Virus record (IMG/VR): IMGVR_UViG_3300045988_122265
Span: 1-40,571 of that record
Source: a virus
Direction: 5' to 3' (one strand)
Length of the DNA stretch: 40,571 nucleotides
Below the pieces are notes generated by a model. The model was not told the DNA's origin and did no database searches. It saw only the letters and a program-made list of their open reading frames with translations. The position numbers were made by a program, and so were the translations under genes. Below are positions 1 through 40,571 of the stretch, piece after piece (the stretch's first letter is position 1; every line of letters begins with the position of its first letter).

Positions 1-119
1 AGGGCACATGCACATGAAGAAGCTGACAAGGGCTGAATTTATCGCCCGCGCCGTGGCGGACAGAAGAAAGGACAAGCTGCGCGGGCAAAAAGAAGCGTAT
101 TGGGTGCGGTCAGCACACA
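1..119. repeat. Direct terminal repeat, copy 1 (identical to 40453-40571)
   Basis: By-eye comparison: agggcacatgcacatgaagaagctgacaagg...gtgcggtcagcacaca occurs at both ends. Confidence 0.95.
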
Positions 120-148
120 TAGACGCAGAAAGGCGTAAGAAAAGATGA
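8..148 (+). CDS. Small basic protein (about 44-46 aa, MHMKKLTRAEFIARAVADRRKDKLRGQKEAYWVRSAHIDAERRKKR); a second truncated copy begins at 40460
   Basis: Hand translation; below the ORF-track size cutoff. GAGAGGG lies upstream (seen at 40450-40456). The stop overlaps the next ATG (ATGA at 145-148). Confidence 0.35.
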   Translation: MHMKKLTRAEFIARAVADRRKDKLRGQKEAYWVRSAHIDAERRKKR

Positions 149-282
149 ACGTATGGTATATCGCATTATGGGTGTACATGGTAGCTGGCGAGGCTATACT
201 GCTGGCGATTGCTTTTGACATCTGCCGCAAGCAAGTTAAAAAAGCCCCGCAATCGGGCAAAAACAGCCGCCGCAGGGCGTGA
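145..282 (+). CDS. Small hydrophobic (single-TM) protein, 45 aa (MNVWYIALWVYMVAGEAILLAIAFDICRKQVKKAPQSGKNSRRRA)
   Basis: Hand translation. ATGA coupling to the preceding small ORF. Hydrophobic N-terminus followed by a basic tail. Confidence 0.35.
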   Translation: MNVWYIALWVYMVAGEAILLAIAFDICRKQVKKAPQSGKNSRRRA

Positions 283-304
283 AAATCAAGTTAAGGAGGA
301 TAAC

Positions 305-838
305 ATGGAAGCAAAGAAAAGGCCCACCGAGGGAGTTAACATCAGCGAGCCAGATAAAGCCGCAGCCGAAGCTGCTACACAAAGTATATCACGCCGACTG
401 CCCTACGGTCAAGCAGTACCTTTTGTAGCGTATGAAAAAGTCGCGGGCGGGGCTAAAGGATTGGTGAGACTCGGGCAGGAGGTTTGCCCGAAGTTTGACA
501 AAAGCAATTACAGCAAGGCCAAGAAGCCTGATGAAACAGGCGTGACGCTGTATAGACCCATCATCAAGGCATGGCAAGCAGCGCACCCCGAAATAACCGC
601 CAAACAGCCCCGCAGACACGAGGCGGCGGACAGGCCGCATAAAATCACGCTGAGGGTATCAAACGAGCTGTACACGCAGTTGCAACAAGCCCAGAAGGGG
701 CGCACGATGCAAAACACCATCATGCAAATGATTATGGACTGCGTGATGAACCCCGGTAAAACGCGGACGGAGCTGTGGGCGGAGAATGCAGTCTTAAAAG
801 CACAGATAATCAAGCTAAAGGAGGAAGCGGAGAAATGA
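305..838 (+). CDS. Hypothetical early protein with an RHH-like segment (HKITLRVSNELYTQLQQAQKG..MQNTIMQMI)
   Basis: ATG at 305 is preceded by AAGGAGGA. It lies in frame within track ORF 209..838. Confidence 0.65.
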   Translation: MEAKKRPTEGVNISEPDKAAAEAATQSISRRLPYGQAVPFVAYEKVAGGAKGLVRLGQEVCPKFDKSNYSKAKKPDETGVTLYRPIIKAWQAAHPEITAKQPRRHEAADRPHKITLRVSNELYTQLQQAQKGRTMQNTIMQMIMDCVMNPGKTRTELWAENAVLKAQIIKLKEEAEK

Positions 839-1311
839 CATTGTATGAAATCGATAAGGAGATACAAGCCCTTATCACCGAGGACGGCGAAATCGAGGAC
901 GCTGAACGCTTTGACGCGCTGGCAATGGAGCGGGACAGGAAAATCGAGAATGTCGGCTGCTGGGTAAAGAACCTTGACGCGGAAGCCGCCGCAATCCGCG
1001 AAGAAGAAAAGGCACTTGCCGAAAGGCGGCGCAAGCTTGAAAGTAAGTCGGCGAAGCTGGTGGCATATCTTGACCACGCGCTTGACGGCGCGAAGTTTGA
1101 AAGCCCCCGCGTGGCTATCAGCTATCGCAAATCCAAGGCCGTGGAGATACCGGATGAGGCGGTATTTAAGGCATGGGCAAAGGATTATGCGCCCGCCCTG
1201 CTTAAAGTGGCCTACACCATAGATAAGACGGGCGTGAAAAATTACATAGCGGGCGGCGCGGAATGCCCGTGCGCAGAAATTGCGGAAAGAAAGAGTATGC
1301 AGGTGAAGTGA
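835..1311 (+). CDS. Siphovirus Gp157-like protein (recombination-module accessory)
   Basis: MTLYEIDKEIQALI... N-terminus and acidic coiled-coil are typical of the Gp157 family. AAGGAGGAAG RBS. Located directly upstream of the annealase. Confidence 0.55.
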   Translation: MTLYEIDKEIQALITEDGEIEDAERFDALAMERDRKIENVGCWVKNLDAEAAAIREEEKALAERRRKLESKSAKLVAYLDHALDGAKFESPRVAISYRKSKAVEIPDEAVFKAWAKDYAPALLKVAYTIDKTGVKNYIAGGAECPCAEIAERKSMQVK

Positions 1312-1393
1312 TGGAATGGTGGCTGATGCAGGAGGGCGAATGCCCCGAGTACCCCGAACCAACACCCACGGAGAATTGGGAAGGAGACAGACA

Positions 1394-2020
1394 ATGAATA
1401 ATTTGGAGCTATATGAAGCCTTCCGCGCCGTCCCTGAGACAGCGCAGAAAACCATAAAGGGCGGGCGACTTAACGGCATGACGGATATAAGCCCCATGTG
1501 GCGTATAAAAACGCTAACCGAGCGTTTCGGCCCGTGCGGGATTGGCTGGAAATACACCATTGACAAGCAATGGACGGAGCGCGGAGAAAATGAAGCGGCC
1601 GCCTTCTGCAACATCACTTTTTACTTTATGTGGGAGGGTGAATGGAGCGAAGGCATACAGGCCACGGGCGGCAGCAAGTTTGTAGCCGCTGAGCAGAAAG
1701 GATTATACACGAGTGACGAGTGCTACAAGATGGCACTGACGGACGCTATATCGGTCGCTTGTAAGATGCTGGGCATGGGCGCCGATGTGTACTGGTACAA
1801 GGACAGGACAAAATACACCGCGCCTACTCCCGAAGCCAAGCCTGACCCTGAGCGGGCGCACTACCTAAAGGCCATAGCCGCAAGCGGCCTTAACGCAAGG
1901 CTTATAGATGCAGCATGCAATAAGCGATTCGGCAAGGTGCTAAAAGACCTTACCAACGAGCAGCTTGCGGAAGTCGCCGTGCTGATGGCGCAGAAGGGAG
2001 CGGACAATGCGGGCGCGTAA
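1394..2020 (+). CDS. Rad52/Sak-like single-strand annealing protein
   Basis: Motifs KGGRLNGMTDISPMWRIKTLTERFGPCGIGW and YKMALTDAISVACKMLGMGADVYW resemble the Rad52-family core. GGAG RBS precedes the ATG at 1394. Confidence 0.6.
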   Translation: MNNLELYEAFRAVPETAQKTIKGGRLNGMTDISPMWRIKTLTERFGPCGIGWKYTIDKQWTERGENEAAAFCNITFYFMWEGEWSEGIQATGGSKFVAAEQKGLYTSDECYKMALTDAISVACKMLGMGADVYWYKDRTKYTAPTPEAKPDPERAHYLKAIAASGLNARLIDAACNKRFGKVLKDLTNEQLAEVAVLMAQKGADNAGA

Positions 2021-2531
2021 TTGCAAGATATCACGTGATTTTACCACGGGGAAGTGGTCGGTGTCGTTCGACATCGACCGCCCCGAAGATATACCACAAG
2101 GCGAACTTGACTTGACCATAAAGCCCTATAAGCCCAAGCGTAGCCTATCGGCAAACGCCTATATGTGGGTGCTGGTGGGCAAACTGGCGGACGCGACAGG
2201 GATTAGCAGCACCGATATATACCGCAACACGGTCAAGCAGTTGGGCGTATCTCAGCTAATCGTAATCAATGCCGCCGCCGTCCCCGCGTTCAAGCGGGTG
2301 TGGGAGCAGTACGGTCTTGGGTGGTTTGTGGACGATGTGGACGAGGATACGGGCGGCAGCGTGATACTCCGCGCGTACTACGGCAGCAGCACATACAACC
2401 GCAAGCAGATGGCGGCCTTGATAGACCTTGTGGTGCAGGATTGCAAGCAACTGGGCATAGACACTCTAACTCCTGCCGAATTGGCGGGGCTGGTGGACAG
2501 ATGGGAGGGTGACAATGGCAAGAAGGTATAA
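2007..2531 (+). CDS. NinB/Orf-like recombination mediator domain protein
   Basis: KPKRSLSANAYMWVLVGKLAD and GSSTYNRKQMAALIDLVVQDCKQLGI parallel lambda NinB (RSLDQNRKLWA.., GQSTSRM..). Confidence 0.55.
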   Translation: MRARNCKISRDFTTGKWSVSFDIDRPEDIPQGELDLTIKPYKPKRSLSANAYMWVLVGKLADATGISSTDIYRNTVKQLGVSQLIVINAAAVPAFKRVWEQYGLGWFVDDVDEDTGGSVILRAYYGSSTYNRKQMAALIDLVVQDCKQLGIDTLTPAELAGLVDRWEGDNGKKV

Positions 2532-2811
2532 GGACGCGCCGAGCATCCTGCAAGATGAAAAGGAGTGTTTTCTGAGCGGGACATTAGAAGGGCTTGAACG
2601 CCACCATATCTACGGCGGAGCCAACCGCCGCAACAGCGCGAAATACGGCCTATGGGTATGGTTACGGCATGACCTACACAATGAGCCGCCTGACGGGGTG
2701 CATTTTAACATCGACAACAACCGCTTGTTACAGCGGATAGGGCAAAGAGCGTTCGCGCTTAGATACCCCGACGAGGATTTTGTAGAGATATTTGGGAGGA
2801 ATTACCTGTGA
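2515..2811 (+). CDS. Ref-like (RecA-dependent) / HNH-like nuclease domain protein
   Basis: C..G...LERHHIYGGANRRNS.KYGLWVWL.HDLHN...GVH pattern. GGGAGGG RBS. Overlaps the NinB-like ORF in another frame. Confidence 0.45.
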   Translation: MARRYKDAPSILQDEKECFLSGTLEGLERHHIYGGANRRNSAKYGLWVWLRHDLHNEPPDGVHFNIDNNRLLQRIGQRAFALRYPDEDFVEIFGRNYL

Positions 2812-3188
2812 ATTATGTAAGCATGATAGGACGATTGACCAAGACCCCCGACATAAGACAGACCAACACCGGCAAAAACGTATGCACGTTTACGCTGGCA
2901 GTAGACCGCCGCTACAAAGGCGCAGACGGCAAGACAACAGCAGACTTCTTCACCGTACAGGCATGGGAAAAGCTGGCTGAGCTGTGCGCACGCTATCTGG
3001 ACAAGGGCAGCAAGGTATTTATATCGGGCGAGTTGCGCAACCGGAGCTACGAGGCAAAGGACGGCAGCAAGCGGACTGTTACCGAGATAATCGCAAACGA
3101 GGTGGAGTTCCTTTCACCCAAGACCGAACCCGCAACGCCACCCGTGGAGGAATGGCAGCAGGTCGAGGACAGCGATTTGCCGTTTTAA
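2808..3188 (+). CDS. ssb: Single-stranded DNA-binding protein
   Basis: OB-fold signature MNYVSMIGRLTKTPDIRQT..GKNVCTFTLAV...FFTVQAWEKLAE. Acidic C-terminal tip DSDLPF. GTG start after GGGAGGA. Confidence 0.9.
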   Translation: MNYVSMIGRLTKTPDIRQTNTGKNVCTFTLAVDRRYKGADGKTTADFFTVQAWEKLAELCARYLDKGSKVFISGELRNRSYEAKDGSKRTVTEIIANEVEFLSPKTEPATPPVEEWQQVEDSDLPF

Positions 3189-3197
3189 GGAGGGCAT

Positions 3198-3986
3198 ATG
3201 GCACGGCGCAGAATGATAGACCCTGCCATGTGGCAGAGCGAAGATTTCTCCCGTTGCTCCTTCCTCGCACGCCTAATTTTCGTCGGGCTAATATCACAGG
3301 CAGACGACGAGGGACGAGGCAAAGCATCACCAGCATACATCAAGTCGACTTTGTTCCCTTATGAAGATGGAATACGGCTCATCGACATAGAGAAAGCCCT
3401 ATCGGAGATAGGTCAGCACTTGTCCGTGACGTACTACTCCACGATTGACGGAAAGCAGTATTACAGCCTTGATAGCTGGATGGATTGGCAAACATTGGAT
3501 AAACCCAAGCCCTCAAAATTCCCCGCGCCGCCTGAAAAAATTGAAGTCGCCGACGAATCGCCGACGAATCCCAGACAAGTCGCCGACGAATCGCCGACGA
3601 ATCCCAGACAAGTCCCGCCGGAGGGTGCGCTAAGAGGAATAGGAAGTAGAAATAGAAATAATATACCCCCTATATCTCCTAACGGAGATATTGCCCCCCT
3701 TGAGGATGGCAGCCCTCGCAAGCATAAATACGGCGAATATAAAAACGTGTTGCTTACGGATGACGAGCTTGAAAAGCTAAAGGCAGAGTATGCAGACTAT
3801 CTTGACCGCATAGAACGGCTATCATCCTATATCGCAAGCACGGGCAAAGCATACAAGTCGCATTATGCGACCATCAAAAATTGGGCGCGAGCAGATGCGG
3901 AGAAAGGACGGAGCAATGGAGCAAAACAAGGAAGCAGCCCGCAGCGAAATGCGGAAGAAACTCCTCGATACGGAACTTGGCTGTAA
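3198..3986 (+). CDS. Phage replisome organizer / DnaD-like replication initiation protein
   Basis: N-terminus MARRRMIDPAMWQSEDF...LARLIFVGLISQADDEGRG is typical of the replisome-organizer N-domain. C-terminus (YKNVLLTDDELEKLK..) is DnaD-like. Followed by the loader ATPase. Confidence 0.75.
   Translation: MARRRMIDPAMWQSEDFSRCSFLARLIFVGLISQADDEGRGKASPAYIKSTLFPYEDGIRLIDIEKALSEIGQHLSVTYYSTIDGKQYYSLDSWMDWQTLDKPKPSKFPAPPEKIEVADESPTNPRQVADESPTNPRQVPPEGALRGIGSRNRNNIPPISPNGDIAPLEDGSPRKHKYGEYKNVLLTDDELEKLKAEYADYLDRIERLSSYIASTGKAYKSHYATIKNWARADAEKGRSNGAKQGSSPQRNAEETPRYGTWL
3546..3611. repeat. Perfect 33-bp tandem duplication (2 units, each containing CGCCGACGAATC twice) inside the replisome organizer gene; candidate origin iterons
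   Basis: gtcgccgacgaatcgccgacgaatcccagacaa appears twice back to back. It encodes VADESPTNPRQ twice. Confidence 0.9.
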
Positions 3987-4800
3987 GGCACAGCACAAGC
4001 CCTTATCAGAGATGACAGCAGAAGAAAAGCTTGCGCGGGCGCAGAAAATGGCCGACAGGGTAAATGCGCAGGAGGGCAGACTTACGGGCTATGACTGTCC
4101 AGCCTGTCGCAACAAGGGTTTTGTCGAGTACGTCATAGACACTACCGAGCAGCTGGGATACCCAAGCTACACCACGGGGTCACGCGAATGCGTATGCATG
4201 GCGATTAGGCGGTCGAAGTGGCTGCTTAAAGCCTCGGGGCTGGCAGACTTGGCAGAGCGTTGCACCTTTGACAGCTACCAAGCTAAGGAGGCGTGGCAAA
4301 TGTACATCAAAGACCGCGCCGTAACATTCGCCAAATCCGGCGGCAAAGTGTTTTTTATCGGCGGGCAGAGCGGCGCAGGGAAAACGCACATATGCACGGC
4401 GTTGGCAACAAGCCTTATCAATCGCGGCAAAAGCACCCGCTATATGCTGTGGACAAGCGAGGCCGCGAAGCTTAAAGCCTGTGTTAATGACATAGACTAT
4501 GAAAACCTAATATGGCCGCTGAAATCGGTCGATGTGCTATACATAGATGACCTTTTCAAGCCCACGGGGGTTAACAGTCAGCCTACATCGGCGGATATAC
4601 GACTGGCGTATGAAATCATCAACTGCCGCTACAACGCGGGCGACAAGGTGACAATCATATCCAGCGAGCGGACGGTCAGCGAGATATGCGACATTGACGA
4701 GGCTACGGGCGGCAGAATCATGGAGCAAGCGGGCGAATATTGCCTTAACGTCAGCCGCGACAAGGCCAAAAATTGGAGGGCAAACCATGCCGACACTTGA
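3916..4800 (+). CDS. DnaC/IstB-like helicase loader ATPase
   Basis: Walker A GGQSGAGKTH and Walker B VLYIDDL. Zinc-ribbon-like CPACRNKG upstream. Start uncertain (ATG 3916 with GAAAGGA, or ATG 4012). Confidence 0.8.
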   Translation: MEQNKEAARSEMRKKLLDTELGCKAQHKPLSEMTAEEKLARAQKMADRVNAQEGRLTGYDCPACRNKGFVEYVIDTTEQLGYPSYTTGSRECVCMAIRRSKWLLKASGLADLAERCTFDSYQAKEAWQMYIKDRAVTFAKSGGKVFFIGGQSGAGKTHICTALATSLINRGKSTRYMLWTSEAAKLKACVNDIDYENLIWPLKSVDVLYIDDLFKPTGVNSQPTSADIRLAYEIINCRYNAGDKVTIISSERTVSEICDIDEATGGRIMEQAGEYCLNVSRDKAKNWRANHADT

Positions 4801-4999
4801 AATTATCCAGATAACCAATGGCGCAACGAAAGTTTTGCGCGCGGCGAAAAGCTACCCCGAGCTTTACAAGGCGTATCGGCGCATGCAAGCCGAAGGCGCA
4901 TTTGTCCGGATGCGGATAGACGGCGAGGTGTTGCCGATTTATCAGGCGGACAGCCGCGCGTCGAATGTCGACCGGTCTGCGGCATGGAGGAATTTATGA
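4787..4999 (+). CDS. Hypothetical small protein (70 aa)
   Basis: ATG preceded by TGGAGGG. Overlaps the loader stop. No recognizable motif. Confidence 0.5.
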   Translation: MPTLEIIQITNGATKVLRAAKSYPELYKAYRRMQAEGAFVRMRIDGEVLPIYQADSRASNVDRSAAWRNL

Positions 5000-5385
5000 A
5001 GCGCACATACACCCCGCCAACCGTGCCGCTTGAGGACGCGGAGCAGCGGATAATCTTTCAATGGGCGGCAATGGAGACCGCCGCCCACCCAGAACTGGGG
5101 CTGCTGTACGCCATACCCAACGGCGGCAAGCGGGCAATCAAGACCGCGATTGCGCTGAAAGCGCAGGGTGTTAAGTCAGGCGTGCCGGATATGTGCTTGC
5201 CCGTGGCGCGTAACGGGTATCACGGGCTATACATTGAGCTAAAGCGGCAAAAAGGCGGCACGGTGAGCGAGACGCAAAAAAGCTGGATAACCGCGCTTGC
5301 GGGGCAAGGCTATAAGGCCGTTGTTTGCAGGGGCGCGGAAGAAGCAATAAAAGTGATAAAGGAGTATCTAAAAAATGAAAAGTGA
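4996..5385 (+). CDS. VRR-NUC domain nuclease (PD-(D/E)xK)
   Basis: GVPDMCL ... GLYIELKRQKGG..S..Q..W matches the VRR-NUC catalytic arrangement. GGAGG lies 5 nt upstream of ATG 4996. Confidence 0.8.
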   Translation: MKRTYTPPTVPLEDAEQRIIFQWAAMETAAHPELGLLYAIPNGGKRAIKTAIALKAQGVKSGVPDMCLPVARNGYHGLYIELKRQKGGTVSETQKSWITALAGQGYKAVVCRGAEEAIKVIKEYLKNEK

Positions 5386-5770
5386 AGCAACAAAAAGGGT
5401 TATAGCGGCATGTCTTATGGCATTAGTGCTGATGGTAATGTGCGGATGCACCGAAGCGGATAAGGTCAACGCGAACATATCAAAACAGGCGGATTATTTT
5501 GAATCCGAGCGGCGTATTACGGTATATAATGCCCGCACGGACAACATAATCCTTGAGGCCGAAGGCTACATGAGCATATCCAACAACTCAACCAACGAAC
5601 TGGTAGTAACGTGCAAGATAGGCCCCAATCAATACAAAAAGAACTATGTATATCTTAATGACTACACCATATATGTCGTGGAAGACATCACGGGTACACA
5701 TACAGACCCGTACCACTACAAGCTGTATTTTCACACGGAAATTTTGCCGGACGTAGAATTTAGACCGTAA
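5375..5770 (+). CDS. Secreted beta-sandwich lipoprotein-like protein
   Basis: N-terminal signal sequence ending LMVMCGC (lipobox-like). Beta-rich remainder. Visibly more A/T-rich than its neighbours. Confidence 0.6.
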   Translation: MKSEATKRVIAACLMALVLMVMCGCTEADKVNANISKQADYFESERRITVYNARTDNIILEAEGYMSISNNSTNELVVTCKIGPNQYKKNYVYLNDYTIYVVEDITGTHTDPYHYKLYFHTEILPDVEFRP

Positions 5771-5780
5771 AGGAGTATCT

Positions 5781-6221
5781 ATGGGAGCATACATCAACAA
5801 GGATCTGAAGGAGCTTATCATCACCCTTGCTTCGGTGATTGGCTTTGGTGATGTGCTGGTCAAGACTGGGAGGCTACACCAAGAGGACGAGGACGCAGCA
5901 AAGCTGATGATGGGCGCGGCCACCACGATATCACAGCACCTCTTGCAGGGGCGGGACGCGGAGCAAGTGACGGCCTTGCAGCGACAAGCGGGATTTTATG
6001 AGATTATCGCCGTACCTAAGACCTCGGCGCGGATAGACAAGGAGTTTTATATCTGCCCGCGCGAGGACTTTGAATCACTGGTGATAGACGATTTTTCAAA
6101 TCCTTGCCCCTTCTGCGAGCTGGAGGGCAAGGAGGTGCGAAAATGCGGCCGCCGCAGGGCATTGACACGGTGCGGCGTGGTCGGAAGCACAGAGGGCGAA
6201 TGCCCGTATAAGGGAGTATAA
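5781..6221 (+). CDS. Hypothetical protein with C-terminal Cys cluster (CPFCE..C..C..C)
   Basis: AAGGAG RBS. Long ORF with no competing frame. Confidence 0.6.
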   Translation: MGAYINKDLKELIITLASVIGFGDVLVKTGRLHQEDEDAAKLMMGAATTISQHLLQGRDAEQVTALQRQAGFYEIIAVPKTSARIDKEFYICPREDFESLVIDDFSNPCPFCELEGKEVRKCGRRRALTRCGVVGSTEGECPYKGV

Positions 6222-6244
6222 AAGCCAAAGGAGGGAACGAAGGC

Positions 6245-6475
6245 ATGAATTTATATTTTTGCACGGACGATTCGCATGATTCGGGGCTGTACGTTGCAGC
6301 GGAATCACGGGGCAAGGCGAAGAGCATGTACTGCGATTATTGTGGCTCTTTGCTGGATTTTATCATGGTACACACATACATAATGCGCCGCGACTTTGAA
6401 GCTCCGGCGGGCGTGTACGATGAAAATTGTGAAGCTTTGGAAGCCGCAGGAGTGCGGTATTGTGAGGAGGATTAA
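6245..6475 (+). CDS. Hypothetical Cys-containing small protein, paralog A1
   Basis: MNLYFCTDD...LYVAAESRGKAKSMYCDYCGSLLDF is nearly identical to the product of 6745..6981. Confidence 0.7.
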   Translation: MNLYFCTDDSHDSGLYVAAESRGKAKSMYCDYCGSLLDFIMVHTYIMRRDFEAPAGVYDENCEALEAAGVRYCEED

Positions 6476-6478
6476 AGA

Positions 6479-6748
6479 ATGGAATGGATAAGCGTTAAGG
6501 AACGGCTGCCTGAAGAAAAAGAGCCAGTAATTATACTGCTGCAAGATGGACAAGTATTTAGGGGCGAAATACGTGAAAGGATTCTGCTGCCGGAGTGGTG
6601 GTACTACTATGACGCGGGTGACACGGATATGGACATGCTGGGGCATTTGTACTATGTGAAAGAGTGGGGTGGCAGCTGGTGCAAAAGCAATCCCGTCATT
6701 GCATGGATGCCAATGCCAGAGCCGCCGAAGGAGGAAAAGAAGGCATGA
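6479..6748 (+). CDS. DUF551-like protein, paralog B1
   Basis: MEWISVKERLPEE...NPVIAWMPMPEPPKE is a DUF551-type N- and C-terminal signature. Paralog of 6985..7248. Confidence 0.7.
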   Translation: MEWISVKERLPEEKEPVIILLQDGQVFRGEIRERILLPEWWYYYDAGDTDMDMLGHLYYVKEWGGSWCKSNPVIAWMPMPEPPKEEKKA

Positions 6749-6981
6749 ATTTATATTTTTGCACGGACGATTTGTGGGGTATAGAGCTATATGTTGCAGC
6801 GGAATCACGGGGCAAGGCGAAGAGCATGTACTGCGATTATTGTGGCTCTTTGCTGGATTTTATCACGGTACACACATATATAATGTGCCGCGATTTCAAA
6901 GCCCCTGCGGGCGTGTATGATGAAAACTGCGAAGCTTTGGAAACCGCAGGTGCGCGGTATTGTGACGAAACGGAGGAATGA
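6745..6981 (+). CDS. Hypothetical Cys-containing small protein, paralog A2
   Basis: ATG at 6745 has the same AAGGAGG..AAGGCATG context as 6245. ATGA overlap with the upstream stop. Confidence 0.7.
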   Translation: MNLYFCTDDLWGIELYVAAESRGKAKSMYCDYCGSLLDFITVHTYIMCRDFKAPAGVYDENCEALETAGARYCDETEE

Positions 6982-6984
6982 GAA

Positions 6985-7248
6985 ATGGATTGGATAAGCG
7001 TTAGAGAACGGCTGCCGGAGGAAAAAGAGCCCGTAATCATACTGCTACGGGACGGGCAGGTATTTAGGGGCGAAATACGCCAAAGAATTTTGCTGCCGGA
7101 GTGGTGGTACTACTATGATGCGGGTGACACGGACATGGACATGCTGGGACATATGTACTTTACTGGCGACGGAATGTGGATGCACGCTAACCCTGTAATT
7201 GCGTGGATGCCCCTGCCAGAGCCGCCGAAGGAGGGGGAGATGGGCTAA
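6985..7248 (+). CDS. DUF551-like protein, paralog B2
   Basis: MDWISVRERLPEEKEPVIILLRDGQVFRGEI... is highly similar to B1 except for the segment before NPVIAWMP. Confidence 0.7.
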   Translation: MDWISVRERLPEEKEPVIILLRDGQVFRGEIRQRILLPEWWYYYDAGDTDMDMLGHMYFTGDGMWMHANPVIAWMPLPEPPKEGEMG

Positions 7249-7454
7249 TGGAGAAACCGAACTGCCACGGGTGCAAATGGCTCGACCGCTATAAGATGGA
7301 CGGGAACGGGTATTGCTGCACGGTGGTGCGGAGTAAGACCCAAACGTCCAAAATCCGCAGGCCGGATATGGAACACTGCGAGCTGTATGAGTTTGGCGAC
7401 TGGGCGACTCGCTGGGCGCATCTGGTGACCGAGCCGCCGAAGGAGGAAAGCTAA
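7248..7454 (+). CDS. Hypothetical Cys-rich small protein (C..C.....CC)
   Basis: ATG at 7248 overlaps the upstream stop. The protein ends with the same EPPKEE junction motif. Confidence 0.55.
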   Translation: MEKPNCHGCKWLDRYKMDGNGYCCTVVRSKTQTSKIRRPDMEHCELYEFGDWATRWAHLVTEPPKEES

Positions 7455-7550
7455 TGGCAAAGTGGGAAAAATCGAGGACAAAAGTTACGTGGTCGCTGCC
7501 CTTAAATGGGGAGTGGAAATGGCTGCAAAGGCGGTAAAGGAGGAAGATCG

Positions 7551-7802
7551 ATGACAGAATTTTTGAGGGGAGATATAGTAGGCTACAAGAACGGCCCCGA
7601 TAGATATATGATTTATTTGGGCAAGGGGATATTTCGCATGGCACTCAAAGACTGCGAATACTACGAATGTCTGGCGCACGACGGCAAGAAGCGCCAGAGC
7701 TTTTGCAAAAACGACGAGCTGCGCAAAGTCGGGCATATGGCGGAGTTTGATAGCTTTATGGCGGCATTGGCAGGGCTTAAGGATTTTAAGGAGGACGCAT
7801 GA
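7551..7802 (+). CDS. Hypothetical protein
   Basis: AAGGAGGAAG RBS lies 5 nt before ATG 7551. Confidence 0.6.
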   Translation: MTEFLRGDIVGYKNGPDRYMIYLGKGIFRMALKDCEYYECLAHDGKKRQSFCKNDELRKVGHMAEFDSFMAALAGLKDFKEDA

Positions 7803-8047
7803 GCACATATATACGCGCTGTTGTTGCAGCCAAGGCGATAGCACATAAGTACGGTATACCGTTTGGCGATTTGATAGACACACTCAGCGGTATCCCCGCC
7901 GCCGATGTTGCGCCGGTGCGGCGCGGACGGTGGATCGAAGAGGATGGCATACAGATTTGCTCAGAATGTGGCGAAGAACATGAATGGGAAGATTACAGAG
8001 CGCCGTACTGCGATACCTGCGGAGCAAAGATGAACAAGGAGAACTGA
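7799..8047 (+). CDS. Hypothetical protein with C-terminal zinc ribbon (CSECG...CDTCG)
   Basis: ATGA overlap with the upstream gene. Two CxxC pairs. Confidence 0.6.
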   Translation: MSTYIRAVVAAKAIAHKYGIPFGDLIDTLSGIPAADVAPVRRGRWIEEDGIQICSECGEEHEWEDYRAPYCDTCGAKMNKEN

Positions 8048-8108
8048 CAATGTTGTACATACTTGAACACAAAAAGCTATACATCTTTTGCACCTACGGA
8101 GAAAGACT

Positions 8109-8984
8109 ATGAAAAAGATACGGGCGATAGACGACATCACCATGGCGGACTGGGAGGATATCAAGCGGCGGCGCGAGCAAGGCGCGAATCTTGACCAAGT
8201 GGGCGAGCTGTACGGCATAACGGGCGGCGCGCTGGCAAGGTATGCAAGGCTGGCGGGCGTGGATATACCGAGGCGCACAGATTATAACCCACTACCATCC
8301 ATAGAGGATATACAGCGTCTGCGCACAGAGGGCATGAAATGGGCTGACATAGCCGCGAAGTATCATGTATCGCGCGACCGACTACACAGCTACGCGCAAG
8401 AGCATGGCATAGATACGCGCTTAGTGCGCAAGCCCACACTGACACAAGTAGACTGGGATGACGTGTGCAAGCAGCGTGAGGCGGGCAAGACATGGGGCGA
8501 TATCGCGGAGCCGTATGGCATAAGTGGCCCGACGCTGCAGAAGCGTGCGGGCAGGCGTGCCATTGCCATTAGCCCCAGCAGATACGACAGGCTAAATGCC
8601 ATGCTTGACCCTGACTGGCCAGGCTGGGACGACGTGAAGCAGATGCGCAATCAGGGGGGGAAATGGAAGGATATTGCCGAGCATATCGGCGTGACTACCG
8701 TGACCTTGCGCAGGATGATGGCGCACTTGGCGCTCCGCGCGCCGACAGGCGATGCGCATAAGTATTATGACGGCGCAAGCCCCTACGAGAAAACCCTATA
8801 CTCCCAGACACTGTGCTGGTCTTGCGCCAATGCTGTGCCGGACAAGTCGGGCAAGCGCGGGTGCGCATGGAGCAGGAGCTTTAAGCCCGTCAAGGGTTGG
8901 GACGCGAACGAGACGCGGCTATACAGCGACAAGCCGACGCAATCGTACCATGTGCGGCAGTGCCCGGAATTTGTGCGGGGCTAA
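8109..8984 (+). CDS. DNA-binding protein with four tandem about 47-aa HTH repeats plus a C-terminal Cys-rich domain
   Basis: The repeat W.DI...R..G..W.DIA..YG(I/V)...L occurs 4 times. The C-terminus reads CWSCANA...GCAW....HVRQCPEF. Confidence 0.65.
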   Translation: MKKIRAIDDITMADWEDIKRRREQGANLDQVGELYGITGGALARYARLAGVDIPRRTDYNPLPSIEDIQRLRTEGMKWADIAAKYHVSRDRLHSYAQEHGIDTRLVRKPTLTQVDWDDVCKQREAGKTWGDIAEPYGISGPTLQKRAGRRAIAISPSRYDRLNAMLDPDWPGWDDVKQMRNQGGKWKDIAEHIGVTTVTLRRMMAHLALRAPTGDAHKYYDGASPYEKTLYSQTLCWSCANAVPDKSGKRGCAWSRSFKPVKGWDANETRLYSDKPTQSYHVRQCPEFVRG

Positions 8985-9104
8985 GCGACGATACCGCGGC
9001 GGGAGGGGGTATCAAAATCCCTGCGCCGTGGCGGCCCGTACCGCGGGCCCCTCAACGGAACAAAAAAATTTCGATTTTTGTGAAAAATCAGGTGAGGCAG
9101 TAGG

Positions 9105-9599
9105 ATGGACAAAAGCGATAAAGAAAAGAGACAAAACGAACGCGCGGCAGTAAGGCGGCTGCTGATGTACTGGGGCAACGCGGAACGCACGCGCACGGAC
9201 AAGGAGCGGCAGCTTGTGACGGTGGACGAAGAGATTGAAAGCCAGTATGACCTCCACCCGCAGCGCCTTACGGGTATGCCGCACGGGAGCGGGATATCTG
9301 ATGCCACATACAATGCGGCGCTAAAGGCAACGCGCGAGATAAAGCGGCTTGAGCGCAAAAAGCAGCGCCTTGAAGCCGAGCTGCAAGAGCTGAATTATCA
9401 CGCGGGCATGATAGAATTTGAGGTGATGTGTCTGCCGCCGCTGGAGTGCGAGGTAATAAAACTGCGATATGTGGAGTACGGCGTGGCGAAGAGTGGCTAC
9501 TGGGAAAAGGTGGCGCAGCGGATGCACGTATCGCAGGATTGGGCTAAGGCTTTGGAGCGGCACGGCGTGGAACGGCTTATAAATCGCATTGCCCCATAA
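9105..9599 (+). CDS. Sigma-70 region-4-like late transcription activator (RinA/ArpU/DUF1492-like)
   Basis: LPPLECEVIKLRYVEYG......W.KVAQRMHVSQDWAKALERHGVERL resembles a region-4 HTH. It is the last gene before a terminator and the late operon. Confidence 0.6.
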   Translation: MDKSDKEKRQNERAAVRRLLMYWGNAERTRTDKERQLVTVDEEIESQYDLHPQRLTGMPHGSGISDATYNAALKATREIKRLERKKQRLEAELQELNYHAGMIEFEVMCLPPLECEVIKLRYVEYGVAKSGYWEKVAQRMHVSQDWAKALERHGVERLINRIAP

Positions 9600-9652
9600 A
9601 AGTCAACACGATAAAACACGATTTACATGATATACTGATATCATCAGAAAAG

Positions 9653-9675
9653 GGCTTCCGCATGGGAGCCTTTTT
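9653..9675 (+). terminator. Intrinsic terminator separating the early/middle genes from the late operon
   Basis: GGCTTCC-gcat-GGGAGCC stem (7 bp, one G-U pair) followed by TTTTT. Confidence 0.65.
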
Positions 9676-9690
9676 GCATAGGGGGAAAGA

Positions 9691-10551
9691 ATGGACAGCT
9701 TTAAGGAGAAGATGGCGCTTGGCGACCAGATGGAAATGACGAGCGAATATGCCGCATTCGTTGAAAAATTCAAGCCGAAGAAAACAACGGATGATTGCTA
9801 CACGCCTGATAATGTATATGCCGCCGTCCTTGATTGGGCGGTTAAAGAATACGGCTTAGAGGGAGCGCGGATTATACGCCCGTTTTACCCCGGCGGGGAT
9901 TACAAGAAAGAGGATTACAGCGGGAATTGTGCGGTGATAGACAACTCGCCTTTTTCGATTTTGGCCGAGATTTGCCGCTGGTATAATCAGCGCGGCATAC
10001 GCTTTTTTCTTTTCGGGCCCGCCAAAACGATTTTTTCAGGCATCGGCTTGGACGGTATAAAATATGTCATATGCGGGCTATCGATAATGTACGATAACGG
10101 CGCGAGCGTAGATACAAGCTTTATTACAAACATGGGGCAATATAAAATTACGGTTGCTTCCGACCTATATGAAGCAATAAAAGCGGCCGATGATGAAAAC
10201 CGCAAGGAGGTTAAAAAGTCGCTGCCGAAATACGATTACTCCGACCATGTTCTGACGGCGGCAAGGATTCAACGCATTGCGAAATACGGGCAGTCATTAA
10301 GGATACGCGCCGAGGATTGCGCCTTTATCCGCGCGTTGGATAGTCAAAGGGACGCAGGAAAGACGGTTTTCGGCGGCGGCTTCCTTTTGTCAGAGAAAGC
10401 GGCAGCAGAAAAAGCGGCAGCAGAGAAAGCGGCAGCAGAGAAAGCAGCAGCGGAGAAAGCGGCGGCAGAAAAAGCGGCAGCAGAGAAAGCAGGGGCAAAA
10501 ATATGGGAGCTATCGGAGAGGGAAAAGGAAATAATAAGACGGCTTGGGTGA
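9691..10551 (+). CDS. Putative N6-adenine DNA methyltransferase with a C-terminal (EKAAA)x7 helical repeat
   Basis: TTDDCYTP and VIDNSPFSIL (variant of the NPPF motif IV), plus FFLFGP. Assignment is from memory of phage/ICE adenine-MTase motifs. Confidence 0.6.
   Translation: MDSFKEKMALGDQMEMTSEYAAFVEKFKPKKTTDDCYTPDNVYAAVLDWAVKEYGLEGARIIRPFYPGGDYKKEDYSGNCAVIDNSPFSILAEICRWYNQRGIRFFLFGPAKTIFSGIGLDGIKYVICGLSIMYDNGASVDTSFITNMGQYKITVASDLYEAIKAADDENRKEVKKSLPKYDYSDHVLTAARIQRIAKYGQSLRIRAEDCAFIRALDSQRDAGKTVFGGGFLLSEKAAAEKAAAEKAAAEKAAAEKAAAEKAAAEKAGAKIWELSEREKEIIRRLG
10393..10497. repeat. 15-bp tandem repeat x7 (GAGAAAGCGGCAGCA and variants), in frame, encoding EKAAA repeats
   Basis: Seven consecutive units were read directly. 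Variants sit at wobble and A/G positions. Confidence 0.9.
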
Positions 10552-10654
10552 CGTGGATACACACACCCGCCACCTGCAAAGAGTGCAAGCACTATGACAA
10601 AAATAAAAGGCGGTGCGGGGTGAAGGAATGCCCGTATCCGGCAAGGAGGGAAAC

Positions 10655-11476
10655 ATGCAAATACTGAAATTCAAGTATGATTTTGGGCGCGTTAACGGCA
10701 TGTACGTTACCAAGGACATTATCATGTTCAGGCGACCGATAGAGCTTTACGACCTTTCCACAGGCGAGACGCTTGCGACATTCACAAACTTGGATGATGC
10801 ATTAAACTATGTAATAGAGGGACGCACTATAGCTGAAATCGTAGAAGGCATGGACGAACTGACGGCTCCGACAGATGAAGGAGGGAGGGGAAGTTCATCT
10901 ACTGCGCCATTTAAGGGACGTTGGGAGGACAATAGCGGGAACGAGCGCGATAGTACAAAGGGCGACTTGCCTGCGAGAATGAACGTCAGGCTTGGGGCAA
11001 AAAGAACATATGGCGATATGGTAAGGACGTTTACCGAAGCGCACGGGAGCGATGAAAAAGAGCATGGAATAGTTGTGGACGCGGAAGGCTTTGCAACGAT
11101 ATACAGGCACGGGAATAAAGGCTCGATATCAGGGCTTGTGGGGAAGAACACGGAAATTGCGATACACAATCACCCGCGTGACGGTTGGCCGACATTTAGC
11201 AAAGCTGATGTGGTGAATACGGCCCTATCGTCACGCCGTGGCATAGTCGCCGTAAGCACAACCAAGGGACGCGACAAGAGCATATACGCGGAAACCGCCA
11301 AATATGCCGGAACATATACGTTTATCAAAGGCGGTCACTTTAAGGCAACGGAGTTTGTCAAGGCTGTGAACAAGGCATACCTTACAGGCAAGGATTATAA
11401 CGACGCTGTAGACAAGTGGCTGAAGAAAAACCAAAAGAAGTACGGGTATACTTACACGTATCAGCGAAATAAATAA
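10655..11476 (+). CDS. JAB/MPN (JAMM-like) metallopeptidase-domain protein with an unknown N-terminal domain
   Basis: EIAIHNHPRDGWPTFSKAD fits HxH-x(8)-S-xx-D; the canonical spacer is x7. AAGGAGGG RBS precedes ATG 10655. Confidence 0.55.
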   Translation: MQILKFKYDFGRVNGMYVTKDIIMFRRPIELYDLSTGETLATFTNLDDALNYVIEGRTIAEIVEGMDELTAPTDEGGRGSSSTAPFKGRWEDNSGNERDSTKGDLPARMNVRLGAKRTYGDMVRTFTEAHGSDEKEHGIVVDAEGFATIYRHGNKGSISGLVGKNTEIAIHNHPRDGWPTFSKADVVNTALSSRRGIVAVSTTKGRDKSIYAETAKYAGTYTFIKGGHFKATEFVKAVNKAYLTGKDYNDAVDKWLKKNQKKYGYTYTYQRNK

Positions 11477-11493
11477 ACGGCGGAGAACGAAAA

Positions 11494-12540
11494 ATGCGTA
11501 ATGAATCGGACACCACAAAAAAAGGAGCGCACGAAATTGTCCGCTTGCGCATGGACGAACTGACACTATACGCACAAAACGCAAAGCGACACCCAGCCAA
11601 ACAGGTTAGACAGATAGCCAACAGCATCGAACGATTTGGCGATAATGTCCCCATAGGGGTATGGGGCGAAAATAACGTTATAGTAGACGGGCACGGAAGA
11701 TACCTTGCAAAAAAGCTGCTGGGGCATGAGTATGCTGATTGTGTGCGGCTTGACCACATGACAGACGATGAGCGTAAAGCTTACACGCTGGCGGTTAACA
11801 AGGTGGCACTTAACAGCGGGCTTGATGACGGCATAGTACAGCTTGAACTGCAATCCATCGTCGGCATAGATATGGCCGACTTTGGCTTTAAGCCGCCAAA
11901 GGTTGACGTTGGTTATTATGGCGACGAGCGCGAGCGCACAAATGATGCTTATAACCTTAGCTACTTTCGCCCCAGCTTGGCGGCGGGCGATTGGCAAATA
12001 CCTAAGCTTGCACGGTGCGACTATATCCCCAAAGACCTGATTGGTTTTAATTACGCACTGACTTCACCACGAAAGAATGTAGGCGTGCACTTTTTTCTTG
12101 ACGACTATCAGTTTGAGCGCGTGTGGAATCAGCCCGAAAAATACGCGCGGATATTAGCGCAATATGATTGCGTGCTAACGCCTGATTTTTCGCTGTATAT
12201 GGATATGCCACGCTGTATGAAACTGTGGAATATCTATCGCAGCCGCCTTATTGGGCAAATATGGCAGGACGCGGGAATGAAGGTTATCCCAACAATGTCG
12301 TGGGCAGAAACCGAAACGTTTGAATTTTGCTTTGAGGGTATACCGCAGGGCGGCGCCGTGGCAGTCAGCACGGTTGGGGTACTGCGGGACAAAACCGCCC
12401 GCGAGATATGGCGGCAAGGAACGGATGAAATGATGCGGCGAATACAGCCGCAGACAGTAATATTGTATGGCAAAGCGATAGATTATGACTGGGGTAAAAC
12501 CAAAGTGGTAAGCTACCAGCCTAAAGCATTCGCACAATAA
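11494..12540 (+). CDS. ParB-like nuclease N-domain fused to a DUF4417-like C-domain
   Basis: ParBc-like: LTLYAQNAKRHP..Q...I..SI..FG...PI.V......IVDGHGR. DUF4417-like: VHFFLDDYQFERVW..PE.Y......YD.VLTPDFSLY.DMP...WN.YRSR. Confidence 0.65.
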   Translation: MRNESDTTKKGAHEIVRLRMDELTLYAQNAKRHPAKQVRQIANSIERFGDNVPIGVWGENNVIVDGHGRYLAKKLLGHEYADCVRLDHMTDDERKAYTLAVNKVALNSGLDDGIVQLELQSIVGIDMADFGFKPPKVDVGYYGDERERTNDAYNLSYFRPSLAAGDWQIPKLARCDYIPKDLIGFNYALTSPRKNVGVHFFLDDYQFERVWNQPEKYARILAQYDCVLTPDFSLYMDMPRCMKLWNIYRSRLIGQIWQDAGMKVIPTMSWAETETFEFCFEGIPQGGAVAVSTVGVLRDKTAREIWRQGTDEMMRRIQPQTVILYGKAIDYDWGKTKVVSYQPKAFAQ

Positions 12541-12554
12541 AAGGAGGCGGCGAC

Positions 12555-12905
12555 TTGGCAAAATATGAAGCGTGGACGCGGCCTACTGGGCTTGTGCTGT
12601 TACAAGGCTGGGCGCGGGATGGCCTGACGGATGCCGAGATTGCCGCCAAAGTGGGAATAAGCCGCAGCACGCTCGGTGAATGGAAAAATAAATACCCAGA
12701 AATAGCGGATGCACTATCACAAGGCAAGGACGTTGCGGATTATGCGGTCGAAAACTCCCTGTATAGACGCGCTCTTGCGGGAGATGTTACGGCCTGTATA
12801 TTCTGGCTTAAAAATCGCAAGCCCCACAAGTGGCGTGACAAGCCCGAAGCAAGCGAGGGAACGGAAATTGAAGACCTTACGCCGCTGGCGAATATGCTGA
12901 AATAG
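12555..12905 (+). CDS. terS: Terminase small subunit
   Basis: HTH GLTDAEIAAKVGISRSTLGEWK and the conserved ..YRRALAGDVTACIFWLKNR.P..W. TTG start after AGGAGG. Immediately upstream of terL. Confidence 0.75.
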   Translation: MAKYEAWTRPTGLVLLQGWARDGLTDAEIAAKVGISRSTLGEWKNKYPEIADALSQGKDVADYAVENSLYRRALAGDVTACIFWLKNRKPHKWRDKPEASEGTEIEDLTPLANMLK

Positions 12906-12917
12906 GGGGCGGGACGT

Positions 12918-14240
12918 ATGAAAAAGACCGCCACCATACCGTGGCAGCCGTTGAGCGAGAAGCATAAGGCATACATTCTGCGCGGCATGAACGCCCGAAT
13001 GTGCGTAGCTGAGGGCGCAATCAGAAGCGGAAAGACCATCGACCATTGCATAATGGCGGCGGCATATTTAGAAACGTGTCCCGACAAGATACATTTAGCG
13101 TCAGGCAGCACCATAGCCAACGCCAAGCTAAATATTGGGGTGTGCAACGGCTTTGGCCTTGAAAACCTTTTCCGTGGGCGTTGCCGCTGGGGGAAGTACA
13201 AGGAGAATCAAGCGCTTTTCCTTGCCACTCAGACGGGGGAGAAGGTAGTCGTATTCACGGGCGGGAAGAACTCAGACAGTTATAAGCGGATACTGGGTAA
13301 CTCTTACGGCCTGTGGATAGCCACGGAAATAAACGAGCATTATGACAGTGACGATAGCCGCGAGAGCTTTGTAAAGGTTGCTAATGGCCGTCAGCTTGCA
13401 GCCGTGCGGCCTTATACGCTATGGGACATGAACCCTTGCAGCCCGCGCCACCCGATATACACGGAGTACATAGACAAGTACCGCGACAACGGCATGAAAG
13501 GCTATGTATACGAGCATTTCACAATACGGGATAACCTGTCGATAAGCGAGGAACGACAAGCGGAAATAACCGCGCAGTATGACCCGAAAACCGTATGGTA
13601 CAGGCGCGACATACTGGGCGAGAGATGCACGGCGGAGGGGCTTGTGTATCCGAGCTTTGCCGATACGCCCGAAAGGTATATCATCGATGCGCCACCCGCT
13701 ATCCAGTATGCCAATATCGGCGTGGACTTTGGCGGGACTAAATCCGGCCACGCCTTCACGCTAACGGGCTTCACACATGGGTATAAAGAAATTGTCGTAC
13801 TGGACGAATATTACCATAATAACGCCAAGGACGGTCGCTTCAGCCCCGACCAGTTGAACGCGGCCTTTATAGACTTTGTGCGTAGGGCACAGCAAAAATA
13901 CAAGGTTGCCATTGCCCGATGCGACAGCGCGGAGCAGACGCTCATCGAGGGCTTGCGCTCAGCCGCAAGCAGGGCGGGCGTGCCGATAGGCATTGAAAAC
14001 GCGATAAAGGGTGCAATAAATGACCGCATAGCCTTTTACAACTCGTTGATGGCACAGGAGCGGTTTAAGATTATGAGCCATTGCAAAGCGACAATAGAGG
14101 CGTTGCAAACGGCCATATATGACGCGGATAAGATAGACGATGAACGCCTCGACAACGGCACAACAAACATTGACAGCCTTGACAGCATGGAGTATTCGAC
14201 AGAGGTTGAACAATCGTCGATTATGTACATAAGGAGATAG
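12918..14240 (+). CDS. terL: Terminase large subunit
   Basis: Walker A GAIRSGKT. The size (440 aa) and the position between terS and portal fit. Nuclease-type acidic residues occur in the C-terminal half. Confidence 0.85.
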   Translation: MKKTATIPWQPLSEKHKAYILRGMNARMCVAEGAIRSGKTIDHCIMAAAYLETCPDKIHLASGSTIANAKLNIGVCNGFGLENLFRGRCRWGKYKENQALFLATQTGEKVVVFTGGKNSDSYKRILGNSYGLWIATEINEHYDSDDSRESFVKVANGRQLAAVRPYTLWDMNPCSPRHPIYTEYIDKYRDNGMKGYVYEHFTIRDNLSISEERQAEITAQYDPKTVWYRRDILGERCTAEGLVYPSFADTPERYIIDAPPAIQYANIGVDFGGTKSGHAFTLTGFTHGYKEIVVLDEYYHNNAKDGRFSPDQLNAAFIDFVRRAQQKYKVAIARCDSAEQTLIEGLRSAASRAGVPIGIENAIKGAINDRIAFYNSLMAQERFKIMSHCKATIEALQTAIYDADKIDDERLDNGTTNIDSLDSMEYSTEVEQSSIMYIRR

Positions 14241-14241
14241 C

Positions 14242-15594
14242 ATGCAAGCAATAACCGAATATTTGACGCGCAACGGGTACACGGCGGTTGACGATGCCTA
14301 TTATGCGCAAATCGCCTTGTGGCAATCATGGTACCAGGGCAAGGTAAACAGCTTCCACACTTACACGCAGTACAACGGACAGCGCAAGGTAAAGCGGCAG
14401 CGCAAGACAATGGGAATGGCTAAACGTTTCTGCGAGGATTGGGCGGCGTTGCTGCTGAACGAAAAGGTGCGCATAAATGTAGGCAACCAGACGGCGCAAA
14501 CAGCGATTGACGAGATACTAAAAAACAACCGCTTTAGCGTGCGCGGAAATCAGCTCATTGAACTGGCCTTTGCTCTTGGCACGGGCGCGTTTGTCGAATA
14601 CCTTGATAACGGCGAGGTGGTAATTGATTATGTGCGCGGCAGTATGGTGTATCCGCTGGCCTGGGACAATGGTGTTATAACCGAGTGCGCCTTTGCGTCT
14701 GAGCGCAAGCTGGGTGCGGAGAAGTATATATACCTGAATATCCACCGCAAGGACGGGCAAGGGCGGTACGTTGTCGAAAACAAAATGTTCCGCCGTAACG
14801 GTGACACCATAAGCCCCGCCGACCTTCCCGAGGGCGTAGCGGACGAGGTGGTGACGGGTTCAGAGATACCGTTCTACCAGATAATCACGCCGAATATCGT
14901 CAACAACGCGGACTTATCGTCCCCTATGGGCATATCGGTATACGCCAACGCAATAGACAACCTCCAAAACATAGACCTTGTTTTCGATGCGTATGATAAC
15001 GAGTTCCGGCTCGGGAAAAAGCGTGTGCTTGTCCCGCTTACGCTGACACAGACCACAATGGCCGACAGCGGGGTAACAAAGCCTGTTTTCGATGATAATG
15101 ACGTTGAATTTTATGTGATTGATACCGGGGAGCAGAACACGCAGAAAATTGAGGAAATGAACGGCGCATTGCGGTATGACGCTTTTGAGGCGGGCATAAA
15201 GACCGCTATAAACCTTGCGGCCTATAAATGCGGCTTTGGTGAAAATCGATACCGCTTTGAGGGCGGCACGGCTATGACCGCAACGCAAGTAATATCACAG
15301 GACAGCGACCTTTTCCGCAATCTGAAAAAGCACGAGCTTATACTCGATGCGGCCTTGCAGGGGCTTATAAAGGCTATCGCGCAGATGGCGGGCATAGGCA
15401 TAGGCGAAATAACGATTGAATTTGACGATAGCATAATCGAGGACGAGGACAAGGAGCGGCAGCGCTTTATGCAGGAGATTCGGGAGGGCTTACGGCAGCC
15501 GTGGGAATACCGCGTAAAATACTTTGGAGAAGCCGAAGAACAGGCGAAGGCAATGACGGCTATACAGACTATCGCGGAAGGGTTTGAGGCATAA
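14242..15594 (+). CDS. Portal protein (SPP1 Gp6-like)
   Basis: 450 aa. Position after terL. MAKRFCEDWAALLLNEKV region is typical of SPP1-type portals. Confidence 0.8.
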   Translation: MQAITEYLTRNGYTAVDDAYYAQIALWQSWYQGKVNSFHTYTQYNGQRKVKRQRKTMGMAKRFCEDWAALLLNEKVRINVGNQTAQTAIDEILKNNRFSVRGNQLIELAFALGTGAFVEYLDNGEVVIDYVRGSMVYPLAWDNGVITECAFASERKLGAEKYIYLNIHRKDGQGRYVVENKMFRRNGDTISPADLPEGVADEVVTGSEIPFYQIITPNIVNNADLSSPMGISVYANAIDNLQNIDLVFDAYDNEFRLGKKRVLVPLTLTQTTMADSGVTKPVFDDNDVEFYVIDTGEQNTQKIEEMNGALRYDAFEAGIKTAINLAAYKCGFGENRYRFEGGTAMTATQVISQDSDLFRNLKKHELILDAALQGLIKAIAQMAGIGIGEITIEFDDSIIEDEDKERQRFMQEIREGLRQPWEYRVKYFGEAEEQAKAMTAIQTIAEGFEA

Positions 15595-16706
15595 TGCTTA
15601 CCCCCGAATACATTGACCGTGCGCCTGATGAGCTTGTGGAGCTGTACCGTCAAGCCGAAGATGATATCTTGCGGGATATGGCAAAGCGTATAAACAGCGC
15701 CGACTTGTATATACCATCCACGCAATGGCAGGAGCGGAAATTACAGGCAATGGGCATGACGCACAAAGAGATTGTGCGGCGGCTGGCTGCACTCACCCGA
15801 AAGACAAACGCGGAGATAGAAGCAATCATAAGCGATGCAGGAGCGCGGGCGTTAAGCCTTGACGCGGACGTTATGCAGACCTACAAGGGCATATCATCCG
15901 CACCATGGGTAAAAACGCTGATTGCAACAGGTGTAACGCGCACACAAGGCACGTTTAAGAATCTTACCCTTACCACGGCAAAAACCGCTACAGCGCAATT
16001 TGAGCGGGTTTTAGACCGTGCATACATGCAAGTCAGTACGGGCGCATTTGCGCAGGACAAGGCCATATTGATGGCGGTCAAAGACCTATGTGCGAGGGGC
16101 GTTGAGGCTATTACATACCCCACAGGCCGCAAGGAATATGTTGATGTTGCCGTGCGGCGGTCGATAATCACTGGGCTAAACCAAACGGCGGGCGAGGTGT
16201 CCGACAGGTTTGCAAAGGAACTGGACTATGACCTTGTAGAAGTGTCTGCCCACGCTGGCGCAAGGCCGTCACATGCCGAATGGCAAGGCAAGGTATACAG
16301 CCGGAAGGGCAAGACAGAGAAGTATGAGGACTTCTATACCGCCACGGGATACGGCACGGGGGCAGGACTGTGCGGATGGAATTGCCGCCACTCTTTCAGC
16401 GCGTATCAGGAGGGACAGGCGCGGGCGTATACCCCCGAAATGCTGGCCAAGTTTGAAGCGAAGGATTACAGCTATAACGGCAAGGCCATGACGGAGTATG
16501 AGGCCACGCAGAAGCAGAGATACATTGAGCGGCAGATAAGGCGGTATAAGCGTGAAGCAATGGCCACAAGGGACATAGGGCAGGACGCGGAAGCAGCCGA
16601 AGCGAAGGTACACGAATGGCAAAAACGTTTGACCGACTTTTGCCGACAGACAGGACTTAAAAAGAGTTTCCCCCGCGCGGTTGTGCCGGGGTATGGGCGC
16701 GATTAA
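15594..16706 (+). CDS. Head morphogenesis / minor capsid protein (SPP1 gp7 / Mu F-like)
   Basis: ARPSHAEWQGKVY and CGWNCRHSF motifs of the Phage_Mu_F domain. Follows the portal gene. Confidence 0.8.
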   Translation: MLTPEYIDRAPDELVELYRQAEDDILRDMAKRINSADLYIPSTQWQERKLQAMGMTHKEIVRRLAALTRKTNAEIEAIISDAGARALSLDADVMQTYKGISSAPWVKTLIATGVTRTQGTFKNLTLTTAKTATAQFERVLDRAYMQVSTGAFAQDKAILMAVKDLCARGVEAITYPTGRKEYVDVAVRRSIITGLNQTAGEVSDRFAKELDYDLVEVSAHAGARPSHAEWQGKVYSRKGKTEKYEDFYTATGYGTGAGLCGWNCRHSFSAYQEGQARAYTPEMLAKFEAKDYSYNGKAMTEYEATQKQRYIERQIRRYKREAMATRDIGQDAEAAEAKVHEWQKRLTDFCRQTGLKKSFPRAVVPGYGRD

Positions 16707-16830
16707 CACCGCGCTTTTTCTATGCACAAAATCCCGCAAGGGTTTTCGGATATATCACGCGCAAGCGGGCTGACGAGCATTATACGGATTATAGAGCCGA
16801 CGGGCTGAAAACGGGAAAAGGAGAAAAACA

Positions 16831-17367
16831 ATGGCAGAAGAAAACAACCAGAACCAGCAGCAGAATCAGCCGAACGCGGAGCAGATAGCTAACAGCATTG
16901 TAGCCGCGATAGAGGCAAGGAGCAAGCGGACAGAAAACGGCATAGTGAAAAGCTATGCGGAGCAGTACGGTATGACGGAAGCCGAAATCACGCAGATTCT
17001 TGACAGCGCAAAGAAGCAGAAGGCGGCACAGCCTACACCGGAGCAGCAGGCCGCAATGGACAAGCGGCTTGATATGGCGAATGGGCGTTTGATATCTGCC
17101 GAGATAAAGGCCGTCGGCGGCAACCTTGGGCTTTTGGACGCGGACGCGGCAAGCGCACTGATGGACAAATCCAAAGTAAAGGTTAAAGACGATGGCACGG
17201 TAGAGGGCGTGAAAGAAGCCCTCGAAGCATTGAAGAAGAATAAGCCTTACCTTTTCAATGCCGCGCCCCAAAGGACGGGAATGCGGCAAAACGGGACGGA
17301 GGGCAAAGAACCCCCGCACGCAGCAGCCAACGCGGCTTTGCGTGCTTTGTTTGTGAAAGGAGAATAA
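16831..17367 (+). CDS. Scaffolding protein
   Basis: Q/N/E/K-rich helical protein directly upstream of the major capsid gene. GGAGAAAAAC RBS. Confidence 0.65.
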   Translation: MAEENNQNQQQNQPNAEQIANSIVAAIEARSKRTENGIVKSYAEQYGMTEAEITQILDSAKKQKAAQPTPEQQAAMDKRLDMANGRLISAEIKAVGGNLGLLDADAASALMDKSKVKVKDDGTVEGVKEALEALKKNKPYLFNAAPQRTGMRQNGTEGKEPPHAAANAALRALFVKGE

Positions 17368-17373
17368 AAAAAC

Positions 17374-18549
17374 ATGGCAATAATTGACAGAAGCGCGGCA
17401 GAAGCTCTCATACAGGAGCAGATTGTAGCGGAGATTTTCCAGAAGCCCGTAGAGGATTCGACCTTCCTGCGGCTTGCCCGCCGTATGCCCGACATGACGT
17501 CCAACCAGACCCGCATAAGGGTACTTGATACCCTGCCCATGGCCTACTGGGTATCGGGCGACACGGGCTTTAAGCAGACCGCCGAACAGGCGTGGGACAA
17601 CGTATACATCAATGCTGAGGAGCTGGCGGTTATCGTCCCCATCCCCGAAGCTGTGCTTGACGATGCGTCCATCGACATCATGGCGCAGGTAACTCCGCGT
17701 GTGCGCGAGCAGTTTGGCCGCATGGTTGACCTTGCGACCATTTTCGGTATAAATAAGCCCGCGTCTTGGCGTGCCGACATAATTACGACCGCACGACAGG
17801 CGGGCAACAACGTGACTGGCGGCACTCTGACTTATGATAACCTTCTGGGCGAGGGCGGCCTCTTTGAGAAGGTTGAAGTCGGCGGCAACGCCATTAACGG
17901 CGTAGTTGCTGCCCTTGCCGCTCGTGCCAAACTGCGCGGCATAAAGACCACGGACGGCCTCCCCATCTTCAAGGCGGATTCCATGCAGGGCGTGACCAAT
18001 TATGCCCTTGACGGTGCGCCCGTATACTTCCCCACCAACGGCGGCTTTGACCCCTCCGTTGCGCTTATGATAGCGGGTGACTGGAATCAGGCGGTATATG
18101 CTATCCGTCAGGACGTGACCGTTAAGATACTCGACCAGGCGATTATACAAGACCCGTCCAGCAAGGCTATTGTCTATAACCTTGCACAGCAGGACATGAT
18201 TGCCTTGCGCGTGGTTTTCCGTATGGGCTGGGCGCTGCCTAATCCCGTATCCGCGATAGACGCTGGCCGCACCATGTGCCCGTTTGCCTATATCGAGCCT
18301 ACCACCGCCGTTACCACGCAGAAAGTAACCTTTACCGTTACCGATGGCGCGACCTCACCCGCCGCGATAGCTGGCGCGAAGGTTGAGGTTGACGGGGTGC
18401 GCAAGATTACCGGAGCAGACGGCAAGGCCGAATTTAATCTGCGCAAGGGAACCTACGCCTACAAGGTGAGCAAGAAGGACGCGACCACCGTGACCGGATC
18501 CGTGACCGTTGCGGCGGCTGCCGTCAATGAAGCCGTTACCCTGAAATAA
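17374..18549 (+). CDS. Major capsid protein (HK97 fold) with a C-terminal Ig/PEGA-like beta domain
   Basis: Position and size fit. MAIIDRSAAEALIQEQIV... LPMAYWVSGD ... resembles the phage capsid family. C-terminal about 75 aa read VTFTVTDG..AKVEVDG..ITGADGKAEF.L..GTYAYKVSK. Confidence 0.8.
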   Translation: MAIIDRSAAEALIQEQIVAEIFQKPVEDSTFLRLARRMPDMTSNQTRIRVLDTLPMAYWVSGDTGFKQTAEQAWDNVYINAEELAVIVPIPEAVLDDASIDIMAQVTPRVREQFGRMVDLATIFGINKPASWRADIITTARQAGNNVTGGTLTYDNLLGEGGLFEKVEVGGNAINGVVAALAARAKLRGIKTTDGLPIFKADSMQGVTNYALDGAPVYFPTNGGFDPSVALMIAGDWNQAVYAIRQDVTVKILDQAIIQDPSSKAIVYNLAQQDMIALRVVFRMGWALPNPVSAIDAGRTMCPFAYIEPTTAVTTQKVTFTVTDGATSPAAIAGAKVEVDGVRKITGADGKAEFNLRKGTYAYKVSKKDATTVTGSVTVAAAAVNEAVTLK

Positions 18550-18559
18550 TCTTTGAATG

Positions 18560-18582
18560 CGGCGGGGCTAAAAACCCCGCCG
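18560..18582 (+). promoter_or_regulatory. GC-rich hairpin after the capsid gene (no U-tract); possible RNA stabilizer or partial terminator
   Basis: CGGCGGGG-ctaaaaa-CCCCGCCG, an 8-bp stem. Confidence 0.4.
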
Positions 18583-18598
18583 AGTTAAGGAGGTAAAG

Positions 18599-18997
18599 AT
18601 GTGCCCGAATATGTATTTGAGCCTACAGGACTATATCCGCTTTGGGGGTAATGTATCCATACACGCGGAAGAATACAGCCGCATTGAATACGCTGCCCGC
18701 AGAAGGATTGACCTATACACCTTTGGGCGCGTAAAGCATATGCGGGAAGTGCCCGAAGCCGTAAAGCGGCTAATGTTCGAGCTGATACACCCGCAAGCCA
18801 CGAGCGCGGCAACCGCGAACAGCACCGCGCCCGTTGCGTCTTTCAGCACGGACGGATATAGCGAAACCTATGTAAACACGCATACCTCCGAATATCTCAG
18901 GTATAGCGGTCAGAAAGAAAAAGCGCTCATATACGAGTATTTGGCGGGTGTGACCGATGATAACGGTGTTGCCCTGCTATATAGCGGAGGTGCGTGA
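18599..18997 (+). CDS. Head-tail connector/adaptor protein (putative)
   Basis: AAGGAGG RBS. First gene after the capsid gene. Size is typical of gp6-like adaptors. Confidence 0.5.
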   Translation: MCPNMYLSLQDYIRFGGNVSIHAEEYSRIEYAARRRIDLYTFGRVKHMREVPEAVKRLMFELIHPQATSAATANSTAPVASFSTDGYSETYVNTHTSEYLRYSGQKEKALIYEYLAGVTDDNGVALLYSGGA

Positions 18998-18998
18998 A

Positions 18999-19349
18999 AT
19001 GCAGCTATGCAATGATACCACAAGCCTTTTCAATAAGCTGCCCGATGGTCAGCGTGGGTACACATGGCGAAAGACCTTGCTACGGGGCGTATCATGGTAC
19101 GCCAAGGACATATCCAGCGTGACCAATGACGGCTTACAGACCGCGCGGCAATTCATAGTCCGCATACCCGATACGACGGGATACGGGGACAAATGGACGC
19201 TGCACACGGGTGATTACATGGTAAAGGGGGACGTGGAATACACCCCCGCAATGGCCGAGGCATATGCGCCCGATGTTATGACCGTGACCGCCGTTATCGA
19301 CAACCGCCGCGTCCCGAACGCCCCGCATATAAAGGTGCTTGGCGCATGA
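18999..19349 (+). CDS. Head closure / head-tail joining protein (putative)
   Basis: GGAGG RBS before ATG 18999. Assignment rests on synteny. Confidence 0.45.
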   Translation: MQLCNDTTSLFNKLPDGQRGYTWRKTLLRGVSWYAKDISSVTNDGLQTARQFIVRIPDTTGYGDKWTLHTGDYMVKGDVEYTPAMAEAYAPDVMTVTAVIDNRRVPNAPHIKVLGA

Positions 19350-19786
19350 TTATAAAGGCCAAATTCAAGTGGAACAAAAGCGTTGAGCAGCTTTTACGCG
19401 ACCGCAACCTTGAAAGCGGCGGCAAGGTGCAAGCGGCGATTGATAATGCCGTTTTGCGGTACATAGACCCATATGTGCCTATGGAGACGGGCGTTTTCAA
19501 GAGCAAGGCGCGGCAGGATTCAAGCCCCGGCAAAATCGTGTACAATGACCCACGGGCGCGGTATTTGTACTACGGCGAGGTATACGGCCCCAATATCCCG
19601 CGTTTTGAGGGCGGGGAGCTCGTAGGCTTTTTCTCGCCAAAGGGACAGCCAAAGCACCCGACAGGGCGCGAGCTGCACTACCGCGGGGAGCCGATGCGCG
19701 GGGCGTTTTGGTTTGAGCGCATGAAAGCCGACCACGGCAAGGACATTTTGAAGGAGGCGCAGGATGCCGCAAATAAACAATATTAG
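19346..19786 (+). CDS. HK97 gp10-like / minor capsid (tail attachment) protein
   Basis: ...AIDNAVLRYIDPYVPMETG.......VYNDPRARYLYYG... resembles the gp10-like neck protein family. ATGA overlap with the upstream gene. Confidence 0.55.
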   Translation: MIIKAKFKWNKSVEQLLRDRNLESGGKVQAAIDNAVLRYIDPYVPMETGVFKSKARQDSSPGKIVYNDPRARYLYYGEVYGPNIPRFEGGELVGFFSPKGQPKHPTGRELHYRGEPMRGAFWFERMKADHGKDILKEAQDAANKQY

Positions 19787-20201
19787 TCAGTTGCGGAGCT
19801 GGCTTTCCGGTTGCCCCGCCATACCCAAAAATGCAGCCATATCCATTGATTACATGGACGGCAGCGCGGCTGAGTACGCGATATATTCCGTGCCTTCAAG
19901 CATAAGATATCACGAAAACGTCCTTGGCGAGTATGTGCCCGATGATATACAGTCCGTGGACTATATCTTGTGCTCAAGCGAGAATTACGGCGCGGACATA
20001 GAGCGGAACGCGGATAACCTTGGGATATATCAGAAAATTGTGAGCTGGATTATAGCGCAGAACGCGGCGCGTAAATTCCCCAAATGGGCGGACGGGACTA
20101 TACAAAGCCTTGTCCCGACACTCACGGCAAACCCGACACAGGCGGGCGCGAATGTAGCCCGCTACCAGATAAACATCAAAATCACATACAGGAGGCAATA
20201 A
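19764..20201 (+). CDS. Tail completion/terminator protein (putative)
   Basis: AAGGAGG RBS. Lies immediately before the major tail protein gene. Confidence 0.45.
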   Translation: MPQINNISQLRSWLSGCPAIPKNAAISIDYMDGSAAEYAIYSVPSSIRYHENVLGEYVPDDIQSVDYILCSSENYGADIERNADNLGIYQKIVSWIIAQNAARKFPKWADGTIQSLVPTLTANPTQAGANVARYQINIKITYRRQ

Positions 20202-20725
20202 TGAAAAAACCCAGAAAAGCATTTTTGCAGGCCGTGGCATACAGCACGGACGCAACCGTTTCCGTTGAGAAGCTTTCGGCGGCGCAGTGGAGCGTGCTCG
20301 GCCACGATACGGACGATTTGTCCCATGAGATGAACCCCGACACAAGCACCAGCAAGAATGTCCTCGGCGAATCGCGCTTTGTGCATAATGGCTATGAGCC
20401 GGAAGTATCCGTTGACACCTTCTACGCCGATGCGGATGAGGCTATCTATGAAACTCTGGTCAAGAACGCCATGACCGAGGATTTCAGCGAGGCAAACAAC
20501 ACGGGCTATTACGCCAAGTGCGAACTCGACACCTTCACCGAAGGAACCACCACGGCCACGGGCACGGCATATGTGCAGCGCTGCTGGATAATCCCGCAGT
20601 CCATGGGCGGCGATACTTCCGGTTTCCAAATTCCCTTCAACGTCAACCCGTTCGGCGCGGTGCAGAAGTTTAACGTGTCCTATAACTGGACTACCTACGC
20701 CGTGACCTTTACAGCGGCTTCCTAA
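20201..20725 (+). CDS. Major tail protein
   Basis: GGAGG RBS before ATG 20201. 174 aa, beta-rich. Assignment rests on its position upstream of the chaperones and tape measure. Confidence 0.6.
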   Translation: MKKPRKAFLQAVAYSTDATVSVEKLSAAQWSVLGHDTDDLSHEMNPDTSTSKNVLGESRFVHNGYEPEVSVDTFYADADEAIYETLVKNAMTEDFSEANNTGYYAKCELDTFTEGTTTATGTAYVQRCWIIPQSMGGDTSGFQIPFNVNPFGAVQKFNVSYNWTTYAVTFTAAS

Positions 20726-20781
20726 GGAGTTGCAACGGGGCTGTACGGTGTTTATCCTCCCGCCATGGCATAAATCCCCGC

Positions 20782-20811
20782 TTGACAACATACCCCCGCA
20801 GGGTCGATAAT
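20782..20811 (+). promoter_or_regulatory. Sigma-70-type promoter of the tail-module moron (TTGACA-18 nt-GATAAT)
   Basis: TTGACA at 20782-20787 and GATAAT at 20806-20811, in the 116-bp gap after the major tail gene. Confidence 0.5.
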
Positions 20812-20841
20812 AAGGCATCAATTCTGTGGGGGTAAAGTCTT

Positions 20842-21444
20842 GTGAAGTGTAAGAAGTGCGGCGCGGAGGTCAAGGGCAACTATTGCCCGAATTGCGGGGC
20901 GAAGGTTGAAAAGTCGAATGCAAAGACGGTGATTATAATTGTTGCGGCGGTATGCGCAATAATATTGATACGGGCTTGCATGTCGGATATTGTAATTGCC
21001 GACCTTAACGAGCCTGATAAAACGCCGTTGCCGTTGACCACGGCTGAACCGACTGCTGAGCCCGATATATACGTATTGGAGACAAGCGCAATCAAGGTGC
21101 AATATGTGTCGCATGAGCTTGTGACAAACCACGATAACGAGACGCTCTTATTGGTCAAATTTGAGTATACAAACAAGGCCAAAAAACCGAAATCGTTTGG
21201 ATGGGCAACAACTATTAAGGCATATCAAGACGGCGTTGAAATTGAGAGTAGCCCCATATCATGGTTTAAGGACGAGCTGCCGGAAGAATGTCAAAACCGA
21301 TGGTTGGAAGTGCAACAGGGCACGACGATAACAGCTGCCGAGACATTTAAGCTGAGAGATATGGAATCCCCTGTGGATATAACGGTAATGGAATGGCCAG
21401 GCATAGGGAGCGAAAAAACAGAACTGACGTTAGATATTAAATAA
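20842..21444 (+). CDS. Moron: zinc-ribbon / single-TM / extracellular DUF4352/DUF5067-like beta-sandwich protein
   Basis: CKKCGAEVKGNYCPNCG, then TM VIIIVAAVCAIILI, then ...LLLVKFEYTNKAKKPKSF.W....AYQDGVE. GTG start. A/T-richer than the flanking sequence. Confidence 0.65.
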   Translation: MKCKKCGAEVKGNYCPNCGAKVEKSNAKTVIIIVAAVCAIILIRACMSDIVIADLNEPDKTPLPLTTAEPTAEPDIYVLETSAIKVQYVSHELVTNHDNETLLLVKFEYTNKAKKPKSFGWATTIKAYQDGVEIESSPISWFKDELPEECQNRWLEVQQGTTITAAETFKLRDMESPVDITVMEWPGIGSEKTELTLDIK

Positions 21445-21460
21445 TTACGGCAAGACACAA

Positions 21461-21486
21461 AGAGGAGCGGGAGCCCCTCTTTTTTG
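21461..21486 (+). terminator. Intrinsic terminator after the moron
   Basis: agaggagcgggagcccctc stem-loop followed by TTTTTT. Confidence 0.5.
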
Positions 21487-21506
21487 ATGCAAAAAGGAGG
21501 TATATC

Positions 21507-21941
21507 ATGAAACGGATAATTGATGATGGCACAATAGAAGTAAAACTCGAAAACAAGTTTGGCAAGCAAATATGCGCGGTGCATATACGCCCCGCCGACA
21601 TATCTATAATAGACAGGCTCAACAGCCTTATGGACGACTTCGGCGACATAGTAGAGCCGCTGAAGGAGTGCGACATAAATGCAGACGGCACGGCGAAATT
21701 TGAAAGCCAATGGGCAGCAATCAAACAGGTGGAAGCCGCGCTGATAGAACGCATAAACACGGTGTTTGACATGGACGAGGCGGCTGACATATTTGCCAAG
21801 CGCAATGCGTTTTCAAGCGTGAATGGCGTGTTTTTTGCCGAAAGCGTAATAACTGCCTTGGGCGATGTAGTGAAGGAAGCCATAGAGAGGGAAAGCAGAG
21901 AAAGCGCGGAGCGCATGAGTAAGTACCTTAAAGACGCATGA
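21507..21941 (+). CDS. Tail assembly chaperone (putative)
   Basis: Acidic 144-aa protein two genes upstream of the tape measure. AAGGAGG RBS. Confidence 0.55.
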   Translation: MKRIIDDGTIEVKLENKFGKQICAVHIRPADISIIDRLNSLMDDFGDIVEPLKECDINADGTAKFESQWAAIKQVEAALIERINTVFDMDEAADIFAKRNAFSSVNGVFFAESVITALGDVVKEAIERESRESAERMSKYLKDA

Positions 21942-22495
21942 TAGGACGGCTAAAAACAAGCCTGTGCGTTGATGGGCGCGAGTATGCTATAAAGCCCGAT
22001 TTTCGCAACATCCTGACAATAATCGAGGCTTACAATGACGAAGGATTAAAGCCACAGGAAAAAGCTTATATATGCCTTACGCGGTTGTATGAAGTTGTCC
22101 CCGATAACATCGAAGCGGCATACAAAGCAGCAATCGACTTTATAGATAACGGCGAGCGCGAGGAAGATAAACAGCCCGCGCGGCTTATTGATTGGGCAAA
22201 AGATGAGAGCATCATGTTCCCAGCGATTAACAAGGCGGCTGGATTTGAAACACGGGCAGCTGAGTTTATCCATTGGCATACGTTTTTAGGCTATTTTATG
22301 GAAGTGGATGATGGTGTATGGCGAACCGTGCTTACGATAAGGCAGAAGAAAGCCAAACACAAAAAACTTGAAAAGTGGGAAGAAGAATTTTTCAAGGCCA
22401 ACAAAAGCATATGCACGGTGGGACACAAGCCGACATGGGAGAATGGCAAGAAGGGACTTGCCGAAATGTTTGAGAAATTAGCAAAGGAACAGTAA
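21938..22495 (+). CDS. Phage Gp15-like tail chaperone-associated protein
   Basis: YAIKPDFRNILTIIEAYND... resembles the Gp15 family. ATGA overlap with the upstream gene. Directly before the tape measure. Confidence 0.55.
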   Translation: MIGRLKTSLCVDGREYAIKPDFRNILTIIEAYNDEGLKPQEKAYICLTRLYEVVPDNIEAAYKAAIDFIDNGEREEDKQPARLIDWAKDESIMFPAINKAAGFETRAAEFIHWHTFLGYFMEVDDGVWRTVLTIRQKKAKHKKLEKWEEEFFKANKSICTVGHKPTWENGKKGLAEMFEKLAKEQ

Positions 22496-22498
22496 CAC

Positions 22499-25213
22499 AT
22501 GGCAAGAGGCGCAGACGGCAGCATTGTTATAGATACTGCTTTGGATAATTCCGGCTTTGAGGCTGGGTCGGCTAAACTATCAAAGGCATGTGATTCGCTA
22601 ATCGGCAAAATTGGCGATATGGGCGCACGGTTGCAAAGCGGATTTGCGTCAACCAGCGGGATTGACAGGATGGCAGCACAGGCCGCAATGGCGCAGCATC
22701 AAATAGACGTGCTGCAAGACAAGCTTAAAGCCTTTGGCAACACGCCCATAAAAACCGAGGATTATGAGGGGCTTGAAAACGCGCTGAAAAAGGCAGAAGC
22801 CGAACTGCTGAAATACCAAGACAGGCAAAACCTTATGCGCGATATGGGCATAGGCGAACAAACGGCACAATGGCAACGACTGGCGGTGCAAATAGCCAAT
22901 ACAGAAGCCATAATCCGGCAGTATCGCATGGAAATGGAATACATGCGGCGGAGCGGACAAGATACCGTCATGGGATTCCAAACGGAGCAATACAAAGCCC
23001 TAATAGGCAAGATAGCAACGGCAAAAGAGCAGCTTGCCCAGTTTTCGGCAGAACAGCAAAAGGCAGCCGAAAAGGCGCGGAAGCTTGAACGGGTAAATAC
23101 CGCATTTGCGAATATAGGCAAGAGCATAAAGGGCGCAATAAAGCGCCTTTTTAGTTTTAACCGAGCGTCACGCAGCAGCGCAGGAGCGACAAACAGCCTT
23201 ATAAGGCGGCTTACGAGCCTTAGAACCCTGCTGATATCACGTATAAGGCGGACGTTTATCACACAGGTTGCAACCGCTGTGCGCGACAGCATACAGACGC
23301 TGGCTAAATACTCCAAGGAGTTTGCCACGGCAATATCGGGCATACGTAATGCGTTTAAGGAACTGGGAGCAAACATAAGCGTTGCAATGTCGGGCGCGCT
23401 GAACGCAATCGCCCCAATTGTAACGCAAATTATAAACTGGCTAAGCAAGATTATAACGTATGTGTCGGCGTTTATTGCCATGCTATCGGGCAAGAACACC
23501 GTTATAGTGGCAAAAAAGCAGAACGAAAGCTACGCGAAATCGCTGGATAAAACGGCTAAGGCGGCAGACAAAGCGCGGCTTGCACTGGCGGGATTTGATG
23601 AAATAAACAACCTGACAACGCAGAAGGATAGCGGTAGCAGCGGCGGCACGTCACCGGGGTCTATGTTCGAAGAAAAGGAAATAGATTCATTGCTGCCTGC
23701 CACGTTAAAGGACTGGTTTGACAAACTTAAAGCCAATATACAGGCTGGCGATTGGTACGGCGTGGGCGCGACCATAGCCGAAGGGATTAACACCGCTGTA
23801 TCAGCTGCACACAAAGCAATAAAGGGAACTGATTTTAAGAAAATCGGAGCCAGTATAGCGAAGTTTATTAACGGGGCTGTTGAAAACACGGACTGGCGCG
23901 AAATCGGCGCAACTCTGTCGGACGGTATAAGCGGGCTGCTTGATATTATAACCGAATTTTTAGAAACGCTGAACTGGCAAAGCCTCGGCGAGAGCATAGC
24001 CGATTTTATAATGGGCATAAAGTGGGGCGAAATTACCCAGAAGCTTGCAGGAGGCATCGGGACACTTATAGGCGGAGTAATCCAACTGCTTTGGGGCTTT
24101 ATTAAAGAAGGCATTGAAGAACAAATAGCCGGATGGGCTGGCGAAGACGGCGAAATGACCGCAACGGAGTTCATACACGGATTTGTGAATACTTGGTCTG
24201 ATATAAAGTTCTGGAACTTTACGAATATCGCCGCCCCGTTGGGTAACAAGTTGGCCGAATCGCTGTTTGGGATAGATGAACAGACGCGCCAAGCTGGCGT
24301 TGATGCGATACAAGCCTTTTTCACCGGCATATTATCAAAATCAGACTTTGGCACATGGATAAACGAGCACATATACACGCCGTTTATGACTTGGCTTAGG
24401 AAATTGTTCGGCCTTGAAGGAGCCGAATCAACGGTTATGGTTGAACAGGGCGAGCGCATTACAGAGGGCTTGCGCAAAGGCATCACCAACAAACTCAAGG
24501 ACATAAAATCGTGGGTGCAGTTGAAGGTATTTACGCCAATCAAAAACGCGGTCAAGACCGCCTTCGGCGTGGTCGGCAATGTTGCAAACAAGTTTTTGGA
24601 CGTTGGCTCTGCGCTGGTTGCTGGCGTAAAAAAAGGCATAAGTAACGCGTGGAACTCGTTTAAGACTTGGGTTGAGGAAAAGTTTCGCGGGATTATTGAT
24701 GGCGTGAAAGGCGTGTTTGGTATACATTCGCCGTCAAAGGTATTTGCGCAGATTGGCGGCTACCTAATGAGCGGACTTGCCGAAGGCATAGACGATGATA
24801 AGGCAATGGTACTGCGGTCGGTTGCCGACATAGCATCAAGCGCAGAGGACGCATTTGACGGCAAAACCCTTAGCGTTAATACTGCCGGATTTGATGGCGT
24901 GTTATCCGTCCTTGACCGTATAGCGGCCAAGATAAGCGACATAACCGACAGTCTCGGCAATTTGCACGTTCCCGCTATGGCAACGGGCGAAGTCATACCC
25001 TATCGCGCTAAGATTGTTGATACTACATATGCGAGCGGCGTGGGTGATGGCGGCGACCTAAAGCAAATCATAATTGACGCATTACGGGCGTTGGGGCTTG
25101 ACAACACTACTATCCAAGTCCTGCTCGATGGCCAAAAAGTATATGACAGCGTGGTTGACTACTCAAAGCGCGACATACGCCGCACGGGGCGATATCCGAT
25201 TTTAGGAGAGTGA
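22499..25213 (+). CDS. Tail tape measure protein
   Basis: 904 aa, helical and repetitive with hydrophobic central segments. The position is canonical. Confidence 0.85.
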   Translation: MARGADGSIVIDTALDNSGFEAGSAKLSKACDSLIGKIGDMGARLQSGFASTSGIDRMAAQAAMAQHQIDVLQDKLKAFGNTPIKTEDYEGLENALKKAEAELLKYQDRQNLMRDMGIGEQTAQWQRLAVQIANTEAIIRQYRMEMEYMRRSGQDTVMGFQTEQYKALIGKIATAKEQLAQFSAEQQKAAEKARKLERVNTAFANIGKSIKGAIKRLFSFNRASRSSAGATNSLIRRLTSLRTLLISRIRRTFITQVATAVRDSIQTLAKYSKEFATAISGIRNAFKELGANISVAMSGALNAIAPIVTQIINWLSKIITYVSAFIAMLSGKNTVIVAKKQNESYAKSLDKTAKAADKARLALAGFDEINNLTTQKDSGSSGGTSPGSMFEEKEIDSLLPATLKDWFDKLKANIQAGDWYGVGATIAEGINTAVSAAHKAIKGTDFKKIGASIAKFINGAVENTDWREIGATLSDGISGLLDIITEFLETLNWQSLGESIADFIMGIKWGEITQKLAGGIGTLIGGVIQLLWGFIKEGIEEQIAGWAGEDGEMTATEFIHGFVNTWSDIKFWNFTNIAAPLGNKLAESLFGIDEQTRQAGVDAIQAFFTGILSKSDFGTWINEHIYTPFMTWLRKLFGLEGAESTVMVEQGERITEGLRKGITNKLKDIKSWVQLKVFTPIKNAVKTAFGVVGNVANKFLDVGSALVAGVKKGISNAWNSFKTWVEEKFRGIIDGVKGVFGIHSPSKVFAQIGGYLMSGLAEGIDDDKAMVLRSVADIASSAEDAFDGKTLSVNTAGFDGVLSVLDRIAAKISDITDSLGNLHVPAMATGEVIPYRAKIVDTTYASGVGDGGDLKQIIIDALRALGLDNTTIQVLLDGQKVYDSVVDYSKRDIRRTGRYPILGE

Positions 25214-25217
25214 AGCA

Positions 25218-25625
25218 ATGGCATTTGAAGGATTCTTGATGAAAGCGTTTGAGACAACGTTCCCGCATAAGTATATACAGATATCGACATATCAGACCAC
25301 GCCGAGCCAACGGCAAGACCTCGACAGCTATCAGGACAGCAAAGGCAATTTGCACCGAACCGTCGTTCCGCATGACCGCTCAAAGATAGTCTTTAAGACG
25401 ATGGATAACCTAAAGCTTGCCGAAAAGCAGGAAATACAGGCTTTCTTTAACGGGGCAATGACCAACGCGCGGGAACGCAAGATAACCCTGACATACTGGA
25501 ATGACGAGGATAATATGTACAAGATGGGATCCTTTTATATTCCCGATGTTACCTACCCCATAAAGCGGATTATGGGGAACGATATCGTATATGATTCGGT
25601 TGAGTATCACCTAATCGAATACTAA
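25218..25625 (+). CDS. Distal tail protein-like (small)
   Basis: First gene after the tape measure. 135 aa, which is short for a Dit. Confidence 0.4.
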   Translation: MAFEGFLMKAFETTFPHKYIQISTYQTTPSQRQDLDSYQDSKGNLHRTVVPHDRSKIVFKTMDNLKLAEKQEIQAFFNGAMTNARERKITLTYWNDEDNMYKMGSFYIPDVTYPIKRIMGNDIVYDSVEYHLIEY

Positions 25626-25634
25626 GGAGGGCGC

Positions 25635-28091
25635 ATGAAAAGCTGGACTGATACAGCAAAAGCGAAATGGCGGGATAGCGACTCACGCCAAATTAAGGCA
25701 GAAATTGAACTTGGGCATTATACATGGGTGCCGCCCCCGCCCGAACCTGACGAACCGGACGTACCCGAACCCGAACCGGGGGAAGTTAAAATAGCTTACA
25801 AAATAGAGCCTGGCGAGATTGTAGGGAACTCCACCAAGATAGACGAGGCCATATCCGATGCGGAAACCATCAAATATGGCACGGTACAGCCCGCAGCACT
25901 TGAAATACAGATTGTCGAAGATAGCGAGGAAGTAAGTGAGGTAGAGCGGTATAGCCAACATCTGGACGGATACGTTAAAGGGCGCATCTGGGATTATGCG
26001 ATAGGCCACAAGATAACGGTATACCTATGGGATACAAGTAATGTGTTTGAAATGGGGTCTCCTTATGTCGCTGAATTTTACATTGCCGGGGTTAAAGGCG
26101 AGGGTACGACCAAGTTTAAGACTATTACGGCATATGACGCGCTGAGCCTTTTCGACAAAGACGTTTCCGACTGGTACAACGGCCTTGACTTCAACGGGCT
26201 TACCCTTAAAGCGTTTCGTGAGAGCTTGTGTACATATTGCGGCGTGGAATTTGAGAGCGTAACGCTGGCCAACGACAGCATGACCATAAGCCGCACAATG
26301 TCCGCAACGTCCATATCGGGGCGCGATATCCTTTCCGCGTGCTGCGAGCTTTGCGGCTGCTGGCCTAAGATAGAGCTATGGGCAGACGTACCTCCGGACT
26401 GGGATATCTCATTCATGGGAACAATAAACAAACTCCGCTGGGTGACGCTTGGCGGCACATCGTGCGAAACGTTTGATTACAGTCAATACGACTATACTTT
26501 CCGTCCCGACAGCACCCGCGAAGAATATGACTGCAAGGGCATTAACGCCGTTGTGGTACGGGCAACCGAAGACGATGTAGGCGGGCATTACCCCGCAACC
26601 GTGCAGGATAACCCGTACATCATACAGGGCAATTTCCTGTGCTTCGGGAAAAGCACGGCGGAGCTTACCACCATAGCGCAAAACATATACAACCAGATAG
26701 CGAACAAGCCATACAGGCCGCACAAAACGGTTATAACGGGGCGGCCATACCTTGAACCCGGCGACAAGGTAACGGTGAAATTCGCCGACGGCAACGGCGG
26801 CACTTTCGACACATACATACTAAAGCGCACAACGACGGGCGAGGCCGCCCTGCTGGATACCTATGAAGCCAAGGGGCAAAAGGAGCATCGGGAGCAGTAC
26901 GGCATATCCCAACAGATACAGCAGATACAGGGCAGGACAAACGAGCTTACCCGAACGGTGGACGAAACCGTAAATACAATTACCCGCATTGAATACCTTA
27001 CTCCTGTTTTGTCGAAAACCGACCCGTCAACGGAATGGGCGGACGATGAAAAGGCGGCAAAAGAGGGCTACCAATGGTTTGATGGTACTGACTTGCGCAT
27101 ATGGGACGGGGCGGCATGGAAGCTGACCATATACCCCGACTACAACCAAAGCACACAGCCCAACAACGCCAAGGAAGGGGAATACTGGTATAACCCGACA
27201 ACGGGCGAGATAAAGAAGCTTGTCGGCGATACATGGACGGCTGATAGCATGGTATGTATCCCCACAACGTGGACGCAGACCATGCAGACACAGTTAAAGA
27301 TCACCGCCGAGGGCGTACAAAGCACCGTCACAAAGGACAACATTATATCCACCATCAATCAGAGCGCGGAGAGCGTGAGCATAAACGCAAGCAAGATTGA
27401 TTTGACGGGCTATGTCACCATAAACTCCCTGAAAGCGGGGGGAACTACGCAGATTGACGGCGGGCGCATAACCACGGGTACGGTAGCGGCGGCGCGTATT
27501 GACGTTGATAATCTGTACGTTAAGCATCTGAGCGCGGCTGATGGAACTTTCACCGGAACGCTGCAAGCCGCAAGCGGCACTTTTGATACGCTTGATGCGG
27601 TAGGCGGCTATGTTCACTTCGGCTATAACTTTTTGCGCATAAACGGCGTTGAGATAGGCTATTATCCCGGGTATTCCGAGGTGTGCGTTGTCCCTCCCTA
27701 TCATGAAGTGGGGAACCTTGGCGCAGGGACGCTTGCATGGAATCAATGCGTTGCGAAGTTTTTGCACAGTAAAAGCGGCAGCGTACAATCCTATTCTATG
27801 CGCAAGCTCAAAAGGGATATAGAGGACTACCCATACGACCCAACGCTTGTAGACAGGCTGCAACCCGTAACTTTCAGAATGAAAGACGATGCGGACAATA
27901 TAAAATACGTCGGCCTAATCGCCGATGATGTGCAGGAAATTGAACCGCTTGTTGTCCACTCGTTTCAAGACGAAGGCATGCCCGAAGCAATATTAACAAT
28001 AGAATACGGCAAGGTCGGCGTGCTTTTAATCAATGAAATAAAAGCGCTGCGACAGCGCGTGAAAAAGCTTGAAGAAAGGAGACTTATATGA
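25635..28091 (+). CDS. Tail-associated / tail fibre protein with a C-terminal peptidase S74 intramolecular chaperone domain
   Basis: C-terminus SMRKLKRDIEDY....LV..L.PV.F..K.D....KYVGLIADDV.EI.P.VV.......TIEYGKVGVLLINEIKALRQRV matches the S74 autoprocessing domain pattern. Confidence 0.7.
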   Translation: MKSWTDTAKAKWRDSDSRQIKAEIELGHYTWVPPPPEPDEPDVPEPEPGEVKIAYKIEPGEIVGNSTKIDEAISDAETIKYGTVQPAALEIQIVEDSEEVSEVERYSQHLDGYVKGRIWDYAIGHKITVYLWDTSNVFEMGSPYVAEFYIAGVKGEGTTKFKTITAYDALSLFDKDVSDWYNGLDFNGLTLKAFRESLCTYCGVEFESVTLANDSMTISRTMSATSISGRDILSACCELCGCWPKIELWADVPPDWDISFMGTINKLRWVTLGGTSCETFDYSQYDYTFRPDSTREEYDCKGINAVVVRATEDDVGGHYPATVQDNPYIIQGNFLCFGKSTAELTTIAQNIYNQIANKPYRPHKTVITGRPYLEPGDKVTVKFADGNGGTFDTYILKRTTTGEAALLDTYEAKGQKEHREQYGISQQIQQIQGRTNELTRTVDETVNTITRIEYLTPVLSKTDPSTEWADDEKAAKEGYQWFDGTDLRIWDGAAWKLTIYPDYNQSTQPNNAKEGEYWYNPTTGEIKKLVGDTWTADSMVCIPTTWTQTMQTQLKITAEGVQSTVTKDNIISTINQSAESVSINASKIDLTGYVTINSLKAGGTTQIDGGRITTGTVAAARIDVDNLYVKHLSAADGTFTGTLQAASGTFDTLDAVGGYVHFGYNFLRINGVEIGYYPGYSEVCVVPPYHEVGNLGAGTLAWNQCVAKFLHSKSGSVQSYSMRKLKRDIEDYPYDPTLVDRLQPVTFRMKDDADNIKYVGLIADDVQEIEPLVVHSFQDEGMPEAILTIEYGKVGVLLINEIKALRQRVKKLEERRLI

Positions 28092-28258
28092 ACAAAGCTG
28101 AAAAACAGGTCATAGAGAGCATATACGCTACTTTGGAGCAGACCATGCCCGTAATATCATATCGGGACGTTGAAGCTAAGTGCGGTGTGTTGCAATCGCT
28201 CAAACGGCTATATAACGGCGAGTTTGAGGACAAAGCAGAAAAGGAGAACGAAGCATGA
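28088..28258 (+). CDS. Small hypothetical protein (56 aa), not in the ORF track
   Basis: Hand translation gives MNKAEKQVIESIYATLEQTMPVISYRDVEAKCGVLQSLKRLYNGEFEDKAEKENEA. ATGA overlaps at both ends. Confidence 0.45.
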   Translation: MNKAEKQVIESIYATLEQTMPVISYRDVEAKCGVLQSLKRLYNGEFEDKAEKENEA

Positions 28259-29505
28259 CCTACAACATCACCCTAACCGCCAACCACCAATCTTTGACCG
28301 CCGAATATCTCCCCCTTGCCGCTGAATCCGTGCAGTACCTTACCGCAAAGGTGATATGCGAGACGGAGGACTGGACAGGGCGCGAGATTAAAGCAATGTT
28401 TGGGCAGGGCTGCACGGTACACGAGATATCCGTGACAGGCGGGGAGATAACCGCTAAGCAGCAGCTTAACCTTACAGCGGGCGACTGGCGCGTATGGCTT
28501 GTGGGCAACTCCGCACGGGACGGCGAAGTGATACCGCGTATCACCACAAACGTTGCGCATATCAGCGTAGCCCCGACAGGCGGCACGGAGGGCAAACCCT
28601 TCCCCATAATCCCACCCACGGTGGAGGAGCAACTGCGGGCAGACATGGGCAATCTTGCCGACCTGTCCACCGAGGACAAAAGCAGCCTTGTGGCGGCGAT
28701 AAATGAAGCGGCTGAAAGCGGCGGCAGCAAAGATGCCGTGACTTACACCCCGCAAACCCTGACGGAAGAACAGAAGTCACAGGCCAGAACGAATATAGGG
28801 GCTGAAAAAGCGGGAACGGGGTACACTAAGCCCGCATCCGGCATACCCAAAACCGACCTTGCGTACGATGTGCAGACAAGCCTTGCCGAGGCCGATACGG
28901 CTATATCCCTCGGCCTGACCGCCGCCACCCCCGGCCAGATAATCAAGGTAAAGACCGTGCAGGACGGCAAGCCAACAGAGTGGGAAGCGGTGGATATGCC
29001 GAGCGGGGACAAATGGGAAAAAATAAAAGAAATCACCATAGCCGAAGGTGCCGAAGAATCTAATGCCTTGACTATAAACGCCGATGAGAATGGGAACACA
29101 TTTAGGCTTAAAAAGGCGCGATTATGCGCCAAATTCCCCGCATACACGGGTGCAAGCAACATACCGAACTTTTCATTTGCCATGCTCAATGGGAAAACGA
29201 CGGGGCGAGTACACACGCTAATCTATACCGGCTTATGGCCTAAAATATCAACAAATCTCATAACCGGCGCCGTATACTATGTTGATGTATCTGGTACGCA
29301 ACAAATCGAGCATGCGCAGTGCAACGGCAACGTCGGCTGGTCTGACGATACATCTCACGATTATAGGACATATGGGAGCAATAATGATCAACTTAAAACT
29401 ATTTATGGTGATACGTTATGGGCTAAGCCAATCACATCTATAGGCGGGACAGGTATGCTGATATATCCTGGGTGTCATTTTGTACTATATGGGGTGAGAG
29501 AATGA
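28255..29505 (+). CDS. Receptor-binding / tail fibre protein
   Basis: TPQTLTEEQKSQARTNIGA motif is common in phage fibre proteins. The C-terminal third is visibly more A/T-rich. Confidence 0.65.
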   Translation: MTYNITLTANHQSLTAEYLPLAAESVQYLTAKVICETEDWTGREIKAMFGQGCTVHEISVTGGEITAKQQLNLTAGDWRVWLVGNSARDGEVIPRITTNVAHISVAPTGGTEGKPFPIIPPTVEEQLRADMGNLADLSTEDKSSLVAAINEAAESGGSKDAVTYTPQTLTEEQKSQARTNIGAEKAGTGYTKPASGIPKTDLAYDVQTSLAEADTAISLGLTAATPGQIIKVKTVQDGKPTEWEAVDMPSGDKWEKIKEITIAEGAEESNALTINADENGNTFRLKKARLCAKFPAYTGASNIPNFSFAMLNGKTTGRVHTLIYTGLWPKISTNLITGAVYYVDVSGTQQIEHAQCNGNVGWSDDTSHDYRTYGSNNDQLKTIYGDTLWAKPITSIGGTGMLIYPGCHFVLYGVRE

Positions 29506-29666
29506 AAATTTGTGAAAACGGCATAATCCGCGACATGACTGCGGAAGAAATAGCGGAGCTTGAGCAGCTTGCGGCAGAACAGCCCACTCCCGAGCCCACA
29601 CCAGAAGAAAGAATAGCAGTGCTTGAAGAAGCGTTAAATATGCTATTATCGGGGGTGACTGAATGA
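29502..29666 (+). CDS. Small hypothetical protein (XkdX-position)
   Basis: ATGA overlap with the fibre gene. 54 aa, acidic. Confidence 0.5.
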   Translation: MKICENGIIRDMTAEEIAELEQLAAEQPTPEPTPEERIAVLEEALNMLLSGVTE

Positions 29667-29860
29667 CGGACGAGCTGCGCAATAAAATCCTTGCGTACAA
29701 CCGCAGGATAAAGGCCGACCGCGCGGAGCGGGACGAGCTGCAAGCCAAGCTTGACCGTATCGGCGAGGCAGTAGATGGCATGACGGGGCTGCCGAGCGTA
29801 TCAAAGCTTGCGGCCTTTTTAGAGACCATCAAAGAGATTATAAAGCCAAAGGAGGGCTAA
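29663..29860 (+). CDS. Small coiled-coil hypothetical protein
   Basis: ATGA overlap with the upstream gene. 65 aa. Confidence 0.5.
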   Translation: MTDELRNKILAYNRRIKADRAERDELQAKLDRIGEAVDGMTGLPSVSKLAAFLETIKEIIKPKEG

Positions 29861-29863
29861 AAT

Positions 29864-30601
29864 ATGAAAAAATATCTTGCAATGCTGCTTGCTGTTGTGC
29901 TGCTGTGCATATGCACGGGCGCACTGGCTATGGGCTGGGGACGCGCCGATAATCCGCCCCCGACTTACACCGTGACCGTCACAAAGCTGGACAAGGTGGC
30001 GACCACCAGCGGCGCGGCCTATACCCCTGCATCGGGCAAGGCTGCTACAGTCGGCACAGTGGTGTACTTTACGGCAAAATTTGTGGATGCCGAAGGCAAT
30101 CCCGTGCAGGGCACTATCAATCTTACGGATATGGACGTGCTGTATCTTGATGGCGATGTAGTCGCCGCGATAGTCACAGGCGCATACCCCGCCGTGCGGG
30201 CGGTATACAAGTATACCACTCCATTGGCGGAGCTGACCTATGACGGCAAGCCCGTGACCATAAGCGGGGATACCGTGACCATAGGCAGCCTGACCTTCAC
30301 CCGCCGCAATGGCGTGGCGGTAGATGTGTCCATAGCGGGCGGCCTTGCCGATTTGACCAGCGAGTTGAACGCGCTGAGTATGACGCTTGCCGACATCTAC
30401 GCGGGCAAGATATACATGGACGATGCCGCGCTTGTGGCGAACCTCGGTCAAAATGTACGGGCTGAGGGTGCGGCAAAGTGGTATGACGAAAAACCCGCCG
30501 TGCCTGACCTTCCGCAGACAGGCTCCGCGCCCATGTATATAGGCTACATAATGATTCTTGCCGCGCTTGGCGTGGGGGTGCGTGTATGGGCGAAAAGGTG
30601 A
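29864..30601 (+). CDS. LPXTG cell-wall-anchored surface protein (sortase substrate)
   Basis: Signal peptide MKKYLAMLLAVVLLCICTGALA. LPQTG at 30509-30523, followed by a hydrophobic stretch and the RVWAKR tail. Confidence 0.8.
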   Translation: MKKYLAMLLAVVLLCICTGALAMGWGRADNPPPTYTVTVTKLDKVATTSGAAYTPASGKAATVGTVVYFTAKFVDAEGNPVQGTINLTDMDVLYLDGDVVAAIVTGAYPAVRAVYKYTTPLAELTYDGKPVTISGDTVTIGSLTFTRRNGVAVDVSIAGGLADLTSELNALSMTLADIYAGKIYMDDAALVANLGQNVRAEGAAKWYDEKPAVPDLPQTGSAPMYIGYIMILAALGVGVRVWAKR

Positions 30602-31263
30602 AGGAATTTTTGGCTTACCTTGAAAGCCACATCGGGGACGCTTACGTCTGGGGCGCACAGGGCGAAAGGGTAGACAACCGCGCCGACCTTGAAAAATGGG
30701 TACGGCGCAAGGAAACCTCCCGAGCAAATGCCGAACGCGCCCTTGCATACATCAAAAAAGCCACCAAAACGCCGCTGTATGCCTTTGATTGCAGCGGCCT
30801 TATCATTCATTGGCTGCGTGACATAAAAGGGCTGATTGACGGTGATACAAGTGCCGCAGGGCTGTACAGACAATGCACCCAAAAGGGCAAGCTGGGCGCG
30901 TGGAGGATGGATCCCGGCGACCTTGTATTTAGGTACAGCTTCGCCAAGGGCAAAATGGGACATGTAGGCGTATACGTCGGCAACGGCATGGTGATAGAGG
31001 CTAAAGGCCGCGATTACGGCGTGGTAAATCTTCACTTGTGCCTCGGCGGCTGGACGCACCAGGGCAAACACCCCGCGCTGGCTGAGGATACCGCCCCAAC
31101 CGTTTTCAGGCTGACCTCGCCCATGATGCGCGGCGAAAATGTGAAGCTTATGCAGACCGCATTCAACGCCTGTGGCTACGATTGCGGCAAGGCCGATGGA
31201 ATATGCGGCAAGGCCACAATGACGGCTGTAAAAGCCTTTGCAACAGCCCATACGGAGGTGTAG
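30586..31263 (+). CDS. Endolysin: NlpC/P60 (C40) peptidase plus a PG_binding_1 domain
   Basis: Catalytic FDCSGLI and GHVGVYVG. C-terminus GENVKLMQTAFNACGYDCGKADGICGKATMTAVKAF. Confidence 0.8.
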   Translation: MGEKVKEFLAYLESHIGDAYVWGAQGERVDNRADLEKWVRRKETSRANAERALAYIKKATKTPLYAFDCSGLIIHWLRDIKGLIDGDTSAAGLYRQCTQKGKLGAWRMDPGDLVFRYSFAKGKMGHVGVYVGNGMVIEAKGRDYGVVNLHLCLGGWTHQGKHPALAEDTAPTVFRLTSPMMRGENVKLMQTAFNACGYDCGKADGICGKATMTAVKAFATAHTEV

Positions 31264-31266
31264 CCC

Positions 31267-31581
31267 GTGGAATGGTGGGGATGGTGTGCATCAATACTGG
31301 GGGCTATCGTGCTTATCGCGCAAGGCATAAAGGCGATAAGGGAAATCATAGCCCCCGCATTATCTATGCGGGAGAAGCTTGACAAGGTGCTTGAGCATGA
31401 TTCAAACGATTTGAAGCGGTTTGACGAAATTAACACAAAATTTGCGCAACAGGAAGTCACAAATCAGGCTATTATAACCGGCCTTGCGGCCATTATAAAT
31501 CACGAGATAGACGGAAACGGAATTGACGGGCTGAAAAATGCCCGTGCAGAACTTTTACAGCACATAATTGAAAGGAGATAA
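31267..31581 (+). CDS. N-terminally membrane-anchored coiled-coil protein (lysis accessory or holin-like)
   Basis: GTG start after GGAGG. TM WWGWCASILGAIVLIAQGI. Lies between the endolysin and the holin. Confidence 0.5.
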   Translation: MEWWGWCASILGAIVLIAQGIKAIREIIAPALSMREKLDKVLEHDSNDLKRFDEINTKFAQQEVTNQAIITGLAAIINHEIDGNGIDGLKNARAELLQHIIERR

Positions 31582-31583
31582 AC

Positions 31584-31862
31584 ATGACGAACGAATTTTT
31601 TACTTGGGCGGTGCTTTTGACTTACGCGGGGGCGACCCTCGCTACCAGCCTTATCACACAGCTTATAAAGGGTGTGGGCTTCATCGACAAAATACCCACG
31701 CGCCTGACCAGCTATGTAATCGCGCTTGTGGTGCTTATTGCCGCCACCTTTTTCACCGGCGGCCTGACCCTTGAGGCGGGTGCGCTATGCGTGATAAATG
31801 CCGTGGTTGTGTCCCTTGCCGCGAATGGCGCGTATGATGCCATAGCCCGCGACAGGAAGTAA
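31584..31862 (+). CDS. Holin (multi-TM, 92 aa)
   Basis: Three hydrophobic segments and a charged C-terminus (ARDRK). AGGAG RBS. Confidence 0.65.
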   Translation: MTNEFFTWAVLLTYAGATLATSLITQLIKGVGFIDKIPTRLTSYVIALVVLIAATFFTGGLTLEAGALCVINAVVVSLAANGAYDAIARDRK

Positions 31863-31927
31863 GATTGCCGCCGCCCCTCTGCGACAAAAATTGCCGGAGG
31901 TGAAAGGCCGATGAGAAGCCGGCCTGT

Positions 31928-32167
31928 GTGGTGGACAAAAATATTTTGCAGACCCTCTCCCGCGCGGAGTGGGAATGGATTATCTATCAGCGGATTTTCT
32001 GCGAGCGCGACCGCTGGCTTGTGGCGCGGCATCTGCTGGACGGTGTGCCGTATGACAGGCTTACAGCGGAGTATCAGGCGCGGTACACCGATGCGCCGCT
32101 GGAGTATGACCAAATTCGCCGCCGATACAAGGCGGCGGAAAGAACCCTTATAAAATATGCCCCCTGA
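31928..32167 (+). CDS. Small sigma-70 region-4-like HTH protein
   Basis: ERDRWLVARHLLDGVPYDRLTAEY...IRRRYKAAERTLIKY. GTG start with a weak RBS. The competing frame 31911..32153 has a better RBS but an Arg-rich, low-complexity product. Confidence 0.45.
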   Translation: MVDKNILQTLSRAEWEWIIYQRIFCERDRWLVARHLLDGVPYDRLTAEYQARYTDAPLEYDQIRRRYKAAERTLIKYAP

Positions 32168-32186
32168 TGGGGGCTTTTTTATTTTT
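32159..32186 (+). terminator. Intrinsic terminator
   Basis: GCCCCC-tgat-GGGGGC followed by TTTTTTATTTTT. Confidence 0.7.
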
Positions 32187-32193
32187 GGGGGGC

Positions 32194-32222
32194 TTGACAT
32201 ATGCCTGATGCTGAGGTATTTT
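32194..32222 (+). promoter_or_regulatory. Promoter of the repeat-spacer-repeat RNA (TTGACA-17 nt-TATTTT)
   Basis: TTGACA at 32194-32199 and TATTTT at 32217-32222. The predicted start falls at about 32229, the first base of repeat 1. Confidence 0.55.
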
Positions 32223-32228
32223 AATAAT

Positions 32229-32319
32229 GTCATCCGGCAACGGATGTGGATTGAAACATTTGATTTTTAGTTTTTGCGTCCGGGACGCATGTCACCCGCT
32301 TGCGGGTGTGGATTGAAAC
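32229..32319 (+). CRISPR. Mini-CRISPR unit: two 29-nt type I-C-like repeats (32229-32257, 32291-32319) flanking one 33-nt spacer (32258-32290); no cas genes in the window
   Basis: R1 is GTCATCCGGCAACGGATGTGGATTGAAAC and R2 is GTCACCCGCTTGCGGGTGTGGATTGAAAC. Both end in TGGATTGAAAC, the type I-C repeat 3' part (recalled). Both form a 6-bp stem plus tetraloop, with one compensatory base-pair change. Confidence 0.7.
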
Positions 32320-32352
32320 ATTATTTATCTTTGGTGGGGTTTCAAGCCTAAG

Positions 32353-32382
32353 AAAAAAGATGCGCCGCCGTGCATCTTTTTT
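32353..32382. terminator. Bidirectional intrinsic terminator (ends the mini-array RNA and the convergent minus-strand operon)
   Basis: AAAAAAGATGC-gccgccgt-GCATCTTTTTT. Confidence 0.7.
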
Positions 32383-32393
32383 CCTTTCTCCAG

Positions 32394-32663
32394 CTATTTC
32401 ACCCAACCCCAAAGATTTATCCAGCTTTTGGGACAGATTATCCGGTACATATAGGGCGGATTCCTCCAGTTTAGCCAGTCGAATATCCAGGCATCGCCCC
32501 ATTCGTCATCGTCCGCCAGTGCATCCAGCTCCGGTATCCGCTCGTCCGATACGCAGTACACCCCGTAGCCCTCGTCCGTGATGTAGTGGCGTAAAAATTC
32601 CATGTGGTACTTTTCGGCTAAGGCCATCAGCGTGGCCTTGGTTCTTGGCATTCTCGCTTCCAT
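32394..32663 (-). CDS. Small acidic, Trp-rich hypothetical protein (89 aa)
   Basis: AAAGGAGAG RBS before ATG (MEARMPRTK...). The product contains DALADDDEWGDAWIFDW. Confidence 0.6.
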   Translation of the reverse strand: MEARMPRTKATLMALAEKYHMEFLRHYITDEGYGVYCVSDERIPELDALADDDEWGDAWIFDWLNWRNPPYMYRIICPKSWINLWGWVK

Positions 32664-32709
32664 TTTTCTCTCCTTTGGGGCGGCATTGCCGCCCCTTGCC
32701 CTCTGCATC

Positions 32710-32997
32710 TTAGCGGTTCAGCGTTTCGGCGGCGTGCTTGGCTACTGCCGCATCGTAGGCGGATTCGCAGTCCTCATAGCTGTCAAAGTCTATATCCAGC
32801 TCATAGCACAGCGCCTCGACAAGATTCGGCTCCCACTCAGCATCGTCGTCTATGGCCGCTATAAGCTCATCTGCCGTAGCCGCGCGGACTTCGCTGCGGG
32901 GGGGGGAGTCTTTTCCCGCTACCCGCCACATGGGGATAAAATCTTCGCCATACTGCTCATAAGTCTCGGTGCCTTCAATCGCTTTGTAAACCTTCAT
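32710..32997 (-). CDS. Small, strongly acidic hypothetical protein (95 aa; about 24 D/E versus about 7 K/R)
   Basis: GAAGGGAG RBS. First gene downstream of consensus promoter copy A. Confidence 0.65.
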   Translation of the reverse strand: MKVYKAIEGTETYEQYGEDFIPMWRVAGKDSPPRSEVRAATADELIAAIDDDAEWEPNLVEALCYELDIDFDSYEDCESAYDAAVAKHAAETLNR

Positions 32998-33093
32998 TTT
33001 TAACTCCCTTCGGGCTTGTCGCCCTTGCTTTATCGTGGCTTTATTATACCATAGGTATATACCTACGTCAAGGGTTTTTTGCAGATTTTTTGA
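32997..33093 (-). repeat. About 97-bp promoter/operator/leader repeat, copy A
   Basis: Near-identical to 34343-34440: tttttaactcccttcggg...cttgctttatcgtggctttattataccataggtatatacctacgtcaagg..tttttgcagattttttga. Confidence 0.9.
33043..33071 (-). promoter_or_regulatory. Consensus promoter A (TTGACG-17 nt-TATAAT, extended TGg) with a 14-bp perfect palindrome TAGGTATATACCTA in the spacer
   Basis: On the minus strand the -35 is at 33066-33071, the palindrome at 33052-33065 and the -10 at 33043-33048. Confidence 0.7.
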
Positions 33094-33257
33094 TTTTTTA
33101 TGTCGGCGCGTATCAGGCCCTTGATATATCCTTGCGTGCTGGGCACATCGGCAAGACGGGCGAGGATGTCGCCATCTGTGCCGATGTTAAGCTTAAGGTA
33201 TATGCCCTTGGTGCTTTTTTTGTCGTAGCGGGCTTGTCGCTCAAATTCTTTTTTCAT
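33063..33257 (-). CDS. Ribbon-helix-helix (Arc/CopG-like) DNA-binding protein, 64 aa
   Basis: MKKEFERQARYDKKSTKGIYLKLNIGTDGDILARLADVPSTQGYIKGLIRADI has a beta-strand plus two helices pattern. Its 3' end overlaps promoter A. Confidence 0.55.
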   Translation of the reverse strand: MKKEFERQARYDKKSTKGIYLKLNIGTDGDILARLADVPSTQGYIKGLIRADIKNQKICKKPLT

Positions 33258-33900
33258 TTTTTTCCATCCACTCCATAAGCTTGCTGTACGATGGCCAGGG
33301 CTCCCACTCTGCTTCCATGTCCCTGATAGCCTCGGCATAGTCCTCGCTGCGCAAAATCTTTTCCATCGCCCTGCGTCCTGCGGCGCATTTATCTATATCG
33401 ACACCCCGCGTAAATTCTTCTGCAGTAAAAAATGCAGCTGCTCGGGGATATTTAGATTCTATCTCTGCCATTTTTACGGTAGGCTCTTTCGGCTTTTCAC
33501 ACTCGCAATGGTCTACAAATTGCCAATGCCTGATTGCGGCCTTGTAGTCGTCCCATGCTTCCCCTGCCGCACGCACCTCGTTCATGCCCTCTATAGCCGC
33601 GCTTGATACCTTCAGCGCGGCTATTTCGGCTTTTTCCCGTAGCAAATCCTTATGTACATTGACTACTATGGTATCGGTCTCGCTGTCATAGCTATCGGGC
33701 TTGGCTCTGCATGACCAGTAATCGGCGTCGCGCTCTGCGCAGCTCATGCGCACCGGTACAAAATCTCCGCTTGCGCACATCCTACCCCAGCAATCGGGGC
33801 AGAATGTGCGGCCTATCAAGTCGCGCATGTGGTCGCGGTCGTCCATCGTGCAATCCACTGTAGTGGTATGCCCACAGGCATATTCCATTTCGTATTTCAT
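33241..33900 (-). CDS. Hypothetical protein with an N-terminal CGH...CPxC zinc ribbon (219 aa)
   Basis: AAAAGGAGAA RBS. MKYEMEYACGHTTTVDC....FCPDCW is paralogous to the N-terminus of the upstream gene. Confidence 0.65.
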   Translation of the reverse strand: MKYEMEYACGHTTTVDCTMDDRDHMRDLIGRTFCPDCWGRMCASGDFVPVRMSCAERDADYWSCRAKPDSYDSETDTIVVNVHKDLLREKAEIAALKVSSAAIEGMNEVRAAGEAWDDYKAAIRHWQFVDHCECEKPKEPTVKMAEIESKYPRAAAFFTAEEFTRGVDIDKCAAGRRAMEKILRSEDYAEAIRDMEAEWEPWPSYSKLMEWMEKNEKRI

Positions 33901-33919
33901 GGCGTTCTCCTTTTCTTTT

Positions 33920-34339
33920 TTATTTTGTTGCATTATAAGTGTTGATTACCTCGCGGCCCCACTCGCCGCGCAATGACCTGTCACGATTATCTATCCAAAA
34001 TTTTGCCGTGGTATAGGTCTGTATAATCCATGCGATGCAGCGCATTCCGTTTTCGTTGGCGCCAACGGCCATTATTTCATCTATCTTTTCCTTGCGGATT
34101 GCGTTTGCCCATGCGACCTGCTTCGGGGTTCCGCTCAGTTCGGGCCACTGTTTTTCCTTGCTTTCCTGCGCCGCCTGTGCGTCAATCGCCTCGCGTTCTG
34201 CCTGCTTGCGGGCCTTGTAGCATTCGGGGCATTCGCCGTGCGTCTCATACCAGCTGATTTTGCGCTCGCGCTCTTTACCAGGCCCAAACAGCTCCACAGT
34301 TGCGGTGTGACCGCAAGAAAATGTTACATCGTACTTCAT
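33920..34339 (-). CDS. Hypothetical protein with an N-terminal CGH...CPxC zinc ribbon (139 aa)
   Basis: MKYDVTFSCGHTATVELFGPGKERERKISWYETHGECPECY. GAAGGGAG RBS. First gene downstream of promoter copy B. Confidence 0.65.
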   Translation of the reverse strand: MKYDVTFSCGHTATVELFGPGKERERKISWYETHGECPECYKARKQAEREAIDAQAAQESKEKQWPELSGTPKQVAWANAIRKEKIDEIMAVGANENGMRCIAWIIQTYTTAKFWIDNRDRSLRGEWGREVINTYNATK

Positions 34340-34342
34340 AAT

Positions 34343-34440
34343 TTTTAACTCCCTTCGGGGCTTTGGCCCCTTGCTTTATCGTGGCTTTATTATACCATAG
34401 GTATATACCTACGTCAAGGGGTTTTTGCAGATTTTTTGAA
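34343..34440 (-). repeat. About 97-bp promoter/operator/leader repeat, copy B
   Basis: See copy A. The differences are confined to the leader hairpin and one G/T run. Confidence 0.9.
34389..34417 (-). promoter_or_regulatory. Consensus promoter B, with the same TTGACG / TAGGTATATACCTA / TATAAT as promoter A
   Basis: The -35 is at 34412-34417, the palindrome at 34398-34411 and the -10 at 34389-34394. Confidence 0.7.
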
Positions 34441-34478
34441 AAAATATTTTTGCCCGCTAAATGCCCGCTAAATTCCCT

Positions 34479-34509
34479 CCCCGCGCCCTGAGCGCGGGGC
34501 ATATTTTTT
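34479..34509 (+). terminator. GC-only 8-bp hairpin plus T6 upstream of the cargo cluster (insulator, terminator or attenuator)
   Basis: CCCCGCGC-cctga-GCGCGGGG, then cata, then TTTTTT. Confidence 0.45.
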
Positions 34510-34540
34510 GCGAAAATTAAGGCGTAAGGAGGCGAAAAAA

Positions 34541-34969
34541 ATGTGGAATCCTAACCCCTTTTTTGGCGGCTATCAGCAGCCCCAGCAGTACCAGCAGCGC
34601 ACCGAGATTGCCCAAGTCAATGGTGAGGGCGGGGCGAAGGCATATAGCCTTGCGCCCAATAGCAGCATCCTGTTGCTGGATACCACCGCGCCCATAGTCT
34701 GGCACAAGTGTACCGATAGCGCGGGGTATCCTACATTAACCCCGTACACTATCACGCCGTATCAGCCTGCGCCGCCTGTGGACATTAACGACCTCGCGGC
34801 ACGAATATCAAAATTGGAGGATAAATTAAATGAATCCCATATTGCAAGCAATGAAAGCTGGAAGCCAGCAGACCCCGCAAATATCTCCGCAGCTAATCGC
34901 CCAGGCCAAAAGCATGATGGGGATGCCCGCGCAAATGCAGCAGGTAATGCGGATGCTCGGCGGGCGTGA
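34541..34969 (+). CDS. Q/P-rich hypothetical protein (cargo gene 1); the 3' 140 nt overlap the next ORF and may not be coding
   Basis: AAGGAGG RBS. MWNPNPFFGGYQQPQQYQQ...ILLLDTTAPIVWHKCTDSAGYPTLTPY. The tail past residue 97 is low-complexity. Confidence 0.55.
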   Translation: MWNPNPFFGGYQQPQQYQQRTEIAQVNGEGGAKAYSLAPNSSILLLDTTAPIVWHKCTDSAGYPTLTPYTITPYQPAPPVDINDLAARISKLEDKLNESHIASNESWKPADPANISAANRPGQKHDGDARANAAGNADARRA

Positions 34970-35045
34970 CCCCCAGCAGATGTTTTACAGCCTGTGCCAG
35001 CAAAAAGGCATAGACCCTGAAAGCATCTTGTCCCAGATACGATAA
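34830..35045 (+). CDS. Q/M-rich small hypothetical protein (cargo gene 2)
   Basis: TGGAGGA RBS lies 8-10 nt before the ATG. 71 aa. Confidence 0.55.
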   Translation: MNPILQAMKAGSQQTPQISPQLIAQAKSMMGMPAQMQQVMRMLGGRDPQQMFYSLCQQKGIDPESILSQIR

Positions 35046-35095
35046 ATCACGCGCGATTTATATAAAAAAAATAAAATTTTGAAGGAGAAAAGACA

Positions 35096-35722
35096 ATGGA
35101 TAATGTACCCTCTGTGGCGGATATAGCCGCCGTGACAGACAAAAATGACGGCTTTGGCGGCAGCATGGGCGGAGGATTCTGGATATTCGCCCTTATCGTC
35201 CTTTTGGCTATGATGGGCGGAGGCTTTGGCGGCTGGGGCAATCGCGGCAACGGTGACTACGGTCAGTATGCGACCGCAGCCACGCAGCAGGAAATCCTTT
35301 TTGGCCAGCATTTTGGCCAGCTTAACGACCGCCTGACCAACATCGGTAACGGCATATGTAGCTTGGGCTACGATATGCAGGGCAATATCGGCCAGCTGGG
35401 CAAAGAAATGGCCATCGCGCAGAATGCCACGAATATGACCGTTATGCAGTCCGCAAACAGCATACAGTCCCAGATGGCGGAGTACTGCTGCGCCGTGCAG
35501 CGCGGCATGGATGCCATCAACGCCAATATCGACGCAAAATTCGCGGCTCTTGAAAAGGCACAGCTTGAGCAGCGCATAGCCCAGCTTGAGCAGGCCAATA
35601 ACCAGCTCTTTGTGCGCGAGCAGCTGACGGGCGTGGTACGCTACCCCAACGGCTACACTTACAACGCCGGAAATAGCCCGTTTTGCGGCTCCGGCTGCGG
35701 CTGCGGCAATAGCTGCTGCTAA
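35096..35722 (+). CDS. Gly-rich single-TM protein with an N/Q-rich coiled-coil and a Cys-rich C-terminus (cargo gene 3)
   Basis: GGSMGGGFWIFALIVLLAMMGGGFGGWG, a long helical region, and ...FCGSGCGCGNSCC at the C-terminus. AAGGAGAAAAG RBS. Confidence 0.65.
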   Translation: MDNVPSVADIAAVTDKNDGFGGSMGGGFWIFALIVLLAMMGGGFGGWGNRGNGDYGQYATAATQQEILFGQHFGQLNDRLTNIGNGICSLGYDMQGNIGQLGKEMAIAQNATNMTVMQSANSIQSQMAEYCCAVQRGMDAINANIDAKFAALEKAQLEQRIAQLEQANNQLFVREQLTGVVRYPNGYTYNAGNSPFCGSGCGCGNSCC

Positions 35723-35798
35723 GACATGACACACCATCCGGCATTGCCGTGACTATCGGGGCGGCTTGACCGCCCCTTGATTATGAAAGGAGAAAATT

Positions 35799-36209
35799 AT
35801 GGCTTGTAAGAATATATGCCAGCTTTGCCCCCACCTGATTATATCCCAGTCCGTGACATTTGTGGCGGGTACTGGGCTTATCATCAATCTGCCCGCAGGA
35901 GTATACGCCAACGGCGAGAAGTATTGCATCGTCGTGGCGCAGAGCATACCGGATACCACCACCATATCCGCGCCCGTATATATCACCATCGGCACAGGCA
36001 CGGCGCAGTATCCCCTGATAAATCGCTGCTGCGCACAGGTGACCGCGTGCAGCATGCGCAAGCGCACCAAGTACAGCACCGTAGTATCCACCACCCCTAC
36101 GGGCGGGACGTTTAAGCTGCTCGGCAACCCACCTTGCGCACCGAATAACGACTTGACGGGTCTGACTGGCGGAGCCGTCGCCACCGTGGCGGAGGCGACA
36201 AAGAAATGA
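35799..36209 (+). CDS. Cys-containing beta-rich hypothetical protein (cargo gene 4)
   Basis: MACKNICQLCPH...RCCAQVTAC. AAGGAGAAAA RBS. Confidence 0.6.
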   Translation: MACKNICQLCPHLIISQSVTFVAGTGLIINLPAGVYANGEKYCIVVAQSIPDTTTISAPVYITIGTGTAQYPLINRCCAQVTACSMRKRTKYSTVVSTTPTGGTFKLLGNPPCAPNNDLTGLTGGAVATVAEATKK

Positions 36210-36514
36210 AGCTAATTAACGATTTGTCCGACCAGATTTGCGAAGAAATCGCGGACGCTGAAAAGTATGCTAAGTGGGCGCTTACGGTCAAGGACGATAT
36301 GCCAACCGTAGCGCAGACCCTGTACACCATATCGGGGCAGGAGCTGACCCACGCATCCATGCTGCACGACCTTGTAGCCCGCGCCATATCGGACTACAAG
36401 GCCAAGCATGGCGACCCGCCCGCCGATATGCTGACACTGTATAACTATTTACACGGCAAGCAGATAGACAAGACGGAACGTGTAAAAAGGTATCAGGAGA
36501 TGTATAAGGCGTAA
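36206..36514 (+). CDS. Helical ferritin-like (ExxH-containing) small protein (cargo gene 5)
   Basis: EEIADAEKYAKWA ... GQELTHASMLHDL. ATGA overlap with gene 4. Confidence 0.55.
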   Translation: MKLINDLSDQICEEIADAEKYAKWALTVKDDMPTVAQTLYTISGQELTHASMLHDLVARAISDYKAKHGDPPADMLTLYNYLHGKQIDKTERVKRYQEMYKA

Positions 36515-36521
36515 TCGGGTG

Positions 36522-36541
36522 TTTCACTTAAAATTTCACTT
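36522..36541 (+). repeat. Two direct TTTCACTT repeats (36522-36529, 36534-36541); candidate integrase arm-type sites, left arm of attP
   Basis: Read directly. The same octamer pair recurs at 36721-36740. Confidence 0.6.
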
Positions 36542-36578
36542 TTACGCTAAAAAACTTAGAGAATTAGCCACTTCAAAA

Positions 36579-36605
36579 GGGGTTCGATTCCCACCCGCTC
36601 CGCCA
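36579..36605 (+). other. attP core: 3' fragment of a tRNA gene (T-loop, T-stem 3' strand, acceptor 3' strand, CCA)
   Basis: GGGGTTCGATTCCCACCCGCTCCGCCA. No matching 5' acceptor strand (GGAGCGG) or cloverleaf lies upstream. Confidence 0.7.
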
Positions 36606-36612
36606 GAAAAAA

Positions 36613-36635
36613 AGCCCTGAATATCAGGGCTTTTT
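36613..36635 (+). terminator. Intrinsic terminator directly after the tRNA fragment
   Basis: AGCCCTGA-ata-TCAGGGCT followed by TTTT. Confidence 0.7.
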
Positions 36636-36720
36636 GCTTGTTTTGGGCTTATTGTTGCCGAAAAATGTTGCACCAAAAAAGCAAGATATTTCGGCATTTT
36701 TGAAAGAAGCCGCAAAGCCA

Positions 36721-36740
36721 TTTCACTTTTTATTTCACTT
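36721..36740 (+). repeat. Two direct TTTCACTT repeats (36721-36728, 36733-36740); candidate arm-type sites, right arm of attP
   Basis: Same orientation and 12-bp periodicity as the left pair. Confidence 0.6.
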
Positions 36741-37766
36741 TTTTGGGGTAAAATTTTTTGTAACATCGTCAAAATAGCTGTCTATAAGCGCATCAACGTT
36801 TTTGCGCTCCCGGCTGAACGTTTCCTGATACACGCGCTTCATCGTGGTGTCTGTTTTCCAGCCGCCCCGCTCCATTGCATACTTGTCGGGGACGTTAAGT
36901 TGAAGCATTACAGATGCGTTTACATGGCGTAGGTCGTGGAATGTGATATCAACATCGGCTTTTGCACAGAGCCGCCTAAACCGCCCACGGATTGATTCTC
37001 CGGACGCGGTAATAATATATCCGTCCCCATCCTGCCACGCGGGCGTGTCCTCTATCAGGCGCATTATATACGGCGGCACGGCAAGGGCGCGGTTGCGGTC
37101 GTATTCCTTCCCCGCCGCCTTTGCTAACGGCATACCGCGCACATCAACGACAACCTGATTTATAGTCATAATGCCGTTGTTTATATCACAAACCCGAATA
37201 CCGCGAACTTCCGACATGGTAAAGGATAGCCACATGGCAAGCATACACGGCAGTTCTATGTCCGTCCCGCGTATGATGCTGTAAATCTCCTGCGGCTCGG
37301 GCAGCGTCCGTATGCGCTTACGCTTTGCGGGTATAGTGGGCGAAAAATGCAAGTCATATTGCGCCATAGCAGCAGAAAAAAGGCCGCGCACGTTTGCCAT
37401 TGTTTTTGGGGTAGGTGTAGTGCCTTGCCGCGTTATCCGCTTTGATTCCGCGTTAAATGCGCTCTGGACAACAAGCTCATTCAAGCTTGACAGCGGCACA
37501 TCCATAAGCGATTGTAAGTAATTGCGCCTTATTTTTTCATATCCCTCGATTGTTGTTGGGGATAGAACGCCGTCTTTTGATGTTATATAAGCGTCTATGG
37601 CCTTACCGACCGTCACACGGCCTACCTCGCGCTTGTGCTGCATTTGCATTTCGAGTGCCGCGTACTCCGCTTCGCGCTTAGTATCACGTGTTATGCTATG
37701 CGTTTTGCCGTCATAGTAGACCTGCACGCGCCATTTGCCAGATGCCGTTTTTTTTGCAGTTGCCAT
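36735..37766 (-). CDS. int: Tyrosine integrase
   Basis: N-terminal SAM-like KWRVQVYYDGK. Catalytic region ...FHDLRH...GGWKTDTTMKRVY. Adjacent to the attP-like tRNA fragment. Confidence 0.9.
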   Translation of the reverse strand: MATAKKTASGKWRVQVYYDGKTHSITRDTKREAEYAALEMQMQHKREVGRVTVGKAIDAYITSKDGVLSPTTIEGYEKIRRNYLQSLMDVPLSSLNELVVQSAFNAESKRITRQGTTPTPKTMANVRGLFSAAMAQYDLHFSPTIPAKRKRIRTLPEPQEIYSIIRGTDIELPCMLAMWLSFTMSEVRGIRVCDINNGIMTINQVVVDVRGMPLAKAAGKEYDRNRALAVPPYIMRLIEDTPAWQDGDGYIITASGESIRGRFRRLCAKADVDITFHDLRHVNASVMLQLNVPDKYAMERGGWKTDTTMKRVYQETFSRERKNVDALIDSYFDDVTKNFTPKK

Positions 37767-37838
37767 TTCATTGCCCCCTTTGTGATTTTATGCTATAATA
37801 GGGGCGAGAGATCCTCATTTCTCGCTCCCTTTCCTTCG

Positions 37839-37869
37839 TTCCGCACGGCGGCAACCGTGCGGAATTTTT
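37839..37869 (+). terminator. 10-bp hairpin plus T-run that is functional only in plus-strand orientation (between int and the XRE-TM gene)
   Basis: TTCCGCACGG-cggcaa-CCGTGCGGAA followed by TTTTT. Confidence 0.45.
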
Positions 37870-38299
37870 ATGGCCGCCTAAGCCATCCCACGGTGGGGTT
37901 AAGCGCATCGTATAAAAAACCCCCTATCAATATGCTGGTTACGCTTACGCTGTATATCACCGCCCACCGGAGCCATTTACTAAGCTGCTGTATGCGCCTA
38001 TCCTTTTCCGCAAGCAGCAGCTTGACGGCGGTGGTATACCTCTGTGTAGGCTCTTCGGCCTGCGGCACGGCTCCGTAAATCTCGTTCACAAATTCATGCA
38101 TTGTCGCGCCTAAGCCTTGGGTAACAAGTATTTCATATGTCGCCATGGGCGTTCCGGTTGTGCCTTGCAGCGTGCGGGTAAGTGTGGAGGCGGCTATGCC
38201 GCTGCGCTTTGACACGTCCTGCAAGGAGATCCCTCGCTTTTCACGCATTCGCGTAAACGCATCTGCGTATTTCCGATTATTGTCCTCAAAAATGCCCAT
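37868..38299 (-). CDS. XRE-family HTH protein with a C-terminal transmembrane segment
   Basis: HTH RGISLQDVSKRSGIAASTLTR. TM WAVIYSVSVTSILIGGFLY. GGGGGAGAGAA RBS before ATG 38299. Confidence 0.7.
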   Translation of the reverse strand: MGIFEDNNRKYADAFTRMREKRGISLQDVSKRSGIAASTLTRTLQGTTGTPMATYEILVTQGLGATMHEFVNEIYGAVPQAEEPTQRYTTAVKLLLAEKDRRIQQLSKWLRWAVIYSVSVTSILIGGFLYDALNPTVGWLRRP

Positions 38300-38550
38300 T
38301 TCTCTCCCCCTTTTCCATTTTTCCATTTTTGGAAGCGCTAATTCCGTTTCTGGCGCGCTTTTCCATTTTTGGCCATATCCATTTTGCTATGTGTGTAGTA
38401 ATCTGTACTTGCGCATAGGGGCGCACCCGGGGGCGGCGCATCCTTACCTTGCTTCTCCGTCGCCCCCTCCACCCACCATATATTATATGATGTATGGTGT
38501 CTGTGATATGGTATCATATCTTAACATTTTTTTGCACGGAGGATAAGACA

Positions 38551-38697
38551 ATGACGCACACAGAATTTTCCCATACCGTTGACCGCTTGGACGAAGAAGG
38601 CGTTAGCCTTCTCCGCTGTTACGCTGAGCTGCTAAAAATTTCGCATATGACGCAAGCGCAGCTCGCCCATCTTCATCGAGACAATCGTACAGATTAA
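38551..38697 (+). CDS. Small ORF (48 aa) convergent with and overlapping the repressor 3' end
   Basis: GGAGGA RBS lies 7 nt upstream. TGgTATCAT extended -10 at 38509-38517. Contains LDEEGVSLLRCYAELL, similar to the repressor C-terminal motif. Confidence 0.35.
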   Translation: MTHTEFSHTVDRLDEEGVSLLRCYAELLKISHMTQAQLAHLHRDNRTD

Positions 38698-38932
38698 GTA
38701 TCTCTGCTTTTTCGGCTTCCATCTGCGAGGGCGCTACATCTGTCAAATCGTCCAGCTTACATCCCAGCGCCCGCGCAATCGCTTTCATTGTCTCGAGGTT
38801 CGGATTTGTAGTAGCGCCGCTGCTGATTTTGCGCAGCGTGCTAAGCGGCACACCCGACGCAGCGGCAAGTTGCTCTAAGTCCATTCCAAGTGCTTTGCGC
38901 AGCTCGGCCATCCGCCTAAATTTTGTCGGCAT
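38603..38932 (-). CDS. cI-like phage repressor (XRE HTH, 109 aa)
   Basis: LGMDLEQLAAASGVPLSTLRKISSG.TNP.LETMKAIARALGCKLDDL. Divergent from the cro-like gene. Confidence 0.8.
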   Translation of the reverse strand: MPTKFRRMAELRKALGMDLEQLAAASGVPLSTLRKISSGATTNPNLETMKAIARALGCKLDDLTDVAPSQMEAEKAEILNLYDCLDEDGRAALASYAKFLAAQRNSGEG

Positions 38933-38963
38933 TTCATCACTCCCATTTGCTTTATCTACTGAT

Positions 38964-38992
38964 ATTATACACCACATCTTATTCCGAATCAA
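38964..38992 (-). promoter_or_regulatory. Repressor promoter (TTGATT-17 nt-TATAAT)
   Basis: On the minus strand the -35 is at 38987-38992 and the -10 at 38964-38969. Confidence 0.6.
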
Positions 38993-39036
38993 GAATAAAA
39001 GTTCCATGCACGGAACATAAAATTGAAAAAAAGTTA

Positions 39037-39065
39037 TTGACAAGTGCCTATGATGGTATTATAAT
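39037..39065 (+). promoter_or_regulatory. Early lytic promoter (TTGACA-17 nt-TATAAT)
   Basis: Perfect consensus hexamers at 39037-39042 and 39060-39065. The spacer contains ATGATGGTATT, which is repeated at 39082-39092. Confidence 0.7.
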
Positions 39066-39117
39066 GGCAGCATAAAGACCAATGATGGTATTTGACAAGA
39101 CCAAAGGAGGTATATAG

Positions 39118-39333
39118 ATGTACAGCTATCTTAAGGGCAAAATCGTCGAAAGGGGTATGAGACAAACTATCATCGCTGATGCGCTGGGCATATCCCCCAA
39201 ATCCCTGGGCTTGAAGCTTGCGGGTAAGCGCGATTTCAAATGGGACGAAGTATGCCTGATACAGAGCCGCTTTTTCCCGGACATTGACAAGGACACGCTT
39301 TTTATGGCAGCCGAAGAACGCAAAGGGGCTTAA
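39118..39333 (+). CDS. Cro-like / XRE-type small HTH regulator
   Basis: MRQTIIADALGISPKSLGLKLAGKRDF. AAGGAGG RBS. First gene of the rightward early operon. Confidence 0.7.
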   Translation: MYSYLKGKIVERGMRQTIIADALGISPKSLGLKLAGKRDFKWDEVCLIQSRFFPDIDKDTLFMAAEERKGA

Positions 39334-39360
39334 TAATCTACAAGGAGGAGGAAAGAGGAA

Positions 39361-39732
39361 ATGAGAAAGTGTGAAAATTGCGGGGCGAACCTTGACAGTG
39401 GTGAGCGCTGCGACTGCGAGCGCGAGAGCGACAGAGAGAAGCTTGACAGGGCGTGCTGGATGATAGCGGATGCCATATCCACCATGCGCGCGGCTGACGG
39501 GCTGCTGAGGGAGTGCGGGATTGAACTCTGCGGGGCCCTCGACTATGACTACGATATCACGGACATAACGTATGGGCGGCACATCCAGTTCTTATCGGGC
39601 AGAAAAGCCTTTGAGCGCATCACCGGGGAGAAGTGGGAGGAAGTGCCGTTGAGCGAGAAGTTTAAGCGGGCATCGACCATATACCGTGGGCTGAAAGTCA
39701 TAGAGCTGATAGAGGAGGCCGAGAAGCAATGA
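39361..39732 (+). CDS. Hypothetical protein with an N-terminal zinc ribbon (CENCG...CDC)
   Basis: AGGAGGAGG RBS. Confidence 0.6.
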   Translation: MRKCENCGANLDSGERCDCERESDREKLDRACWMIADAISTMRAADGLLRECGIELCGALDYDYDITDITYGRHIQFLSGRKAFERITGEKWEEVPLSEKFKRASTIYRGLKVIELIEEAEKQ

Positions 39733-39944
39733 GGAAGATTTCGACAAAGGACTACATATATTCAAGGCTCCAACTATACGGCATAAGCCGTGCGGAGCTG
39801 GCGGCAGCCCTGTATGTAAGCCCCCGCACACTTGCGAGCCGCATGGCCAACACCGACACGCTTACATTGCGCGAGCTGCGTATTATCGCTAAGAAACTGC
39901 ATTGCAGCATAGCTGACCTTGCGGGGGAGGGCACATGCGCATGA
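39729..39944 (+). CDS. Small HTH DNA-binding protein (possible excisionase or regulator)
   Basis: ISRAELAAALYVSPRTLASRM......LRELRIIAKKLHCSIADL. ATGA overlap with the upstream gene. Confidence 0.6.
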   Translation: MRKISTKDYIYSRLQLYGISRAELAAALYVSPRTLASRMANTDTLTLRELRIIAKKLHCSIADLAGEGTCA

Positions 39945-39995
39945 AGAGTCTGACGAGGAATAGAATATAATTTTTTAGGAAAGAGGAGTAAATCA

Positions 39996-40427
39996 ATGAA
40001 AGAAAAACTTAACATGGGCATTGAAATCGACAAAGAACTAATTGAAAGTAATGTAAGCAACGCTGTATGCGTTGCCATAGCAAGCGCACTGGGGGATAAA
40101 GATGAGCTAATAGGGAAGGCTGTTAAAGCAGTGATATCATCGTATGTGGATTCAGAAGGCAGGCCGTGCAGCTCGGGCTCCTATCGCGCAATACCATATC
40201 TAAAGTATTTGGCAGAACAGAGCATTAAAGAATCTGTGAAAAGTGAAATAGCTAAAATGGTTGAAGAAAATAAGGAACAGTTTTCACAAGCTATTCGGGC
40301 AGAACTAAACAAGCCGTCTGTCCGGCAACAACTGGCGGCGGCATTCTTAGATGCGGTCATTGGTACGACACAACAAACCTGGAAAATGCCGATAACAGTC
40401 TCTTTTAACCGTCACGAGAACGATTAA
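39996..40427 (+). CDS. Hypothetical protein (143 aa)
   Basis: AAGAGGAG RBS. Visibly A/T-richer than the genome average. Confidence 0.6.
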   Translation: MKEKLNMGIEIDKELIESNVSNAVCVAIASALGDKDELIGKAVKAVISSYVDSEGRPCSSGSYRAIPYLKYLAEQSIKESVKSEIAKMVEENKEQFSQAIRAELNKPSVRQQLAAAFLDAVIGTTQQTWKMPITVSFNRHEND

Positions 40428-40452
40428 ATAAGGTAAGCCTTAGGCGACCGAG

Positions 40453-40571
40453 AGGGCACATGCACATGAAGAAGCTGACAAGGGCTGAATTTATCGCCCG
40501 CGCCGTGGCGGACAGAAGAAAGGACAAGCTGCGCGGGCAAAAAGAAGCGTATTGGGTGCGGTCAGCACACA
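40453..40571. repeat. Direct terminal repeat, copy 2 (identical to 1-119)
   Basis: Same 119-nt string as the window start. Consistent with circular assembly overlap or terminal redundancy. Confidence 0.95.

Follow-up and report, generated by a model that had tools for sequence, protein, structure and literature searches.

A promoter-to-terminator RNA cassette with two type I-C-style CRISPR repeats in a gut phage family, a candidate tandem RNA anti-CRISPR

RNA anti-CRISPRs (Racrs) acting on type I-C were experimentally validated in 2023 (Camara-Wilpert et al. 2023, PMC10651486). One of them, RacrIC1, inhibits type I-C and comes from a Bifidobacterium pseudocatenulatum prophage, in which an AcrIC5 homologue lies 11 nt upstream of it. 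In the search behind these elements, SRUFinder excluded any repeat for which another match, full or partial, lay within 100 bp, and the entries listed in the table of the same paper assign type I-C to repeats ending GTGGATTGAAAT/C (PMC10651486). The enzyme reported there to process the canonical type I-C (Dvulg) repeat is Cas5c/Cas5d (Nam et al. 2012; Garside et al. 2012, cited in PMC10651486). Two further kinds of viral element are related. Cracrs are viral crRNA-like regulatory RNAs derived from host CreR/CreA mini-arrays; among the "Cracr arrays", nine two-spacer arrays are directed against type I-C, and co-encoded units target variants of the same system (Liu et al., 10.1101/2024.10.29.618823). 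In virus-borne mini-CRISPR arrays the spacers are acquired and match competing viruses, and the repeats hardly differ from those of the host (Medvedeva et al. 2019, PMC6858448).

The stretch of DNA analysed here (the window) comprises 40,571 nucleotides, positions 1 to 40,571 of IMG/VR virus record IMGVR_UViG_3300045988_122265, and belongs to a temperate siphovirus from the gut. No cas genes were found in the window, in agreement with the original prediction, and no tRNA gene was present. The closest cultured relatives are C. difficile siphophages, with 45% terminase identity, and the contigs that encode the endolysin and integrase were all phage-sized metagenome contigs. A scan of 185,579 species genomes with the R2 stem pattern gave no prophage copy of the unit and returned arrays only in Phycisphaerae, Brevibacillus, Metarhizobium and similar taxa. 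Among 1,915 spacers of the arrays fetched, no real match to the phage family was found that would link it to a host.

The segment 32194-32382 is an RNA cassette, from promoter through terminator, which contains two 29-nt type I-C-style repeats (R1 and R2). It is intergenic and outside any CRISPR-cas locus, since no gene was called within 32168-32393, a 226-nt gap between genes. Reading frame is not conserved in the cassette, because the indels seen in the family are 1, 2, 6 and 62 nt long. The promoter, repeats, spacer and terminator all lie at the positions originally predicted. The features of the locus are as follows:

32159..32184, plus strand: upstream terminator, GCCCCC-TGAT-GGGGGC with 6 G-C pairs followed by the T-run TTTTTTATTT; it ends the rightward lysis / 79-aa operon
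32194..32222, plus strand: sigma-70-type promoter TTGACA-17-TATTTT, from a motif scan (10/12 matches), kept in all relatives
32229..32257, plus strand: R1, GTCATCCGGCAACGGATGTGGATTGAAAC, with GT, stem CATCCG / CGGATG (32231-32246), GCAA loop and 11-nt handle TGGATTGAAAC (32247-32257)
32258..32290, plus strand: pseudo-spacer S1, 33 nt, with T-rich 5' part ATTTGATTTTTAG, T-run and palindrome TGCGTCCGGGACGCA (32275-32289)
32291..32319, plus strand: R2, GTCACCCGCTTGCGGGTGTGGATTGAAAC, with GT, stem CACCCG / CGGGTG (32293-32308), CTTG loop and canonical handle TGGATTGAAAC (32309-32319)
32320..32338, plus strand: variable 5' part of the tail S2, a predicted loop, with at least six alleles and a 6-nt indel
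32339..32348, plus strand: anti-handle GTTTCAAGCC, complementary to the R2 handle GGATTGAAAC at 9/10 positions
32353..32382, no single strand: bidirectional intrinsic terminator, A6 + GATGCGC-CGCC-GTGCATC + T6, a 14-bp hairpin by folding
32394..34339, minus strand: convergent accessory operon encoding proteins of 139 aa (33920-34339), 219 aa, 64 aa, 95 aa and 89 aa (32394-32663)

R1 and R2 are spaced 62 nt start to start and are identical at 23 of 29 positions (79%). The six differences between them are exactly those originally described, namely the loop (GCAA versus CTTG) and one compensatory pair (T-A to C-G). This compensatory signal lies between the paralogues R1 and R2, whose hairpins have diverged with the 11-nt handle kept; covariation within the family was uninformative because the family is too shallow, and only one-sided, pair-preserving changes were seen. 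The 12-mer GTGGATTGAAAC occurs just twice in the 40.6 kb, at R1 and at R2. Both copies have the features of the type I-C class, a GT(C) start and a GC-rich hairpin abutting an 11-nt handle of the form (U/C)GGAUUGAAA(C/U), the I-C subtype label of this class being taken from the entries listed in the Racr paper's table (PMC10651486). The same architecture builds arrays of 6-124 copies in the fetched contigs, and the same data include real-looking phage mini-arrays with canonical repeats, such as L119 and L046.

To compare the two copies with genuine repeats, a covariance model was built from 18 distinct array repeats and applied to both strands of the whole window (81 kb). R2 scored 31.9 bits (E 1.8e-6) and R1 25.7 bits (E 9.2e-5), both at full length and in support of the predicted type I-C architecture, though the score is partly circular for the handle, as the training arrays had been gathered by handle-sequence search. 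The third-best match reached 8.6 bits, and nothing beyond R1 and R2 was detected in the window. The search of known repeat families that had been proposed gave a divided answer: Rfam CRISPR-DR9 matched both copies end to end, but at 24.9 bits (R2) and 18.3 bits (R1), below its gathering score of 45. The copies also differ from array repeats in length. They are 29 nt long with a 6-bp stem and a 4-nt loop, whereas the 18 sampled array repeats were 31-36 nt long, with a 6-8 bp stem and a loop of mostly 4-6 nt, and none was shorter than 31 nt; R2 is the 32-nt array repeat GTCACCCGCTTCACGCGGGTGTGGATTGAAAC with 3 nt missing. R2 is the best-conserved element of the cassette, and its handle was invariant in 15 distinct loci. 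The R1 handle reads AGGATTGAAAT in most relatives, in which it begins with A and not with T/C, at the position that adjoins the expected cleavage site. Among the entries listed in the Racr table, the hairpins of this family had no counterpart (PMC10651486).

The cassette had been predicted to be an independent transcription unit, and the analysis agreed. A promoter motif match of this quality is by itself not unusual (2 found against 1.8 expected from shuffles). However, the promoter was kept in every relative, including the copies in L006, L010, L380 and L382 that lie in another genomic context, and its mean pairwise difference was 0.048 versus 0.13-0.21 at neighbouring third-codon positions. 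Transcription is predicted to start at about the first base of R1 (32229), and the terminator at 32159..32184 isolates the cassette from upstream transcription. At the right boundary, the terminator at 32353-32382 was missed by the pattern scanner, though folding gives a 14-bp helix; it also serves the convergent 89-aa gene and is conserved in the family, with one compensatory pair. The predicted fold of the cassette RNA is a chain of five hairpins (z = -3.3 vs shuffles). Judged from its sequence, the cassette most likely encodes a mimic of type I-C CRISPR repeats in the form of a small non-coding RNA about 155 nt long.

The size of S1, 33 nt, falls within the 32-35 nt of the genuine arrays sampled, as had been expected. 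In the relatives, S2 begins much like the 5' part of S1, ATTTGATTTTTAG, with ATTTGAYTTT(T)AG in common, and this S1/S2 similarity indicates, as far as sequence can, duplication and not acquisition. S1 is inherited across the family with point changes. Its mean pairwise difference was 0.075 in the 5' part and 0.033 in the T-run and palindrome; the palindrome is self-complementary over 6-7 bp, and its 6-bp hairpin was invariant in 11 sequences. The 3' half of S1 matched family members only. Protospacers of S1 and S2 were searched for in the window, 50,697 GenBank phages, 72,556 plasmids and the matches listed by IMG/VR scans, and none was found. Protospacers with a 5'-TTC PAM, for which a search had been proposed, likewise failed to appear among the matches listed: a scan for TTC followed by the S1 seed, a T-rich pattern, listed only chance matches in AT-rich phages.

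Downstream of R2, the variable part of S2 differed by 0.30-0.46, against a neutral yardstick of 0.13-0.21, and is the sole unconstrained part of the cassette. It is followed by the anti-handle, which is kept in two-repeat and single-repeat variants alike and in which the only changes seen were at the mismatch position or yielded U-G. A handle:anti-handle helix was predicted in both the single-sequence fold and the consensus fold, and these models suggest that the free 11-17 nt after the R2 handle form the loop of this helix. The duplex was calculated at -8.6 kcal/mol, a value reached by 1.9% of 1007 real array spacers; statistically the anti-handle is only modestly unusual, as 1.5-10% of real spacers pair equally well with their own handle. 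Outside the family, the handle...anti-handle pattern was found only as coincidences in coding sequences.

Across the family, mean pairwise differences were 0.000 for the R2 handle, about 0.03 for the hairpins and palindrome and 0.05 for the promoter, compared with 0.13-0.21 at third-codon positions. All parts of the cassette are under purifying selection except the 11-17 nt after the R2 handle. The cassette is also a promoter-to-terminator module that is transferred whole between phage contexts. L006 and L010 have only 32192-32388 in common with the window, their homology stopping at 32388; the left boundary of the mobile cassette is at the -35 box; and 32205-32676 is precisely missing from MT835524.

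Nine relatives carry a single repeat. In L268, L280, L389, L412 and L414 the junction lies within the handle/ATTTGA segment, the repeat of L377, L378 and L403 has a chimeric hairpin with a T.G wobble, and L337 is a more divergent member. The junctions indicate that the single-repeat versions arose by recombination between R1 and R2 and that such loss apparently took place at least twice. These derivatives without S1 persist with promoter and terminator intact. Two-repeat, one-repeat and no-repeat alleles occur in otherwise near-identical phages, with or without AcrIC5.

The cassette had also been said to sit beside an acr-aca-like operon, and the acr half of this claim held. The 139-aa protein, the first in the convergent operon and encoded about 1.5 kb from the unit, resembles AcrIF23/AcrIE7 (7fia_A, AcrIF23, E 1.8e-4, with a shared motif). 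In two sister phages, L378 and L383, AcrIC5 (PF22147) was identified at E of about 5e-23 (81 bits against a cutoff of 27). In sisters with an identical integrase AcrIC5 takes the head position of the operon converging on the unit, and in L378 it lies within about 1.4 kb of it. Among seven relatives anchored on the integrase and not chosen by the unit, the unit was present in 6/7, AcrIC5 in 2/7 and at least one of the two in 7/7. By sequence similarity, the accessory region of the cassette holds putative type I anti-CRISPR protein genes in the window phage and its sisters. The aca half gained no support: searches of the five operon proteins of the window for an Aca-type regulator revealed no DNA-binding domain, and no family matches were found for those of 219, 64, 95 and 89 aa. 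The 64-aa protein was considered as a candidate Aca and likewise gained no support; it is unlike a weakly RHH-like protein of L383.

Our preferred explanation, in which confidence is about evenly balanced, is that the cassette is a tandem two-repeat RNA anti-CRISPR of the Racr type directed against type I-C. Its RNA would be made in excess during infection or lysogeny, and the host Cas5c, the type I-C repeat-binding endonuclease, together with Cas7 would bind or cleave the R1 and R2 mimics, so that assembly takes place on an RNA with no guiding role. The supply of functional Cascade loaded with real host crRNAs would fall, and interference against the phage would be weakened. The divergence of the R1 and R2 hairpins plausibly curbs loss through direct-repeat recombination. 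AcrIC5 in the sister phages is an indirect pointer to a host CRISPR-Cas system of the I-C subtype. The Racr features found are a viral repeat-like unit that is intergenic, outside a CRISPR-cas locus and near acr genes, the last being common but not obligatory among Racrs; the solitary state, with no second repeat within 100 bp, is seen in the single-repeat sisters only, the two repeats of the window being 62 nt apart. Points against this explanation are the length of R1 and R2, below that of every array repeat collected, and the A with which the R1 handle begins in most relatives. Pairing of the handle with the anti-handle might reduce the access of Cas proteins, and a pure decoy does not explain the conservation of S1, including its palindrome, and of the anti-handle.

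The conservation of S1 is one of the points that speak for the nearest rival, a regulatory crRNA mimic of the Cracr type, which we consider rather unlikely. Here the phage RNA would load the host type I-C Cascade, its pseudo-spacer or pseudo-spacers partly matching the promoter of cas genes or of a CRISPR-guarding toxin; the reprogrammed Cascade would silence cas expression, and the RNA would also compete with host crRNAs. The layout of the cassette fits the "Cracr arrays" described, nine two-spacer ones of which are aimed at type I-C (10.1101/2024.10.29.618823), the 5' parts of S1 and S2 are alike, such RNAs often adjoin acr genes as the cassette does, and S1 is conserved beyond the neutral level, which a pure decoy would not need. 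Against this, matches to TTC plus the guide in 2.76 Mb of fetched loci and among the IMG/VR matches listed were T-rich and at chance level; the metagenome matches listed were family copies and ordinary arrays whose spacer by chance begins ATTTRAYTTT. No host CreR-like counterpart appeared among at least 120 metagenome matches listed, a comparison of low power as the host cas locus is not in the sample. Solitary type I-C-like repeats of Planctomycetota were considered as CreR models and set aside, as they are placed between unrelated genes. The S1 3' half is a self-complementary hairpin, which is odd for a guide, and the seed of S2, the tail of every variant including those with a single repeat, is the least constrained segment. 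A decoy is favoured over a guide because a seed-dependent guide would keep its seed fixed, and a decoy with a structural loop would not.

A small RNA or structured element unrelated to CRISPR, such as a regulator of the 89-aa gene, an RNA antitoxin or a stability element, whose repeat likeness is coincidental or the remnant of a captured array, is improbable. The predicted chain of five hairpins, the hint of constraint besides repeat mimicry in the conserved palindrome and anti-handle, and the Rfam matches under threshold would all suit it. However, the model of genuine repeats matched at full length twice, independently, and nowhere else in 81 kb, which argues against coincidence, as do the exact 11-nt handle, invariant with a hairpin that changes by compensation, and the presence of AcrIC5 and the AcrIF23-like gene in the same accessory region. 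A decaying remnant is disfavoured because of the purifying selection and the intact promoter and terminator. The other reading originally offered, a genuine mini-CRISPR array in which S1, and perhaps S2, is a real spacer with which host Cascade and Cas3 destroy a rival phage or plasmid, is very improbable. It has in its favour the repeat-spacer-repeat arrangement, the spacer size and the canonical-repeat examples L119 and L046. Faure and co-workers are said to have treated virus-borne mini-CRISPR arrays in 2019. That viruses carry such arrays is known (PMC6858448), but here S1 is inherited and related to S2 by duplication and not by acquisition, a conserved palindrome lies inside it, derivatives lacking it persist with intact promoter and terminator, the repeats differ at 6/29 positions, unlike array repeats, and protospacers were absent from the window, the phages and plasmids searched and the IMG/VR scan matches listed. 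Between the two readings originally offered, the evidence therefore favours the Racr-like one over a one-spacer array that excludes competitors.

The conserved non-repeat parts might do more than a repeat decoy does. We think it quite improbable that the tail acts as an anti-repeat by pairing with the 5' handle of type I-C repeats. In cis, it would lock the R2 handle and make it an uncleavable trap for Cas5c; in trans, it could pair with every repeat handle of the host pre-crRNA and block processing. Such antisense action, if true, would be a new mode of RNA anti-CRISPR, loosely like a tracrRNA anti-repeat turned on the host. Relatedly, the RNA might act as guide or scaffold for type IV-like Cas effectors, whose genes are present in the sister phage L377.

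As a Racr-type element, the cassette is a new example of a kind known since 2023 and brings no new principle. Type I-C is among the commonest CRISPR types, and few RNA anti-CRISPRs against it are on record; if confirmed, the cassette would add one from a phage family that is widespread in the human gut. Because the solitary-repeat search behind the first Racr survey excluded two-repeat units, the true number of members is probably higher than counted. The natural repeat-number alleles, with or without AcrIC5, are useful for dissecting the mechanism, and the selection map separates the nucleotides that count, those of the handle, the anti-handle, the hairpins and the palindrome, from those of the loop, which do not. 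Cassettes as compact as this one could be genetically encoded off-switches for type I-C editing tools.

Compared with the known systems, the cassette shares with virus-borne mini-arrays one or two repeat-spacer units on a virus that lacks cas genes and relies on host Cas proteins. It differs from them in its paralogous pseudo-spacers, its diverged repeats and the lack of a target in the collections searched. Like the Dvulg repeat, its repeats consist of GT, a GC-rich stem, a short loop and a stem abutting TGGATTGAAAC, with a spacing that suits a 33-nt spacer; unlike the repeats of 31-36 nt in 18 arrays, they are 29 nt long and come as two non-identical copies with no leader or cas genes. Cracr arrays resemble the cassette in their order of degenerate repeat, pseudo-spacer and degenerate repeat, in often having two per transcription unit, often beside acr genes, and in the mutual relatedness of the pseudo-spacers within one array. 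Their hallmark is a pseudo-spacer with at least nine PAM-proximal positions that match either the spacer of a host CreR/CreA or a cas/toxin promoter; for the cassette, the loci fetched and the IMG/VR matches listed gave chance-level matches only. From the Racrs the window copy differs in having two repeats 62 nt apart and in the conservation of its S1 palindrome and of its tail with the anti-handle, which is no described Racr feature. RacrIC1 is co-transcribed with its acr gene, whereas the cassette has its own promoter; the cassette is known from sequence alone, and its repeats fall 3 nt short of the array repeats collected. With the Racrs it shares the design of a phage-encoded non-coding repeat mimic in which hairpin and handle are conserved, without cas genes and with acr genes adjoining. 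RacrIC1 adjoins an AcrIC5 homologue and the cassette family has AcrIC5 in its converging operon, and the single-repeat variants of the family have exactly the layout of a solitary repeat unit.

The original prediction placed a promoter, two spaced repeats and a terminator at window 32194-32382, and all of these elements were located there. The cassette and the terminator directly ahead of it are made up as follows:

32159-32184: strong terminator closing the lysis/79-aa operon, directly ahead of the cassette
32194-32222 (+): promoter TTGACA-17-TATTTT, from the promoter scan
32229-32257 (+): repeat R1, GTCATCCGGCAACGGATGTGGATTGAAAC
32258-32290 (+): segment S1, 33 nt
32291-32319 (+): repeat R2, GTCACCCGCTTGCGGGTGTGGATTGAAAC
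32320-32352 (+): segment S2 (the tail), 33 nt
32353-32382: bidirectional terminator, A6-hairpin-T6, which folds as a 14-bp helix and was not reported by the pattern scanner

GTGGATTGAAAC occurs in the window only within R1 and R2, and comparison of the copies gave the six predicted differences, of which four are the bases of the loop and the other two make up a compensatory pair. No gene was predicted by the gene callers in 32168-32393, a leftward operon converges on the cassette, and a reading frame is excluded by the indels of 1, 2, 6 and 62 nt in the cassette family. In two relatives whose cassettes otherwise equal that of the window (L007:~12150-12229 and L290:~13905-13947), the terminator loop is broken after GATGCACCGC by a sequence with a promoter-like TTAGACA...TATAAT and the hairpin CACCCCATTTGTTAG / CTAACAAGTGGGGTG, and this interruption may be an insertion or recombination junction.

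The type I-C repeat architecture that had been proposed for R1 and R2 is shared by genuine arrays. The Rfam model CRISPR-DR9 matched both repeats end to end, in each case under the model threshold. IMG/VR was scanned for two handles (the last 11 nt of the repeat) at array-like spacing, which yielded many genuine arrays of 6-124 copies spaced at 64-67 nt. Their repeats (31-36 nt) consist of GT, a 6-8 bp stem, a short loop, the stem and TGGATTGAAAC, a form assigned to type I-C in entries of the supplementary table of the Racr (RNA anti-CRISPR) paper (PMC10651486). A covariance model was trained on 18 distinct repeats from arrays, with loci fetched via an R2-like stem excluded, and it gave exactly two matches in the whole window, both strands searched: R2 scored 31.9 bits (E 1.8e-6) and R1 scored 25.7 bits (E 9.2e-5). 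Since the handle had served as bait for the training arrays, its contribution to these scores is partly circular; the GT-stem-loop-stem part is free of this circularity. At 29 nt, with a 6-bp stem and a tetraloop, R1 and R2 are shorter than all sampled array repeats. A canonical 32-nt repeat equal to R2 plus 3 nt, GTCACCCGCTTCACGCGGGTGTGGATTGAAAC, was seen in a three-repeat mini-array with two dissimilar, real-looking spacers on a viral contig of GC 0.56 (L119:8763-9100), and large arrays of it also occur in MAGs of Phycisphaeraceae (L122, L128, L130). Host-borne solitary units of type I-C style, CACCCG...CGGGTGTGGATTGAAAC, are flanked by unrelated housekeeping-type genes on Planctomycetota MAG contigs (L126, L127, L129, L132), far from any array within the fetched stretch.

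The segments beside the repeats do not behave as acquired spacers. S1 recurs, with point changes, in every two-repeat relative; the start of S2 in relatives, ATTTGAYTTTAGG, is similar to the 5' part of S1, ATTTGATTTTTAG, which points to a 62-nt tandem duplication rather than spacer acquisition. The 3' half of S1 forms a palindrome, TGCGTCYGGGACGCA, whose hairpin is conserved. The protospacer search suggested for S1, run with S1 and S2, returned none within the window, 50,697 GenBank phages or 72,556 plasmids. Scanning IMG/VR gave no protospacer with S2 and only the cassette family itself with the specific 3' half of S1, and a T-rich PAM+seed pattern occurred at chance level only among the matches listed. 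Single-repeat versions occupy this same locus and keep the promoter and terminator. In one type (L268, L280, L389, L412, L414) the junction of R1 with the S2 tail falls inside the handle/ATTTGA segment that both share, and in the other (L377, L378, L403) a chimeric hairpin combines the R1 5' arm with the R2 3' arm, which still pair through one T.G wobble. A further single-repeat member, L337, is more divergent. The two junction types indicate that R1 x R2 recombination deleted one unit at least twice, and the solitary-repeat genes left by it have been retained. The inherited S1, its likeness to S2, the palindrome, the lack of a protospacer in the collections searched and the single-repeat versions all speak against an array with acquired spacers. 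The one-spacer array of the original prediction is likewise not supported, and a mini-array targeting a competitor is less likely on the same evidence.

The window represents a temperate siphovirus from a human gut metagenome assembly, with an integrase and CI-like repressors, and its closest cultured relatives are C. difficile siphophages (terminase identity 45%). The cassette lies after the endolysin and holin, and at least about 30 other loci in IMG/VR and metagenomes carry it too. Comparison with these relatives indicates that it is a module. Four loci (L006, L010, L380, L382), from a phage with a different structural module, share only window 32192-32388, from promoter to terminator. GenBank MT835524 cleanly lacks 32205-32676, the unit plus an 89-aa gene, and L383 is also without the unit. 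The unit and this adjacent gene (32394-32663) behave as a variable cassette, the L006 type lacking the gene alone; the breakpoints fall in T/C-rich stretches that resemble each other, behind the terminator and ahead of the next gene. The 89-aa protein is W-rich and acidic, and no homologue was found in any searched library. Direct repeats TTTCACTTAAAATTTCACTTTT / TTTCACTTTTTATTTCACTTTT at 36522-36543 and 36721-36742, immediately downstream of the integrase gene (36735-37766, -), are plausibly attP arm-type integrase binding sites, which would put the cassette ~4 kb from one prophage end, the usual accessory-gene position. Elsewhere in the window, a 15-nt tandem repeat, GAGAAAGCGGCAGCA, occurs in about 7-8 copies inside an ORF (10378-10512), and an 11-nt series, AAGTCGCCGAC / GAATCGCCGAC / GAATCCCAGAC, in the early/replication region (3544-3620) may represent iterons.

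Mean pairwise difference by segment, for 15 distinct loci sharing one context
R2 handle: 0.000
R2 hairpin: 0.031
R1 hairpin: 0.032
S1 T-run and palindrome: 0.033
Promoter: 0.048
Terminator: 0.054
R1 handle: 0.074
S1 5' part: 0.075
Anti-handle: 0.138
Third-codon positions, three neighbouring genes: 0.13-0.21
First 11-17 nt downstream of the R2 handle: 0.46 (normalised edit distance: 0.30)

These values indicate purifying selection across the cassette except in the segment right after the R2 handle, which has six alleles and a 6-nt indel. This variable segment is the loop closed by a predicted helix, in which the R2 handle, GGATTGAAAC, pairs with a conserved part of the tail, the anti-handle GTTTCAAGCC (32339-32348); anti-handle substitutions fall at the one mismatched position or yield U-G pairs. 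The helix is suggestive; pairing as strong was found in 1.5-10% of 1007 real spacers with their own handle, so it is only modestly unusual. The handle-complementary tail might act in an antisense or "locked substrate" manner; such action would be new, and we consider it improbable.

The original prediction also described an acr-aca-like operon nearby. Its acr part was supported, and no Aca-type DNA-binding domain was detected in the operon proteins of the window. Sister phages with an identical integrase protein have a mosaic accessory region between integrase and lysis genes. In L378 and L383, the operon converging on the unit's position is headed by a 60-aa AcrIC5 (PF22147, full length, E about 5e-23, 81 bits vs cutoff 27), together with a single-repeat unit in L378 and without the unit in L383; AcrIC5 was not found in two-repeat loci. 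Among seven integrase-anchored relatives with a readable region, the unit was present in six, AcrIC5 in two and at least one of them in all seven. The AcrIC5 slot of the window is occupied by a 139-aa gene (33920-34339, -), whose protein matched solved AcrIF23 (7fia_A, E 1.8e-4) and, more weakly, AcrIE7; all three have the motif LsGTxKQxxWAxxIRxEK...KFWIdNR. AcrIF23 blocks Cas2/3 (PMC9270243) and AcrIE7 binds the single strand of the R-loop (PMC12002350). The 139-aa protein and the adjacent 219-aa protein (33241-33900, -) have paralogous N-termini (MKYxxxxxCGHTxTV... in the former), and both are candidate anti-CRISPRs. The other four operon proteins had no matches in the searches run. From AcrIC5 in the sisters and the AcrIF23-like gene, type I CRISPR-Cas, and type I-C in particular, is evidently a defence that these phages face. 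One sister, L377, which also has a single-repeat unit, carries a type IV-like Cas effector cluster (1-2186), in which Csf3 (PF27782) and Csf1 (PF27781), from precomputed Pfam annotation, flank a 295-aa RAMP protein and a 144-aa protein; the RAMP match (PF03787, E 3e-5) was the sole one re-verified.

The best-supported reading is the Racr-like one of the original prediction, a Racr-type RNA anti-CRISPR directed at type I-C, to which the repeat mimicry, modularity, selection, inherited pseudo-spacers, solitary variants and Acr context all point. The cassette would be transcribed into an abundant, highly structured RNA, whose repeat mimics host Cas5c would bind and possibly cleave; Cas7 would then assemble on a guide without target, and functional Cascade would be depleted. 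The main rival is a regulatory guide of the Cracr type, described for two-unit arrays vs type I-C, in which the pseudo-spacers match cas promoters of the host (10.1101/2024.10.29.618823). Two mutually related pseudo-spacers and a conserved S1 would fit such a guide. Against it, constraint is lowest in the seed region of the tail that all versions retain, and neither the fetched loci nor the IMG/VR and metagenome matches listed gave a target; the power of this search was low, as it depends on the host's own cas locus. An sRNA unrelated to CRISPR is less likely, given the covariance-model match to type I-C repeats and the AcrIC5/AcrIF23-like context.

Analogous cassettes, in which a promoter is followed by two or three type I-C-style repeats bearing the same handle and then by a terminator, were seen on unrelated viral contigs (L051:3078-3350, L113:1187-1451, L032:5041-5313, L084:1269-1538, L087:6365-6633). 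The clearest (L051, L113, L032) have diverged hairpin sequences and short "spacers" similar to each other; in L051 there are three different stems, every spacer begins TAAGRYARTA, and the last tail has a 7-nt handle complement. Tandem diverged-repeat mimics may form a general class, and the natural allelic series of the present cassette is informative. RacrIC1 adjoins an AcrIC5 homologue and by itself inhibits type I-C (PMC10651486); like it, our cassette is a type I-C repeat mimic with AcrIC5 context, here in sister phages. Racr-type RNA anti-CRISPRs are already known, and the present cassette would be a new example with a tandem, diverged-repeat architecture, of a form that the solitary-repeat survey (PMC10651486) would have set aside.

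Follow-up and report, generated by a model that had tools for sequence, protein, structure and literature searches.

A duplicated promoter with a palindromic spacer and a co-varying, probable small regulator in a putative acr-aca-like cassette of a Clostridia phage

In the immI region of phage P22, a small dimeric ribbon-helix-helix (RHH) repressor silences a very strong phage promoter via a symmetric operator within the promoter; the gene for Arc comes first in its operon, and Arc has a single, dedicated antirepressor under its control. The acr-aca operons of the Aca1 and Aca2 type have a strong promoter with an inverted repeat, variable small genes first and a small DNA-binding regulator last, an autorepressor that acts on the inverted repeats of the acr promoter. 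The locus described here shares this layout, the predicted burst of expression followed by shut-off, and a cargo gene (orf139) homologous to validated Acrs. Aca14, an RHH Aca of Pasteurella multocida, represses its own and a neighbouring operon, and its family is often found with AcrIF23 (bioRxiv 10.64898/2026.07.27.740549). On clade II pLS20-family plasmids, the establishment genes are repressed by Reg_p576, a small RHH autorepressor acting on several repeated promoter-operator units that precede early anti-defence genes such as ardC, and short 5′UTR hairpins in this system were proposed to stabilise the mRNA (PMC8708921). Among the Acr proteins, AcrIF23 binds Cas2/3 (PMC9270243) and AcrIE7 binds R-loop ssDNA (PMC12002350), and both inhibit type I systems at the Cas3 step (PMC9270243, PMC12002350). 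Clustering of racr with acr genes has a precedent (PMC10651486), and crRNA-like RNAs are known from viruses (bioRxiv 10.1101/2024.10.29.618823).

We analysed a window of 40,571 nt comprising the whole of IMG/VR record IMGVR_UViG_3300045988_122265. The features of the cassette and its surroundings are as follows.

32194..32319, plus strand: promoter-like site and two type I-C-like CRISPR repeats
32352..32383, no strand: hairpin with flanking A-run and T-run, read from the sequence and unlisted by the terminator scan
32394..32663, minus strand: orf89 (MEARMPRTK...), second P_down cargo gene
32710..32997, minus strand: orf95, short, strongly acidic cargo protein lacking known relatives
32997..33093, minus strand: P_down unit, the downstream promoter/leader copy (repeat, palindrome and promoter searches)
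33011-33004, minus strand: P_down RBS, with ATG at 32997
33024-33012, minus strand: P_down leader stem
near 33036, minus strand: P_down transcription start, inferred
33048-33043, minus strand: P_down -10 box
33052..33065, no strand: predicted operator O_down, identical to O_up
33071-33066, minus strand: P_down -35 box
33063..33257, minus strand: orf64, 64 aa, proposed autorepressor (Aca-like), last gene of the P_up operon
33241..33900, minus strand: orf219, paralogous to orf139 solely through the N-terminal zinc-ribbon-like domain
33920..34339, minus strand: orf139, 139 aa, first P_up cargo gene (PHROG 16123, function uncharacterised)
34343..34440, minus strand: P_up unit, the upstream promoter/leader copy (repeat, palindrome and promoter searches)
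34356-34349, minus strand: P_up RBS GAAGGGAG, with ATG at 34339
34370-34357, minus strand: P_up leader stem
near A 34382, minus strand: P_up transcription start, inferred
34394-34389, minus strand: P_up -10 box TATAAT, with TGG between operator and -10 box
34398..34411, no strand: predicted operator O_up, TAGGTATATACCTA
34417-34412, minus strand: P_up -35 box TTGACG

The initial annotation had noted that a segment of about 97 bp occurs twice, and a repeat search recovered it as a direct repeat of a promoter-plus-leader unit of ~97 nt on the minus strand, with 88% identity in the ungapped and 93% mean column identity in the gapped alignment. Its description of the copies as near-identical consensus promoters was also borne out: both carry TTGACG, a 17-nt spacer and TATAAT preceded by TG, matching 11 of 12 consensus positions, and the promoter scan of 29000-40571 gave just three sites of 11/12 or better, these two among them. 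P_up and P_down are near-consensus sigma-A/sigma-70 promoters with an extended -10 box. P_up is followed by orf139, orf219 and orf64 in this order, and P_down drives orf95 and orf89; no terminator was found between orf64 and P_down. The copies were said to differ only in the leader hairpin, which is incorrect, as there is one further substitution, 4 nt ahead of the -35 box, and the stretch from RBS to ATG differs by a 3-nt indel. The hairpin difference itself, presented as compensatory, is weak as a sign of function, consisting of one G:C pair gained or lost and loop changes in a stem of 4-5 bp. Three stem pairs are invariant among 11 distinct leader variants. We rejected the leader hairpin as a conserved RNA element on the grounds of its short stems without real covariation, stability no greater than that of shuffled sequence (z = -0.7 and -1.1) and the absence of a match in Rfam.

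In both copies the perfect 14-bp palindrome TAGGTATATACCTA fills the spacer as originally described, abutting the -35 box and ending 3 nt short of the -10 box. The first three bases of O_down are the stop codon TAG of orf64, the last ~10 codons of which are encoded by the P_down repeat. The palindrome is present in two copies only in the window, in agreement with the first reading, and the next-best matches have three mismatches, which is the chance level; the immunity region of the window contains no further copy. Across relatives the arms TAGGT/ACCTA are kept while the central 4 bp are free.

The initial annotation had proposed a search for the palindrome in related phages; public viral and MAG sequences were searched for the unit with the pattern TTGACN-TAGGTATATACCTA-NNN-TANNNT, whose 22 specified bases would by our estimate be unexpected by chance in the collections searched. 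It was found in 38 public phage or prophage stretches (33 viral stretches and 5 MAG contigs, the latter from uncultured Clostridia or Christensenellales), which fall into about ten unrelated flank contexts. GenBank phages yielded a single partial and unannotated match, MT835524.1. In every locus with downstream sequence except L012 and L119, an orf64 homologue lies on the same strand ~30-1150 nt downstream of the unit, separated from the promoter by 0-4 variable small genes; these two loci carry the operator-promoter without a member of the orf64 family in the sequence covered. Three candidate repressors had been named at the outset, of which the 64-aa protein travels with the palindrome and the cI-like and HTH genes do not. 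The promoter with its inverted-repeat operator keeps its geometry in relatives, and a small, predicted DNA-binding regulator of the same operon is conserved across varied cargo in nearly all contexts.

A reverse search starting from the orf64 protein returned at least 354 viral loci, of which the best 80 were examined. In 28 of these, a palindrome of 13-14 bp occupies the same promoter position. Most have the TAGGT/ACCTA arms around the centres ATAT, ACGC, ACGT, ATGT, GGAA, AGAG or CTCT, and some have TGGGT..ACCCA. A separate operator class, TATCT..AGATA (TATCTATATAGATA), pairs with altered proteins in which Q replaces K/R in the LKLN strand and K replaces D in the KYD motif. The other 52 of the 80 loci, mostly of one high-GC clade, have no such promoter within 2.5 kb; the operator of this clade was not found, and the GCGCACC-CACA-GGTGCGC sequence recurring there sits inside coding sequence. 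The sister phages L114-L117 retain the cargo (orf139 and an orf219 homologue) and the 5′UTR, and their regulator is swapped in situ for a 59-aa protein matching Pfam RHH_1 (E=7e-4), with the spacer palindrome on the same promoter scaffold swapped to ATACTG-GGTG-CAGTAT. Operator and regulator co-vary, and in L114-L117 they have been exchanged together. Because it travels with the palindrome and because operator and protein co-vary, the 64-aa protein is very likely the autorepressor of both operons, as judged from these sequence comparisons.

The orf64 family shares the motif (R/K)YD..NT...LKLN..TD.DIL..L..V..KQGYIK.LIR.DI and comprises at least 6,400 sequence clusters in a profile search, which was needed since a word-indexed homologue search with orf64 alone returned six proteins only. 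The C-terminal tail, read from the promoter repeat, varies between relatives. The initial annotation had placed a small RHH gene at 33063-33257; the ORF exists, and its RHH label was not confirmed by sequence or fold searches. No match to orf64 was found in Pfam or NCBIfam, and 84 family members gave weak matches only, to pXO2-72, DUF7626 and RHH_7, the last in one of the 84 (E=0.015). One NCBI record labels a family member 'RHH-like, CopG'. Profile searches of the family against the PDB revealed no sequence match, nor did hhalign against Arc and CopG. An AlphaFold2 monomer built on the 84-sequence alignment (pLDDT 82; a shallow alignment gave a poor model with pLDDT 64) has residues 11-28 extended and helices at 29-37 and 41-58. 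Foldseek with the better model found no PDB match, and its matches in BFVD were uncharacterised family members only. The modelled arrangement is RHH-like, and orf64 is probably an RHH protein. A toxin-antitoxin module with an RHH antitoxin was considered and rejected, as the proteins are ~57-64 aa without a conserved extension and the partner genes vary freely.

Searches of the five cassette proteins in Pfam, NCBIfam, PHROGs and PADLOC were uninformative save for the PHROG assignment of orf139. In this protein, a zinc-ribbon-like N-terminal domain (CGH...CPxC) is followed by a C-terminal domain (aligned residues ~58-134) homologous to AcrIF23 and AcrIE7. A profile of orf139 matched AcrIF23 with E=1.1e-5 and AcrIE7 with E~2e-3 in the PDB, and a single-sequence search matched AcrIF23 with E=1.8e-4; the similarity is of moderate E-value and confined to this one domain. 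The three proteins have the common motif L.G(S/T).KQ..WA..IR ... AKFWIDNRD, and seven of the eight near-invariant positions of the orf139-family C-domain are identical in AcrIF23. The Acr-like domain is restricted to this cassette type and absent from the other operons of the orf64 family. The target in a Clostridia phage would more likely be a type I-C system than I-F or I-E. orf219 matches orf139 over residues 1-41 (BLASTP E=5e-6) and its remainder is without a match; the start of orf64 lies within the 3′ end of the orf219 gene, suggesting translational coupling. The slot of orf95 is filled by other small genes in related phages. orf89 is preceded by an 8-bp GC hairpin (32677-32695, z = -3.7) and the RBS AAAGGAGAG, and in L005 its gene immediately follows the promoter unit. 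Of ten cargo proteins taken from further operons of the family, one was an HTH protein and the rest were orphans.

Beyond orf89, the hairpin at 32352-32383 can be read as a bidirectional terminator for the minus-strand operon and a convergent, plus-strand, repeat-like transcript. The latter would start from the promoter-like site TTGACA-17-TATTTT (32194-32222, 10/12 consensus), located directly upstream of two hairpin-forming I-C-like repeats at 32229-32257 and 32291-32319 that both end in GGATTGAAAC. Paired changes distinguish the stems of the two repeats, and the intervening 33-nt 'spacer' is conserved; when viral contigs were scanned for its target, the only matches were these arrays themselves in related phages. 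The Rfam match to CRISPR-DR9 reached 24.9 bits (E=0.015), below the gathering score of 45. The element is kept in relatives, solitary or paired, and in L008 a different I-C-like repeat pair independently adjoins an unrelated operon of the orf64 family. We read the element as a putative Racr- or crlRNA-like RNA.

We favour, with moderate confidence, the explanation that the repeats are two copies of one portable promoter/operator/5′UTR unit in an acr-aca-like locus with a 64-aa autorepressor and counter-defence cargo. When phage DNA enters a repressor-free cell, both promoters would fire strongly. The 64-aa protein would then accumulate and bind both operators (TAGGT-N4-ACCTA) between the -35 and -10 boxes to exclude RNA polymerase, and at O_down it may also stop read-through from P_up. 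Occupancy of both operators would thereby set both operons back to a low, self-limited level, which is the acr-aca logic. Since each promoter carries a candidate site of orf64, a single protein probably represses both tandem sets of small accessory genes. The proposal of the initial annotation, that repressor-occluded strong promoters drive acr-aca-like operons, is supported by the conserved unit, the co-variation, the orf139 homology and the adjoining repeats; the predicted function of the cargo is most likely counter-defence.

The same two-promoter autorepression could instead serve an ordinary prophage 'moron' cassette for superinfection exclusion, defence or lysogenic conversion, with steady, self-limited expression in the lysogen. 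The cassette is indeed flanked by the lysis genes and the integrase and runs opposite to the late genes, and in L115 and L116 it is found at a prophage end, adjoining host genes; most cargo across the orf64 family is orphan, and the Acr-like domain occurs in this cassette type alone of a very large family. We nevertheless regard this explanation as unlikely, given the homology of orf139 to AcrIF23 and AcrIE7, the I-C-like repeat RNAs adjoining the cassette in two independent contexts, cargo that matches no defence-system models, and gene sizes and a regulator-last order like those of acr-aca operons. Much more doubtful is a module resembling immI, in which the repressor, like Arc/Mnt controlling Pant, would limit an antirepressor (orf139/orf219) that inactivates the prophage repressor and so controls induction or immunity. 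A small, probably RHH, repressor on a strong promoter, a temperate phage with an integrase and zinc-ribbon proteins without known function would suit it, whereas Pfam and PHROGs revealed no similarity to Ant-type antirepressors, the regulator gene is last rather than first, and the cargo varies freely between phages sharing regulator and operator, which fits a dedicated antirepressor poorly.

Two further explanations concern the palindrome itself. It might be bound by another factor, such as the cI-like repressor, the 79-aa ORF at 31928-32167 or a host protein, with orf64 not being the regulator. The first two were among the original candidates, the DNA-binding fold of orf64 lacks support from sequence and fold searches, and in L012 and L119 the site has no family member nearby. 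The orf64 family is, however, the only gene travelling with the site across about ten unrelated contexts, the site changes when the protein changes, and the immunity region provides no additional site, all of which renders binding by another factor very improbable. That the repeats are a recent duplication or recombination scar, with the palindrome being mere promoter spacer DNA, would agree with the near identity of the two copies and with the promoter unit marking cargo-exchange junctions between related phages; it is extremely unlikely in view of the conserved arms around a variable centre, the fixed position relative to the -35 and -10 boxes across unrelated flanks, and a 22-base pattern estimated not to arise by chance.

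If the acr-aca-like explanation holds, the conserved regulator and the operator-in-promoter signature provide a search anchor for counter-defence genes of gut Clostridia phages, which are almost unexplored because known Acr/Aca anchors come mostly from Proteobacteria. orf139, orf219, orf95, orf89 and the neighbouring repeat RNA are candidates against type I-C systems. The TAGGT, TATCT and ATACTG arms on one promoter scaffold represent several natural operator/regulator pairs, and the apparent Lys/Gln-to-base correlation together with the arm variants may amount to a small specificity code and provide compact, orthogonal repressors for use in Gram-positive hosts. More tentatively, the ~60-aa KYD..NT..LKLN..TD.DIL....KQGYIK.LIR.DI family, for which there is no Pfam model, might constitute a major unrecognised group of Aca-like regulators of gut Clostridia and high-GC phages; its operator-marked promoters might flag hundreds of uncharacterised counter-defence genes, including type I-C inhibitors acting with adjacent repeat-mimic RNAs, and the unit might be a recombination handle for cargo exchange.

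Compared with the known systems, the neighbouring element resembles Racrs, or solitary repeat units, and viral crRNA-like RNAs in being CRISPR-repeat-like units with their own, here predicted, promoter in a phage genome beside acr-like genes. The units occur solitary or as a pair, here depending on the relative, and the two repeats of the window differ from each other around a conserved 'spacer'. AcrIF23 (PDB 7FIA) and AcrIE7 (PDB 9N3X, 9L2Q, 9LA6) share L.G..KQ..WA..I(R) and AK.WI(D/E)NR with orf139, which differs in its extra N-terminal zinc-ribbon-like domain, its low identity and its Clostridia phage source. In contrast to P22 immI, the regulator here is last and the cargo is variable, and orf64 is without detectable similarity to Arc. 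Reg_p576, compared by description, also belongs to a mobile element of Gram-positive bacteria, but this is a plasmid and its operators flank the promoters instead of lying in the spacer.

Aca14 is, like orf64, a small non-HTH protein at the aca position, and binds a promoter inverted repeat. The hhalign comparison of the 84-sequence orf64 family with Aca14 placed 33 columns in register, running through the N-terminal Y-(D/N)-x-x-N arm and strand, at a non-significant E=0.013 and probability of 3%. Aca14 matches Pfam RHH_1 and orf64 does not; the Aca14 repeat TGTATATG..CATATACA overlaps the -10 box, whereas the predicted orf64 site lies against the -35 box and stops 3 nt short of the -10 box; and Aca14 is from Proteobacteria, whereas the orf64 family is from Clostridia phages. 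The locus differs from the Aca1 and Aca2 operons in that its regulator lacks a helix-turn-helix and matches no named Aca family, a lone 14-bp site occupies the -35/-10 spacer, the host lineage is that of uncultured Clostridia, and the promoter/5′UTR is duplicated in tandem, so that the second operon starts inside the 3′ end of the regulator gene. Autorepression of anti-defence operons, including by RHH regulators, is an already known mechanism, of which this locus is a new example.

The cassette lies on the minus strand and is laid out as follows, where P_up and P_down denote the promoters of two promoter-leader repeat copies.

34417-34389, minus strand: P_up, preceding the three closely packed genes orf139, orf219 and orf64
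34339-33920, minus strand: orf139, the first gene behind P_up
33900-33241, minus strand: orf219, with a good RBS
33257-33063, minus strand: orf64, the proposed autorepressor gene, overlapping the end of orf219
33071-33043, minus strand: P_down, driving orf95
32997-32710, minus strand: orf95
32663-32394, minus strand: orf89, with a strong 8-bp hairpin and an RBS upstream
~32352-32383, 3′ of orf89: hairpin between an A-run and a T-run, read as terminator
32194-32222, plus strand: promoter-like site, convergent with the cassette and upstream of two repeats

The initial annotation had described a segment occurring twice here, and a direct repeat was found at 32997-33093 and 34343-34439. On the minus strand, both copies carry the described anatomy of TTGACG, TAGGTATATACCTA, TGG, TATAAT, a short GC stem within a leader of ~45 nt, the RBS GAAGGGAG and a start codon. 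In a consensus promoter scan, P_up and P_down each scored 11/12 with a 17 nt spacer and a TG-extended -10 box, and this score was attained by just three sites in 29000-40571. The 14-bp palindrome is present exactly twice in the window, in agreement with the initial annotation, and the runners-up carry three mismatches, as expected by chance. The differences between the copies had been described as restricted to the leader hairpin; gapped alignment also reveals a single base substitution, located 4 nt before the -35 box, together with a 3-nt indel between RBS and ATG, and therefore they are not limited to the hairpin.

The change in the hairpin had also been called compensatory, a reading that proved weak. 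In 11 distinct leaders the stem reads GGG(G)(C)/(G)(C)CCC, of which three pairs are invariant while the fourth varies or breaks, and the stems are no more stable than shuffled sequence. In its other contexts, the promoter is followed by short, stemless leaders. By analogy with a proposal made for p576, the leader hairpin may act as an mRNA stabiliser. Between P_up and a GC hairpin (34479-34499) are two tandem 11-mers, TTTAGCGGGCA (34451-34472, minus strand), partly kept in relatives as TTTAccGGGCATTTAatGGGCA; they may be a site for some other factor, or they may belong to the gene at 34541, which is divergent and on the plus strand.

orf64 ends with a stop codon formed by the first triplet of the downstream palindrome, and its final ~10 codons come from the repeat. 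As this C-terminal tail is altered by frameshift or substitution in close relatives, it is probably mere read-through into an inserted promoter. A terminator scan found no terminator-like site between orf64 and P_down, so that P_up transcripts probably continue into the second operon.

A search for the palindrome in related phages, as the initial annotation had suggested, located TTGACN-TAGGTATATACCTA-NNN-TANNNT in 33 IMG/VR contig stretches and in five MAG contigs labelled as uncultured Clostridia, Christensenellales or bacterium. By our estimate chance matches are not expected, because 22 bases are specified in the pattern. The flanks fall into approximately ten unrelated groups differing in upstream sequence, leader and first gene, across which the -35 box, palindrome, TG and -10 box keep a constant register. 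At every locus that includes downstream DNA, with the exception of L012 and L119 (numbered L loci are from other contigs), an orf64 homologue is encoded on the promoter's strand, ~30 to ~1150 nt further downstream. What separates it from the promoter is variable: no gene at some loci, and at others a recurrent 48-aa protein or between one and four orphans (46-219 aa); no known function was found for any of these. In L012 (~6751-6800), TAGGTATATACCTA occurs twice in tandem, with one copy shortly before the -35 box and the other in the spacer; no orf64-family regulator was found in the 8 kb of this locus examined, where the first long ORF (195 aa) has a LTLKL strand-like segment at its start. 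In L119 (4609-6700), the same operator-promoter stands before three tiny ORFs, a gene resembling HNH endonucleases and other ORFs, and no orf64-family regulator was found in the locus. The regulon may extend beyond accessory genes in some phages.

Phages of the window's own group carry two or three copies of the promoter unit, and the copy behind the regulator always starts inside the regulator 3′ end. The gene directly behind a promoter copy differs among phages, being orf95, a 61-aa protein, orf89 or a 243-aa protein; therefore the unit is also a marker of cargo-exchange junctions. A module CAAGGG(G)-loop-(C)CCC, with (G/A)AAGG(G/A)AG behind it, precedes orf139, orf95 and orf89 (34349-34372, 33004-33026 and 32665-32697, respectively, minus strand). 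Cargo gain and loss in relatives falls exactly at this module, as in L005 with orf89 directly behind the promoter, and it looks like a recombination junction.

The reverse search started from the regulator. An alignment of the small proteins retrieved at least 354 relatives from viral contigs, of which the best 80 loci were examined; 28 of these 80 have a 13-14 bp palindrome within the -35/-10 spacer. Most of the 28 share TAGGT/ACCTA arms around a variable centre (ATAT, ACGC, ACGT, ATGT, GGAA, AGAG or CTCT). Two of them carry TGGGTATACACCCA, present twice, and ten have TTGACA-TATCTATATAGATA-TGA-TATACT; the regulators of these ten read IALQLN where xLKLN/xLRLV is usual, and KYKK in place of KYDK. 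Fixed arms, a free centre and arms that change with the putative DNA-reading residues are, on sequence grounds, the pattern of a protein operator. The other 52 loci belong mostly to one high-GC-phage clade, in which the regulator gene lies within a longer operon, and no sigma-70-type promoter was found at them. Sequence comparison establishes two strong promoters with an identical spacer palindrome and one small protein family tied to this site in many contexts.

A natural exchange points the same way. A lookup of coding loci placed an orf139 homologue in four places, L114-L117, which share one phage backbone unlike that of the window and differ in the far-side flanks of the cassette. At 5540-7290, they retain orf139, an orf219 homologue and the same 5′UTR. 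The regulator slot is occupied by an unrelated 59-aa protein matching Pfam RHH_1 (ribbon-helix-helix; E=7e-4) and ParG, and the promoter reads TTGACA-TACTGGGTGCAGTATGC-TAAAAT with the spacer palindrome ATACTG-GGTG-CAGTAT. Both protein and palindrome are new on a retained scaffold, and thus regulator and operator were exchanged together. Of all single arguments that the spacer palindrome is read by the product of the last small gene, this swap is the strongest. In L114-L117, the regulator is followed just by the hairpin and RBS of orf89 and then directly by the hairpin read as terminator. On the reverse strand of L017 (~2388-3060), the orf219 homologue is apparently broken by a frameshift, which may reflect a pseudogene or an assembly error.

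The orf64 family is very large, with at least 6,400 clusters at E<=1e-5 in a profile search, none of which carries a Pfam domain; one NCBI record is titled 'Transcriptional regulator, RHH-like, CopG'. The AlphaFold2 model of orf64 (84 sequences; pLDDT 82) predicts an extended segment at 11-28 and helices at 29-37 and 41-58, a topology compatible with an RHH monomer. The window's orf64 matched nothing in Pfam or NCBIfam, nor in the PDB by sequence, and the family gave scattered weak matches in family libraries. Neither hhalign of the family against Arc and CopG nor Foldseek of the model against the PDB found anything. Aca14, an anti-CRISPR-associated regulator (sequence from Table S2 of bioRxiv 10.64898/2026.07.27.740549), aligned weakly by hhalign over 33 columns in the expected register (E=0.013). 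As the model is RHH-like but the direct tests are negative or weak, we consider orf64 probably an RHH protein and do not file it under Aca14.

Among the cargo genes, orf139 resembles known anti-CRISPRs. Its family profile matched AcrIF23 (7FIA) at E=1.1e-5 and several AcrIE7 entries at E~2e-3 in the PDB, and the single sequence matched AcrIF23 at E=1.8e-4. The alignment spans near-invariant L, G, K/R, Q, W, A, I and R and the motif AKFWI(D/E)NR. Unlike both anti-CRISPRs, orf139 carries an additional CGH...CPxC domain at its N terminus, shared with orf219. AcrIF23 is a Cas2/3-binding protein that prevents DNA cleavage (PMC9270243), and AcrIE7 attaches to the single strand of the R-loop and stops Cas3 cutting (PMC12002350). 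In all loci fetched, the AcrIF23-like domain is restricted to this cassette type. No matches were obtained for orf219, orf95 (very acidic) and orf89 in family and homologue searches or against defence-system models. At the level of sequence, the co-variation of site and protein, their joint swap and an Acr-homologous first gene are all in evidence.

The element at 32194-32385 contains two plus-strand repeats, GTCATCCGGCAACGGATGTGGATTGAAAC and GTCACCCGCTTGCGGGTGTGGATTGAAAC, 33 nt apart, which resemble type I-C CRISPR repeats. The repeats are non-identical, and their stem differences are paired changes; Rfam CRISPR-DR9 matched them at E=0.015, under the gathering score. The hairpin 3′ of the pair is shared with the end of the minus-strand operon and read as terminator. 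Relatives have a repeat pair or a single repeat. Conservation extends to the 33-nt 'spacer', for which no protospacer turned up in a scan of viral contigs; its matches were confined to these arrays. By analogy, the element fits a candidate Racr (a CRISPR-repeat-like anti-CRISPR RNA) or a viral crRNA-like regulator; Racrs are repeat-mimic RNAs clustering with acr genes (PMC10651486), and viral crRNA-like regulators have been described (bioRxiv 10.1101/2024.10.29.618823). L008 (~1500-1600) has a different, independent I-C-like pair, …GTGTGTGGATTGAAAC and …GGCGAGTGGATTGAAAC, whose spacers are its own; the pair sits directly upstream of the operator-promoter (1399-1371) of an unrelated operon with an orf64-family regulator.

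The window is a temperate phage, with an integrase at 36735-37766 and lysis genes to the left on the plus strand. Beside the integrase gene, …GGGGTTCGATTCCCAC (36565-36594, plus strand) resembles a tRNA T-arm/3′-end and so may be an attachment-site core; ARAGORN found no complete tRNA in the window. A divergent cluster of odd small proteins occupies 34541-36514, all on the plus strand:

142 aa, plus strand: Q/P-rich protein
208 aa, plus strand: Gly-rich protein with a Cys-rich tail ...CGSGCGCGNSCC
136 aa, plus strand: protein followed by a weakly rubrerythrin-like 102-aa protein, a cassette companion in L114-L117 too

In the proposed mechanism, the orf64 protein would bind both palindromes and exclude RNA polymerase, possibly also blocking read-through at O_down, the putative operator of P_down. 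Both operons would accordingly be expressed in a burst on entry of the genome into a cell lacking the repressor and then be shut down, with a low level in the lysogen. The cargo would counter host defence, most likely type I (I-C) CRISPR-Cas. The regulatory part is very probable, and the model as a whole and the counter-defence part are each reasonably likely.

The proposed logic of the cassette matches that of acr-aca operons. Aca14, an RHH regulator, represses a neighbouring operon as well as its own and is a frequent companion of AcrIF23 (July 2026 preprint, bioRxiv 10.64898/2026.07.27.740549). In pLS20-family plasmids, an RHH repressor acts on repeated establishment-gene promoters with 5′ hairpins proposed to be stabilising (PMC8708921). 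New here are a distinct, very large regulator family lacking a curated model, with its operator signature and variants; the reuse of a whole promoter/5′UTR in tandem inside the regulator's end; and the setting in uncultured-Clostridia phages beside I-C-like repeat RNAs.
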